Below, piece by piece: positions 1 to 36,065 of a DNA stretch of 36,065 nucleotides (positions are counted from its first letter, which is position 1; each line of letters begins with the position of its first letter). The translations under genes were made by a program, and so were the position numbers. The DNA lies in the NCBI GenBank assembly GCA_001914705.1, contig MNDB01000071.1, positions 1 through 36,065 on the forward strand, in the 5' to 3' direction. The stretch is from Actinobacteria bacterium 13_2_20CM_68_14. GTDB lineage: Bacteria > Actinomycetota > Thermoleophilia > Gaiellales > Gaiellaceae. The notes under the pieces are model-generated. The model searched no databases and had not been told where the DNA came from. It was given only the letters and a program-made list of their open reading frames with translations.

Positions 1-1569
1 GCCGTCCGCGCTCAGCTCCTCGGCGGAGCGGTCTTCCTCGACGTAGGCTGCGAGGACCTCGTCGAGGGCGGAATAGGGCGGCAGCGAATCCTCGTCCAGC
101 TGGTTGTCCCGCAGTTCTGCGCTCGGGGCCCGGTCGATGATCGTCTGCGGGATCAGCTCCTCGCCGGCCCGCTCGTTCAGGTGCCGGGCGAGCCGGAAGA
201 CGTCCGTCTTGAAGACGTCCTTGATCAAGGCGAAGCCGCCGGCCAGGTCGCCGTAGAGCGTGGCGTAGCCGACCGAGAGCTCAGACTTGTTGCCGGTCGC
301 GACCACGAGCCAGCCGAACTTGTTCGAGAGGGCCATCAGCAGCGTGCCCCGGATCCGGGCCTGCAGGTTCTCTTCGGTGAGGTCGTGCTCGAGGGCCGCG
401 AAGCTCTCGGCCAGCACGCTCTCGAACCCGTTGTAGATGTCGTCGATCGGCAGCTCGCGGAAGTCGGCGCCGAGATTCGCGGCGAGCCGCCTCGCGTCCG
501 CTCGAGTCTCCGCAGACGAGTAGCGCGACGGCATCGAGACGCAGTGGACCCGCCGAGGGCCGAGCGCCTCGACCGTGAGCGCCGCGGTGAGCGCCGAGTC
601 GATCCCGCCCGAGACGCCGACGACGACCTCGCCGAACCCGTTCTTGTCCACGTAGTCGCGCAGGCCCAGCTCGAGCCCGACGCGCATCTGCTCCAGCTCG
701 TCGAGCCGCGGTGCGATCAGCGCCTCCACGCGTTCGCGAGGCCCGTGCGCGGAGCCGACGTGAACGGCCGGGATGTCAGGGAGCTCGCGTCGGTCGCGGG
801 CCAGCGCCCGGCGGCGGACATCTCGGAGCCGGCGCCCGATCGCGTCGGCCGGCTCGATGTCGACGATGAGGAGCGCCTCCTCGAAGCTTGGCCCCCGCGC
901 GAGCAGATGGCCCTCCTCGTCCAGCACGAGCGAGTTTCCATCAAACAGGAGCTCGTCCTGGCCGCCGACGGAGTTGCAGAAGGCGACGAGACACGAGTTG
1001 TCGCGCGCGCGAGTGGCGAACATCTCCTGGCGCTCGCGGTCGCGAAGCAGGTGGAAGGGCGAGGCCGATAGGTTGACGAGCAGCTGCGCTCCGGCGAGGG
1101 CCAGGTCGGTCGCGGGCGGGCCGGGCTGCCACATGTCCTCGCAGATCGTTGGGCCGACGAGTGTGCCGTCGTGCTCGAGCAGAACGAGGTCGCGGCCGGT
1201 CGCGAAGTAGCGGTCCTCGTCGAAGACGCCGTAGTTGGGGAGGAAGCGCTTCCGGTAGATCGTCTTGATCTCGCCGGAGGCGCAGACTGCGCAGGCGTTG
1301 TAGAGATCGCGATCGAACCAAGGCACGCCGATCAGCGCGACAATTCCGCGCGCCCCGCGCGCGAGCGCCTCGGCCTTCGCCTGCGCCGCCTGCACGAAGC
1401 TCGGCCGCAGCAGCAGGTCCTCCGGCGGGTAGCCCGTGATCGCGAGCTCGGGGAAGACGACGAGGTCGGCCTGCTGTTCCTTGGCCTCCGCGAGCCGCCG
1501 TCCGATCCTCTCCGCGTTGCCGTCGAGATCGCCGACGACGGTGTTGATCTGGGCGAGAGCGAGCCTCAT
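1..1569 (-). CDS. nadE: Glutamine-dependent NAD+ synthetase; the C-terminus runs off the left window edge
   Basis: Hand translation of the minus strand from ATG at 1569 gives MRLALAQINTVVGDLDGNAERI...VVFPELAITGYPPEDLLL...ICEDMWQPGP (CN-hydrolase domain). It continues to ...VVVGVSGGIDSALTAAL... (PP-loop SGGxDS of the NAD synthetase domain) and ...ATGNKSELSVGYATLYGD.... The ORF is absent from the track because it has no stop inside the window. The track ORF 181..1071(+) is its antisense shadow. Confidence 0.9.
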   Translation of the reverse strand, partial: MRLALAQINTVVGDLDGNAERIGRRLAEAKEQQADLVVFPELAITGYPPEDLLLRPSFVQAAQAKAEALARGARGIVALIGVPWFDRDLYNACAVCASGEIKTIYRKRFLPNYGVFDEDRYFATGRDLVLLEHDGTLVGPTICEDMWQPGPPATDLALAGAQLLVNLSASPFHLLRDRERQEMFATRARDNSCLVAFCNSVGGQDELLFDGNSLVLDEEGHLLARGPSFEEALLIVDIEPADAIGRRLRDVRRRALARDRRELPDIPAVHVGSAHGPRERVEALIAPRLDELEQMRVGLELGLRDYVDKNGFGEVVVGVSGGIDSALTAALTVEALGPRRVHCVSMPSRYSSAETRADARRLAANLGADFRELPIDDIYNGFESVLAESFAALEHDLTEENLQARIRGTLLMALSNKFGWLVVATGNKSELSVGYATLYGDLAGGFALIKDVFKTDVFRLARHLNERAGEELIPQTIIDRAPSAELRDNQLDEDSLPPYSALDEVLAAYVEEDRSAEELSADG

Positions 1570-1574
1570 CGTTA

Positions 1575-1597
1575 GTTTTAGACTATCAGTCTAAAAC
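1575..1597. promoter_or_regulatory. Perfect AT-rich inverted repeat GTTTTAGACT-atc-AGTCTAAAAC in the 32-bp gap between the SDR stop and the nadE start; candidate operator
   Basis: The two 10-nt arms are perfectly complementary with a 3-nt spacer. It is the most AT-rich spot in a 70% GC region. On the minus strand it overlaps TAnnnT-like hexamers (TAGACT, TAGTCT) about 10 nt upstream of the nadE ATG, and no SD is visible. Confidence 0.45.
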
Positions 1598-1601
1598 CTG
1601 A

Positions 1602-2366
1602 CTACCGCTGGAGCCGGATCGCGTTCAAGTCGCGTTCCTGGATCTCGTCGGCCCGGCGGATCAGCTCGTCGACGTCGTCGTGCTCGGCGTGGATGTAACG
1701 GCCGGAAAGCACATCCGCTCGCCCCGAGGCCAGCGCGCGTACTAACCGCGGCGCAAGCTCGGGCGGAGTCCAGGGCGCGTCGTCGGGAGCCGCCTTCGTC
1801 ATCTCCGTCTTGACCAGGCCGGGGCTGATCACGAAGACCGGGATCCGGCCTTCGAGCTGGTCGGCAAGCACGTTTCCGAATCGCCAGACAGCAGCCTTGC
1901 TCGACGAGTATGCGGTGCTGCCGGAGTGGGGAAGGTACGAGGCGCCGCTGCCGGTGATGACGATGCGCCCTCCCCCTCCCTCGAGCATCCCGGGGATCAC
2001 GGCCCGGCAGCAGAGGTAGACGCCGAAGACGTTGACCTCGAAGACGTTCCACCAGTCGCCGGGATCGACCTCCCACGCTTTCTGCTCGCGGACGTTTCGC
2101 CCAGCGTTTGCGACAAGGAGGTCGATCGGGCCCAGCTCAGCCTCCACCTGCTCGACCATCGACTCGACGGCGGCACGGTCGGTGACGTCGGCGACGATCG
2201 CGAGGCCGCCGATCTCGCGGGCGACCGCCTCCACCTGGTCGGGGGTGCGGGCGCTGACGGCGACGCGCGCTCCTGCCGCGGCGAGCTCGCGCGCAATGCC
2301 CTCGCCGACTCCCCGTCCGCCGCCCGTGACGAGGGCGATCTGGCCGTCGAGCTCGCTTTCGCTCAC
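1602..2366 (-). CDS. Short-chain dehydrogenase/reductase (SDR) family oxidoreductase
   Basis: Track ORF 1602..2393. It has the Rossmann motif ALVTGGGRGVGEGIA, NAG (LVANAG) and the catalytic YSSSK. The GTG at 2366 (VSESELDG...) is the preferred start. The ATG at 2393 is an alternative. Confidence 0.88.
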   Translation of the reverse strand: MSESELDGQIALVTGGGRGVGEGIARELAAAGARVAVSARTPDQVEAVAREIGGLAIVADVTDRAAVESMVEQVEAELGPIDLLVANAGRNVREQKAWEVDPGDWWNVFEVNVFGVYLCCRAVIPGMLEGGGGRIVITGSGASYLPHSGSTAYSSSKAAVWRFGNVLADQLEGRIPVFVISPGLVKTEMTKAAPDDAPWTPPELAPRLVRALASGRADVLSGRYIHAEHDDVDELIRRADEIQERDLNAIRLQR

Positions 2367-2452
2367 GGCCCGAGCATATGCGCACGGGCACATGGCGGTG
2401 TCGAGCCGGTCTGCTCCTTCCCGACCCTGGTCATTCGTGGCATCGTGGTCTG

Positions 2453-4417
2453 GTGAGCACGGATCCGCAGAGAGCCTCGACCCCTCAGGGACGGCAGCCG
2501 TCCGGAGCCCCGGAGAAGCCGAACGAACGGCCGCCCCGGTTCCGGATCACCTGGTGGTGGATCGCGGTCATTATCGGGCTGTTCGCGATCAACTACTACG
2601 CCGGCTCGCGTGCGACGTCGACGCCTTCGCGGGTGCGCGTGCCGTACAGCCCGTTCTTCCTCAAGCAGGTGTCCGACGGTCACGTCAAGGAGATCACGTC
2701 GAAAGGCACGGCGATTCAGGGCACGTTCACCCAGAAGGAGACTTTTGCCGGCTCGAAGCCGACGACCGTATTCAAGACTGAGGTCCCGGCCTTCGCGAAC
2801 ACGGACGCCCTCTCCCAGCTGCTGCAGAGCAAGAAGGTGGTCGTCAACGCTCAGCCGCTCCAGACGGGAACGCCGTGGTGGGAAAACCTGCTGCTCGGCT
2901 TCGGTCCAACGCTGCTGTTCCTCCTCCTACTCTTCTGGCTCGTCCGCCGGGCGGGCAACGTGCAAGGGATGCTCGGCGCGTTCGGGCGGTCGCGGGCGCG
3001 CCGCTACGAGCCTTCCGGCGACAAGGTGACGTTCGCCGATGTGGCCGGAATCGACGAGGCCAAGGAGGAGCTGGCCGAGGTGGTCGACTTCCTGCGCAAT
3101 CCGGACAAGTACCGGAAGCTCGGCGGCCGGATCCCCCACGGCGTGCTGCTCTCAGGGCCGCCCGGCACGGGCAAGACCCTGCTGGCGCGGGCGGTTGCGG
3201 GCGAGGCGAACGTGCCCTTCTTCTCGCTGTCGGCCTCTGAGTTCGTCGAGGCGATCGTCGGGATCGGCGCCTCGCGCGTCCGCGATCTGTTCGCGCAGGC
3301 GAAGGAGGCGGCGCCGGCGATCGTCTTCATCGACGAGCTCGACGCGATCGGGCGCTCCCGCACCTCCGGCGTCGCCGGCTTCAGCGGCGGCAACGACGAA
3401 CGGGAGCAGACGCTGAACCAGATCCTGACCGAGATGGACGGGTTCGACTCCTCGACCAGCGTGATCGTGATCGGCGCGACCAACCGGCCGGATGTGCTCG
3501 ACCAGGCGCTCCTACGACCCGGACGCTTCGACCGTCGGGTGTCGGTGCAGCCTCCCGACCGGAACGGACGGGAGCAGATCCTGAAGGTGCACACGCGAGG
3601 GGTGCCGCTCGGCCCCGACGTCGACCTCGGCAGGATCGCGGCGACGGCGCCGGGGATGGTCGGCGCCGATCTCGCCAACCTGGTCAACGAGGCGGCGCTG
3701 CTCGCCGCGCGCAGGAACCACGACGTCGTCACCGAGGCCGACTTCACCGACGCGCTCGAGCGAATCGTGCTGGGCGCCGAGCGACAGGTGTTGATGAGCC
3801 AGGAGGACAAGCGCCGGACCGCTTATCACGAGGGCGGCCACGCGATCGTGGGCATGCTCACCCCGGGCGCCGATCCTGTGCGCAAGATCTCGATCATTCC
3901 GCGCGGGGTATCGCTCGGGGTGACCTTTTCCGCGCCCGACGCCGACCGCTACAGCTACGAGCGGCGCGAGCTCGAGGCCAAGATCAAGGTCGCGCTCGGC
4001 GGCCGCTCCGCCGAAGAAATCGTCTTCGACGAGCCTACGACCGGAGCGGAATCCGACATCCAGCAGCTGACCGAAATCGCACGCCAGATGGTCGGCCGCT
4101 GGGGCATGAGCACCAAGATCGGGCCAGTCGCGGTGACGCCCGTCGACGGCCAGGGCCCGTTCCTCCCCGGCGCCGCCGAAGTCTCCCAGCACACCCAGGA
4201 GCTGATCGACGACGAGGTCCGGCGGATCGTCGACGCAGCGCACGAGGAGGTTGTCGTGCTGCTGAAGGACAACCGGGACAAGCTCGACTCGCTCGCCGCC
4301 GCGCTGCTCGAGCACGAGACGCTCGACGAAGACGAGGCCTACGCCGCCGCCCACGTCGAGAAGCGGACTGAAAGTACCGGCGTCGAGTTGGCAGCCGCTG
4401 CTCGAACGGCCGGCTAA
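2453..4417 (+). CDS. ftsH: ATP-dependent zinc metalloprotease FtsH
   Basis: Track ORF 2378..4417. It has an N-terminal TM ([16 protein letters not shown]), Walker A GPPGTGKT, Walker B IVFIDELD, the SRH ...[20 protein letters not shown] and the zinc motif HEGGHA. The start was chosen as GTG 2453 (VSTDPQ...); the upstream ATG 2378 is possible. Confidence 0.95.
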
Positions 4418-4434
4418 CGCGCTCGCTTGGTCGG

Positions 4435-6372
4435 CTAACCGCGCACGACCGCTTCGATCTCCGCAAGCGTCTCCGGATTCTCGAGCGAAGAGAGGTCGCC
4501 GGGATCGGCCCCGACCGCCTTCGCACGCACCGCGCGCCTGACGATCTTCGCGCTGCGCGTCTTCGGTAGCGCGCCGACGAAGAGGATCCGTTCGGGCGCG
4601 AAGGCCTTGCCGAGCTCCGCAGACACGAGCGCCCGCAGCTCGGCCTCGAGCTCCTCGGAGGGCTCGGCTCCCGGCACGAGCGCGCAGAAGATCCAGGCCG
4701 TCTCGCCCTTGACCTCGTGCGGGACCCCGACCGCCGCAGCCTCCGCGACCACCGGATGAGCTACGACGGCCGACTCGAGCTCGGCCGGCCCGACCCGCTT
4801 GCCGGCGATGTTGAGCGTGTCGTCCGAGCGCCCGTGGAGGAACCAGTACCCGTCCTCGTCGATCGAGGCCCAGTCGCCGTGCACCCAGACACCGGGCAGC
4901 CGGCGCCAGTAGGTATCGAGGTAGCGCTCCGGGTCGCGCCAGAACCCGCGCGTCATGCCGGGGAACGGCTTGCGGCAGACGAGCTCGCCGACCTCGCCGC
5001 GGACCGGCCTGCCCTCGGCGTCGACGACGTCCATCGCCATCCCGAGCGCCGGTCCCCCGAGCGAGCACGCCTTGATCGGCTCCGCGAGACACGCCGACAG
5101 AAAGCAGGCGCCGACCTCGGTTCCGCCAGAGCAGTTGATGATCGGGCAGCGGCCGCCGCCGACAACCTCGTGGAGCCAGCGGTACGGCTCCGGATTCCAG
5201 GGCTCGCCGGTCGTCACGAGCACGCGCAGTGACGACAGGTCATGCTGCTCGACGAGCTCCCGGCCGTGCGGGATCAGCGCGCGCGTCAGCGTCGGCGAGA
5301 GCCCGAGGACGGCGATTTGCTCACGCTCGACCAGCGACCACAGCCGGTCGGCCGCCGGCCAGTCCGGGGCGCCCTCGGCGAACAGCACCGTGCACCCGAG
5401 CGCGTTCCCGCCCACGACTTCCCAGGGGCCCATGATCCAGCCCATGTCGGTCACGAAGTGGACGACCTCGCCGGCCTTGGCGTCTGCCTGGTAGGCGACC
5501 TCGCGCGTGATCGAGACGAGGAACCCGCCCTGGACGTGGACGACGCCCTTCGGCTTGCCGGTCGTGCCTGAGGTGTAGGTGAGCAGGTATGGGTGCTCGG
5601 AGTCGACCTGGAGCGGCTCGAGCGTGCCCGGCCGCCCCTCCATCGCGTCGGCGTCGAAGAGGTCGCGACCTCGGGTCATCGGAACGTCGTCGCGACCGAG
5701 CCGCCGCCAGACGACGACGTGCTCGACCGATGGCGACTCCCGAGCCGCTTCGTCGACGATCTCCTTCATCGGCACCTCCCGGCCGCGCCGCAGCGAGCCG
5801 TCGGCGGTGACGACCACCTTCGCCTCGGCGTCCTGCAGCCGCTGCGCCACCGCGGGGGCGGCGAAGCCGGAGAAGACGGGCACCTGCACCGCGCCGACGT
5901 GAGCACAGGCGTGCGAGACGATCGAGACCTCGGGCGACATCGGGAGGAAGTAGGCGACGCGGTCGCCCGGCTCGACCCCGAGCGAGACGAGGGCCTCCGC
6001 GAAGCGGGTCACCCGCTCGGAAAGCTCCCGGTAGGTGAGCCCATGGCGCTCGCCGTCCTCCGACTCCCAGTTCGCGGCCGCAACCTCGGGCGTCCGCTCG
6101 GCCCAGCGGTGCACGCAATTCCAGGCGAGGTTGAGCTTGCCGCCGACGAACCAGGTCGCCCATTCCGGCCCGCGCGAGAGATCCACGACGCGGTCCCACT
6201 GTTGCGAGAACTCCAGTCCCATGTCCTCGATCGCAGCCGGCCAGAACCAGTCCGGATCCTGCGCGGAGCGACGCTGCAGCTCGCGATAGTTGTCGACGCC
6301 GAGCCGCCCCATCAGGCGAACGACGTTCGCTTGCTCGAGCACCTCGGGCGTCGGGGTCCAGACGATCTCCAT
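4435..6372 (-). CDS. AMP-forming acyl/acetyl-CoA synthetase family ligase (Acs-like)
   Basis: Track ORF 4435..6624, trimmed to ATG 6372 (MEIVWTPTPEV...). It has WFVGGKLNLAWNCVHRW, the AMP-binding motif YTSGTTGKPKGV, GDWASIDEDGYWFLHGRSDDTLNIAGKRVGPAELE and a C-terminal LPKTRSAKIVRR. The 84 codons upstream overlap the divergent MFS gene and look non-coding. Confidence 0.88.
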   Translation of the reverse strand: MEIVWTPTPEVLEQANVVRLMGRLGVDNYRELQRRSAQDPDWFWPAAIEDMGLEFSQQWDRVVDLSRGPEWATWFVGGKLNLAWNCVHRWAERTPEVAAANWESEDGERHGLTYRELSERVTRFAEALVSLGVEPGDRVAYFLPMSPEVSIVSHACAHVGAVQVPVFSGFAAPAVAQRLQDAEAKVVVTADGSLRRGREVPMKEIVDEAARESPSVEHVVVWRRLGRDDVPMTRGRDLFDADAMEGRPGTLEPLQVDSEHPYLLTYTSGTTGKPKGVVHVQGGFLVSITREVAYQADAKAGEVVHFVTDMGWIMGPWEVVGGNALGCTVLFAEGAPDWPAADRLWSLVEREQIAVLGLSPTLTRALIPHGRELVEQHDLSSLRVLVTTGEPWNPEPYRWLHEVVGGGRCPIINCSGGTEVGACFLSACLAEPIKACSLGGPALGMAMDVVDAEGRPVRGEVGELVCRKPFPGMTRGFWRDPERYLDTYWRRLPGVWVHGDWASIDEDGYWFLHGRSDDTLNIAGKRVGPAELESAVVAHPVVAEAAAVGVPHEVKGETAWIFCALVPGAEPSEELEAELRALVSAELGKAFAPERILFVGALPKTRSAKIVRRAVRAKAVGADPGDLSSLENPETLAEIEAVVRG

Positions 6373-6412
6373 CTCGCGAGAAGCGTAGTGCTCGGTAACC
6401 TGGCCCGATCCG

Positions 6413-7852
6413 ATGAGAGCAGCGATCTTCGCCGACGAGAACCGTAAGTGGTGGACGCTGGGGGCGCTCTCGTTCGCCCTGTTCATGATCATGCTCGACA
6501 ACACGATCGTGAACGTCGCCCTGCCGGCGATCAAGAGCGACCTCGGGATCGGGACCTCGGAGCTCGAGTGGGTCGTGACGGCGTACGCACTGACCTTCGC
6601 GGTGCTCCTGCTCACCGGCGGCAAGCTCGGCGACCTCTACGGGCGGCGCTTGATCTTCACGATCGGTCTCATCGTCTTCACGGTCTCCTCGCTCGCCTGT
6701 GGCCTCTCGTCCAGCGCCACCGAGCTGATCGCCGCGCGCGCGGTGCAGGGCGTCGGCTCCGCGCTGATGATGCCGGCGACGCTTTCGATCATCAGCGCGA
6801 CGTTTGCGGCACGCGAACGCGGGATGGCGATCGGGATCTGGGCCGGGGTCTCGGCGATGGCGCTCGCGATCGGGCCGCTGCTCGGCGGCGTCATCACCGA
6901 GCACATCTCCTGGAACTGGATCTTCTACGTCAACGTCCCGATCGGGATCCTCGCCGTCGTCGCCAGCATCGTCGTGGTGCCTGAATCGAAGGACAGCTCG
7001 CGAGAGCAGCGGCTCGACCTGCCGGGTCTGCTCACGTCCGGGATCGGCCTGCTGGCGCTCGTCTACGCACTGATCGAGGCGCACAGCTTCGGGTGGACGT
7101 CGGCGCGGATCCTCAGCCTCTTCGTCATCGCGGCGGTCGCGCTGGCCGCCTTCGTCTACGTCGAGATGCATCAGCGGCTGCCGATGCTCGACCTCGCCCT
7201 CTTCCGCAACGGGACCTTCACGGGGGCGAACATTGTCGCGATCCTCGTCACGCTCGCGATGTTCGGGATCTTCGTCTTCTTCCCGATCTACATGCAGACC
7301 TTCCTCGGCTGGTCGCCGATCCAGGCGGGCGCTGCGCTACTGCCGTGGACGATCCTGATCGTCATCTTCGCTCCGATCGCCGGCAAGCTCTCCGACCGCG
7401 TCGGCTCACGCTGGCTGATCGCGGGCGGGATGACGACCGTGGCGCTCTGCTGCCTCGAGCTCTCGACCGTGACTGTCAACTCCGGGTTCTGGCAGATGCT
7501 CCCCGGCTTCATGCTCGGCGGCCTCGGGATGGCGTTCGTGATGACGCCGATGTCCGCGGCCGTCATGGGCGCGGCGCCTGTCGACAAAGCGGGGGTCGCC
7601 TCGGGCGTGCTCAACACCTTTCGGCAGGTCGGCGTCGCGCTCGGGATCGCGATCATGGGCGCGATCATCACGAACCGCGAGGCGGCGGCCGCCCGCGCCG
7701 GCGCCGACCCGCCGCACGCCTTCGTCCACGGCCTGACCTTCGGGATGCGCGTCAGCGCCGTGATCTGCCTCGGCGGCGCGCTCGCGGCGGCGGCGCTCAT
7801 CCGCAAGTACCGCTACGCCGAGCAAGCGCAGCCGCTGGCCGAAGCGGCCTGA
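6413..7852 (+). CDS. MFS transporter, DHA2 (EmrB/QacA-like, about 14 TMS) drug/H+ antiporter family
   Basis: The 479-aa ORF reads WWTLGALSFALFMIMLDNTIVNVALPAI, then LGDLYGRRLIF (MFS motif A-like), followed by many hydrophobic segments. It is divergent from the Acs-like gene with a 40-bp gap. Confidence 0.85.
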   Translation: MRAAIFADENRKWWTLGALSFALFMIMLDNTIVNVALPAIKSDLGIGTSELEWVVTAYALTFAVLLLTGGKLGDLYGRRLIFTIGLIVFTVSSLACGLSSSATELIAARAVQGVGSALMMPATLSIISATFAARERGMAIGIWAGVSAMALAIGPLLGGVITEHISWNWIFYVNVPIGILAVVASIVVVPESKDSSREQRLDLPGLLTSGIGLLALVYALIEAHSFGWTSARILSLFVIAAVALAAFVYVEMHQRLPMLDLALFRNGTFTGANIVAILVTLAMFGIFVFFPIYMQTFLGWSPIQAGAALLPWTILIVIFAPIAGKLSDRVGSRWLIAGGMTTVALCCLELSTVTVNSGFWQMLPGFMLGGLGMAFVMTPMSAAVMGAAPVDKAGVASGVLNTFRQVGVALGIAIMGAIITNREAAAARAGADPPHAFVHGLTFGMRVSAVICLGGALAAAALIRKYRYAEQAQPLAEAA

Positions 7853-7945
7853 ACCCGACAGACCTCGCCGGCCGCGGGCCGCATCGTCAAGGACAGCGGT
7901 CCCGATGCCGAAGCAAAGGTATTCATGTGCAGCGCTTTCGGCGAC

Positions 7946-8123
7946 AAAAATGAAAGGCCCCGGCTGCGGCACCCGGGGCCTTTCTATCTAGTTGAGCGGC
8001 TTCTAGAGGCGACGACCCGGAAGCTATGACTCTGCGGCCCAGCCACCGCTTCCGGGTATCCGTCGCCATTCCTTGGCGCGCCCCCTGCAGCTCCGACCTG
8101 GCGTCCGGCGGTGCTGCAGAGTT
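7946..8123 (-). ncRNA. Candidate small non-coding RNA (about 175-180 nt), family unknown
   Basis: It is bounded by a near-consensus promoter (next feature) and the terminator at 7952..7984 plus its U-tract. Strong internal hairpins are present, for example CUCUGCAGC...GCUGCAG and GGCGACG-gaua-CCCGGAAGC...GCUUCCGGG-u-CGUCGCC. The only ATG ORF (49 codons) has no spaced SD and reads through the terminator. Ends are +/- a few nt. Confidence 0.55.
7952..7984. terminator. Bidirectional intrinsic terminator hairpin (12-bp GC-rich stem)
   Basis: The stem is GAAAGGCCCCGG / CCGGGGCCTTTC with loop ctgcggcac. On the minus strand it is followed by AUUUUU (7951..7946). On the plus strand it is followed by uaucua after the UUUC of the stem. 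Confidence 0.75.
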
Positions 8124-8128
8124 GCCTG

Positions 8129-8157
8129 ACTATAGACCTGTCCCCGGAGGTCGTCAA
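8129..8157 (-). promoter_or_regulatory. Sigma-70/SigA-type promoter TTGACG-N17-TATAGT driving the candidate sRNA
   Basis: On the minus strand the -35 TTGACG lies at 8157..8152, the spacer is exactly 17 nt, and the -10 TATAGT lies at 8134..8129. A purine about 6-7 nt downstream (about 8123) is the likely TSS. Confidence 0.6.
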
Positions 8158-8263
8158 GTAGCTCGATCAAGTGATTTTCAGGCTCGGCGCTTGACTCGTT
8201 TTTCGCGCGTACATGCCCCTTTAGGGGGAGGACGGAATGGCCAGGGTTGCTTATTGGTGAAGT

Positions 8264-9631
8264 ATGCAGTTGACTTCCCGTGAGTCGCTCATGCCGCGCG
8301 CTGCCACGAACACCCGCCGCAGCACCCACTCGGGCAATCGCCTGGGCGAGCGCGTGCGGCAGCTGCGCGTCGCCGCCGGCCTGACGCAGACCGATCTCGC
8401 GGGCGACCGTTTCTCGAAGGAGTACGTCAGCCAGATCGAGCGCGGCAAGACCAGGCCCACGCGCGAGACCATCGAGTGGCTCGCGGTCAAGCTCGGCGTC
8501 GATCCCGGCTTCCTCGAGCGTGGCGTCTCGGCAGACGAGCGCCGGCGCGTCGACACGTTGCTCGCGCGCGCGGACGCGCTGACCGAATCCCATCAGTACG
8601 CAGAGGCGATCGCCGAGTACGAGAACTGCAAGACGGCCGTCCTCGCGACGGGTGTGACCGAGCTCGAGGTTCGCCAGCTCGCGGGCGAGGCTTGGGCTCG
8701 GATGGAGAACAGCGAAATCCAGCCCGCGATCGAGTTGCTCAACCGGGCGCGGATGCTTGCCGAGGCGCCGGAGTTCTCCGACGTCGATCGCGCGGATCTG
8801 TTCTTCCGCCTCGCCGTCTGCCGCTACCAGCTCTCCAGCATCACGACAGCGCTCAACCTCCTCAACGAGGCTCTGACGCTGGCCGAGGGCTCCGAGCTTC
8901 CGTGCGACCGTCTGCGCGCGGACATCCTCGGCTGGCGCTCGCGCTGTTACCGCCGCCAGCGAGACTTCGAAGCAGCGCGCGAGGACGTCGAGCGCGCGCT
9001 CGAGCTCGCGCAGGCGCTCGACGATCCGCGCAAGACCGCGGACACGTACTTCCAGGCTTCTCTTGTCAGCGAGCGGATGGGGCACTGGGTCCAGGCGCGC
9101 AATTACGCTGAGCGCGCGAAGGCCTACTACGAGCAGATCAACGACGAGCGAAACGTCGGCAGGCTGCTCAACAACCTCGGTGGCCTGAACTTCCACCTCG
9201 GCAAGCCCGAGCAGGCGATCGAGCATCTCAAGGACGCGTACCGCGTGCTGCTCGACAAGGGCAGCGACGCGGAGGCCGCGAATGTCGTCGCATCACTCGC
9301 CCACGTGCACCTGATGACGGGCGAGGCGACCGCGGCCGAAGAGGAAGCACGTCACGCGCTCTCCCTGATGGAGAACCGCGACGACTTCCTCTACCACGTC
9401 GCTCCGACGCAGCTCGTGCTGGGTCGAGCGTTGATGGAACAGGGGCGCCTGGACGAGGCGGAGGAATTTCTCGCCGCGTCCGATGCGAGCGCCGAGCAGC
9501 TCGAGTCCATCGGCCACCAGGCGGCAGCCTGGATGGCTCGTGGCGACCTCGCCGCCAAGCGTGGCGAGGACAGCGCTGCGGCCAAGCTCTACCGCCGGGC
9601 GGCGGAAGCACTGCAGGACGTCCGGTTCTAA
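8264..9631 (+). CDS. XRE-family HTH + tetratricopeptide-repeat transcriptional regulator (RRNPP-like receptor architecture)
   Basis: The 455-aa ORF has an N-terminal Cro/C1-type HTH (LGERVRQLRVAAGLTQTDLAG...YVSQIERGKTRPTRETIEWLAVKLGV). The rest consists of repeated about-34-aa helical TPR-like units (...YAEAIAEYENC..., ...FEAAREDVERALELAQ..., ...WVQARNYAERAKAYYEQ..., ...PEQAIEHLKDAYRV..., ...LDEAEEFLAAS...). Confidence 0.85.
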   Translation: MQLTSRESLMPRAATNTRRSTHSGNRLGERVRQLRVAAGLTQTDLAGDRFSKEYVSQIERGKTRPTRETIEWLAVKLGVDPGFLERGVSADERRRVDTLLARADALTESHQYAEAIAEYENCKTAVLATGVTELEVRQLAGEAWARMENSEIQPAIELLNRARMLAEAPEFSDVDRADLFFRLAVCRYQLSSITTALNLLNEALTLAEGSELPCDRLRADILGWRSRCYRRQRDFEAAREDVERALELAQALDDPRKTADTYFQASLVSERMGHWVQARNYAERAKAYYEQINDERNVGRLLNNLGGLNFHLGKPEQAIEHLKDAYRVLLDKGSDAEAANVVASLAHVHLMTGEATAAEEEARHALSLMENRDDFLYHVAPTQLVLGRALMEQGRLDEAEEFLAASDASAEQLESIGHQAAAWMARGDLAAKRGEDSAAAKLYRRAAEALQDVRF

Positions 9632-9650
9632 TCGACGAGAGGAGGTGAAT

Positions 9651-9857
9651 ATGAAAAAGACGCGACTTCTCCCCTTGCTTTGTGCCCTCACCGCTGTTGC
9701 ATGGTCGCTTCCCGGCCTCGCCCAGGCGAAGGCCTCGAAGGCTCCGAATCACGCGAACGCGGCAAGCATGTTCGACGGCGGCAGCGCCTTCGACGGCGGC
9801 AGCGCCTTCGACGGCGGCAGCATGTTCGACGGCGGCAGCATGTTCGACGGTCACTAG
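9651..9857 (+). CDS. Small secreted pro-peptide (68 aa) with five C-terminal tandem hexapeptide repeats S(M/A)FDGG
   Basis: ATG 9651 is preceded by GGAGG (9641..9645) at ideal spacing, 19 nt after the regulator stop. The product is MKKTRLLPLLCALTAVAWSLPGLAQA|KASKAPNHANAA-SMFDGG-SAFDGG-SAFDGG-SMFDGG-SMFDGH. It has a classic n-h-c Sec signal with an AQA cleavage site. The track shows it only as the tail of a 124-aa ORF (9483..9857). Confidence 0.7.
   Translation: MKKTRLLPLLCALTAVAWSLPGLAQAKASKAPNHANAASMFDGGSAFDGGSAFDGGSMFDGGSMFDGH
9765..9854 (+). repeat. 5 x 18-bp perfect or near-perfect tandem repeat inside the pro-peptide ORF
   Basis: The units are agcatgttcgacggcggc / agcgccttcgacggcggc / agcgccttcgacggcggc / agcatgttcgacggcggc / agcatgttcgacggtcac. 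They start at 9765, 9783, 9801, 9819 and 9837. Confidence 0.95.
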
Positions 9858-9913
9858 GCCCGCGCGCGGTCTCCACCTCGTGAGGTCGGCGCGGGCCCGA
9901 GACTAAACTCGGG
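9857..9913 (+). terminator. Two GC-rich stem-loops directly after the pro-peptide stop (possible U-tract-less terminator)
   Basis: The first pairs GGCCCGCGC (9857..9865) with GCGCGGGCC (9889..9897) and has an inner CCTC-gt-GAGG. The second is CCCGAG-actaaa-CTCGGG (9896..9913). No T-run follows. Confidence 0.3.
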
Positions 9914-9921
9914 TCCGTGGC

Positions 9922-10027
9922 GTCTTGTCGACGTTCGATCTTTCGCGGCGACCTTGCAAGCCGGGATTAAGCGGACGCCCGAGCCAAGCTCGGACGTCCT
10001 CCGGGCGGCGTCGCAAGCGAACGCCTC
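9922..10027 (-). repeat. Interspersed two-hairpin repeat element, copy A (sense strand = minus)
   Basis: The minus strand reads GAGGCGTTCGCTTGCGACGCC-gcccGGAGGACGTCCGAGC-ttg-GCTCGGGCGTCC-GCTTAATCCCGG.... This is the same module order as the copies at 12213, 12323, 18134, 26122 and 28142. Confidence 0.75.
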
Positions 10028-10931
10028 GCGCGCCGTCTTCTTGGCCGTTCTCGTCGCGCTCGTTGCGGCAGGCTGCGGGACGAATAGCCGGCCTCCAAGC
10101 GGAGCTGGTGCTTCCGGCACGCTGGGGTCTCTGATGAAGCGGCCGGGCGAGGATGTGACCGTCGTCGCCGGCGACTCGGACTTCGCTGTCGGTGATGTCC
10201 GGTTCTCGTTCCTCGTCATCAACCACGACGCGCGGCCGGTCGAACGCAGCCGGGCGCGGGTCTGGCTCGCTGGCTCGCAGTCCGGGCGCCCGTTCCAGAG
10301 CGCGACCGCGAGGCTGGAGCCGATCGGGCCGCCGGGCGCCGGCGAGGCGGCGTTCGGGGGGGTCGGCCGGATCTACGTCGTGCAGCTCCGCATTCACCGC
10401 CCGGGCCGCTACTGGCTCGTCGCCGAGCCGATCGGGGCAAAGATCCAGGCGCTCGGAACACTGGACGTCAAGGCGCGTTCCGATTCGGTCGCGGTCGGCG
10501 CAAAGGCGCCGGCTTCGGCCACGCCCACGCTCGCCAGCACCCATGGCGCGGTCTCGCAGCTGACTACCCGCGTGCCGCCGGATCGGGACCTGCTTCGTTA
10601 CTCGATCGCTTCCTCGCTGGCCGCCCACAAGCCGTTTGTCGTCACCTTCGCGACCCCGCGCTTCTGCACGAGCCGAACCTGTGGGCCGGTCGTAGACGTC
10701 GTCGACCGCGTGCGTCGCAAGTTCGCAGCCCGCGGCGTCCGCTTCATTCACGTCGAAGTCTTCAAGCAAAACCGGCCTGCACTCGGCTACAACCGCTGGA
10801 TGCGACAGTGGGGCCTGCAGTCGGAGCCGTGGACCTTCCTCGTCGGCCGGGACGGCCGGATCGAGGCCAAGTTCGAGGGCTCCGTCTCGGCGGCGGAGCT
10901 GGAAGCGGCGATCCGGCAGTTGCTCTCGTAG
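9954..10931 (+). CDS. Putative lipoprotein with a C-terminal thioredoxin-fold (redoxin/SCO-like) domain
   Basis: The 325-aa ORF has a lipobox LVAAGC after a hydrophobic stretch (AVFLAVLVALVAAGCG). The C-terminal part reads KPFVVTFATPRFCTSRTCGPVVDVV...WTFLVGRDGRIEAKFEG, typical of redoxin-fold proteins. The start (TTG 9954) is uncertain and lies inside repeat copy A. Confidence 0.55.
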   Translation: MQAGIKRTPEPSSDVLRAASQANASRAVFLAVLVALVAAGCGTNSRPPSGAGASGTLGSLMKRPGEDVTVVAGDSDFAVGDVRFSFLVINHDARPVERSRARVWLAGSQSGRPFQSATARLEPIGPPGAGEAAFGGVGRIYVVQLRIHRPGRYWLVAEPIGAKIQALGTLDVKARSDSVAVGAKAPASATPTLASTHGAVSQLTTRVPPDRDLLRYSIASSLAAHKPFVVTFATPRFCTSRTCGPVVDVVDRVRRKFAARGVRFIHVEVFKQNRPALGYNRWMRQWGLQSEPWTFLVGRDGRIEAKFEGSVSAAELEAAIRQLLS

Positions 10932-11052
10932 ACGAGCGGCAAGAGACCGCTGTGGCACCGATCGCGTTCGCAACGCCGCAACGACCTCCGGGTCAGCGTC
11001 GCAATCGACGCTGACGGGCGAGCTCTCGGTACGCTGGGCCGGGTAATACTTC

Positions 11053-11064
11053 ACTTTGCAAAGT
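11053..11064. promoter_or_regulatory. 12-bp perfect palindrome ACTTTGCAAAGT just upstream of the rhodanese RBS
   Basis: It was seen directly in an AT-rich leader (gggtaatacttcACTTTGCAAAGTcttAGGAGGacggATG). Confidence 0.3.
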
Positions 11065-11077
11065 CTTAGGAGGACGG

Positions 11078-11929
11078 ATGGCGGAGAACGGATACGCGAA
11101 GCCGGTACTCGTGACCACCGACTGGCTGGCCGAGCACCTGAACGACGACAGCGTCGTGGTCGCCGAGGTCGACGAGAACCCCGATCTGTACGACGAGGGA
11201 CACATCGCGGGGGCGGTCAAGCTGCACTGGCGCGACGACCTACAGGATCCCGTCGAGCGCGATTTGGTCGACAAGCCGACCTTCGAGCGCCTGCTCAGCG
11301 AGCGCGGGATCGCGAACGACACAACCCTCGTCCTCTACGGCGACAAGAACAACTGGTTCGCGGCCTACGCCTACTGGTACCTGAAGATCTACGGGCACGG
11401 CGACGTGCGCATCCTCGACGGCGGCCGCCAGAAGTGGGCGGATGAGGCACGTGAGTTCACGGCCGAGACCCCGCAGCCGCAACAGGCCGACTACAGGGCC
11501 AACGAGCGCGACGAGTCGATCCGGACGTACCGGGACTCTGTCAGAGCGCAGATCGGCGAGCAGTCGAAGGCGCTCGTCGACGTCCGCAGCCCGCAAGAGT
11601 ACGCCGGCGACCTGATCGCCCCGCCCGGCTACGAGCAGGAGGGCGCGCAACGGGCCGGCCACATCCCGACCGCGGCGTCGATTCCCTGGGCAACGGCCGT
11701 CCGCGACGACGGGACCTTCAAGAGCGCAGACGAGCTCCGCGAACTCTACGAGGGGAAAGGCGTCACGCCGGAAAAAGAGGTGACAGCGTACTGCCGGATC
11801 GGCGAGCGCAGCGCTCACACCTGGTTCGTCCTCCGCGAACTGCTGGGCTACGAAACGGTCAAGAACTACGACGGCTCGTGGACGGAGTGGGGCAACCTCG
11901 TCGACGTGCCGATCGAAAAGGGTTCCTAG
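11078..11929 (+). CDS. Thiosulfate sulfurtransferase (tandem rhodanese, CysA2/SseA type)
   Basis: The 283-aa ORF has a strong SD AGGAGG. It is collinear with mycobacterial CysA2-type rhodaneses as I recall them: ...[22 protein letters not shown]..., [28 protein letters not shown] and the active-site loop [35 protein letters not shown]. Confidence 0.9.
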
Positions 11930-12167
11930 CGGCATTGGCCGACGACGGCTCACGCCGGGCGGAGCCCGGCTCCGCCGCCGCCTCGCACCGCCGGCGCCAC
12001 CGCGCACTCCGGGGCCGTGCTATTCGCACTGTCCCCTCCGGCGCGGCAACCCCAGCGGCACGCCAGAGACGCTAGGAGGGTTTGCCACAAGACCGACGAA
12101 TCGAGGAGTGATCCCCGCGGAAAGTGCGCAGCATTTTCCGCGGCAAAGCTCCTCCTCTCCCCTGACA

Positions 12168-12196
12168 GGGCGGCGGCTTCGGCCGCCGCCTTTTTT
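12168..12196 (+). terminator. Canonical intrinsic terminator
   Basis: It reads GGGCGGCGGC-ttcg-GCCGCCGCC followed by TTTTTT (12191..12196). An extended stem-loop precedes it at 12104..12153: AGGAG..CCGCGGAAA-loop-TTTTCCGCGG..CTCCT. Confidence 0.8.
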
Positions 12197-12212
12197 ACGG
12201 AGCTTCTGCCCG

Positions 12213-12320
12213 AGGCATCGCTTGCGATGCCGACATGGAGGGCGGGCGGGCTTTTGCCCGGCCGCCCGCTTAAACCCGGGTGGGAAGCGGCTGCGCTTTG
12301 ATTTCTTCGATTCGGATGGG
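12213..12320 (+). repeat. Interspersed two-hairpin repeat element, copy B (first of a head-to-tail pair)
   Basis: The sequence is aGGCATCGCttGCGATGCCgacatGGAGGGCGGGCGGGCttttGCCCGGCCGCCCGCTTAAACCCGGGtgggaagcggctgcgctttgatttcttcgattcggatggg. It is repeated 110 bp downstream. Confidence 0.9.
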
Positions 12321-12322
12321 CA

Positions 12323-12440
12323 AGGCATCGCTTGCGATGCCGACATGGAGGGCGGGCGGGCTTTTGCCCGGCCGCCCGCTTAAACCCGGGTGGGAAGCGG
12401 TGGGAAGCGGCTGCGTTTTGGTTTCTTCGAGTTGGATGGG
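12323..12440 (+). repeat. Interspersed two-hairpin repeat element, copy C
   Basis: The first 78 nt are identical to copy B. It then carries an internal 10-bp duplication (tgggaagcgg x2, 12391..12410) and a few substitutions. Confidence 0.9.
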
Positions 12441-12522
12441 GAATAACTCGAACCGCTGAAACGTCTGAGGACGAAAGGGAGACTGCGCCCCTACAGTTCT
12501 GCGGAACCGAAACGAGTAATCC

Positions 12523-13560
12523 ATGGATCTCGAAGCCACCAGCGTCAAGCTCACGGACCTCGCCTCGTGCGGGGGCTGCGCAGCCAAGTACTCGGCCGCA
12601 CGCCTCGAGCAGCTGCTGGCCGGCTTCGTTCCCGTCGAGGCCGAGAACCTGCTGGTCGGGCTCGCGCCGGCGGACGACGCGGCCGTCTACCGCCTCGACG
12701 ACGAGCGCGCGCTCATCTTCACGCTCGACTTCTTTCCGCCCGTCGTGGACGATGCCGCCGACTACGGCGCGATCGCCGCGACGAACGCGCTCAATGACGT
12801 CTTCGCGATGGGCGGCATGCCGCTGCTCGCGCTCTCGATCGCGGCTTTCCCCGAGGAGCTGCCGACGGAGATCCTGGCGCGCATCTTCGCCGCCGCCGAC
12901 GAGCAGGTCCGGGCTTCGGGCGCGCTGCTGGCGGGCGGGCACACGATCCGCGACGCCGAGCCGAAGTACGGCCTTGCGGTCGTGGGCACCGTTCATCCCG
13001 AGGCGATCTGGCACAAGAACGGCGCCCGGGTCGGGGACGCGCTCTTCTTGACGAAGCCGCTCGGAACCGGGCTGATCATGAGCGGCCACCAGAAAGGGCT
13101 GACAGGCTCCCAGCCGCTCGAGCGCGCTGTTCAGTGGATGCGCACGCTGAACAAGGACGCCGCCGAGTTGCTTCGCTCGAGGACGCCCGGCGCGGTCACA
13201 GACGTCACCGGATTCGGTCTGTTTGGTCACGCGCACGAGGTGGCCGAGCGGAGCGGCGTGCGGCTCGTGCTCGAGTGGGAGCGTCTGCCGGCGATCGACG
13301 GCGCGCTCGACCTCGCGCGCAAGGACGTGCGCACGAGCGGCGACCCGCGAAACCGCGACTTCGCCGCTGCGCACGTGGCGCTCGACGGCACGCCGGAGGC
13401 GATCGTCGCGCTCGGCTTCGATCCCCAGACCGCTGGCGGTCTGCTCATTTCGCTGCCCTCCGAACAGGGACCCGCGCTCGAGGCCGAGTTCGAGGCGCGC
13501 AAGCTCTTTCTCCGCAGGATCGGACGGGTCGAGGAGGGCTTCGGAGTTCAGGTGCAGTGA
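12523..13560 (+). CDS. selD: Selenide, water dikinase (selenophosphate synthetase), Cys-type
   Basis: The 345-aa ORF has an N-terminal LTDLASCGGCAAK (the glycine-rich Cys/Sec loop of SelD), DDAAVY and the PurM-like fold motifs DFFPPVVDD..YGAIAATNALNDVFAMGG, LLAGGHTI and VTDVTGFGLFGH. Confidence 0.9.
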   Translation: MDLEATSVKLTDLASCGGCAAKYSAARLEQLLAGFVPVEAENLLVGLAPADDAAVYRLDDERALIFTLDFFPPVVDDAADYGAIAATNALNDVFAMGGMPLLALSIAAFPEELPTEILARIFAAADEQVRASGALLAGGHTIRDAEPKYGLAVVGTVHPEAIWHKNGARVGDALFLTKPLGTGLIMSGHQKGLTGSQPLERAVQWMRTLNKDAAELLRSRTPGAVTDVTGFGLFGHAHEVAERSGVRLVLEWERLPAIDGALDLARKDVRTSGDPRNRDFAAAHVALDGTPEAIVALGFDPQTAGGLLISLPSEQGPALEAEFEARKLFLRRIGRVEEGFGVQVQ

Positions 13561-14099
13561 GTCGCCGTGGGATGATCCACGGCCGGTTTCAGCCTTTCCA
13601 TAACGGCCACCTCGAGTACCTGCGCGGCGCGGCCGAGCGCTCCGACGAGGTCTGGATCGGAATCACGAACCCCGATCCGGAGCACATCAAGCCGGAGGCC
13701 AGCGACCCGCTGCGCCACCTGCCCGAGTCGAACCCGTTCTCCTACGCCGAGCGACTGCTGATGGTGAAAGCCGCTGCCGCCGAGGTCGGGCTCGAGCCCG
13801 GCGCAGTCCACGTGATTCCGTTTCCGGTCAACGAGCCCGAGCTCTGGCCGGCGTACGTGCCCGAAGGGGTCACGCAGTATCTGCGGCTTTTTTCCGCTTG
13901 GGGCGGGACCAAGCTCGACCGCCTGCGCGAGGCGGGCTACGAGGTCGTGATCCTCGACGAGGGGGCGGAGAAGGAGATTTCCGGCGCCGACGTCCGGGCG
14001 GCGTTACGCGACGGCGGCGACTGGGAGTCGCTGGTACCTCCGGGCGTCGCTCGCGTAGTGCGCGAGCTTTATGACTCGCTGAACGTAAAACCGTTGTAA
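13557..14099 (+). CDS. HxGH cytidylyl/adenylyltransferase-family protein, NadM-like (archaeal-type NMN adenylyltransferase-like)
   Basis: It lies in the frame of track ORF 13134..14099. The sequence is ...MIHGRFQPFHNGHLEYL... (GRxQPFHxGH motif) and ...ISGADVRAALRDGGDWESLVPPGVARVV... (compare the ISGTxxR...W..LVP motif of NadM/NadR). A GTG at 13557 overlaps the selD stop (GTGA). The ATG at 13572 is the alternative start. Confidence 0.75.
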   Translation: MSRRGMIHGRFQPFHNGHLEYLRGAAERSDEVWIGITNPDPEHIKPEASDPLRHLPESNPFSYAERLLMVKAAAAEVGLEPGAVHVIPFPVNEPELWPAYVPEGVTQYLRLFSAWGGTKLDRLREAGYEVVILDEGAEKEISGADVRAALRDGGDWESLVPPGVARVVRELYDSLNVKPL

Positions 14100-14170
14100 G
14101 CGCGCGAGCAACTTTTCGGCTGCGGCTCCGTTTTAACAACTGCCGCAAACGAGAAGGGGTTAGGTGAGTC

Positions 14171-15049
14171 ATGAAAAAGCTCTTCATCCCATTGCTCGCA
14201 GTCGCTGCCCTCGCCGTTGGCGCCTCGCCGGCCATGCCGGCGTCGACAGCGACGGTGACGGTTCAGATCAAACGCCTTTCGTTCGTCCCGACGACAGCGA
14301 GCATCAAGACGGGCGATACGGTCAGGTGGGTCAATTCGGACACGCAGAACCATCAGGTCGTGTCCAACAACGGATCGTTCGTCTCGCCGATACTCGGTCC
14401 CGGCAAGACCTATTCGCACCGCTTTACTGCCGCAGCCATCTACCGCTACCACGACGGCCTGAACGCTGCGGTCAAGGGCACCGTCAGGGTGACGGGGCCG
14501 CCGCCCGCGGTGACGATCGGCGCCTCGCTTCCGATCATCGTCTACGGGCAGCAGGTCACACTCTCTGGCACCGCCTCGAGTGGCAACCCGAACGAGAGGG
14601 TGACGATCTACCAGCAGCCCTATCCGCAAACCTCGTTCGCTGAGATGACAACCGTTCTGACGACGACGGGAGGGGCGTGGAATCTCGTCCTGACGCCGTC
14701 GCCGAAGACGCTGACCCAGTACCAGGCGAAGTGGAACGGCCGCACGAGCGTCACCGTGGGCGTCCAGGTTCGCCCGCGGATCAGGCTCAGCTATCGCAAC
14801 GGAAGGTTCACTACGATCGTCCAGTCGGCGGCTTCGCACGCGCGCCGCTCGGTACAGGCTCAGAGGCTTTCGCGCTTCGGCCAGTGGGTGACGCTGAAGA
14901 AGGTCCGGCTCGGCGGCCAGTCGAGCGCGGTCTTCAGGCTGACCCTGCCGACGGGGAAGTCACAGATTCGCGTCGCCATGTCCATCAACCAGGCTGGCGC
15001 TGGTTACCTCGCCGGGTACAGCCCGACGATCACAGTTCGGCGCCGCTAG
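14171..15049 (+). CDS. Secreted protein with an N-terminal cupredoxin-like domain, function unknown
   Basis: The 292-aa ORF has the signal peptide MKKLFIPLLAVAALAVGASPAMPA. It continues FVPTTASIKTGDTVRWVNSDTQNHQV...YRYHDGLNAAVKGTVRV (plastocyanin/EfeO-cupredoxin-like strand pattern). No Cys ligand is present, so it is probably not a type-1 copper site. Confidence 0.55.
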   Translation: MKKLFIPLLAVAALAVGASPAMPASTATVTVQIKRLSFVPTTASIKTGDTVRWVNSDTQNHQVVSNNGSFVSPILGPGKTYSHRFTAAAIYRYHDGLNAAVKGTVRVTGPPPAVTIGASLPIIVYGQQVTLSGTASSGNPNERVTIYQQPYPQTSFAEMTTVLTTTGGAWNLVLTPSPKTLTQYQAKWNGRTSVTVGVQVRPRIRLSYRNGRFTTIVQSAASHARRSVQAQRLSRFGQWVTLKKVRLGGQSSAVFRLTLPTGKSQIRVAMSINQAGAGYLAGYSPTITVRRR

Positions 15050-15074
15050 GGGTCAGTGGCGCCGGAGTAACGCG

Positions 15075-15110
15075 AAGGGCGGCTTTCGGGCCGCCCTTTG
15101 CGGTTTGTTT
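15075..15110 (+). terminator. Intrinsic terminator after the cupredoxin-like gene
   Basis: It reads AAGGGCGGC-tttcgg-GCCGCCCTT followed by TGCGGTTTGTTT. Confidence 0.7.
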
Positions 15111-15121
15111 AGCCTGCCCGC

Positions 15122-16345
15122 GTGCTCCCGATCGTCCTCGTCCTGCTCGACGGGCTCGGCGACCGCGCTCACGACGTTCTCGGCGGACGGACGGCGGGTG
15201 AAGCGGCGGCGACCCCGAACCTGGACGCGCTTACGGCGCGCGGGTCGTGCGGACTTCTTCACGGCGTCGGGCCGGGCCGGGCGCCGTCGAGCGAGGTCGC
15301 GCACTGGGCGATGCTCGGCTACCGGCCCGACGAATTTCCCGGCCGAGCGGTCTTCGAGGCGCTGGGGCGTGGACAAGAGGTCAGCGCCGAGCACGTGTTC
15401 GCCTATGCGGCTCTGCGCCCGGCCGAGCGCCGGGACGACGGCTGGTGGCTGACCGGCCGCCCGCATCCGGAACGCGACGCCGAGCAGACCGCAGGGCTGG
15501 TCGAGCGCTGCAACGGGATCGAGATCGACGGGCTCACGTTCTCGCTCGAGCACGTCTGGCGCGGGGAATCTGTGCTCCGGATTTCAGGAGGCGCTGACGA
15601 CCGCGTCACGGACACGGATGCGTTCTTCCGCGACCGCCACCCGGTCCTGCGGCCGCGACCGGTCGTCCCTGAGGCGGAGCGGACGGCGCGCGCCTGCGAG
15701 GAGTGGAGCCGCGAGGTGCTGCGGCGCCTGGAAGGCGAGCCCTTCAACTTGATCACGCTCAAGTGGTTCGGCCGGCCCAGGGCGGTGCCGAGCTTTCGGG
15801 AGCGCCACGGGCTCTCCGGGAGCTTCGCCGCGGAATCGGCATTTCTCCGCGGTCTCGGGCGCTGCGTCGGGCTGGAGCCGATCGAGGCAAAGCTCGATCT
15901 CGGTCTGGTCGCCGAGCGGCTCGACGCCGGCGACTCCTTCGTCTACGTGCACGACAAGCGGGTGGACGAGGCGGGGCACACGAAGGACCCGCAGCAGAAG
16001 CAGCGGGCGATCGAGGAGCTCGACGCTGAGCTGTCGGCCCTGCCCACTGACCGGGCGATTGTCGGCGTCACCGGCGACCACGCAACCCCGGCCTCGCCGG
16101 AGGTGATTCACTCCGGCGACCCCGTGCCGCTCCTCGTCGCCGGCCCCGGCGTCCGAGCCGACGCCGTCACGAGTTTCGGCGAGCTCGACTGCGCCCACGG
16201 CATTCTCGGTCAACTCCGCGGGTCCGACCTGATGCCGGTGCTGCTGAATGCCGCCGACCGCCCGCTCTTCCTGGGCTCGCGACCGACTCCCGTCGACGGC
16301 GCCGACGGTTATCCGGCGAAAGAGTTGCTCGAGCCGCTCATTTGA
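15122..16345 (+). CDS. Alkaline-phosphatase-superfamily metalloenzyme, cofactor-independent phosphoglycerate mutase (ApgM)-like
   Basis: The 407-aa ORF starts at a GTG. It has the N-terminal metal/nucleophile motif VLVLLDGLGD..TPNLD and the distal motifs HDKRVDEAGHTKD and VTGDHATP, characteristic of ApgM-type mutases. Confidence 0.65.
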   Translation: MLPIVLVLLDGLGDRAHDVLGGRTAGEAAATPNLDALTARGSCGLLHGVGPGRAPSSEVAHWAMLGYRPDEFPGRAVFEALGRGQEVSAEHVFAYAALRPAERRDDGWWLTGRPHPERDAEQTAGLVERCNGIEIDGLTFSLEHVWRGESVLRISGGADDRVTDTDAFFRDRHPVLRPRPVVPEAERTARACEEWSREVLRRLEGEPFNLITLKWFGRPRAVPSFRERHGLSGSFAAESAFLRGLGRCVGLEPIEAKLDLGLVAERLDAGDSFVYVHDKRVDEAGHTKDPQQKQRAIEELDAELSALPTDRAIVGVTGDHATPASPEVIHSGDPVPLLVAGPGVRADAVTSFGELDCAHGILGQLRGSDLMPVLLNAADRPLFLGSRPTPVDGADGYPAKELLEPLI

Positions 16346-17129
16346 TCCCGATCCGGATGCGGTAACAGAGCAGCTGCGGCCACGTGCGGTCGCCGAGCAC
16401 GCGATCCGCGGTCTCGCGGAGGCGGAGTTGCTCGGGCGGATGATGCCGGAGAGCGCCGATGCTCTCGGCCAGGCCGGCTACCCCACCGGCGTCGGTCTCC
16501 CGCCAGCCGTGGGCGACGAGCTCGCGGGTAAACCGAAAGCGACCGCTCGCGCGGATCTCGTCGAGATGCCTCTCTTTCGGCCAGCTCGCAGCCCCCGCGG
16601 GGATCCCCAACCGCTTCCGCGCTTCGCGTCGGGCCTTCAGGAGAGCCGAGAACGCCGCGTCGACCTCGGGCTCGACGAACGGCGGGACGTCGTAGTCGCA
16701 GGCCGCAAAGACGCCTCCGTCCCTGAGAATCCGCGCCGCCTCGGCCAGGACGGGCTGCGGCTCCATCCAGTGGAACGACTGGAAGCTCGTGACCAGATCG
16801 GCCCGGCCGTCCGGCAGGCGCGTCTCCGCACCGAATGCCTCGACGTAGCGGACATTCGACTGCTCGGTGGCGGCTCGTGCGCGCTCGAGCATGCGGGGGT
16901 TCGGCTCGACCCCGATGACCTCGTCGACGCGTTCCGCCCACGCCCGGGTCGCGAGGCCGGTGCCGCACCCGAGGTCGACGACGAGAGCCGGCCGCTCGAC
17001 GCCGGCCACGACCGTCAGGACGTCGAGCACCTCGCTTGGGGGCGAGGGGCGGTAGCGGTCGTAGACGTCCGCGAACCCTTCGTTCAGGTATCCCGAACGC
17101 CCGATCAGCTCCTGCGAGAACGTCGACAT
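16338..17129 (-). CDS. Class I SAM-dependent methyltransferase
   Basis: The 263-aa ORF has motif I VVDLGCGTGLAT, post-I VIGVEPNPRM and motif II/III ...DLVTSFQSFHWM....LRDGGVF. It is convergent with the upstream gene and overlaps it by 8 nt. Confidence 0.85.
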   Translation of the reverse strand: MSTFSQELIGRSGYLNEGFADVYDRYRPSPPSEVLDVLTVVAGVERPALVVDLGCGTGLATRAWAERVDEVIGVEPNPRMLERARAATEQSNVRYVEAFGAETRLPDGRADLVTSFQSFHWMEPQPVLAEAARILRDGGVFAACDYDVPPFVEPEVDAAFSALLKARREARKRLGIPAGAASWPKERHLDEIRASGRFRFTRELVAHGWRETDAGGVAGLAESIGALRHHPPEQLRLRETADRVLGDRTWPQLLCYRIRIGIK

Positions 17130-17166
17130 GGAACGCCGATCCTAGACCCAGGGTAGGCTGATTCGC

Positions 17167-18132
17167 GTGCACGTCGAGTCGACGTCGGCGGCGCGCCGGG
17201 CGCGCTCGTTTGCGCTCCAGCCGGTCTGGTTCCTGCGGTTAGCCGCGCTCGAGCTCTTTGCACTCTGGGTGATCGTCGCGACGGGCGCGGCCGTCCGCTT
17301 GACCAGCTCCGGTCTCGGCTGCCGCCACTGGCCGGGCTGCGAAGCCGGCCATCCGCTGCCGGCGAAGGACTACCACGCGTACATCGAGTTCGGAAACCGG
17401 GTCGTCGGCGGCGTGACGATCCTGATCACGCTCTTCGTTGCGGTGGCGGCTTTCTGGACGCCGCTCGGACGGCGGGCGAAGCAGCTCGCGGTCGCGGTTT
17501 TCGCCGGGACTCTCGCGCAGGCGCCGCTCGGCTATCTCGCCGTCAAGACCGACCTGCGCTGGCCAGTCGTGGCGGCCCATCTGCTGCTGTCAATGGTGTT
17601 GCTCGCGGGTGCGGTCGTGCTGGTCTTCTTCGCCTCCGAGCTCATCGGCGGGCGAGCCGAGCCGCTCGTCCCACGGGAGCTCCGGCTCTACGGCGCCGGC
17701 GTCGCGGTCGCGGGGCTGGCGCTCGTCGTCAGCGGTGCGCTCGCCACCGCGGCGGGCCCGCACTCGGGTGGCGGAACGACGGAAGTCCACAGGCTCGCTC
17801 GCTTAGAACCGGTTCTCTACGCTCATGCGGGGGTCGTGGCGGTCTTCGGCTGCGCGTTCCTGTTCCTGCTCGGCTATCTGGCGGCCCGGCGATCGCGGGC
17901 GCCGCGGCTGTTCATCGCCGCGCTGGCCGTGCTCGCGGTCCTGCTCGTGCAGGTCGGCCTGGGCGAGCTGCAGTACCGGCTGCATCTGCCCTGGTATCTC
18001 GTGTTGCTGCACGTCGCCGTCGCCGCGACCGCCTGGGCCGGCATCGTTGCCCTCATCACAGCCTTCTGGCGCCCGCCGGCCTGGTTGGCGGTTCGCCATG
18101 CCGACGACCCACCGGTCCGTGCGTCGTACTAG
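17167..18132 (+). CDS. ctaA: Heme A synthase (COX15/CtaA family)
   Basis: The 321-aa polytopic membrane protein has TSSGLGCRHWPGC (the Cys pair of CtaA loop 1), HAYIEFGNR, and conserved His in later helices (AAHLLLS, LHVAVA). The start is a GTG. Confidence 0.8.
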   Translation: MHVESTSAARRARSFALQPVWFLRLAALELFALWVIVATGAAVRLTSSGLGCRHWPGCEAGHPLPAKDYHAYIEFGNRVVGGVTILITLFVAVAAFWTPLGRRAKQLAVAVFAGTLAQAPLGYLAVKTDLRWPVVAAHLLLSMVLLAGAVVLVFFASELIGGRAEPLVPRELRLYGAGVAVAGLALVVSGALATAAGPHSGGGTTEVHRLARLEPVLYAHAGVVAVFGCAFLFLLGYLAARRSRAPRLFIAALAVLAVLLVQVGLGELQYRLHLPWYLVLLHVAVAATAWAGIVALITAFWRPPAWLAVRHADDPPVRASY

Positions 18133-18133
18133 A

Positions 18134-18202
18134 CCCGGGTTAATACGGCCGCACCGGCAAAGCCGCCACGGCCCCTCAGGCGGCATCGCGAGCGATGCCT
18201 CG
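18134..18202 (-). repeat. Interspersed two-hairpin repeat element, copy F (sense strand = minus)
   Basis: The minus strand reads GAGGCATCGCtcGCGATGCC-gcctgagg-GGCCGTGGCGGC-ttt-GCCGGTGCGGCC-GTATTAACCCGGG. It begins 2 nt after the ctaA stop. Confidence 0.75.
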
Positions 18203-18226
18203 GCAGGACACGCGTAAACTTCCGGG

Positions 18227-19120
18227 ATGGAATCGGAGCTTCGGATTTCCGCCCGGCCGGAGCTCACCCGGCCGGTTCTCGTCGCCGCGTTTCGCGGCTG
18301 GAACGACGGCGCGCAGGCGGCCTCGCTTGCGGCCGGGTACCTCGCGCGGCTGTGGGGCGCCGACCAGGTCGCGGAGGTCGATCCGGAGGGTTTCTTCGAC
18401 TTCCAGGCGACCCGTCCGCACGTCTCGCTCGTCGACGGCATCACACGCCAGATCGACTGGCCGGAGACAGCCTTCTACCACGCGAAACCGCGCCGCCTCG
18501 ACCGCGACGTCTTGCTGCTGCTCGGCATCGAGCCGAACCTTCGCTGGCGCACGTTCAGCGACCTGGTCGTCGACCACGTTCAGGAGCTCGGGGTCGAGCT
18601 CGTGGTGTCTCTCGGTGCGTTGCTCGCCGACGTGCCGCACACGCGGCCTTCGCCGGTGACCGGCAGCGCCTCCGACGAGGGTCTCGTTAAAGAGCTCGGT
18701 CTCTCGACCTCACGCTACGAGGGGCCGACAGGGATCATCGGTGTCCTCCACGACGCGTGCAACAAGGCCGGGATCCCGTCGGCGAGCCTCTGGGCGGCAG
18801 TACCGCACTACGTCTCGCTGACCCCGAGTCCTCGGGCCGCGTCAGCACTGTGTGAGCGTCTCGGCGCGCTGCTCAGGGTCAAGATCGACACGGCTGAGCT
18901 GGACCAGGCGGCCGAGACCTACGAGGAGCAGGTCAGCCAGGCGGTCGCCAGCGACGAGGAGACGGCCGCGTACGTCGAGGAGCTCGAGCAACGGGCCGAC
19001 ACTGTCGAGGACGACTTCGAGCTTCCCTCCGGCGACGCTCTCGCCGCCGAGCTGACGCGCTACCTGCGCGAGCGCGAGGGCGGCAACGGCGAGTCGGGCC
19101 CGCGTGGGCCCGCCAGCTAG
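18227..19120 (+). CDS. PAC2 (proteasome assembly chaperone 2-like) family protein
   Basis: The 297-aa ORF reads PVLVAAFRGWNDGAQAAS...LLLLGIEPNLRWRTF...YEGPTGIIGVL...LWAAVPHYV, with an acidic C-terminal tail. This pattern is typical of actinobacterial PAC2-family proteins. Confidence 0.7.
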   Translation: MESELRISARPELTRPVLVAAFRGWNDGAQAASLAAGYLARLWGADQVAEVDPEGFFDFQATRPHVSLVDGITRQIDWPETAFYHAKPRRLDRDVLLLLGIEPNLRWRTFSDLVVDHVQELGVELVVSLGALLADVPHTRPSPVTGSASDEGLVKELGLSTSRYEGPTGIIGVLHDACNKAGIPSASLWAAVPHYVSLTPSPRAASALCERLGALLRVKIDTAELDQAAETYEEQVSQAVASDEETAAYVEELEQRADTVEDDFELPSGDALAAELTRYLREREGGNGESGPRGPAS

Positions 19121-19124
19121 AGCT

Positions 19125-20732
19125 CTACCCGAAGGTAAACGAGTAGACAGAGACGCCGGGCGTGAAGCTGAGGCGAAGCTGGGCGTCCAGCAGCTGTGGC
19201 CGGGTCACGACCGTGTACAGGCGGTCGATCCCCTTGACGGCGATGGTCCGTAGTTTGTGGCCGTCGACCGAGACGCCGACGCTGCCGTGGCCGCCCATGA
19301 CGAGGTAGACATCCTTCGCGTGGAAGTGGAGCGCAAGCTCTGCGTCTCGCACGGCGGTCGTATGCTCGCCACCGAGCCGCCAACGACCTGACAGCGCCCA
19401 GCTGTTCTGGCTGACGTCCTCCGGGGCCTTGTAGTTGTGTGCAACGTTGGGCAAAGCCTTCGAGCCCACATAGCCCGTGAGCTGCCGGTCGTAGCCGAGG
19501 TAGGTCTCGGGAGTCGTCAACTCGGTCGGCGTCATGTCGGCGAGGTCGGCCTTCCCAGGCCCTGCTTCGCCGAGGAGCTGCCGGATCAGGTTCTCCGTCC
19601 GGCTGTACTCACCCTCGCCAAAGTGCTCGTTGCGGATGTCCCCGCGCTTGTCGATCAGGTACTCGGCCGGCCAGTACTGGTTCCGGTAGGCGTTCCACGT
19701 CTTGTACTTCGGATCGAGCGCGACGGGCCAGCTGACGCCGAGCTGCTTGGTCGCCGAGCCGACGTTGTGCGGCACCGCCTCGAACGCGAACTCCGGCGTG
19801 TGAACGCCGACGATCTCCAGTCCGGCCCGGTGGTAGGCCTTCCACCAGGACTTCAGGTGCGGCAGCGTCCGCAGGCAGTTGATGCAGGAGTACGTCCAGA
19901 AATCGACGAGGACGACCTTGCCGCGGAGCTGCTGCAGCGTCAGCGGCTTCGAGTTGAACCAGTCGCTGATGCCGGTGAAGGCGGGCGCGGGACCGAAGTT
20001 CGCAAGGTTGCTCGACTCGTGGTGACAGCGTCCGGTCAGCCGTTGCTGAACCGCGCAGCTGTTCTGGAGCCGGTCGGCGAGCCCCAACGTGCCGATGTTC
20101 GCGAGCGAGCGATCGACGTTGAACGTGATCAGCAGAGCCGTCACCGCGATCAGGGCACCGAGGCCGGCGCGAACCTGGGCCGCGTGCGCCCGGAAGAACT
20201 GCAAGCCGCCGGCTGCACGCCGGCCGCCGTAGGCGACCGCCAGCATCGGCAGTGCGATGCCGATCGCGTAGGCCAGCGCCACCGCCTCGCGCTCCCCGCT
20301 GCCGACGCTCGCAGAGCCGGTGATGATCGAGGCGAGAATCAGGCCGCCGCAGGGCACGAAGACGAGCCCGAGCGCCAGCCCGAGCACGAACCCGCCACCG
20401 AGATCGCCCCCGGGCCGGCGGCTGAAGCGGGCTAGCGGGCGCTCGAGCACCTGGCCCAGGCGGGGAACGAGCAGGGTCGCCGCGACGACGAAGAGGAGCG
20501 CGATCGAGATGTTGCGCAGGAGATCCTGGGGGAGGTGAAGCTGTCGCAGCAGCCATGACACCGCGAGCAGCGAGCCGGTGAAGCCGACGACGACTCCGGC
20601 GATGATCGCAAGCGGGCGGCGGTGCCCTCCGCTCGCGCCGCCTGCGAAGACGATCGGTAAGACCGGGAACGCGCAGGGTGAGACCGCGGTGATGACACCG
20701 ACGAGAAAGGCGACCCCGAGCAGAAGAGCCAC
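19125..20732 (-). CDS. dipZ: DipZ-type fusion protein: CcdA/DsbD-like thiol-disulfide transporter + thioredoxin-like domain + C-terminal beta-sandwich domain
   Basis: The 535-aa ORF has N-terminal TM helices with conserved Cys (VSPCAFPVLP, FVPCGG). These are followed by KVVLVDFWTYSCINCLRTLPHL (CxxC redoxin) and a C-terminal domain ...LSGRWRLGGEH...LHFHAKDVYLVMGG... The start is a GTG. Confidence 0.85.
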   Translation of the reverse strand: MALLLGVAFLVGVITAVSPCAFPVLPIVFAGGASGGHRRPLAIIAGVVVGFTGSLLAVSWLLRQLHLPQDLLRNISIALLFVVAATLLVPRLGQVLERPLARFSRRPGGDLGGGFVLGLALGLVFVPCGGLILASIITGSASVGSGEREAVALAYAIGIALPMLAVAYGGRRAAGGLQFFRAHAAQVRAGLGALIAVTALLITFNVDRSLANIGTLGLADRLQNSCAVQQRLTGRCHHESSNLANFGPAPAFTGISDWFNSKPLTLQQLRGKVVLVDFWTYSCINCLRTLPHLKSWWKAYHRAGLEIVGVHTPEFAFEAVPHNVGSATKQLGVSWPVALDPKYKTWNAYRNQYWPAEYLIDKRGDIRNEHFGEGEYSRTENLIRQLLGEAGPGKADLADMTPTELTTPETYLGYDRQLTGYVGSKALPNVAHNYKAPEDVSQNSWALSGRWRLGGEHTTAVRDAELALHFHAKDVYLVMGGHGSVGVSVDGHKLRTIAVKGIDRLYTVVTRPQLLDAQLRLSFTPGVSVYSFTFG

Positions 20733-20761
20733 GGCTTATGGTCCTTCGTTGAAGCCGGGCG

Positions 20762-23266
20762 TTACGGTTCTGGCGCCGGCGCGGGCTCCGGCTTTGCCGG
20801 CTCGTCTGTCGGCTTCGTGGCGTCCTGCGCCGCCTGCGGCTGCTGCTGCCCGTTCTGGGCCTGCTGCTGCTGCTGCTGCTGCGCGTTCTGAGACTTCTTC
20901 TTGCGCCGTCTCCGCCGCCGGCGCGATCTTCCGCTCGGCTGCTTGGGCGCCGGCAGGTTCTCGGCGAGCCCGTGCGCGACTTCCGGCAGCGTGCCGAGCT
21001 GCTCGCGGGCGGCGTCGATCAGCTGGTTGGCGCGCGGTGTGTAGCCCTCGGCGGATGCGAGCAGCGCCGCCCCCACTTCGAGCGGTTGCTCGCGGGCGGC
21101 GTTGACGAGCTTCGCGGCGTTCTCCTCGTGACGGTGTCCCCGCGAGTTGGCCAGCGCCCCGAGCAGGCGTTTCGCCTCCGGGAACTCGGCGCTCGCCCGG
21201 CGATCCTGCACCTTGCGCGTTGCGCGCGCGAGCCGCCAGATCCAGCGGGCGAGGATCTGCTCGGGCGCATCGGCTTTACCCTCGCCGATCGCGCGCAGGA
21301 GGATGCGGACTCCCTGGACGCGGTCCTTCTCCCAGGTCGGAGCCTGGGTGACCAGGGTGACGAGATCGTCGAAATCAGCGCGCTCGACCACCATCGAGAC
21401 GCGGTCGGCGAGAGCCGTCATTCGCAGCCGGCGGTTCGGGTTCTCCGCGGCGCAGGTGGCCAGGAAAGTCTCGAGCGCACCCCTGGACGCGCCGCCCTCG
21501 GTGAACTTCTTCGCGAACTCGACACGCTCGTCGAAGCGGACGTTGCGACCGGCGATCGTCGCCCAGTAGCGCTGCTCGTCCTCGTCGAGGAAGCGCGGGT
21601 CGATCCGCTGCCACTCGCGCGTGATCACACCGAGCCGGCGCTTCACGTCGGCCGTGACCGGCACGAGCCAGGGCGCCGGCGAGAGCTTCCGGCGGGCGCG
21701 CCGCTGCTGGCGGCGCCGAGGCGCCGGCGTGACGCGCGCGCCTTCGCGGTAGAAGTCGGAGTCGAGCAGGCTGTGCAGCGAGACGACGCGCTCGTTGTGG
21801 GTCGCCGCCTTGGGCACGAAGTCGACCACGACGCCCGCTTCCTTGCGCGGGTGCATGCGCATGATCCGGCCGATTCGCTGCTGGTAGACGCGCTTGCTCG
21901 CGGTCGGAGCCAGGTGCATGCAGACGGTCGCGCGCGGCGAGTTCCAACCCTCCGCGAGCAGCATTGCGTTGATCAGGACGTCAATCTCACCGCGCTCGTA
22001 GGCGGCGAGAATCTCGGCCAGCTTCACCGGCGGCGTCCGGCCGCTGACCGCCTCGGCCTTCAGCCCGGCCGCTCGGAACTCTTTCGCCAGGTTGTAGGCA
22101 TGCTCGACGCCGGCCGCGTAGACGATCCCGGGCGTCGAGTCGAAGCGGTCCCGGTAGAGGCTCGCGGCAGCCTGGTTCAGGGCCTGGTGGTCGAGCGCCT
22201 GCGCCAGGGCTCGCTCTTCGAAGTCGCCGCCGACGATCGGCACGGTGTGGATCGCCGCGGCCGGTGGAACGCGTAGGGAGCGCAGGGGCGCGATCAGCCC
22301 GCGCCGGGCCGCATCGGCCAGCGGCAGGTCGTCGACGGAAGCAGGAAAGACGTCCGAGACCTGCTTCGCGATCAGCTGCTCGGTCGCGGTCATGCCGATG
22401 TAGATCGGGTTCGTGAAGCCGCGGATCGCCGCGCTCGTCTTCTCGCCGAGGGCGGTGTGGGCCTCGTCGGCGATCACGAGGTGGTACGCCTCCGGGTTCA
22501 GGTCGCCCCAGTGGCGCGCGAACCAGGCGTAGGTCTGGATCGTCAGCGGGTTCGCTTCGGGCGGCTCTTGGCCGCGCTCGATGGCGTCGACTATCCGGTC
22601 GCCGTACCCCTCGGCCGTCAGGTCGCGGTTGAACTGGGAAACGAGCAGGCGGCGGTGGGTGAGGATGAGCACGCCCAGCGTGCGCGCGGCCTCGACGAAC
22701 CCGGCGGCGGCGATCGTCTTGCCGGACGCGGTCGGATGCCTAAAGCGAAAGCGGCGGACTGCGCCGGGGTCTTCTTCAGGCGAGAGCGGCAGCGGCAGCT
22801 CGTCCCCGTCGCCGTCGGCGGCCGCCGCCGGCTCCAGCTCGTCTTCCTCCTCCTCGTCGACCTCCGGCTCGGCGTAGGCGCCGTTCCCGTTCCCGAGCTC
22901 AGGCGCGGCCTGAGCCGCGGCGATCAATTCGGTGAGCATGCCGGCGAGCGCGTCGATCTGGTGCTTCCGCAGCTCGGTTCCGGAGGCGAGCCGCGGCGGA
23001 CGGTTGGTGAGCACGCGCTCGAGCCCGAGCATCAGCGCGTAGCGGCGCTTCCATTCGTAGGAGGGCGTGGTGCGGCCCGCGTCCATCTCCTCCACGGCGT
23101 CGTCGAGAGCAAGCCTGCGGGCAGTTCCGGGGGCCAGTACGACGGCAGGGTCTTCGTCGGCCCGGAGAAATGGCTCTCCGGCCCAGTCTTGCGCGCGGGC
23201 GGCGGTCTCGGTGAGACCGTTTGCCGCCTCCGGCGCTAGCGTCGGCTGCTCGGTCGTCTCTTGCAT
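20762..23266 (-). CDS. Superfamily-2 DEAD/DEAH-box (ResIII-like) helicase with a long C-terminal extension and a basic/poly-Q tail
   Basis: Track ORF 20762..23359. It has Walker A HPTASGKT, motif II VIADEAH, motif III MTAT and motif VI YQQRIGRIMR. A C-terminal region of about 330 aa of unknown function ends in [35 protein letters not shown].... The start is taken as ATG 23266 (MQETTEQ); ATG 23359 is also possible. Confidence 0.8.
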   Translation of the reverse strand: MQETTEQPTLAPEAANGLTETAARAQDWAGEPFLRADEDPAVVLAPGTARRLALDDAVEEMDAGRTTPSYEWKRRYALMLGLERVLTNRPPRLASGTELRKHQIDALAGMLTELIAAAQAAPELGNGNGAYAEPEVDEEEEDELEPAAAADGDGDELPLPLSPEEDPGAVRRFRFRHPTASGKTIAAAGFVEAARTLGVLILTHRRLLVSQFNRDLTAEGYGDRIVDAIERGQEPPEANPLTIQTYAWFARHWGDLNPEAYHLVIADEAHTALGEKTSAAIRGFTNPIYIGMTATEQLIAKQVSDVFPASVDDLPLADAARRGLIAPLRSLRVPPAAAIHTVPIVGGDFEERALAQALDHQALNQAAASLYRDRFDSTPGIVYAAGVEHAYNLAKEFRAAGLKAEAVSGRTPPVKLAEILAAYERGEIDVLINAMLLAEGWNSPRATVCMHLAPTASKRVYQQRIGRIMRMHPRKEAGVVVDFVPKAATHNERVVSLHSLLDSDFYREGARVTPAPRRRQQRRARRKLSPAPWLVPVTADVKRRLGVITREWQRIDPRFLDEDEQRYWATIAGRNVRFDERVEFAKKFTEGGASRGALETFLATCAAENPNRRLRMTALADRVSMVVERADFDDLVTLVTQAPTWEKDRVQGVRILLRAIGEGKADAPEQILARWIWRLARATRKVQDRRASAEFPEAKRLLGALANSRGHRHEENAAKLVNAAREQPLEVGAALLASAEGYTPRANQLIDAAREQLGTLPEVAHGLAENLPAPKQPSGRSRRRRRRRKKKSQNAQQQQQQQAQNGQQQPQAAQDATKPTDEPAKPEPAPAPEP

Positions 23267-23547
23267 CGACGCAGCACTTTCCAGTGCTGCAATCCTCGTA
23301 ATGAGAAGCGAGCCCGCGTTTACCCCTTTGGCGAGCCTCGCACCAGCAGCATACCCCATTTCCGGGGCTTTGCGGAACCCGTGGCCTGACCGGCAACGTC
23401 GGCCAAGCTCCCTGGCCCGCGATCACGCTGCGCCAGAGTCCACGCTCGCCCTTGTCAAGGCTGCCAGCCTTGCCTGCGGACGATCGCGGCCTCTGGCTTG
23501 GTGCTCGCGACCCAGGAAGCGGGCAAGGTCACCGGCCAGGCCACCGC

Positions 23548-24150
23548 TTAGAGAGGAGTGCCGGACCCGCCGAGGCCGCCGAAGATGACGAACGGGTTCT
23601 GCGGAAGCGTTTCGTAGACCAGTTCCCCGCTTGCCTCGACCTCGCCGTGGAGCCTTTTTGCGAGCTCGCGAGCGCCTTCTTCGGAATCGGCGCCGACGAG
23701 GACGTACCGGTAGCGGCGAACGACGCTGTAGCCGTCCGCTGCGATCTTGGCGGCGAGGGTTTCCGCTGCCTCGGGGGTGTCTGCTTCGAGCCGCACCTCC
23801 CAGGGCGACAGCCCTTCCTTCAGCACCTCCTGCTCGGCCTCGAATTCCTGCGGTGCCTCGTCGTCCCAGCGGTCTTCCTCCGCGAGCCAGTGCTCGATCG
23901 AGCCGACCCGTCCCTCGGCGCCCGTCTCGCGAAGCTCCGTTTCGATGACGTCGCGGGCGCGCTCCGCTTCGGCCCGCGAGCCGGCGTAGACGAAGAGCGT
24001 CTCGTCGTCGCGCGACACGACCAGGCGGCGGCCCTCGAGGTCCTCGGCCAACCGGCGGGCTTCGAAGCTGAGGTCGAGACCGAGCCGCTCGAGCGTGCTC
24101 TCGGCACGGCCTTCCTCGAGGTCGACCCTGATCCGCCAGTCGTCGTTCAC
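23548..24150 (-). CDS. Acidic hypothetical protein with an internal two-fold domain duplication
   Basis: The 200-aa ORF starts at a GTG that overlaps the fadB stop (GTGA). WRIRVDLEE...RLVVSRDDETLFVYAGSRAEAERARDVIETEL is echoed by WEVRLEADTPE...YSVVRRYRYVLVGADSEEGARELAKRLHGEVE. Confidence 0.6.
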   Translation of the reverse strand: MNDDWRIRVDLEEGRAESTLERLGLDLSFEARRLAEDLEGRRLVVSRDDETLFVYAGSRAEAERARDVIETELRETGAEGRVGSIEHWLAEEDRWDDEAPQEFEAEQEVLKEGLSPWEVRLEADTPEAAETLAAKIAADGYSVVRRYRYVLVGADSEEGARELAKRLHGEVEASGELVYETLPQNPFVIFGGLGGSGTPL

Positions 24151-26174
24151 GACGGCATTCTCTCCGAGATGCCCACTTGTTCGATGTGCTTGGTGATCCC
24201 GCCGAGCCAGAATGGAAAGCCCGCGCCGAGAATCAGGGCGGTGTCAACGTCGGCCGCCGTGGGCACGACGCCCTCGTCGAGCAGGTGGCGGATCTCGTCT
24301 GCGATCGCGGCCAGCGCTGTCTCGAGGATCTCGTCCGGCGAGAGCGGGCTCCGGTCGACGACGGAAATCTCCTCGTGGCCCTCGGCGTAGTTCGCCAGGG
24401 TTTGCGACAACGGGAAGCGGTCGGGATACACATCGTTCAGCGTCTCGAGCACGTGGAGCGCGACGCGCGGGCCGACCAGCTGCAGCAGCACGGACGGCGC
24501 CATCGGCAGGCCGAGCCGGAGGATCGCCTCGTCGGTCTCTTCGATCGAATTACCGCGCTCGAGCGCCGCGAGGACGACCGAGAGGAGCCGCGTCAGGATG
24601 CGGTTGACGACGAAGGCGGGCGCATCTTGGACGAGCAGAGGACGCTTGTGGAGCTTCGCGGTGAGGTCGGCCGCGGTCGCGACGGTCGCGTCGTCGGTCC
24701 GCTCGCCGCGGACGATCTCGACGAGTGGCAGCAGCCCGACGGGGTTGAAGAAGTGCATGCCGACCAGCCGCTCGGGATGCTCGAGCCCGGCGGCTATCGC
24801 GGTGACGGAGAGCGCGGAGGTGTTGGTCGCCAGGACGCAGCTCGGCCCAACCACGGCTTCGAGCTCGGCGAACACGGTTTGCTTCAGCTCCAGCTGCTCG
24901 AAGACGGCCTCGAGCACGAGCTCGCAGCCGGCGAACTCCGCCCGGCCCGTCGTCGTGTGCACGAGCGAGGCGAGGAAACGGGCCTTTCCCTCTTCATAGC
25001 GTCCCTTGGCGACCAGACCGGCCAGCTCCGCCTCGATCGCCCCGCGGGCGCGCTCGAGAGCCTGCTCGTCGACGTCCGCGATCACGAGCGGCAACTCGAG
25101 GCGGCGGACAAAGAGTGCCGCGAGCTGTGTCGCCATCAGACCGGCGCCGACGATGCCAACCTTGGTGACGGTGCGCGGCTCGGCGTCGAGACTCGGTCGC
25201 TTCTTCGCCCGCCGCTCGACGAGGTCGAAGGCATAGAGCGAAGCCTGAGCCTCCGGGCTCGGCAAAAGCTCGGCGATCGCATCCTCCTCGGCCCGGTAGC
25301 CCTCCTCGAGGCTCCAACCCGAGAGCGCGCCCTCGATCAGGTCGAGCGCCCTGTAGGGAGCCGGCGCGGCGCCGTGGACGGCGTCGTCCAGCCGAGCGCG
25401 GGCCTGCTGGAACACGTCCGCGAGCGGCGTGTCCGGGGGTCTGACCCCGGGACGTGGCTCGGGGCGACGCGTCACGAGCTCCACGGCATAGGCGATCGAC
25501 TCGTCCACGAACTCGGCAGGCTCGAGCAGGCGGTCGGCGAAGCCGAGCTCGTGCGCCCGGCGGCCGTCGAGCATCCGGTTCTGGCGGAGCGGGCTCTCAA
25601 CGACGAATTCGATTGCGGTCTCGGCCTCGACGAGCCGCGGGGTGAGCTGGGTTCCGCCCCAGCCGGGAACGATCCCGAGCAGACATTCGGGGCAGGCGAA
25701 ATGGCGAACCGCTGTCGAGATCGTGCGCGCATCGCAATGGAACGCGAGCTCGACGCCACCGCCCAGGCAGGCCCCGTTGATCGCGGCGACCGTGGGATAC
25801 CGCAGCGCCTGGATGCGGCCGAACAGCTCGTGGCCGGTCCTGCTGCCCTCGCGCGCGAGATCCGGTGAGGCGCGCGAGAACTCGTCGAGGTCGGCTCCGG
25901 CCGAGAAGAAGTACGGCTTGCCGGTGATCACGAGCGCGGCCCAGTCGCCGCTCTCGAGCTCACCGAGCACGCGGTCGAGCGACTCGAACGCGGACCGTCC
26001 GAACACGGTCGGCTTCGTATGGTCGGCGCCGTTGTCGATCGTCACGACTGCGAGCGGCCGCTCGAGCTCCGGCCTTCTCACCTGTGCGAGCTTGAACTGC
26101 GTCAGCGGCTTCGGTTCGGAGCCGGGTTTAGCGGCCGCGCCGCGCAGGTCGGCGCGGCCTCTTAGGGTCGGCAT
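24147..26174 (-). CDS. fadB: Multifunctional fatty-acid oxidation protein: enoyl-CoA hydratase + 3-hydroxyacyl-CoA dehydrogenase
   Basis: Track ORF 24147..26399. The crotonase part reads ITGKPYFFSAGADL..AAINGACLGGGVELAFHCD and the NAD-binding part reads KVGIVGAGLMATQLA, ...NTSALSV..., HFFNPV. The start was set to ATG 26174, which lies inside repeat copy D. A GTG near 26083 is an alternative. Confidence 0.85.
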   Translation of the reverse strand: MPTLRGRADLRGAAAKPGSEPKPLTQFKLAQVRRPELERPLAVVTIDNGADHTKPTVFGRSAFESLDRVLGELESGDWAALVITGKPYFFSAGADLDEFSRASPDLAREGSRTGHELFGRIQALRYPTVAAINGACLGGGVELAFHCDARTISTAVRHFACPECLLGIVPGWGGTQLTPRLVEAETAIEFVVESPLRQNRMLDGRRAHELGFADRLLEPAEFVDESIAYAVELVTRRPEPRPGVRPPDTPLADVFQQARARLDDAVHGAAPAPYRALDLIEGALSGWSLEEGYRAEEDAIAELLPSPEAQASLYAFDLVERRAKKRPSLDAEPRTVTKVGIVGAGLMATQLAALFVRRLELPLVIADVDEQALERARGAIEAELAGLVAKGRYEEGKARFLASLVHTTTGRAEFAGCELVLEAVFEQLELKQTVFAELEAVVGPSCVLATNTSALSVTAIAAGLEHPERLVGMHFFNPVGLLPLVEIVRGERTDDATVATAADLTAKLHKRPLLVQDAPAFVVNRILTRLLSVVLAALERGNSIEETDEAILRLGLPMAPSVLLQLVGPRVALHVLETLNDVYPDRFPLSQTLANYAEGHEEISVVDRSPLSPDEILETALAAIADEIRHLLDEGVVPTAADVDTALILGAGFPFWLGGITKHIEQVGISERMPS

Positions 26175-26189
26175 CGCAAGCGACGCCTC
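26122..26189 (-). repeat. Interspersed two-hairpin repeat element, copy D (sense strand = minus), spanning the fadA stop / fadB start
   Basis: The minus strand reads GAGGCGTCGCttGCGATGCC-gaccctaagag-GCCGCGCCG-acctgcg-CGGCGCGGC-CGCTAAACCCGG. Confidence 0.75.
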
Positions 26190-27309
26190 TAGACACGCTC
26201 CCACAGGAGCGCCGCGCCCATCCCCATGCCGACGCAGAGAGCGGTCAGCCCGTAGCGGGAGCTCGGGCGCTCGCGCATCGCATACGCGAGTTGAGCGACG
26301 AGCCGCACGCCCGTTGCGGCAAGCGGATGGCCGCACGCGACCGCGCCTCCGTAGGGATTCAGCCGCTCGTCGTCCGGCGAGACTCCCATGCCCTCGCACC
26401 AGGTCAGCACCTGGACGGCGAACGGCTCGTTGAGCTCGAAGGCATCGACCTGGTCGATGCTGAGCCCGGCATGCTCGAGCACTTTCTTCGTCGCCGGCAC
26501 CGGCCCCATGCCCATCAGCTCAGGCTCGACGCCCGCGAACGCGAAGGAGACGCGCCGTCGGTGAGCCCCGCCGAGTTGCCGGCCGTCACGCGGCCGCCCG
26601 GGCGGAAGGGCGTCGACAGGTCGCGGATCGCGTCGAGGGAGGTTTCGGGCCGCAGGAACTCGTCGCGGTCGGCCTCGCGCCAACCATCCTCCGTGAAGAC
26701 GCTCATCGGCACGACCGTCTCCCGCATGACTCCGTTTTGCCAGGCCTCCGCGAGCCGGTGGTGCGAGCGGACGGCGTACGCGTCGGCGTCGTCCTTCGTC
26801 AGCTGCGGAAACCGGTCGTGCAAGTTTTCTGCCGTCTGGCCCATGGTCGCGGCCGACGGGTCGATCAGCCGCTCGGCGACGAACCGCGGGTTGTACTCGA
26901 CGTCCTCGAGCATCGGGTGCCGGCCCATGTGCTCGACGCCGCCCGCGAGGATCACATCCGCCGCCCCCATCGCGATCTCGCCGGCGCCCGTGGTGATCGC
27001 CGTCAGCGCGCCTGCGCACATACGGTCGACGGCGAAGCCGGGAACCGTCCGCGGCAGTCCAGCCAGCAACGCCACGTCGCGCCCGAGTGTCAGCCCCTGG
27101 TCGCCGACCTGCGCGGTGGCGGCGAAGACGACGTCGTCGATCCGCTCCGGCGGCAGCGAATCGTTGCGGCGCAGCAGCTCGCGGACGAGCTTGACGGCCA
27201 TGTCATCGGCGCGGGTACGCCAGAAGACGCCTTTCGGTCCGGCGCGCCCGAAGGCGCTGCGGACGCCGTCGACGAAGTAGACCTCGCGGAGCTCGCGCAT
27301 CGAGCCCAA
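26189..27309 (-). pseudogene. fadA: Acetyl-CoA C-acyltransferase (FadA-type thiolase) disrupted by an internal deletion plus frameshift
   Basis: The N-terminal part is ORF 26515..27309 (...DRMCAGAL..., ...VTAGNSAGLTDGA then SPSRSRASSLS*). The C-terminal part lies in another frame of ORF 26189..27019 (SFAFAGVEPELMGMGPVPA...NEPFAVQ...NPYGGAVACGHPL...LCVGMGMGAALLWERV*). The frames meet at about 26551. About 23 residues normally found between DGA and the xxAGVxP segment are missing. Confidence 0.7.
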
Positions 27310-27424
27310 GGCTAGTAGATGGCCACGGCCTCGCAGCCCGGGCGATCGTCACGGTTTCGGCGCAAACGCGTCACCCACCCGTGCGCCTAACCTCGATACG
27401 CTCGAGCCGGGGAGGAGGTTGGCT

Positions 27425-28108
27425 GTGCCTAACCAAGGAACGAGCACCGGCGAGGACTGGCTGGCCCACGTCGACCGCGAGGAAGCGCGCTACCGCGACG
27501 GCGAGAGCCGCCTGCCCGAGGCCGCCGACGCCGACGCTCGCCAGCGCCAGCTGACCCGGCTCGGCAACGCCTCGGTCGGAGCGGGCCTCGCACTGTTGAT
27601 GACCGGCCGCCGGGACGAAGCCGCCGCCAGTCTCACCCGCGCCGCCGAGCGCTACCGGGAGAGCTTCGCCGGCGCGCCGCCCGGAAGCTGGGGCCGCCCG
27701 ATCGGGGCGATCAAAGCACGCCTTCTGGCAGGGGACTGGGACGGCGCCGCGGCCGACGCGCGCTGGGCGCTCGAGGCCGGTGCCGCCGAAGCCGACTCAC
27801 CGATCGGGCGCTACGCGGCCGCGCTCGCCTTGCTCGTGCTCGGCGACGACGCGCATGCGCGTATCCACGCGAACGCGGTCCGAACCCGCGACGACTTCCC
27901 GGCAGAGGTCGGCGACGCGCTCGCGTTCCTCGCAGCCCACGACGTGGACGGCTACACCCTGGCCGTCGAGGCAGTGCTCCAGTCGTTCGAGCAGCGGGAC
28001 GAGTACCTCGAAGACATTCCCGTTGCGGACACCGCGCTCGTCCTGCAGGCGCTGGCCGCCCGACGAGGGTTCGCCGCCGAGCTCTCCTCGCCGCTGCTGC
28101 CTGCCTGA
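27425..28108 (+). CDS. Hypothetical Ala/Asp-rich helical protein
   Basis: Track ORF 27419..28108. The GTG at 27425 sits 7-9 nt after GGAGGAGG and is preferred over the TTG at 27419. No motif was recognised. Confidence 0.5.
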   Translation: MPNQGTSTGEDWLAHVDREEARYRDGESRLPEAADADARQRQLTRLGNASVGAGLALLMTGRRDEAAASLTRAAERYRESFAGAPPGSWGRPIGAIKARLLAGDWDGAAADARWALEAGAAEADSPIGRYAAALALLVLGDDAHARIHANAVRTRDDFPAEVGDALAFLAAHDVDGYTLAVEAVLQSFEQRDEYLEDIPVADTALVLQALAARRGFAAELSSPLLPA

Positions 28109-28117
28109 GACTCGTCT

Positions 28118-28210
28118 TTAGAAGAAGGAATCGGCCTTCCGTCGGGTGTTAGCCGGACGCCCGGGCAGAGCCCGGACGTCCTCTTGGTCGGCGTCGCAAG
28201 CGAGCGCCGA
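28118..28210 (-). repeat. Interspersed two-hairpin repeat element, copy E (sense strand = minus)
   Basis: The minus strand reads tcGGCGCTCGCttGCGACGCC-gaccaagag-GACGTCCGGGC-tct-GCCCGGGCGTC-CGGCTAACACCCGacggaaggccgattccttcttctaaag. It fills the convergent gap between the hypothetical gene and the ArsR-family gene. Confidence 0.75.
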
Positions 28211-28212
28211 AG

Positions 28213-28758
28213 CTAGTCGGTGCTGCCGGTGCGAACCGGATGCATGAACGCAGTGACCACCAGCGGCTGGGCGTCGTCGGTCTCCTCGTCGCGCACGCGT
28301 TCGGCGATCTCCTCGATCAAGCGCAGCGCACGTTCGGCGGGAATTCGTACGGTCGTCTGGGTGATCCGGAAGTCTCCCGAGGCTCCGAAGGCATCCCACG
28401 CTCGTTGGAGATCGTCGAGCATCGACGCGCGCACATCGGTGCCGAGCCCCGTCGAAACGAGCTCCGGCGCCACGCGCACCGTCCGCGCGACTGCGCGGTA
28501 GGGCTTCTCACGGCCCTTCCCGCCGTCGGCGAGATCGATCAGCCCGGCCCGCAGCAGCATCCGGACGTGGAAGTGCAGGTGGCCGGGGTCGACGCCCAAC
28601 CGCTGGGCGAGCTCGCGGTTCGTCAGCGAGCCCTCCTCGCTCTGGCCCAGCATCTCGAGGACACGCAGCCGCAGAGGGTGACCGAGCGCCTTCAGTTGCT
28701 CCGGACGGTCGATCGTGAAGACGTCGAGTAGCGGCGGCTGCGACTCGGGTGACGACAC
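28213..28758 (-). CDS. ArsR-family winged-helix transcriptional regulator
   Basis: The 181-aa ORF reads LKALGHPLRLRVLEMLGQSEEGSLTNRELAQRLGVDPGHLHFHVRMLLRAGLI (HTH_20/ArsR signature). The start is a GTG. Confidence 0.8.
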   Translation of the reverse strand: MSSPESQPPLLDVFTIDRPEQLKALGHPLRLRVLEMLGQSEEGSLTNRELAQRLGVDPGHLHFHVRMLLRAGLIDLADGGKGREKPYRAVARTVRVAPELVSTGLGTDVRASMLDDLQRAWDAFGASGDFRITQTTVRIPAERALRLIEEIAERVRDEETDDAQPLVVTAFMHPVRTGSTD

Positions 28759-28763
28759 GTCTG

Positions 28764-28775
28764 CGTATATATACG
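28764..28775. promoter_or_regulatory. Perfect palindrome CGTATATATACG 5 nt upstream of the ArsR-family GTG; likely -10 element/operator of a leaderless transcript
   Basis: The minus strand reads ccgTATATATAcgcagacGTG. TATATA lies 7 nt before the start codon and no SD is present. Confidence 0.4.
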
Positions 28776-28792
28776 GAAACGCCGCTCGTTGT

Positions 28793-29485
28793 CTAGTCGC
28801 GCAACCGCGAAGCGGCCTTTTGATCCAGAATCGCGAGTGTCTCGCCGCTCTCCGCGCGTATCAGGCTGCCCGGCACGGCGGGATCGGGCGGCCCGGCGAG
28901 AACCCCTGCGACGGCCTCCGCCTTTTGCTCCCCGGTGACCAGGAAGACGATGCGGCGGGCGCTGCGCAGCGCGGGCGGCGTCAAGGTCACGCGCTCGACG
29001 AAGGGATCGAGCTTCGCTTCGGCGGGAATCGCGAGGCGCTCGGTCTCCGTCAGGCCGGGCGAGTTCGGAAACAGCGACGCGACGTGTCCGTCGGGGCCGA
29101 GACCGAGCAAGAGCAGGTCGAGTGTCGTTCCTCTCAGCTCCTGGTCGTACGAGGCGGCTGCCGCGGCAGGCTCGTCTTCGCCACGGATCCGGTGGACTCG
29201 ACCCGGATGAGCCTCGAGTCGGTCGAGGAGCGTCCTCCGCGCGAGCCCGAAGTTCGACCGCTCGTCGTCGGGCGGCACGCAACGCTCGTCTCCCCACCAG
29301 ACGCCGGCGCCGCTCCAGTCCGGCTCGAGGTCGGCGGCGAGCTCGTAGGCGCGACCCGGCGTCGAGCCGCCCGTGAGCGCGATCTCGCTCCCGGCGCGCG
29401 CGGCCTCGGCGAGGAGCTCGGCGACTTGTTTCGCCGCAGACTCTTCGTCGTCCGTGACGATCAGCTCGGCGTCCCGCGCCCTCAC
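28793..29485 (-). CDS. pgl: 6-phosphogluconolactonase
   Basis: The 230-aa ORF has ALTGGSTP, WWGDERCVP and LLLGLGPDGHVASLFP, the canonical Pgl/DevB motifs. Confidence 0.88.
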   Translation of the reverse strand: MRARDAELIVTDDEESAAKQVAELLAEAARAGSEIALTGGSTPGRAYELAADLEPDWSGAGVWWGDERCVPPDDERSNFGLARRTLLDRLEAHPGRVHRIRGEDEPAAAAASYDQELRGTTLDLLLLGLGPDGHVASLFPNSPGLTETERLAIPAEAKLDPFVERVTLTPPALRSARRIVFLVTGEQKAEAVAGVLAGPPDPAVPGSLIRAESGETLAILDQKAASRLRD

Positions 29486-29490
29486 GTCGG

Positions 29491-29572
29491 GCCGGCCGCG
29501 AGCTCGCGCGAACGCTCCAATGGAGCACGTGTCATGGCGCGCCGGCCGCGAGCTCGCGCGAGCGGTCCATTG
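29491..29572. repeat. Direct duplication (50-bp period) of the proC 3' end
   Basis: gccggccgcgagctcgcgcgaacgctccaatg (29491..29522, intergenic) matches gccggccgcgagctcgcgcgagcggtccattg (29541..29572, encoding the proC C-terminus ...MDRSRELAAG). Confidence 0.85.
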
Positions 29573-30356
29573 CCGCCTGAATAGCGTTCAGGAAGGCGGC
29601 GCGAACGCCGGCTTGCTCCAGCTCGCGCACCGCCCGGATCGTCGTGCCGCCGGGCGAGGTGACCCGTTCGCGGAGCTCGACGGGATGCATCTGCTCGTCG
29701 CGGAGCAGCTTCGCGCTTCCGAGCATTGTCTGGACGACGAGCTGTGTCGAGACCTCGCGCCCGAGCCCGAGCAGGATGCCCGCCTCGATCATCGCCTCGG
29801 CCAGGAGCGCGAAGTACGCCGGGCCGGAGCCGGAGACCGCCGTGACGGCGTCCATGTACGGCTCGGGCACGCGGACGACGGCGCCGAGATGCAAGAGGGC
29901 TTCCTCGGCCAGGGCGAGGTGTGGCTCGTCCGCGTTGGCGCCCGCGCACATGCCTGCGATCCCCTCATGCACGATCGCCGGCGCGTTCGGCATCGCGCGC
30001 ACGACGGGAACGCCCTTCGGCAAGCGCTCCTCGATCGCCGTGGTCGGAATCGCAGCAGCGACCGAGAGGACGGTCTGGTCCGGGCTGACGACCGGTGCGA
30101 TCTCCTCGAGCAGGACGTCGAAGTCCTGCGGCTTGACCGCGATCACGATCAGGGCCGCATCGGCGACCGCGTCGGCATTCGACAGCGTCGCCTCCACGCC
30201 GAGCTTTTCCCGAAGCTCGTTCACGCGCTCCTCTCGTCGCCCGGTCGCGACGAGCTCGTCCGGCTTGCGCCAGCCTCCGCTGATTAAGCCCGCGATCAAA
30301 GCCTCGCCGAGGGTGCCCGCACCGAGTACCGCGACGCGCCTTTCGTTCACCGCCAT
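29532..30356 (-). CDS. proC: Pyrroline-5-carboxylate reductase
   Basis: The 274-aa ORF has VAVLGAGTLGEALI (NADP-binding), RAMPNAPA, AVSGSGPAYFALLAEAM and TSPGGTT. Confidence 0.92.
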   Translation of the reverse strand: MAVNERRVAVLGAGTLGEALIAGLISGGWRKPDELVATGRREERVNELREKLGVEATLSNADAVADAALIVIAVKPQDFDVLLEEIAPVVSPDQTVLSVAAAIPTTAIEERLPKGVPVVRAMPNAPAIVHEGIAGMCAGANADEPHLALAEEALLHLGAVVRVPEPYMDAVTAVSGSGPAYFALLAEAMIEAGILLGLGREVSTQLVVQTMLGSAKLLRDEQMHPVELRERVTSPGGTTIRAVRELEQAGVRAAFLNAIQAAMDRSRELAAGAP

Positions 30357-30365
30357 GTCTGGAAT

Positions 30366-31220
30366 CTAAGCAGCGAGGCGCCCGGGGACGTCGATCGTCC
30401 CCTGGCCGAGACCGGCGAGCATGTACACGCTCGCCAGACCGGCCCATTCACCGTATGGCTCGAGCAGCTCCGCGGTCTCCCAGCCTTCAACGCGGCGCCC
30501 GCGCATTCGGGCGAGCAGTTTGATCAGTCCAAGGTCGCCTACGAGCCCCCGCTCGTAGCGCCCGAGGCCTTCCAGGCAGACGACGCCGACCGACCACGGG
30601 CCGATTCTCGCCTCCCGGACGAGCCGCGCAGCGGCGGCGTCCGTCGAAACCTCCCGCAGCCGCTCGAGGTCAAGCGAGCGGCACAGCCGGACAAGCGCGC
30701 TCGCGCGCGGCCCGCCGAGGCCGAGCGCCCGGAGCTCGGCCGGCGAAAACCGGCCCATCACCGCAGGCGTCGGCGCCGCGTGCAGGCCGTCCAGCGAAGG
30801 CGTCGACGCGCGCACGACCCGGCGCTCAATCTCCCGCGCCCTACGCGCCGTGATCAGCTGGCCGCAGAGTGCGCGGAGCAGGGCCTGGGTTACCGTTGCG
30901 CACCGCAGGGGTCGCAGCCCTTTGAGCCGCCGAACCGTCGCTCCCAGGAACGGGTCGCGAGCGAAGCGCTGCACGAACTCCGAGTGGTCGTCGTCGAGCC
31001 CGAGCGTAAACCGCACGCGCTCGACCGCTTCCTCGCTTGGTGCGCGGACGACCACCACGCCGTCAGCGAGTTGTCGCGCCTCGGCGATCGCGAGCCGGCC
31101 GCCCACCTCGTAGACGGCGCGGAGAACTCCGCGGGCTGCGACCCGTGTCGCGTCGCTGCCGTGCCGCGTCGAGAGTCGGAGCGAATAGGGACCGCGCGCT
31201 CGGAGCGAAGCCTCGATCAA
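30366..31220 (-). CDS. HhH-GPD superfamily DNA glycosylase (AlkA-like DNA-3-methyladenine glycosylase II)
   Basis: The 284-aa ORF reads ...LLRALCGQLITARRAREIE..., ...REARIGPWSVGVVCLEGLGRYERGLVGDLGL... (helix-hairpin-helix + catalytic Asp region). The TTG start at 31220 overlaps the upstream stop (TTGA). Confidence 0.65.
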   Translation of the reverse strand: MIEASLRARGPYSLRLSTRHGSDATRVAARGVLRAVYEVGGRLAIAEARQLADGVVVVRAPSEEAVERVRFTLGLDDDHSEFVQRFARDPFLGATVRRLKGLRPLRCATVTQALLRALCGQLITARRAREIERRVVRASTPSLDGLHAAPTPAVMGRFSPAELRALGLGGPRASALVRLCRSLDLERLREVSTDAAAARLVREARIGPWSVGVVCLEGLGRYERGLVGDLGLIKLLARMRGRRVEGWETAELLEPYGEWAGLASVYMLAGLGQGTIDVPGRLAA

Positions 31221-32536
31221 CCGCGACTCTGTACGGGCTTCGAGGCGCTGAGCTGGGCTGCGCGGTCGAGGACGTCGAGCGCCTCCGACTCTCGCCCGGA
31301 CTTGCGCAGATAGCGAGCCCAGGCGCGGAACGCGTCCGCCTTCTCGACCTGCCGCCCGTGCTTCTCGATGAGCTCGACTGCGCGTTCGAAGGTCTCGTTC
31401 GCTTCGGGCTTTTCCTGTTGCGCAAGTGCCTCGGCCAGAATCACCAAGACGACGCCGTGCTCTGCCGGATGGTCATCGCCTAGCGCGGAGAGAGCTTCGC
31501 GGGCAAGCCGCTCCGACTCCTCCGGCCGGTTGAGTAGACCGGCGCGCCTTGCCTGGTCGGCGCGGAGATTTGCGAGATCGAGCGGATCGGGCTTCTGCCC
31601 GAACATCCGCTCGGCCGCATCGAATTGCGCCCCGGCTTCCTGCACCTTTCCCTGAGAGATCATGATCGTGCCGCAGAGCAGATGTGCACGCGCGAGATGG
31701 AGCGTGTCTTCCGTCACCTCGAGTAGCGCGATCGCGCGCCGGATGTAGTCGAGCGCGGCCGCCGGCTGGCCGCGAACCTCGTTCAGACGAGCCAGCGACC
31801 AGTAGAGCCGGACTCGCGTATAGGGGTCGGTCACCTGCTTGGCTTGAGCGAGCGCGTCTTCGAGCACGCCCTCTGCACGACTGAGGTCGCCCAGGTCGCT
31901 GAGCGCGTAGCTCAGGTACGTCGAAAAGCGAACCTGATTCGTGGTGTCTTCGGGATGTTCTTCTGCCACACGGACGAGACAGGCTTCGAAGAGGTCGACG
32001 GCGCGCTGCGGCTGGCCCAGAGAGGCATAGCACTGACCCAGCGTCGCGTAGACATCGGGACGCTGCGACGGGCCCAGGAGCTCGGACCCAATTGCGGCCT
32101 CCAGGCGCTCGACCGCGGCGGTGTTGTTCCCGGCCCGCGCCTCGGCGAGCCCGAGCGCGACACGGGCGCGGAGCGCAGAGGCCGAGTCGCCCGCAGCGAT
32201 CGCGTCATCGAGGATCCCCTGGACGGTGTCGCAGGCTTCCCCGGGATCGTCGGCCAGGCGCAGCCTGAGCTCCGCATCGGCAAGCCGGAGCTCTCGCTCG
32301 TCGACCTCGCGGAGATCGGACCCGGTCTCGAGGTATTCCACTGAGACGCCGAGCTTCGGAGCGAGCTGTCTGAGGGCCTTGACGGACGGGCGCCGCGCTT
32401 CTGCCTCGATCCGCGAGATGTAGGCATACGAGACCCCGGGAGACGAGAGCTCGCGCTGCGAAAGGTTGCGTTCGAGGCGTAATCGGCGCAGGCGCTGCCC
32501 GATTGACTCTGGTCCAGTCGTCGGTGGCCCCACCAT
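31217..32536 (-). CDS. XRE-family HTH + TPR transcriptional regulator, second paralog (no adjacent peptide ORF)
   Basis: Track ORF 31217..32650, trimmed to ATG 32536 (MVGPPTTGPESIGQRLRRLRLERNLSQRELS...YISRIEAEARRPSVKALRQLAPKLGV). The remainder is TPR-like repeats (...PQRAVDLFEACL..., ...LSRAEGVLEDALAQAK..., ...PAAALDYIRRAIALLE..., ...VQEAGAQFDAAERMF...). Confidence 0.8.
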   Translation of the reverse strand: MVGPPTTGPESIGQRLRRLRLERNLSQRELSSPGVSYAYISRIEAEARRPSVKALRQLAPKLGVSVEYLETGSDLREVDERELRLADAELRLRLADDPGEACDTVQGILDDAIAAGDSASALRARVALGLAEARAGNNTAAVERLEAAIGSELLGPSQRPDVYATLGQCYASLGQPQRAVDLFEACLVRVAEEHPEDTTNQVRFSTYLSYALSDLGDLSRAEGVLEDALAQAKQVTDPYTRVRLYWSLARLNEVRGQPAAALDYIRRAIALLEVTEDTLHLARAHLLCGTIMISQGKVQEAGAQFDAAERMFGQKPDPLDLANLRADQARRAGLLNRPEESERLAREALSALGDDHPAEHGVVLVILAEALAQQEKPEANETFERAVELIEKHGRQVEKADAFRAWARYLRKSGRESEALDVLDRAAQLSASKPVQSRG

Positions 32537-32652
32537 CGCCTGCGGCCTATCTTCGTCCTTCAGACGGCTGCCGTCAAAACCCAGGCGCGTGGATGTCTGA
32601 CAACAAATGACTACACAGCTTTCGGACCCACCCTCCTCTAGGCTTCGCACGC

Positions 32653-33141
32653 ATGGCCTCGACGATCGATCCGCGCGTCGACATCGGGCACGTCCATCTG
32701 AAGGTCTCGGACATCGACCGGGCGCTCGGCTTTTACCGCGACGTGCTCGGGTTCGACCTCATCCTGCGCCACGGCGACGAGGCGGCGTTCCTCAGTGCCG
32801 GCGGCTATCACCATCACATCGGCCTCAACACCTGGGAGAGCCGCGGCGGCTCCCCGCCGCCACCGGGGACGACCGGGCTCTACCACGTCGCGATCCGCTA
32901 TCCGGATCGAGCGACGCTGGGCGACGCGCTCCGCCGCCTCAGGGATGCGGGCATGCCGGTCAGCGGCGCAACCGATCACGGCGTCAGCGAGGCGATCTAC
33001 CTGCGCGACCCGGACGGAAATGGGATCGAGCTCTACCGCGATCGCCCACGTGAGGAGTGGCCGCGTGCCGACGACGGGGAGGTCACGATGTACAACGCGC
33101 CCCTTGACCTCGAGGCGCTGCTCGCGGAGGCCAGCTCCTAG
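32653..33141 (+). CDS. VOC (glyoxalase/bleomycin-resistance/extradiol dioxygenase) family protein
   Basis: The 162-aa ORF has IGHVHLKVSDIDRALGFYRDVLGF, YHHHIGLN, YHVAIRY and SEAIYLRDPDGNGIELY. Confidence 0.85.
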   Translation: MASTIDPRVDIGHVHLKVSDIDRALGFYRDVLGFDLILRHGDEAAFLSAGGYHHHIGLNTWESRGGSPPPPGTTGLYHVAIRYPDRATLGDALRRLRDAGMPVSGATDHGVSEAIYLRDPDGNGIELYRDRPREEWPRADDGEVTMYNAPLDLEALLAEASS

Positions 33142-33145
33142 TTTC

Positions 33146-33652
33146 TTAGGTTCCCGGCGAGACGGTCCGCTGCGTCTGCGGTTCGCTGACCTGGGTGTCC
33201 TGGACGACGGTGCGCCGAGAGAAAAGGCCGAGCGCGTAGCCGGCGAAGTAGAGGATCAAGCCGCCCGCGCCATAGAAATGCCCGATCCAGCGGAGAGCTT
33301 GCATGCCCTGGGAGCCGTAGGGCTGGATCGTCCCGCTCGACCAGAGCGGGTAGAGGATTGGGCAGACGATGAGCCACGCGCCCGCTGCGAAGGCGAGCAG
33401 CGCTCCGAGGGCGCCGCCGCCGCGTGACGGCGTCATCAGCATCAGCCCGCCGACGACTGCGACGATTCCCGGGATCAGCTGTGTCTCCCACTGCTTCGCG
33501 GAGAACTGCCAGGTCGCGTCGTTGAAGAAGCCGAAGTTGAAGAGCGGCCCGACGAGCGCTGCGGCAATCACCCAGCCGCCGAGCAGAGCGATCAGGAAGC
33601 CGAAGGGAATTGTCTTGGGCGTCCAGGTGGTGGTTGATCTTCGGAAGGCCAC
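33146..33652 (-). CDS. Integral membrane protein (about 4 TM helices), function unknown
   Basis: The 168-aa ORF has four long hydrophobic segments (FGFLIALLGGWVIAAALVG, IPGIVAVVGGLMLM, ALGALLAFAAGAWLIVCPIL, FYGAGGLILYFAGYALGLF). The start is a GTG. Confidence 0.6.
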   Translation of the reverse strand: MAFRRSTTTWTPKTIPFGFLIALLGGWVIAAALVGPLFNFGFFNDATWQFSAKQWETQLIPGIVAVVGGLMLMTPSRGGGALGALLAFAAGAWLIVCPILYPLWSSGTIQPYGSQGMQALRWIGHFYGAGGLILYFAGYALGLFSRRTVVQDTQVSEPQTQRTVSPGT

Positions 33653-33702
33653 GAGTCGGTTATGCGCGGTTTGGGCAAATCGAAACGGTGTAGCGTTGAC
33701 GC

Positions 33703-33936
33703 ATGCCGCGTGGGTATATGGAGGGGCCTGCCGCCGAAGAGGCCGAGCGGAGGCTCGAAGAGCTCGAACGCGGGCCGACCGCCGATGAACCCGAGCAGCG
33801 CCTCGCGGTTTTCGGCTCTACGGACGATGATTCCGAACCGCATTTCCTAGGCTGGCGAGACGAGGTCGACCCGGACGAGCTGTTCGAGAGCGGACGCGCC
33901 TGGGGCCTGAAGGTCATGCGCCGCAGCGCCGCCTAG
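33703..33936 (+). CDS. Small acidic hypothetical protein (77 aa)
   Basis: It is an ORF only, with plausible composition and divergent from the membrane protein gene. No motif was recognised. Confidence 0.35.
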   Translation: MPRGYMEGPAAEEAERRLEELERGPTADEPEQRLAVFGSTDDDSEPHFLGWRDEVDPDELFESGRAWGLKVMRRSAA

Positions 33937-34090
33937 TCGCGATCGGCCTGAGCGTCGGCTGAGCATCCCGATCTGGCCAGCCCCCATGGGGGGTGCAAAA
34001 AGCGCCCCTACCGGAACGCTAACGAGGATCTCGTACCGTGTCTGTCACGCGTCTGCGCCGAAATCGTGACAACGCGCTATACCTACGGCG

Positions 34091-35935
34091 ATGGCCAAGC
34101 AGGCCAAACCGGTCGAGCAGGTCGACAGCGTCATCGTCCGCTTTGCGGGCGACTCCGGCGACGGCATGCAGTTGACCGGCGGGCGCTTTACGAGCGAGAC
34201 CGCCGTGCTTGGGAACGACCTCTCGACCCTCCCCGATTTCCCGGCGGAGATCCGGGCACCGGCCGGCTCGCTGCCGGGCGTCTCCGGCTTCCAGGTTCAC
34301 TTCGCCGACCACGACATCCTGACCCCGGGCGACGCACCAAACGTGTTGGTGGCGATGAACCCCGCGGCGCTGAAGACGAACCTGCGCGACCTGCCGCGCG
34401 GCGCGACGCTGATCGTCGACCAGGACACGTTCACGGAACGCAATCTCGCCAAGGCGGGCTACGACACGAACCCGCTCGAGGATGGGTCGCTCGACGGCTA
34501 CGACGTCCATACCGTGCCGCTGACGACGATGACGCTCGAGGCGACGAAGGAGGTCGAGGGCGTCACGAAGCGCGAGGCCGAGCGCGCCAAGAACATGTTC
34601 GCGCTCGGGCTGATGTCGTGGCTCTACCACCGCCCGACCGAGCACACGGTCACCTTCCTCGAGCGCAAGTTCGCCAAGCGGCCCGAGATCGCCGAGACGA
34701 ACAAGCGAGCCTTCCAGGCGGGCTACGCGTTCGGAGAGACGACCGAGGACTTCGCCGTCTCCTACGAGGTCAAGCCCGCGAAGCTCCGGCCCGGCACCTA
34801 CCGGAACATCACCGGCAACCAGGCGCTCGCCTACGGGCTGATCGCCGCCAGCGTCAAGTCCGGGCTGCCGCTCTTCCTCGGCGCGTACCCGATCACGCCC
34901 GCCAGCTCGATCCTCGAAGAGCTCGCCAGGCACAAGAATTTCGGCGTCCGCACCTTCCAGGCCGAGGACGAGATCGCGGCCGTCGGCGCATCGCTCGGCG
35001 CCAGCTTCGGCGGCTCCCTGGGGGTCTCGACCTCCGCCGGGCCCGGCGTCGTGCTCAAGAGCGAGACGGTCGGCCTCGCGGTAGCGCTCGAGCTGCCGTT
35101 GCTGATCCTCGACATCCAGCGCGCAGGCCCGTCGACGGGGATGCCGACGAAGCCCGAGCAGGCCGACCTGCTGATGGTCCTCTTTGGCCGCAATTCCGAG
35201 TCGCCGGTGCCGGTGATCGCCGCTTCGACGCCGGCACAGTGCTTCGAGGCCGCGATCGAGGCGGCGCGAATCGCGCTCAAGTACAGGACGCCCGTCTACC
35301 TGCTCTCCGACGCCTATCTCGCCAACGGCTCCGAGCCGTGGCTGCTTCCGGACGTGAATGCGATCGCCGAGATCGACGCGGGCTTCACCACCGAGGCGCC
35401 CGCGGAGGGCGAATTCCTGCCCTACGTCCGCGACGACGAGACGCTCGCCCGGCTGTGGGCGATCCCCGGCACGCCCGGGCTCGAGCATCGGATCGGCGGC
35501 CTCGAGAAGCAGGACCTGACCGGCAACGTCTCTTACGACCCCGAAAACCACGACCTGATGACCCGACTGCGCGCGGAGAAGATCGCCGGCATCGCCTCCG
35601 ACATCCCTGAGCTGGGGGTCGACGACCCAGACGGCGCCGACCTGCTCGTCCTTTCCTGGGGCGGCACCTACGGGCCGGTCGCCGCCGGCGTCCGCCGCGC
35701 GCGGGGCGACGGCAAGGTCGCGCACGCCCATCTGCACTACCTGAACCCGTTCCCCCGCAACACGGGCGAGGTCGTCGGCGCCTACGAGAAGCTCCTCATC
35801 CCGGAGCTCAACCTCGGCCAGCTGCGCAAGCTGATCCGCGCCGAGTTCCTCGTCGACGCGGCCGGGTTCAACCTCGTCCGCGGCCTGCCGTTTCGGGCCA
35901 GCGAGGTACAAGAGGCAATCGAGGCGATGCTCTGA
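34091..35935 (+). CDS. korA: 2-oxoglutarate:ferredoxin oxidoreductase, alpha subunit (fused gamma/alpha domains)
   Basis: The 614-aa ORF reads VIVRFAGDSGDGMQLTG..FPAEIRAP.G (gamma-like domain), then GNQALAYGLIAA...YPITPASSILEEL...FQAEDEIAAVGASLGASFGG....TSAGPG (pyruvate:flavodoxin/ferredoxin oxidoreductase core domain). Confidence 0.88.
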   Translation: MAKQAKPVEQVDSVIVRFAGDSGDGMQLTGGRFTSETAVLGNDLSTLPDFPAEIRAPAGSLPGVSGFQVHFADHDILTPGDAPNVLVAMNPAALKTNLRDLPRGATLIVDQDTFTERNLAKAGYDTNPLEDGSLDGYDVHTVPLTTMTLEATKEVEGVTKREAERAKNMFALGLMSWLYHRPTEHTVTFLERKFAKRPEIAETNKRAFQAGYAFGETTEDFAVSYEVKPAKLRPGTYRNITGNQALAYGLIAASVKSGLPLFLGAYPITPASSILEELARHKNFGVRTFQAEDEIAAVGASLGASFGGSLGVSTSAGPGVVLKSETVGLAVALELPLLILDIQRAGPSTGMPTKPEQADLLMVLFGRNSESPVPVIAASTPAQCFEAAIEAARIALKYRTPVYLLSDAYLANGSEPWLLPDVNAIAEIDAGFTTEAPAEGEFLPYVRDDETLARLWAIPGTPGLEHRIGGLEKQDLTGNVSYDPENHDLMTRLRAEKIAGIASDIPELGVDDPDGADLLVLSWGGTYGPVAAGVRRARGDGKVAHAHLHYLNPFPRNTGEVVGAYEKLLIPELNLGQLRKLIRAEFLVDAAGFNLVRGLPFRASEVQEAIEAML

Positions 35936-36065
35936 GCGAGTCGGAACCCATTTGGCCGCTCGGAAGCCGCTGGTCGGTCCTGACCGTGCTCGCCCTCCTC
36001 GGCACCGTGGTCTCGCTGATCGGCAGGATGTGGCTCGAAGCAGCTGTCTTCTTGGCCGCCGCGGT

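Follow-up and report, generated by a model that had tools for sequence, protein, structure and literature searches.

A conserved receptor-like regulator and small-ORF pair in Gaiellaceae: a candidate RRNPP-like peptide-signaling module with a divergent structured sRNA

Does a family of soil Actinomycetota carry a peptide-signaling module resembling the RRNPP systems? The question is raised by the window analyzed here, a 36,065-nt stretch of DNA in which a regulator with an XRE-type helix-turn-helix (HTH) and a tetratricopeptide repeat (TPR) region is followed by a small ORF with a signal-like leader. The window belongs to Gaiellaceae, an abundant, almost uncultured and poorly understood soil family, in agreement with the high-GC actinobacterial lineage deduced in an earlier, sequence-only reading of this DNA. 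That reading proposed an undescribed RRNPP-type system on an accessory cassette, and noted that such systems are characterized mainly in Firmicutes. The literature searched concurs: RRNPP(A) systems are described as a feature of Bacillota (PMC10075063; PMC12700828), peptide signaling by cytoplasmic HTH-TPR receptors is regarded as characteristic of Firmicutes together with their mobile elements, and Actinomycetota are thought to signal by small molecules such as butyrolactones (PMC10075063). Our best reading is that the pair forms an undescribed RRNPP-like peptide-signaling module, with the regulator as receptor and the small ORF as pro-peptide, to which we assign a probability of roughly 0.5.

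The regulator gene (8264..9631, + strand, with a TAA stop at 9629-9631) encodes 455 residues in the ORF list. Pfam identifies an XRE-type HTH at residues 26-84 (nt 8339-8515; HTH_31, E = 9e-13; HTH_3, E = 1e-8) and TPR_12, TPR_2, TPR_1 and TPR_MalT across residues ~150-453; combined with the AlphaFold2 model, this delimits an all-helical TPR-like domain at residues ~90-453 (nt 8531-9622). The model itself (pLDDT 84) is all-helical, with five HTH helices followed by 17 more, and the translation has no apparent signal sequence or transmembrane segment. Homologs are numerous (>7000 at E<=1e-5), and those with E<=1e-30 fall into 271 clusters at 50% identity. The TPR region contains a conserved LLNNLGGLN motif and a conserved surface rich in invariant Arg residues (R225, R230, R231, R233, R271, R279, R388, R395 and R444). 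We infer from these sequence features that the protein would act as the cytoplasmic receptor and transcription factor of an RRNPP-like module.

The small ORF (9651..9857, + strand) begins 19 nt after the regulator stop, on the same strand, behind a Shine-Dalgarno sequence, AGGAGGTGA (9640..9648, + strand), that ends 2 nt 5' of the ATG at 9651. Its 68-residue product, which we read as a putative pre-pro-peptide from the sequence and its conserved partnership with the regulator, is MKKTRLLPLLCALTAVAWSLPGLAQA|KASKAPNHANAA, then SMFDGG SAFDGG SAFDGG SMFDGG SMFDGH. The signal-like leader (residues 1-26, nt 9651-9728) combines a +3 N-terminal region and a hydrophobic core with A-Q-A at positions -3 to -1, which by inspection fits the (-3,-1) rule for cleavage at AQA|K. 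A 12-residue linker connects it to the five S[M/A]FDG[G/H] units (residues 39-68, nt 9765-9854), which Tandem Repeats Finder describes as an 18-nt unit in 5.1 copies (9759-9850). The sequence-only reading thus described both genes correctly: the HTH and TPR regions, the closely spaced small ORF with its ribosome-binding site, the Sec-type signal ending before Lys and the short repetitive C-terminus are all present. Neither the window ORF nor seven representative peptides match a Pfam or NCBIfam family.

Comparison across relatives reveals that the small ORF accompanies the regulator family as a conserved partner. A small ORF lies beside the regulator in ~155 related loci, which is every locus with enough downstream sequence, among regulators that are 41-96% identical; the sequence-only reading had asked whether relatives carry such an ORF with an export-type leader, and they do throughout this set. 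The partners are 25-73 residues long, with a basic N-terminus (median net charge +2), a hydrophobic, uncharged stretch (median 19 residues, IQR 16-21) and a C-terminal aromatic-x-Asp-Gly core; shortened versions occur in two loci, one of 10 residues without a hydrophobic leader (L091) and one of 18 residues with a short leader (L161). In the main clade the ORF starts 7-40 nt 3' of the regulator in nearly all loci, and it is present in 79/79 usable genome loci as well as in metagenome loci. Several hundred further public pairs were matched in the scans. Upstream of it, (A)AGGAGGTGA is nearly invariant across related loci. Among 154 pairs, the core reads WFDG in 52, FFDG in 29, MFDG in eight and WWDG in six, alongside rarer variants, and its third position is Asp in the large majority. 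It lies at most one residue from the C-terminus in 84/138 unique peptides, and many variants carry 2-9 residues after Asp-Gly. Tandem copies are found in 10/138 unique peptides, mostly from the window's own subclade. Many members have Gly-Gly ahead of the core, and the canonical A-x-A|K site characterizes the window clade, most other members having no clear A-x-A site.

The pair takes three arrangements: tightly co-directional, spaced co-directional and convergent. In a clade of regulators 46-50% identical the peptide gene is convergent (...LASLGGGWFDGS), and homologs of 42-46% identity keep the pairing in other genomic contexts: between hrcA and dnaJ, beside a glycosyltransferase gene and beside FTCD. 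The persistence of the pair across arrangements and contexts points to a functional linkage; the genetic linkage of receptor and peptide gene is independent of orientation. One 32%-identical homolog (L081), which is followed by a 95-residue SHOCT protein and no peptide, was considered as a family member and taken to lie outside the family.

Is the module an accessory element, as the sequence-only reading had supposed from a locally low GC content? The GC content of the locus is 0.674, compared with a window value of 0.690 +/- 0.016; since 21% of segments of the same size have a GC content no higher than this, the locus is of ordinary composition. It is syntenic across Gaiellaceae as a single-copy chromosomal core locus, and no relatives were found on viral contigs or PLSDB plasmids; all named loci belong to Gaiellaceae, Gaiellales or other Actinomycetota MAGs. 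Both the GC-poor locus and the accessory cassette are therefore set aside: the pair is a chromosomal, vertically inherited module, and not an island. Its main-clade neighbors encode an acetyl-CoA synthetase, an MFS transporter, a thioredoxin-like lipoprotein and a rhodanese, and differ in other clades. The scanned window genes include none for an Opp-type oligopeptide permease.

A conserved control region (8153..8263) separates the regulator start from the promoter of a divergent small RNA (sRNA). It comprises the direct repeats GTCAAGT (8153-8159) and ATCAAGTG (8166-8173), a TTGACT (8191-8196), the palindrome ATGCCCC-TTTA-GGGGGA (8213-8229) and a GTGAAGT (8257-8263) that abuts the regulator ATG. 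Columns of this region are invariant across 30 aligned loci, the palindrome ACTTG[C/A]-N5-9-GT[C/G]AAGT occurs just 5' of the regulator start in 33 loci, and a 42%-identical homolog in a different genomic context (L082) has GTCAAGT twice upstream. Within the window, GTSAAGT is not significantly enriched (five found against 3.7 expected), so the case for operator sites is one of cross-locus conservation, on which basis the repeats and palindrome are candidate operators for the HTH.

The divergent promoter (8129..8157, - strand) consists of a -35 TTGACG (8157-8152), a 17-nt spacer and a -10 TATAGT (8134-8129). A promoter scan found this one site where 0.1 was expected, and in aligned loci the TTGAC box is invariant, as are three positions of the -10 (its T, A and final T). 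It precedes a candidate ~175-nt structured sRNA (7945..8122, - strand) of two stem-loops and a terminator, the latter a GC hairpin with a U-run (7985->7945, - strand). The sRNA is conserved at 68-90% in nearly all Gaiellaceae loci by blastn and is matched in 144/166 loci by nhmmer. Its predicted MFE is -103 kcal/mol (z = -5.9), and 94.6% of cells in the alignment are paired, with 15/35 pairs changing on both sides; this level of covariation was reached by 0/500 shuffles, and slid controls were far lower. Rfam gave no match at the gathering threshold in the window, and for 7880-8300 only chance-level matches at E<=10. A conserved, covariation-supported sRNA gene with an invariant promoter and no known RNA family lies divergently upstream of the regulator. 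Every locus with the MFS-regulator context has it, as do two short contigs whose regulators are 46-47% identical; the convergent clade, L082 and L084 lack it. A mobile trio of sRNA, regulator and peptide was considered and not adopted, this pattern being inseparable from synteny. In the main clade the sRNA may be a regulated output of the module, a link to the regulator that is confounded with synteny.

How closely does the regulator resemble described receptors? All RRNPP subfamilies except Rap have an N-terminal XRE HTH, and the regulator HTH yields profile matches to the HTH domains of PlcR, ComR and DdrO; the PlcR match (E = 1e-9) runs through the HTH and beyond (PlcR residues 3-98). No RRNPP-specific Pfam or NCBIfam model matches the regulator at E<=0.1. 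When the regulator profile is compared with the PDB, PlcR, RapJ and RapH are significant, but consensus TPR, LGN and kinesin light chain (KLC) proteins score at least as well. Foldseek likewise places LGN/Pins and KLC as the nearest folds (E = 3e-9, TM-score 0.4-0.5), with PlcR ranked 30th and Rap proteins 36th-48th (TM-scores 0.3-0.45). The profile and structure comparison suggested by the sequence-only reading hence went against a specific kinship, placing the regulator among generic peptide-binding TPR proteins. Since PlcR and Rap match no better than LGN and KLC, the module is RRNPP-like in architecture and outside the described subfamilies; membership in one of these was rejected, as no specific profile matches and the fold similarity (TM-score 0.3-0.5) is generic. 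The earlier proposal therefore survives in part: the architecture and the conserved partner ORF with its export leader support it, whereas the missing subfamily profile and the generic TPR neighbors do not.

Within this framework, individual systems offer both parallels and differences. PlcR-PapR and NprR-NprX share an XRE HTH at the N-terminus, joined to a TPR-type domain that binds peptide, and likewise have a small same-strand gene immediately downstream, which in these systems encodes a pro-peptide that is exported and carries the signal in its C-terminal part. The significant fold matches of the regulator include complexes of PlcR with peptide and DNA. Their hosts are Bacillota (Bacillus cereus group) rather than Actinomycetota, and the PlcR chain has 293 residues (PDB entry) against 455 here, with 17 helices after the HTH (AlphaFold2). 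In further contrast to PlcR and NprR, the peptide core here is kept across a whole bacterial family, and export, import and binding are only predicted. Rap proteins have no HTH, work through protein-protein interaction and often reside on phages or plasmids, whereas the present receptor has an HTH and its relatives were not found on phages or plasmids; the RapJ and RapH matches fall in its TPR region. The window's five units behind a Sec-type signal in one pro-peptide resemble Rap-Phr systems with duplicated pheromones, where several tandem copies per propeptide are documented (PMC11343458), although tandem copies are rare in the family described here. Arbitrium (AimR-AimP-AimX) has the same three-part layout of HTH-TPR receptor, downstream pro-peptide gene and small non-coding transcript, the last being here a plausible output in the form of the sRNA. 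It is borne by Bacillus phages, whereas the present module is chromosomal and vertically inherited; moreover, the sRNA here is upstream and divergent rather than downstream, does not occur in the convergent clade and some other contexts, and is a putative target of the regulator. Rgg-SHP and ComR-ComS provide a precedent for very short pro-peptides (~25-45 residues) in which the hydrophobic leader takes up most of the length and the active part lies at the C-terminal extreme, and for peptide genes that run either in the same direction as the regulator gene or against it. The regulator profile matches the HTH of ComR, but the Rgg/ComR C-terminal domain profiles give no match, and the purely hydrophobic tail of those peptides differs from the acidic Asp-Gly core seen here. 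The streptococcal systems also use a dedicated exporter, PptAB, and the protease Eep. The best structural and profile matches, the TPR domains of LGN/Pins and KLC, belong to eukaryotic scaffolds without DNA-binding domains, and their likeness reflects a common fold class in a separate system. In LGN, the Asn residues of Leu-Gly-Asn repeats hold an extended peptide, and the LLNNLGGLN motif of the regulator recalls these repeats.

These comparisons allow a working model. The small ORF has a strong ribosome-binding site of its own, from which a pre-pro-peptide would be translated and then exported by its N-terminal leader; in the window clade this precursor is predicted to be a classical Sec and signal peptidase I substrate, cut after AQA. 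The exported precursor would then be trimmed to one or more short aromatic-x-Asp-Gly peptides, in the window up to five S[M/A]FDG[G/H] copies. A mature peptide would re-enter the cell and bind the TPR groove of the receptor, altering the contact of the HTH with the GTCAAGT-type repeats of the upstream intergenic region. The expression level of the regulator-peptide unit may depend on this contact, as may that of the divergent ~175-nt sRNA in the main clade. Typical RRNPP systems combine fast pherotype diversification with an association with mobile elements. Against the signaling model count the strongly conserved Asp-Gly core and the single-copy core locus, both unlike a typical RRNPP system, and the length of the uncharged stretch, which also fits a membrane anchor; this length does not discriminate between signal peptide and anchor. 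The missing A-x-A site of most members, the shortened ORFs of L091 and L161, the generic fold similarity and the lack of a permease gene among the scanned window genes weigh on the same side.

The possible membrane anchor bears directly on an unlikely alternative, in which the small protein is a regulated or co-expressed membrane or secreted effector that works at the envelope, for example by modulating a transporter or sensor or by binding metal. It would then be no ligand of the regulator, whose TPR domain would respond to another cue or serve in protein-protein contacts. The uncharged stretch is appropriate for a single transmembrane helix, most members have no obvious signal-peptidase site, the main-clade locus adjoins genes for an MFS transporter and a thioredoxin-like lipoprotein, and the C-terminal core shows strong purifying selection, which is expected of a structural or functional motif more than of a diversifying pheromone. 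However, the linkage to the regulator outlasts changes of orientation, spacing and context in which all other neighbors change, and TPR superhelices of this type are peptide binders. The window clade, moreover, combines a cleavable-type signal with core units in tandem, and this is more suggestive of released peptides than of an anchor. The same two features weigh against a rather improbable variant in which the small protein remains tethered in the membrane as a ligand or anti-regulator, its aromatic-x-Asp-Gly-(His)-COOH tail clamped by the cytoplasmic TPR domain, so that the regulator would stay at the membrane until a cue releases it. Many TPR domains do recognize free C-terminal peptides, as Hop does with EEVD and PEX5 with SKL, and the position of the core in most unique peptides, the invariant Arg-rich TPR surface, which would suit an acidic C-terminal ligand, and the leaderless version in L091 all favor such a clamp. 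The net positive N-terminus nonetheless predicts an N-in/C-out topology by the positive-inside rule, and the many variants that extend past Asp-Gly also count against a clamp.

The repetitive core of the window peptide, in several copies, could alternatively be that of a RiPP or bacteriocin precursor, with the TPR protein as pathway regulator or recognition partner. We consider this very improbable. The Gly-Gly ahead of the core in many members is compatible with it, as is a weak NCBIfam hit in the TPR region to HaaT, a TPR protein of cyclophane RiPPs (32 bits against a cut-off of 1125), but the latter is generic TPR similarity, and no radical SAM, YcaO, lanthipeptide synthetase, C39-peptidase ABC exporter or immunity gene is conserved beside the pair. 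RiPP and double-glycine leader readings are accordingly disfavored, modifying enzymes and exporters being missing nearby in any clade examined. High-GC DNA is also full of spurious long ORFs, as the window's own ORF lists attest, and the small ORF might have been one of them. This explanation is effectively refuted by the comparative data: frame, Shine-Dalgarno sequence, leader and C-terminal core are kept in ~155 loci, alongside regulators down to 41% identity. The codon-position GC of 143 small ORFs is coding-like (GC1 0.62, GC2 0.44, GC3 0.82), with GC3 above both GC1 and GC2 in 91% of them, and gene callers have already annotated the ORF in several public assemblies.

The signaling model, with the regulator as receptor, is thus the reading we carry forward. 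In its fullest form, which we hold tentatively and at slightly less than even odds, the locus would represent the first RRNPP-type system outside Bacillota, in which the receptor senses its own exported and re-imported aromatic-x-Asp-Gly peptide within a core, vertically inherited Gaiellaceae module that has a novel sRNA as output. Common ancestry with the Firmicute systems and convergence from XRE and TPR parts are both possible origins. If true, this would extend HTH-TPR peptide signaling to another phylum, in a version where it is a stable core trait instead of a fast-evolving mobile one, and would offer a first entry point to cell-cell or autocrine signaling in Gaiellaceae, a dominant soil lineage. 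As the peptides would be short, unmodified and predictable from sequence, and ~138 natural variants with their cognate receptors are in hand, the hypothesis lends itself to a direct test that combines purified protein with synthetic peptides; for a reporter, the novel sRNA with its conserved promoter is at hand.

Peptide and receptor sequences also show some suggestive associations with each other. The top mutual-information columns among 152 pairs fall in LLNNLGGLN, and in an exploratory comparison peptides with His as their first aromatic residue co-occur with the receptor changes N304E/L305I/G307A in that motif. Because each association traces to a single clade, we do not count co-variation as evidence. 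Downstream of the small ORF, RNA folding predicts a 12-bp GC-rich hairpin (9890..9919, + strand; fold of 9850-9950, -48.6 kcal/mol, z = -2.2), which might conceivably act as a terminator without a U-tract at the end of the regulator-peptide transcription unit.

The regulator gene (8264..9631, + strand, the stop codon ending at 9631) encodes a protein of 455 aa and is followed by a Shine-Dalgarno sequence, AGGAGGTGA (9640-9648, +), and a small ORF of 68 aa (start ATG 9651, end 9857, +). The small-ORF product reads MKKTRLLPLLCALTAVAWSLPGLAQA|KASKAPNHANAA, then SMFDGG, SAFDGG, SAFDGG, SMFDGG and SMFDGH, five units in all; Tandem Repeats Finder detects an 18-nt repeat in 5.1 copies at 9759-9850. 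By inspection, the leader comprises an N-terminal region of charge +3, a hydrophobic core and A-Q-A at -3/-1. The cassette described in the sequence-only reading, an HTH + TPR protein with a Shine-Dalgarno sequence and a 68-aa ORF bearing a Sec-type leader and repeats, is thus confirmed.

That reading had also proposed a comparison with relatives, and regulator homologues do carry the small ORF there, across genome, metagenome and other contexts. Among genome loci whose sequence runs beyond the regulator stop, 79/79 feature an ORF of 28-73 aa within about 45 nt of that stop (7-24 nt in most), preceded by a nearly invariant (A)AGGAGGTGA; all products have a basic N-terminus, a hydrophobic stretch and a C-terminal core, e.g. 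GSWFDGH, VGFFDGH, GGGFFDNWF, GFSDGPL or SWWDGG. The same pattern was found in 80 metagenome loci, retrieved by a second scan seeded with a 45%-identical regulator homologue. In a convergent clade, with regulators 46-50% identical to that of the window, the peptide gene lies about 70-100 nt downstream in opposed orientation and encodes (V/M)FTKGNTRYIVVALTALAGxLASLGGGWFDGS. A partner ORF is kept beside distant homologues even in unrelated contexts: between hrcA and dnaJ (L082; regulator 42% identical, small ORF ending ...GGRGFHEW), after a glycosyltransferase gene (L084/L085; 45% identical, MINKGTLARLFVSVAAFASLASLAGGFFDGH, about 150 nt downstream), on a short contig (L167; 46% identical, ending ...GGGFVGH) and next to FTCD (L169; 46% identical, MNKGNLLLVLIVLTSFLAMLGGGFVDGH). 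Codon-position GC of the small ORFs is coding-type (0.62/0.44/0.82, with GC3 highest in 91% of 143), and gene callers had already called them in several public assemblies. By these sequence comparisons, the regulator has a genuine, conserved partner in the small ORF, and chance is excluded. The family boundary is marked by L081 (2199-2486), where a 95-aa SHOCT-domain protein, not a short peptide, starts 12 nt past a 32%-identical HTH-TPR homologue. Two main-clade loci retain the Shine-Dalgarno sequence before shortened ORFs, of 10 aa with no hydrophobic leader (MTRDGFVDGH; L091:2605-2680) and of 18 aa (MAANALLASIASSYSDGH; L161:2319-2400); these would be genes in decay or else ligand forms that are not exported.

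Motif statistics were compiled from 154 receptor-peptide pairs, comprising 138 unique peptides. WFDG (52) and FFDG (29) predominate among the pairs, followed by MFDG (8), WWDG (6) and rarer variants, and the third core position is Asp in the large majority. The medians are 36 aa for peptide length, +2 for N-terminal net charge and 19 aa for the uncharged stretch. The core lies at most one residue from the C-terminus in 84/138 unique peptides; tandem copies occur in 10/138, mostly within the window's own subclade.

The regulator features an XRE-type helix-turn-helix at residues 26-84 (Pfam HTH_31, E = 9e-13; HTH_3, E = 1e-8), and residues about 150-453 match many TPR families (TPR_12, E = 5e-23; TPR_2, TPR_1, TPR_MalT). 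An AlphaFold2 model built from 28 homologues (mean pLDDT 84) comprises five short N-terminal helices, then 17 further helices to residue 453. The proposed kinship with RRNPP receptors, the HTH-TPR proteins of peptide quorum sensing, stands in part: a regulator-family profile matched PDB sequences of PlcR (E = 1e-9, over PlcR residues 3-98, the HTH and beyond), RapJ (E = 2e-7) and RapH (E = 5e-7), with ComR matched by its HTH only, but consensus TPR designs, LGN/Pins and kinesin light chains scored the same or better. Likewise, Foldseek against the PDB ranked LGN/Pins top (E = 3e-9, TM-score 0.4-0.5), PlcR 30th and Rap proteins 36th-48th, and RRNPP-specific Pfam and NCBIfam models gave no match at E<=0.1. 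These rankings place the regulator, as predicted from profile and model, among the many peptide-binding TPR superhelices that carry a fused XRE HTH, a construction shared with PlcR and NprR. No described RRNPP subfamily fits, the specific models being silent and the similarity that of generic TPR proteins. An LLNNLGGLN motif and numerous Arg residues are among the positions conserved family-wide; they would fit a role in holding an extended acidic peptide. In an exploratory mutual information analysis, the receptor columns that best co-vary with the first aromatic peptide residue fall inside LLNNLGGLN; His-containing peptides, for example, co-occur with receptor N304E/L305I/G307A. Each association is a single-clade event, and we therefore give the co-variation no weight as evidence.

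The best-supported reading, to which we assign a probability of about 0.5, is that regulator and small ORF form an RRNPP-like peptide-signalling module. The product would be exported as a pro-peptide and matured to peptides bearing an aromatic-x-Asp-Gly core; these would be re-imported to bind the TPR groove, altering DNA binding by the regulator at conserved upstream repeats. Under this reading, the five tandem units have a counterpart in Rap-Phr, for which tandemly duplicated pheromones are described (PMC11343458). Classical quorum sensing fits poorly, given the strongly conserved Asp-Gly, the single-copy core-genome locus and the lack of mobile-element association, and the signal may convey a more physiological cue than cell density.

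Alternatively, the small protein could act at the envelope, merely co-regulated with the regulator and not its ligand, a tentative account that we consider unlikely. It is more doubtful still that it is a membrane-tethered C-terminal ligand sequestering the regulator: the C-terminal position of the core favours this; against it stand the positive-inside rule and, in the window's clade, the cleavable signal. A RiPP precursor is very improbable, with no modifying enzymes nearby, and a chance ORF is scarcely conceivable given the conserved pairing.

The closest proteins and loci to the regulator all belong to Gaiellaceae, Gaiellales or unclassified Actinomycetota metagenome-assembled genomes, mostly from soil. 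Across 80 genome loci (regulators 60-96% identical) the neighbourhood is largely constant, comprising acetyl-CoA synthetase (-), an MFS transporter (+), the regulator (+), the small ORF (+), a thioredoxin-like lipoprotein (+) and a rhodanese (+), and main-clade metagenome loci share it. Searches for relatives found none on viral contigs, where the single match spanned the HTH only, or among PLSDB plasmids. Judged from this synteny, the locus is core and vertically inherited, not an island or the accessory cassette that the sequence-only reading had suggested. Nor is it locally GC-poor as claimed: its GC is 0.674, that of the window 0.690 +/- 0.016, and 21% of stretches of equal size have the same GC or less. 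The lowest-GC part of the window is 13501-15000 (0.635-0.643), below the locus itself, and overlaps a cupredoxin-like gene (14171-15049).

In the literature searched, RRNPP(A) systems are described only for Bacillota and their mobile elements, Actinomycetota being said to use small molecules (PMC10075063; PMC12700828), and no such cassette was found reported in Gaiellaceae or other Actinomycetota. We therefore rate the locus a new form of a known construction, here in another phylum: it falls into no described subfamily, its peptide motif is new and an sRNA may be its output.

Between the MFS gene and the regulator lie 410 nt that retain 68-90% nucleotide identity across the regulator family. 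Divergent from the regulator, a candidate sRNA of ~175 nt (within 7945-8157, -) is predicted to be highly structured (-103 kcal/mol, z = -5.9), with a promoter, TTGACG-17-TATAGT (8157->8129, -), invariant in the alignment at the TTGAC box and at three -10 positions (T, A and the final T), and an intrinsic terminator of GC hairpin and U-run (7985->7945, -). In an alignment of 27 sequences, 94.6% of cells are paired and 15/35 pairs change on both sides, a level reached by 0/500 shuffles and far above slid controls; an Rfam search gave no match. An HMM detected the element in 144/166 loci, including two short contigs with regulators only 46-47% identical, and not in the convergent clade, L082 or L084. 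The sRNA is a candidate output, its association with the regulator being confounded with synteny. An invariant heptamer, GCCGCAG (RNA sense, - strand), occupies both the apical loop of the long hairpin (about 8020-8040) and the terminator loop (7951-7985); this hints at a motif for protein binding or seed pairing that is present twice.

Between the sRNA promoter and the regulator start there are invariant repeats of the GTCAAGT type, together with a CCCC-N4-GGGG palindrome; in 33 loci the start codon is directly adjoined by an ACTTG-N-CAAGT palindrome, and GTCAAGT occurs twice upstream of the L082 regulator, again beside a divergent -35/-10 pair. We consider these repeats and palindromes candidate operators; counted within the window alone, the repeat motif is not significant. 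Separated or convergent peptide genes carry a conserved GAAAGGACTTGCGGC before the start codon (L084:3720-3782; L088:2950-3000, -; L135:2100-2170, -), which includes an ACTTGC half-site also found before the main-clade regulator start.

Elsewhere in the window, a second HTH + TPR protein (31217-32650, -; 477 aa) shares 27% identity with the first; no small peptide ORF bearing an FDG-type core was seen beside its gene, the stop of which overlaps the start of a 284-aa ORF with no Pfam match (30366-31220, -). Several redox/copper-related genes lie downstream of the cassette (9954-20732), encoding the thioredoxin-like lipoprotein (9954-10931), the rhodanese (11078-11929), the cupredoxin-like protein, CtaA/COX15 (17167-18132) and a DsbD-TM + thioredoxin fusion (19125-20732, -); of these, the lipoprotein and rhodanese genes alone keep synteny with the cassette in relatives. 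A tRNA-Phe (GAA) gene (20718-20801, +) shares 15 nt with the 5' end of the fusion ORF in its longest reading; the true start of the fusion gene is probably further downstream.

Follow-up and report, generated by a model that had tools for sequence, protein, structure and literature searches.

In the NprR-NprX and PlcR-PapR systems, the gene of a cytoplasmic transcription factor with HTH and TPR domains precedes, in the same orientation, the gene of a Sec-exported pro-peptide of 40-70 aa, whose C-terminal part gives rise to the active peptide. These RRNPP systems of the Bacillus cereus group are the closest by function to the locus described here. In the RRNPP scheme of Bacillota, an adjacent pro-peptide is exported by Sec, cut by extracellular proteolysis, re-imported by Opp and bound by the TPR domain of its receptor (PMC11343458). 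Propeptides of Rap, AimR, NprR and PlcR can contain multiple identical or variant copies of the pheromone, up to 6-8, which are processed and active (PMC9765709, PMC11343458). A large-scale screen for such systems was confined to Firmicutes and viruses, and Actinomycetota were said to use small-molecule signals typically (PMC10075063). In the literature collection that we searched, no paper linked RRNPP or RRNPPA systems to Actinomycetota, Thermoleophilia or Gaiella, nothing of relevance turned up on Streptomyces receptors of the XRE-TPR type for peptides, and the Gaiella occulta genome paper does not mention oligopeptide transport or quorum sensing.

No Bacillus-style peptide quorum-sensing system is known so far from Actinomycetota, and a pair of neighboring genes in Gaiellaceae looks like one. 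The pair was analyzed in a contig of 36,065 nucleotides, which we refer to as the window. Its gene order and domain layout are like those of NprR-NprX and PlcR-PapR, and the regulator resembles NprR in receptor size and repeat number. However, there is no significant homology to these systems beyond generic HTH and TPR. The Gaiellaceae pair also belongs to another phylum (Actinomycetota), has a family-wide motif rather than pherotypes, is accompanied by a divergent small RNA (sRNA) gene and is known from sequence alone.

Tandem propeptides of the Phr and AimP type (e.g. Phr of phi3T and phi105) contain several identical or variant copies whose number differs between relatives, as observed here. 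While these occur in Bacillota, phages and plasmids, the Gaiellaceae precursor is chromosomal; its motif is present 1-5 times, and its units are of an M or an A type. In eukaryotic precursors that hold several copies of a pheromone or neuropeptide, such as the yeast alpha-factor precursor MFalpha1, a signal peptide and a pro-region precede tandem copies of the mature peptide, which are released endoproteolytically. This resemblance is an analogy only; the Gaiellaceae array has no dibasic Kex2-type spacer sites and its units mostly abut.

Results and Discussion

Organization of the locus

The peptide gene is an ORF of 68 aa, from ATG 9651 to TAG 9857, with the protein sequence MKKTRLLPLLCALTAVAWSLPGLAQAKASKAPNHANAASMFDGGSAFDGGSAFDGGSMFDGGSMFDGH. 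Its start codon lies 19 nt past the stop codon of the regulator gene on the same strand. Coordinates of all features are listed in Table 1. The predicted signal peptide starts with the n-region MKKTR, continues with a hydrophobic h-region and closes with a small-x-small site, after which comes K, and predicted cleavage leaves a secreted part of 42 aa. The repeat units form the C-terminus of the ORF. The hairpin after the stop codon is probably the terminator of the operon, albeit one without a U-tract, and the true start of the regulator is probably the conserved Met10 at 8291.

Table 1. Features of the regulator-peptide locus, in order of position in the window.
Feature	Position	Strand	Basis
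Conserved structured small RNA gene, ~180 nt, divergent from the regulator	7945..8124	-	alignment, fold, profile search
Promoter of the small RNA gene, sigma-70-like (TTGACG-17-TATAGT)	8129..8157	-	both hexamers conserved across loci
Best-conserved intergenic box GTCAAGTAgCTCGaTCAAGTGATTTT, overlapping the sRNA -35 and extending upstream; candidate operator	8153..8178	.	>=90% conserved, 73 loci
Near-palindromic sequence CATGCCCCTTTAGGGGGAG, ahead of the regulator gene	8212..8230	.	conserved 70-90% or more, 73 loci
HTH(XRE)+TPR regulator, 455 aa, candidate cytoplasmic peptide receptor	8264..9631	+	Pfam, AF2 model
Ribosome-binding site GAGGAGGTG of the peptide gene	9640..9648	+	sequence; 2-10 nt ahead of ATG 9651
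Sec-type signal peptide MKKTRLLPLLCALTAVAWSLPGLAQA, predicted cleavage between AQA and K	9651..9728	+	n/h/c tripartite layout
Pro-region KASKAPNHANAA, hypervariable linker, twelve residues	9729..9764	+	strain/species comparison
Five tandem 18-bp units, S[M/A]FDG[G/H], candidate mature peptides	9765..9854	+	sequence reading, Tandem Repeats Finder
Unit 1, AGC ATG TTC GAC GGC GGC			
Unit 2, AGC GCC TTC GAC GGC GGC			
Unit 3, AGC GCC TTC GAC GGC GGC			
Unit 4, AGC ATG TTC GAC GGC GGC			
Unit 5, AGC ATG TTC GAC GGT CAC, then TAG			
GC-rich hairpin right after the stop codon	9857..9897	+	RNA fold -33.4 kcal/mol, z = -2.85

No family match was obtained for the 68-aa peptide in Pfam or NCBIfam. Variable sites of the signal peptide are distributed over codon positions 1/2/3 as 6/4/14 (close clade only). 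This predominance of third positions indicates purifying selection, and therefore that the small ORF is a real, selected gene. The pro-region is hypervariable: it is unlike even between strains that are ~99% identical (NHANAA, NHAKAA, NHANTA, NQAKAA) and cannot be aligned between species.

The remaining genes of the window are housekeeping genes, encoding NAD synthase, FtsH, acetyl-CoA synthetase, an MFS transporter, a rhodanese, SelD, CtaA, CcdA-thioredoxin, FadB and a thiolase, ProC and pyruvate:ferredoxin oxidoreductase. The initial annotation of this DNA had recommended a search for C39-peptidase ABC exporters and Opp-type importers. Run on the 36-kb window, the search found neither of them; no other ABC exporter is encoded there, neither a secreted protease nor an oligopeptide permease is visible, and RiPP maturases are likewise missing (for example of the radical-SAM, YcaO, lanthipeptide/LanM, prolyl-oligopeptidase or macrocyclase kind).

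The regulator and its relatives

Residues 26-84 of the regulator match the Pfam families HTH_31 (8.8e-13) and HTH_3 (1.4e-8), and further matches are to TPR_12 (4.6e-23), TPR_2 and TPR_MalT. The AF2 model, with a mean pLDDT of 85, shows an HTH of five helices, which a linker helix connects to a TPR superhelix of about 8 TPR-like helix pairs. Comparison of a regulator profile with the PDB gave weak matches to the TPR domain of RapJ (E=1e-3) and to the HTH of PlcR and ComR (E ~1e-3 to 1e-4). In a Foldseek search of the PDB with the AF2 model, PlcR was aligned over the whole length (5e-7) and Rap proteins were found at ~1e-6. In this search, however, generic TPR proteins such as LGN/Pins and designed CTPRs scored better (4e-9) than PlcR and Rap, and TM-scores were low, at 0.3-0.4. 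With the profile hits weak as well, homology of the regulator to RRNPPA receptors cannot be demonstrated from these comparisons.

More than 7000 homologs of the regulator were found, the best named ones being from Gaiellaceae (Thermoleophilia, Actinomycetota). All close homologs are from MAGs of Gaiellaceae, Gaiellales or Thermoleophilia, and a scan of a viral-contig collection revealed no relatives. The HTH is almost invariant among homologs.

Family-wide pairing of regulator and peptide

We compared 80 loci from species-representative genomes, with regulators that are 59-96% identical; the regulator is intact in 79 of them. Every one of these 79 has a same-strand ORF of 31-73 aa that starts 0-63 nt (mostly 5-22) past the regulator stop. 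In a set of 183 family peptides, made up of those from the loci and of metagenomic proteins, 181 conform to a signal peptide as judged by simple rules (positive n-region, hydrophobic h-region, small-x-small site) rather than by SignalP. Genes located 3' of the peptide are not constant: a thioredoxin-like lipoprotein is encoded in 38/80 loci and a rhodanese in 20/80. We considered the lipoprotein as a possible member of the module and rejected it because of its presence in just 38 loci. Conservation of the flanks among loci is limited to the sRNA, the regulator and the peptide. The module is single, chromosomal and vertically inherited, and is found amid housekeeping genes.

The tails of the peptides share the core [S/G]-[F/W/M/L]-[F/W/Y/S]-D-G, as in GSWFDGH, VGFFDGH, GGGFFDNWF, LGFSDGPL, SWWDGG and GLWDGPL. 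The aspartate (or E) served as the anchor of the alignment and is therefore present in all 82 aligned tails. Counted from it, S or G stands at -3 in 78 tails, F, W, M or L at -2 in 78 and F, W or Y at -1 in 70, and G follows at +1 in 69. Behind D-G the sequence is free to vary among relatives, either with G, H, N, K, P, A or S as the next residue or with no further residue. In the window, the repeated unit S-x-F-D-G(G/H) is the same motif as the single-copy C-terminus of orthologous peptides in all other clades, which is as expected for a multi-copy signaling cargo. This was proposed in the initial annotation, which placed such a cargo at the mature end of a regulator-paired pro-peptide, and it is supported in silico. 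The minimal conserved element, SxFDG, is about as long as a Phr or AimP peptide. In many orthologs, the part predicted to be secreted has just 8-16 residues. The combination of a conserved tail motif of 5-6 residues with a hypervariable pro-region would fit a mature peptide of 5-10 aa that comes from the C-terminal part by processing.

Repeat array and copy number

The array is translated as SMFDGG-SAFDGG-SAFDGG-SMFDGG-SMFDGH and then ends at the stop codon. Its five head-to-tail, in-frame 18-bp units had been correctly recognized before, and the coordinates 9765-9854 are exact. Tandem Repeats Finder reports the array at 9759-9850, with period 18, 5.1 copies, 90% matches and a score of 119, the top score for a tandem repeat in the window (28 other rows, all <=57). 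Apart from codon 2, which is ATG or GCC and thus unlike in all three bases, the five units are identical except for the two codons that close unit 5.

Near-identity of the units at the DNA level was earlier taken to imply recent expansion or slippage. The identity itself is confirmed. The preferred codons of the source genome (69% GC; GC3 ~0.87) include AGC, TTC, GAC and GGC, and part of the identity is thus explained by amino-acid conservation and codon bias, so that identity between units by itself is no proof of recent expansion. Evidence for recent change comes instead from the difference in copy number between near-identical strains.

The motif is repeated only in the clade closest to the window, while more distant clades have one copy. 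Regulators that are 85-96% identical adjoin peptides with 2, 3 or 4 copies, or with 4 copies separated by spacers. When the peptide was used as query of a protein search, 105 metagenomic cluster representatives were obtained, with a near-invariant signal peptide and a hypervariable pro-region, in which the motif is present once in 2, twice in 14, three times in 45, four times in 42 and five times in 2. Spacers between units in these representatives have 0-5 residues. Strains whose receptors are nearly identical can have M, A, S, N, T, H, F or Y as the second residue of the unit. Either the receptor tolerates this variation or the peptide is not its ligand.

Contigs of the same species were recognized by an amino-acid-identical regulator or a species-specific 30-mer and are 98.4-99.4% identical to the window. 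They are short-read assemblies, in which the 90-bp array is shorter than a read. The order M-A-A-M-M was found in nine of these contigs in addition to the window, and two four-unit alleles, M-A-A-M (L086) and M-A-M-M (L083), were found in one contig each. Changes were always of a whole 18-bp unit and in frame. Each four-unit allele has a pro-region variant in common with a different five-unit haplotype, implying two independent losses of one unit. A closely related lineage has M-A-M-A-M. Since M and A units cannot be interconverted by a single mutation, the arrays are mosaics reshuffled by slippage or unequal exchange. Two earlier expectations can thus be compared with data: copy number does differ between strains in a VNTR-like manner (5 vs 4 units at ~99% nucleotide identity), and the recommended comparison across relatives gives 1-5 copies among the 105 representatives and 5 or 4 in the same-species contigs. 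Repetition of the motif is a recent and still unstable elaboration in one Gaiellaceae clade.

The initial annotation also regarded orthologs that lack the repeats next to a conserved regulator as an argument against a multi-copy signal. Such orthologs do exist, in the distant clades, but the idea of signaling is not refuted by them; their single copy indicates that one copy suffices and that repetition is a clade-specific addition and not the basis of function.

Divergent small RNA and intergenic sequences

The DNA of the small RNA gene is near-invariant in the upstream alignment, and an nhmmer profile search detected the gene upstream of the regulator in 83/83 loci. The predicted fold is stable (MFE -101 kcal/mol, z = -5.5), with compensatory changes in 14 of the 28 consensus pairs according to RNAalifold. 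The 3' end of the RNA is a terminator consisting of a GC hairpin and a U-run, and the heptamer GCCGCAG is invariant both in the apical loop and in the loop of the terminator. Rfam searches of the whole window and of 7840-8300 gave no family for this conserved RNA. The promoter assigned to the sRNA is the sole promoter-like match in 7800-10300, where 0.1 would be expected. The 73 loci used to assess conservation of the intergenic boxes (Table 1) have regulators that are 59-96% identical.

Divergent regulator/sRNA pairs are commonly regulator/target pairs. In arbitrium (AimR-AimP-aimX), where AimR acts through the aimX RNA, and in oxyR/oxyS and gcvA/gcvB, the RNA adjoining a sensing regulator is its main output, and the layout of the Gaiellaceae locus is similar. 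The Gaiellaceae sRNA has no sequence relationship to aimX, and its control by the regulator would have to be deduced from the arrangement. Position and the conserved intergenic boxes suggest that the sRNA may be the output of the regulator system.

Peptide signaling as the favored interpretation

We consider it reasonably probable that the ORF at 9651-9857 encodes the pro-peptide of an RRNPP-like cell-cell signaling pair, with the HTH+TPR regulator upstream as its receptor. In its favor are the presumed receptor architecture (HTH_31/HTH_3 plus TPR in 455 aa), as modeled, the pairing of peptide and regulator in 79/79 loci, unlike the inconstant downstream genes, the export signal in 181 of 183 peptides, the conserved short C-terminal motif and the agreement of the repeated unit with it. 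Coding selection on the small ORF, the precedent for multi-copy precursors and the weak similarity to RRNPPA receptors also count in its favor. The constancy of the core motif throughout the family and the location of the module in the core genome count against it, as the pherotypes typical of Bacillota diversify fast and are often mobile. Further points against it are the variation at position 2 of the unit next to near-identical receptors, the better Foldseek scores of generic TPR proteins and the absence from the 36-kb window of a visible oligopeptide permease or secreted protease.

The features by which RRNPP systems are recognized can be compared directly. With 455 aa and a TPR-type domain, the regulator is within the range of ~250-500 aa of RRNPP receptors, and it has the N-terminal HTH that is present in all subfamilies but Rap. 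The adjacent ORF is within 10-100 aa and, by sequence rules, would encode a Sec-exported pro-peptide as in known systems (where SHP-type ones also occur). Occurrence is different: as currently delimited, RRNPP systems are those of Bacillota and their mobile elements, while all close homologs of this regulator are from Thermoleophilia and none were found in viral contigs. As in tandem precursors of the Phr type, the repeated unit corresponds to the predicted mature peptide, and both copies and variants differ between relatives.

The RRNPP-like pair could operate as follows. Regulator and pro-peptide would be co-transcribed, as their anatomy suggests (19-nt gap, a ribosome-binding site of the peptide gene's own and the hairpin after it). 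The pro-peptide would be exported by Sec, and signal peptidase is predicted to cleave it behind AQA. As for Phr, AimP and NprX, extracellular proteases could then free up to five short peptides of two kinds, SMFDG(G/H) and SAFDGG, from each precursor. These would be re-imported by an oligopeptide permease and may bind in the TPR groove of the regulator. Binding would alter the action of the invariant HTH at nearby conserved operators, the divergent sRNA being a candidate target. Unit repetition would change the number of ligands per precursor and the mix of the two ligand variants.

Alternative interpretations

One alternative is that the secreted peptide is an effector acting outside the cell, for example as an antimicrobial, surface-active, metal-binding or matrix component, and that the regulator is merely its operon partner, with a TPR domain that senses something else. 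Conservation of the core motif across the family, in place of diversification, and the presence of the module in the core genome are consistent with an effector, the Asp and the C-terminal His could bind metal, and thioredoxin-like lipoprotein and rhodanese genes are often located downstream. However, these downstream genes are inconstant (the thioredoxin-like one in 38/80 loci), and a secreted part with about 5 conserved residues in an otherwise hypervariable sequence, reduced in many orthologs to just 8-16 residues, is of the short-ligand type and not that of a folded or amphipathic effector. An HTH-fused TPR domain beside a secreted peptide is, moreover, the hallmark of RRNPP systems. Overall, we find the effector interpretation improbable.

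It has also been suggested that the gene encodes a RiPP precursor. The units would then be core peptides that are modified by enzymes encoded elsewhere and subsequently released. Multi-core precursors do exist among RiPPs, the motif contains an aromatic residue, and the regulator has a sub-threshold match to the NCBIfam family HaaT, a RiPP-associated TPR protein (E=3e-8, but 32 bits vs a cutoff of 1125). Yet the N-terminal part of the peptide is a Sec signal and not a RiPP leader, no maturase gene is found in the 36-kb window, the flanks are unconserved beyond sRNA, regulator and peptide, and most orthologs have a single unit. We therefore regard a RiPP precursor as very improbable.

Gly-Gly ends four of the five units, and each had been read as the cleavage signature of a C39 peptidase/ABC exporter. 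A double-glycine site is, however, part of a leader at the N-terminus, which is removed on the cytoplasmic side as the peptide passes through its ABC exporter. ComC and the class II bacteriocins, with their double-glycine leaders, are likewise small secreted signaling peptides with Gly-Gly. In the Gaiellaceae peptide, by contrast, the N-terminus is a Sec signal cut at AQA, and Gly-Gly lies behind it, inside or after the cargo units. Nor is Gly-Gly conserved, as shown by the varied residues, or the lack of any, behind D-G in relatives, and the window has neither a C39 peptidase nor an ABC exporter gene. As a reading of the sequence, the double-glycine interpretation is already contradicted, and we attach next to no probability to it.

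Just as little can be said for a small secreted protein with D-G-G repeats of a structural or Ca-binding kind, or for a non-coding VNTR in a chance open frame: Asp-Gly-Gly does resemble parts of Ca-binding loops and the array is unstable, but the S[M/A]FDGG hexapeptides are not RTX-type nonapeptides (GGxGxDxUx), no repeat fold is needed since orthologs of most clades have one copy, the 79 loci all retain the ORF, its signal peptide and the motif, with variation at third codon positions, and unit changes are always whole 18-bp and in frame. In summary, the C39/double-glycine, RiPP, RTX/Ca-binding and non-coding VNTR interpretations were rejected on the basis of the Sec signal, the genes of the window, the single-copy orthologs and the coding conservation.

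Implications

The multi-copy nature of the precursor is ordinary for RRNPP systems. What sets the Gaiellaceae locus apart is the phylum, the conservation throughout a family, the live polymorphism and the linked unclassified RNA. A more far-reaching proposal, which we offer tentatively and consider possible but doubtful as a whole, is a three-part module of SxFDG pheromones, an RRNPP-like receptor and an sRNA output, in which, in one clade, VNTR-like gain and loss of units tunes the stoichiometry and composition of the signal. This would be the first system of RRNPP type outside Bacillota, and one that acts through an sRNA.

If the RRNPP-like interpretation is true, quorum sensing by receptor/propeptide pairs, treated as a trait of Bacillota, would reach a second phylum. 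The unclassified small RNA represents a separate lead. Nature offers a series of arrays with 1-5 copies and two types of unit, in which single units still change between near-identical strains, and it could serve to ask whether copy number tunes the dose or the mixture of the signal. The pair is conserved across Gaiellaceae, an abundant and almost uncultured family of soil bacteria, and SMFDGG, SAFDGG, SWFDGH, GFFDGH and others would be candidate ligands that can be synthesized for these hard-to-culture organisms.

Divergent RNA gene and intergenic boxes

A structured RNA gene lies divergent from the HTH-TPR regulator gene in 83 of 83 loci, and the heptamer GCCGCAG is unchanged in two loops of the RNA, for which Rfam returned no match. 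Three conserved boxes in the intergenic region between the two genes are candidate operators.

Features of the window
Feature	Position	Strand	Remarks
Structured RNA gene, ~180 nt	7945-8124	minus	Conservation, strong fold, own promoter and terminator
Promoter of the RNA gene	8129-8157	minus	
Direct repeat TCAAGT-N8-TCAAGT	8153-8178		Conserved; overlaps -35 of the RNA gene
Near-palindrome CATGCCCCTTTAGGGGGA	8212-8230		Conserved intergenic box
GAAGT-N9-ACTTC	8256-8277		Conserved; shortly 5' of the conserved start of the regulator
Putative lipoprotein, thioredoxin-like	9954-10931	+	3' of the peptide gene
Rhodanese	11078-11929	+	3' of the peptide gene
tRNA-Phe(GAA), 84 nt	20718-20801	+	ARAGORN
Second HTH_3-TPR regulator, 477 aa	31217-32650	minus	

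Start codon of the regulator

While the longest open reading frame of the regulator begins at ATG 8264, translation probably starts at Met10 (position 8291), since in homolog alignments this residue is invariant in 18 sequences and conserved at 90% or more in 71, many homologs (446 aa) begin there, and the DNA preceding it is conserved in a non-coding manner.

Variation and gene content around the peptide gene

We observed a deletion of about 130 bp in L089, a contig of the same species (WNGI01018716.1), at locus position ~9260-9320, corresponding to ~9565-9690 of the window. It takes out ~23 codons at the 3' end of the regulator gene, the intergenic ribosome-binding site and ~10 codons at the 5' end of the peptide gene, joining the two genes out of frame; the contig may carry a null allele present in nature, or the deletion may be an artefact of assembly. 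The thioredoxin-like lipoprotein and the rhodanese were considered as members of the conserved module and ruled out, because within the fetched flanks they occur in only 38 and 20 of 80 related loci, respectively.

Other features of the window

The tRNA-Phe call sits in a short gap between two long minus-strand open reading frames. Its unusual length, and its overlap with both flanking frame ends as listed, indicate either that the starts of these frames are over-extended or that the call is spurious. No small signal-peptide frame was seen adjoining the second regulator; downstream of it lies a 284-aa open reading frame with no Pfam match. This second regulator shares 27% identity with the first over its full length.
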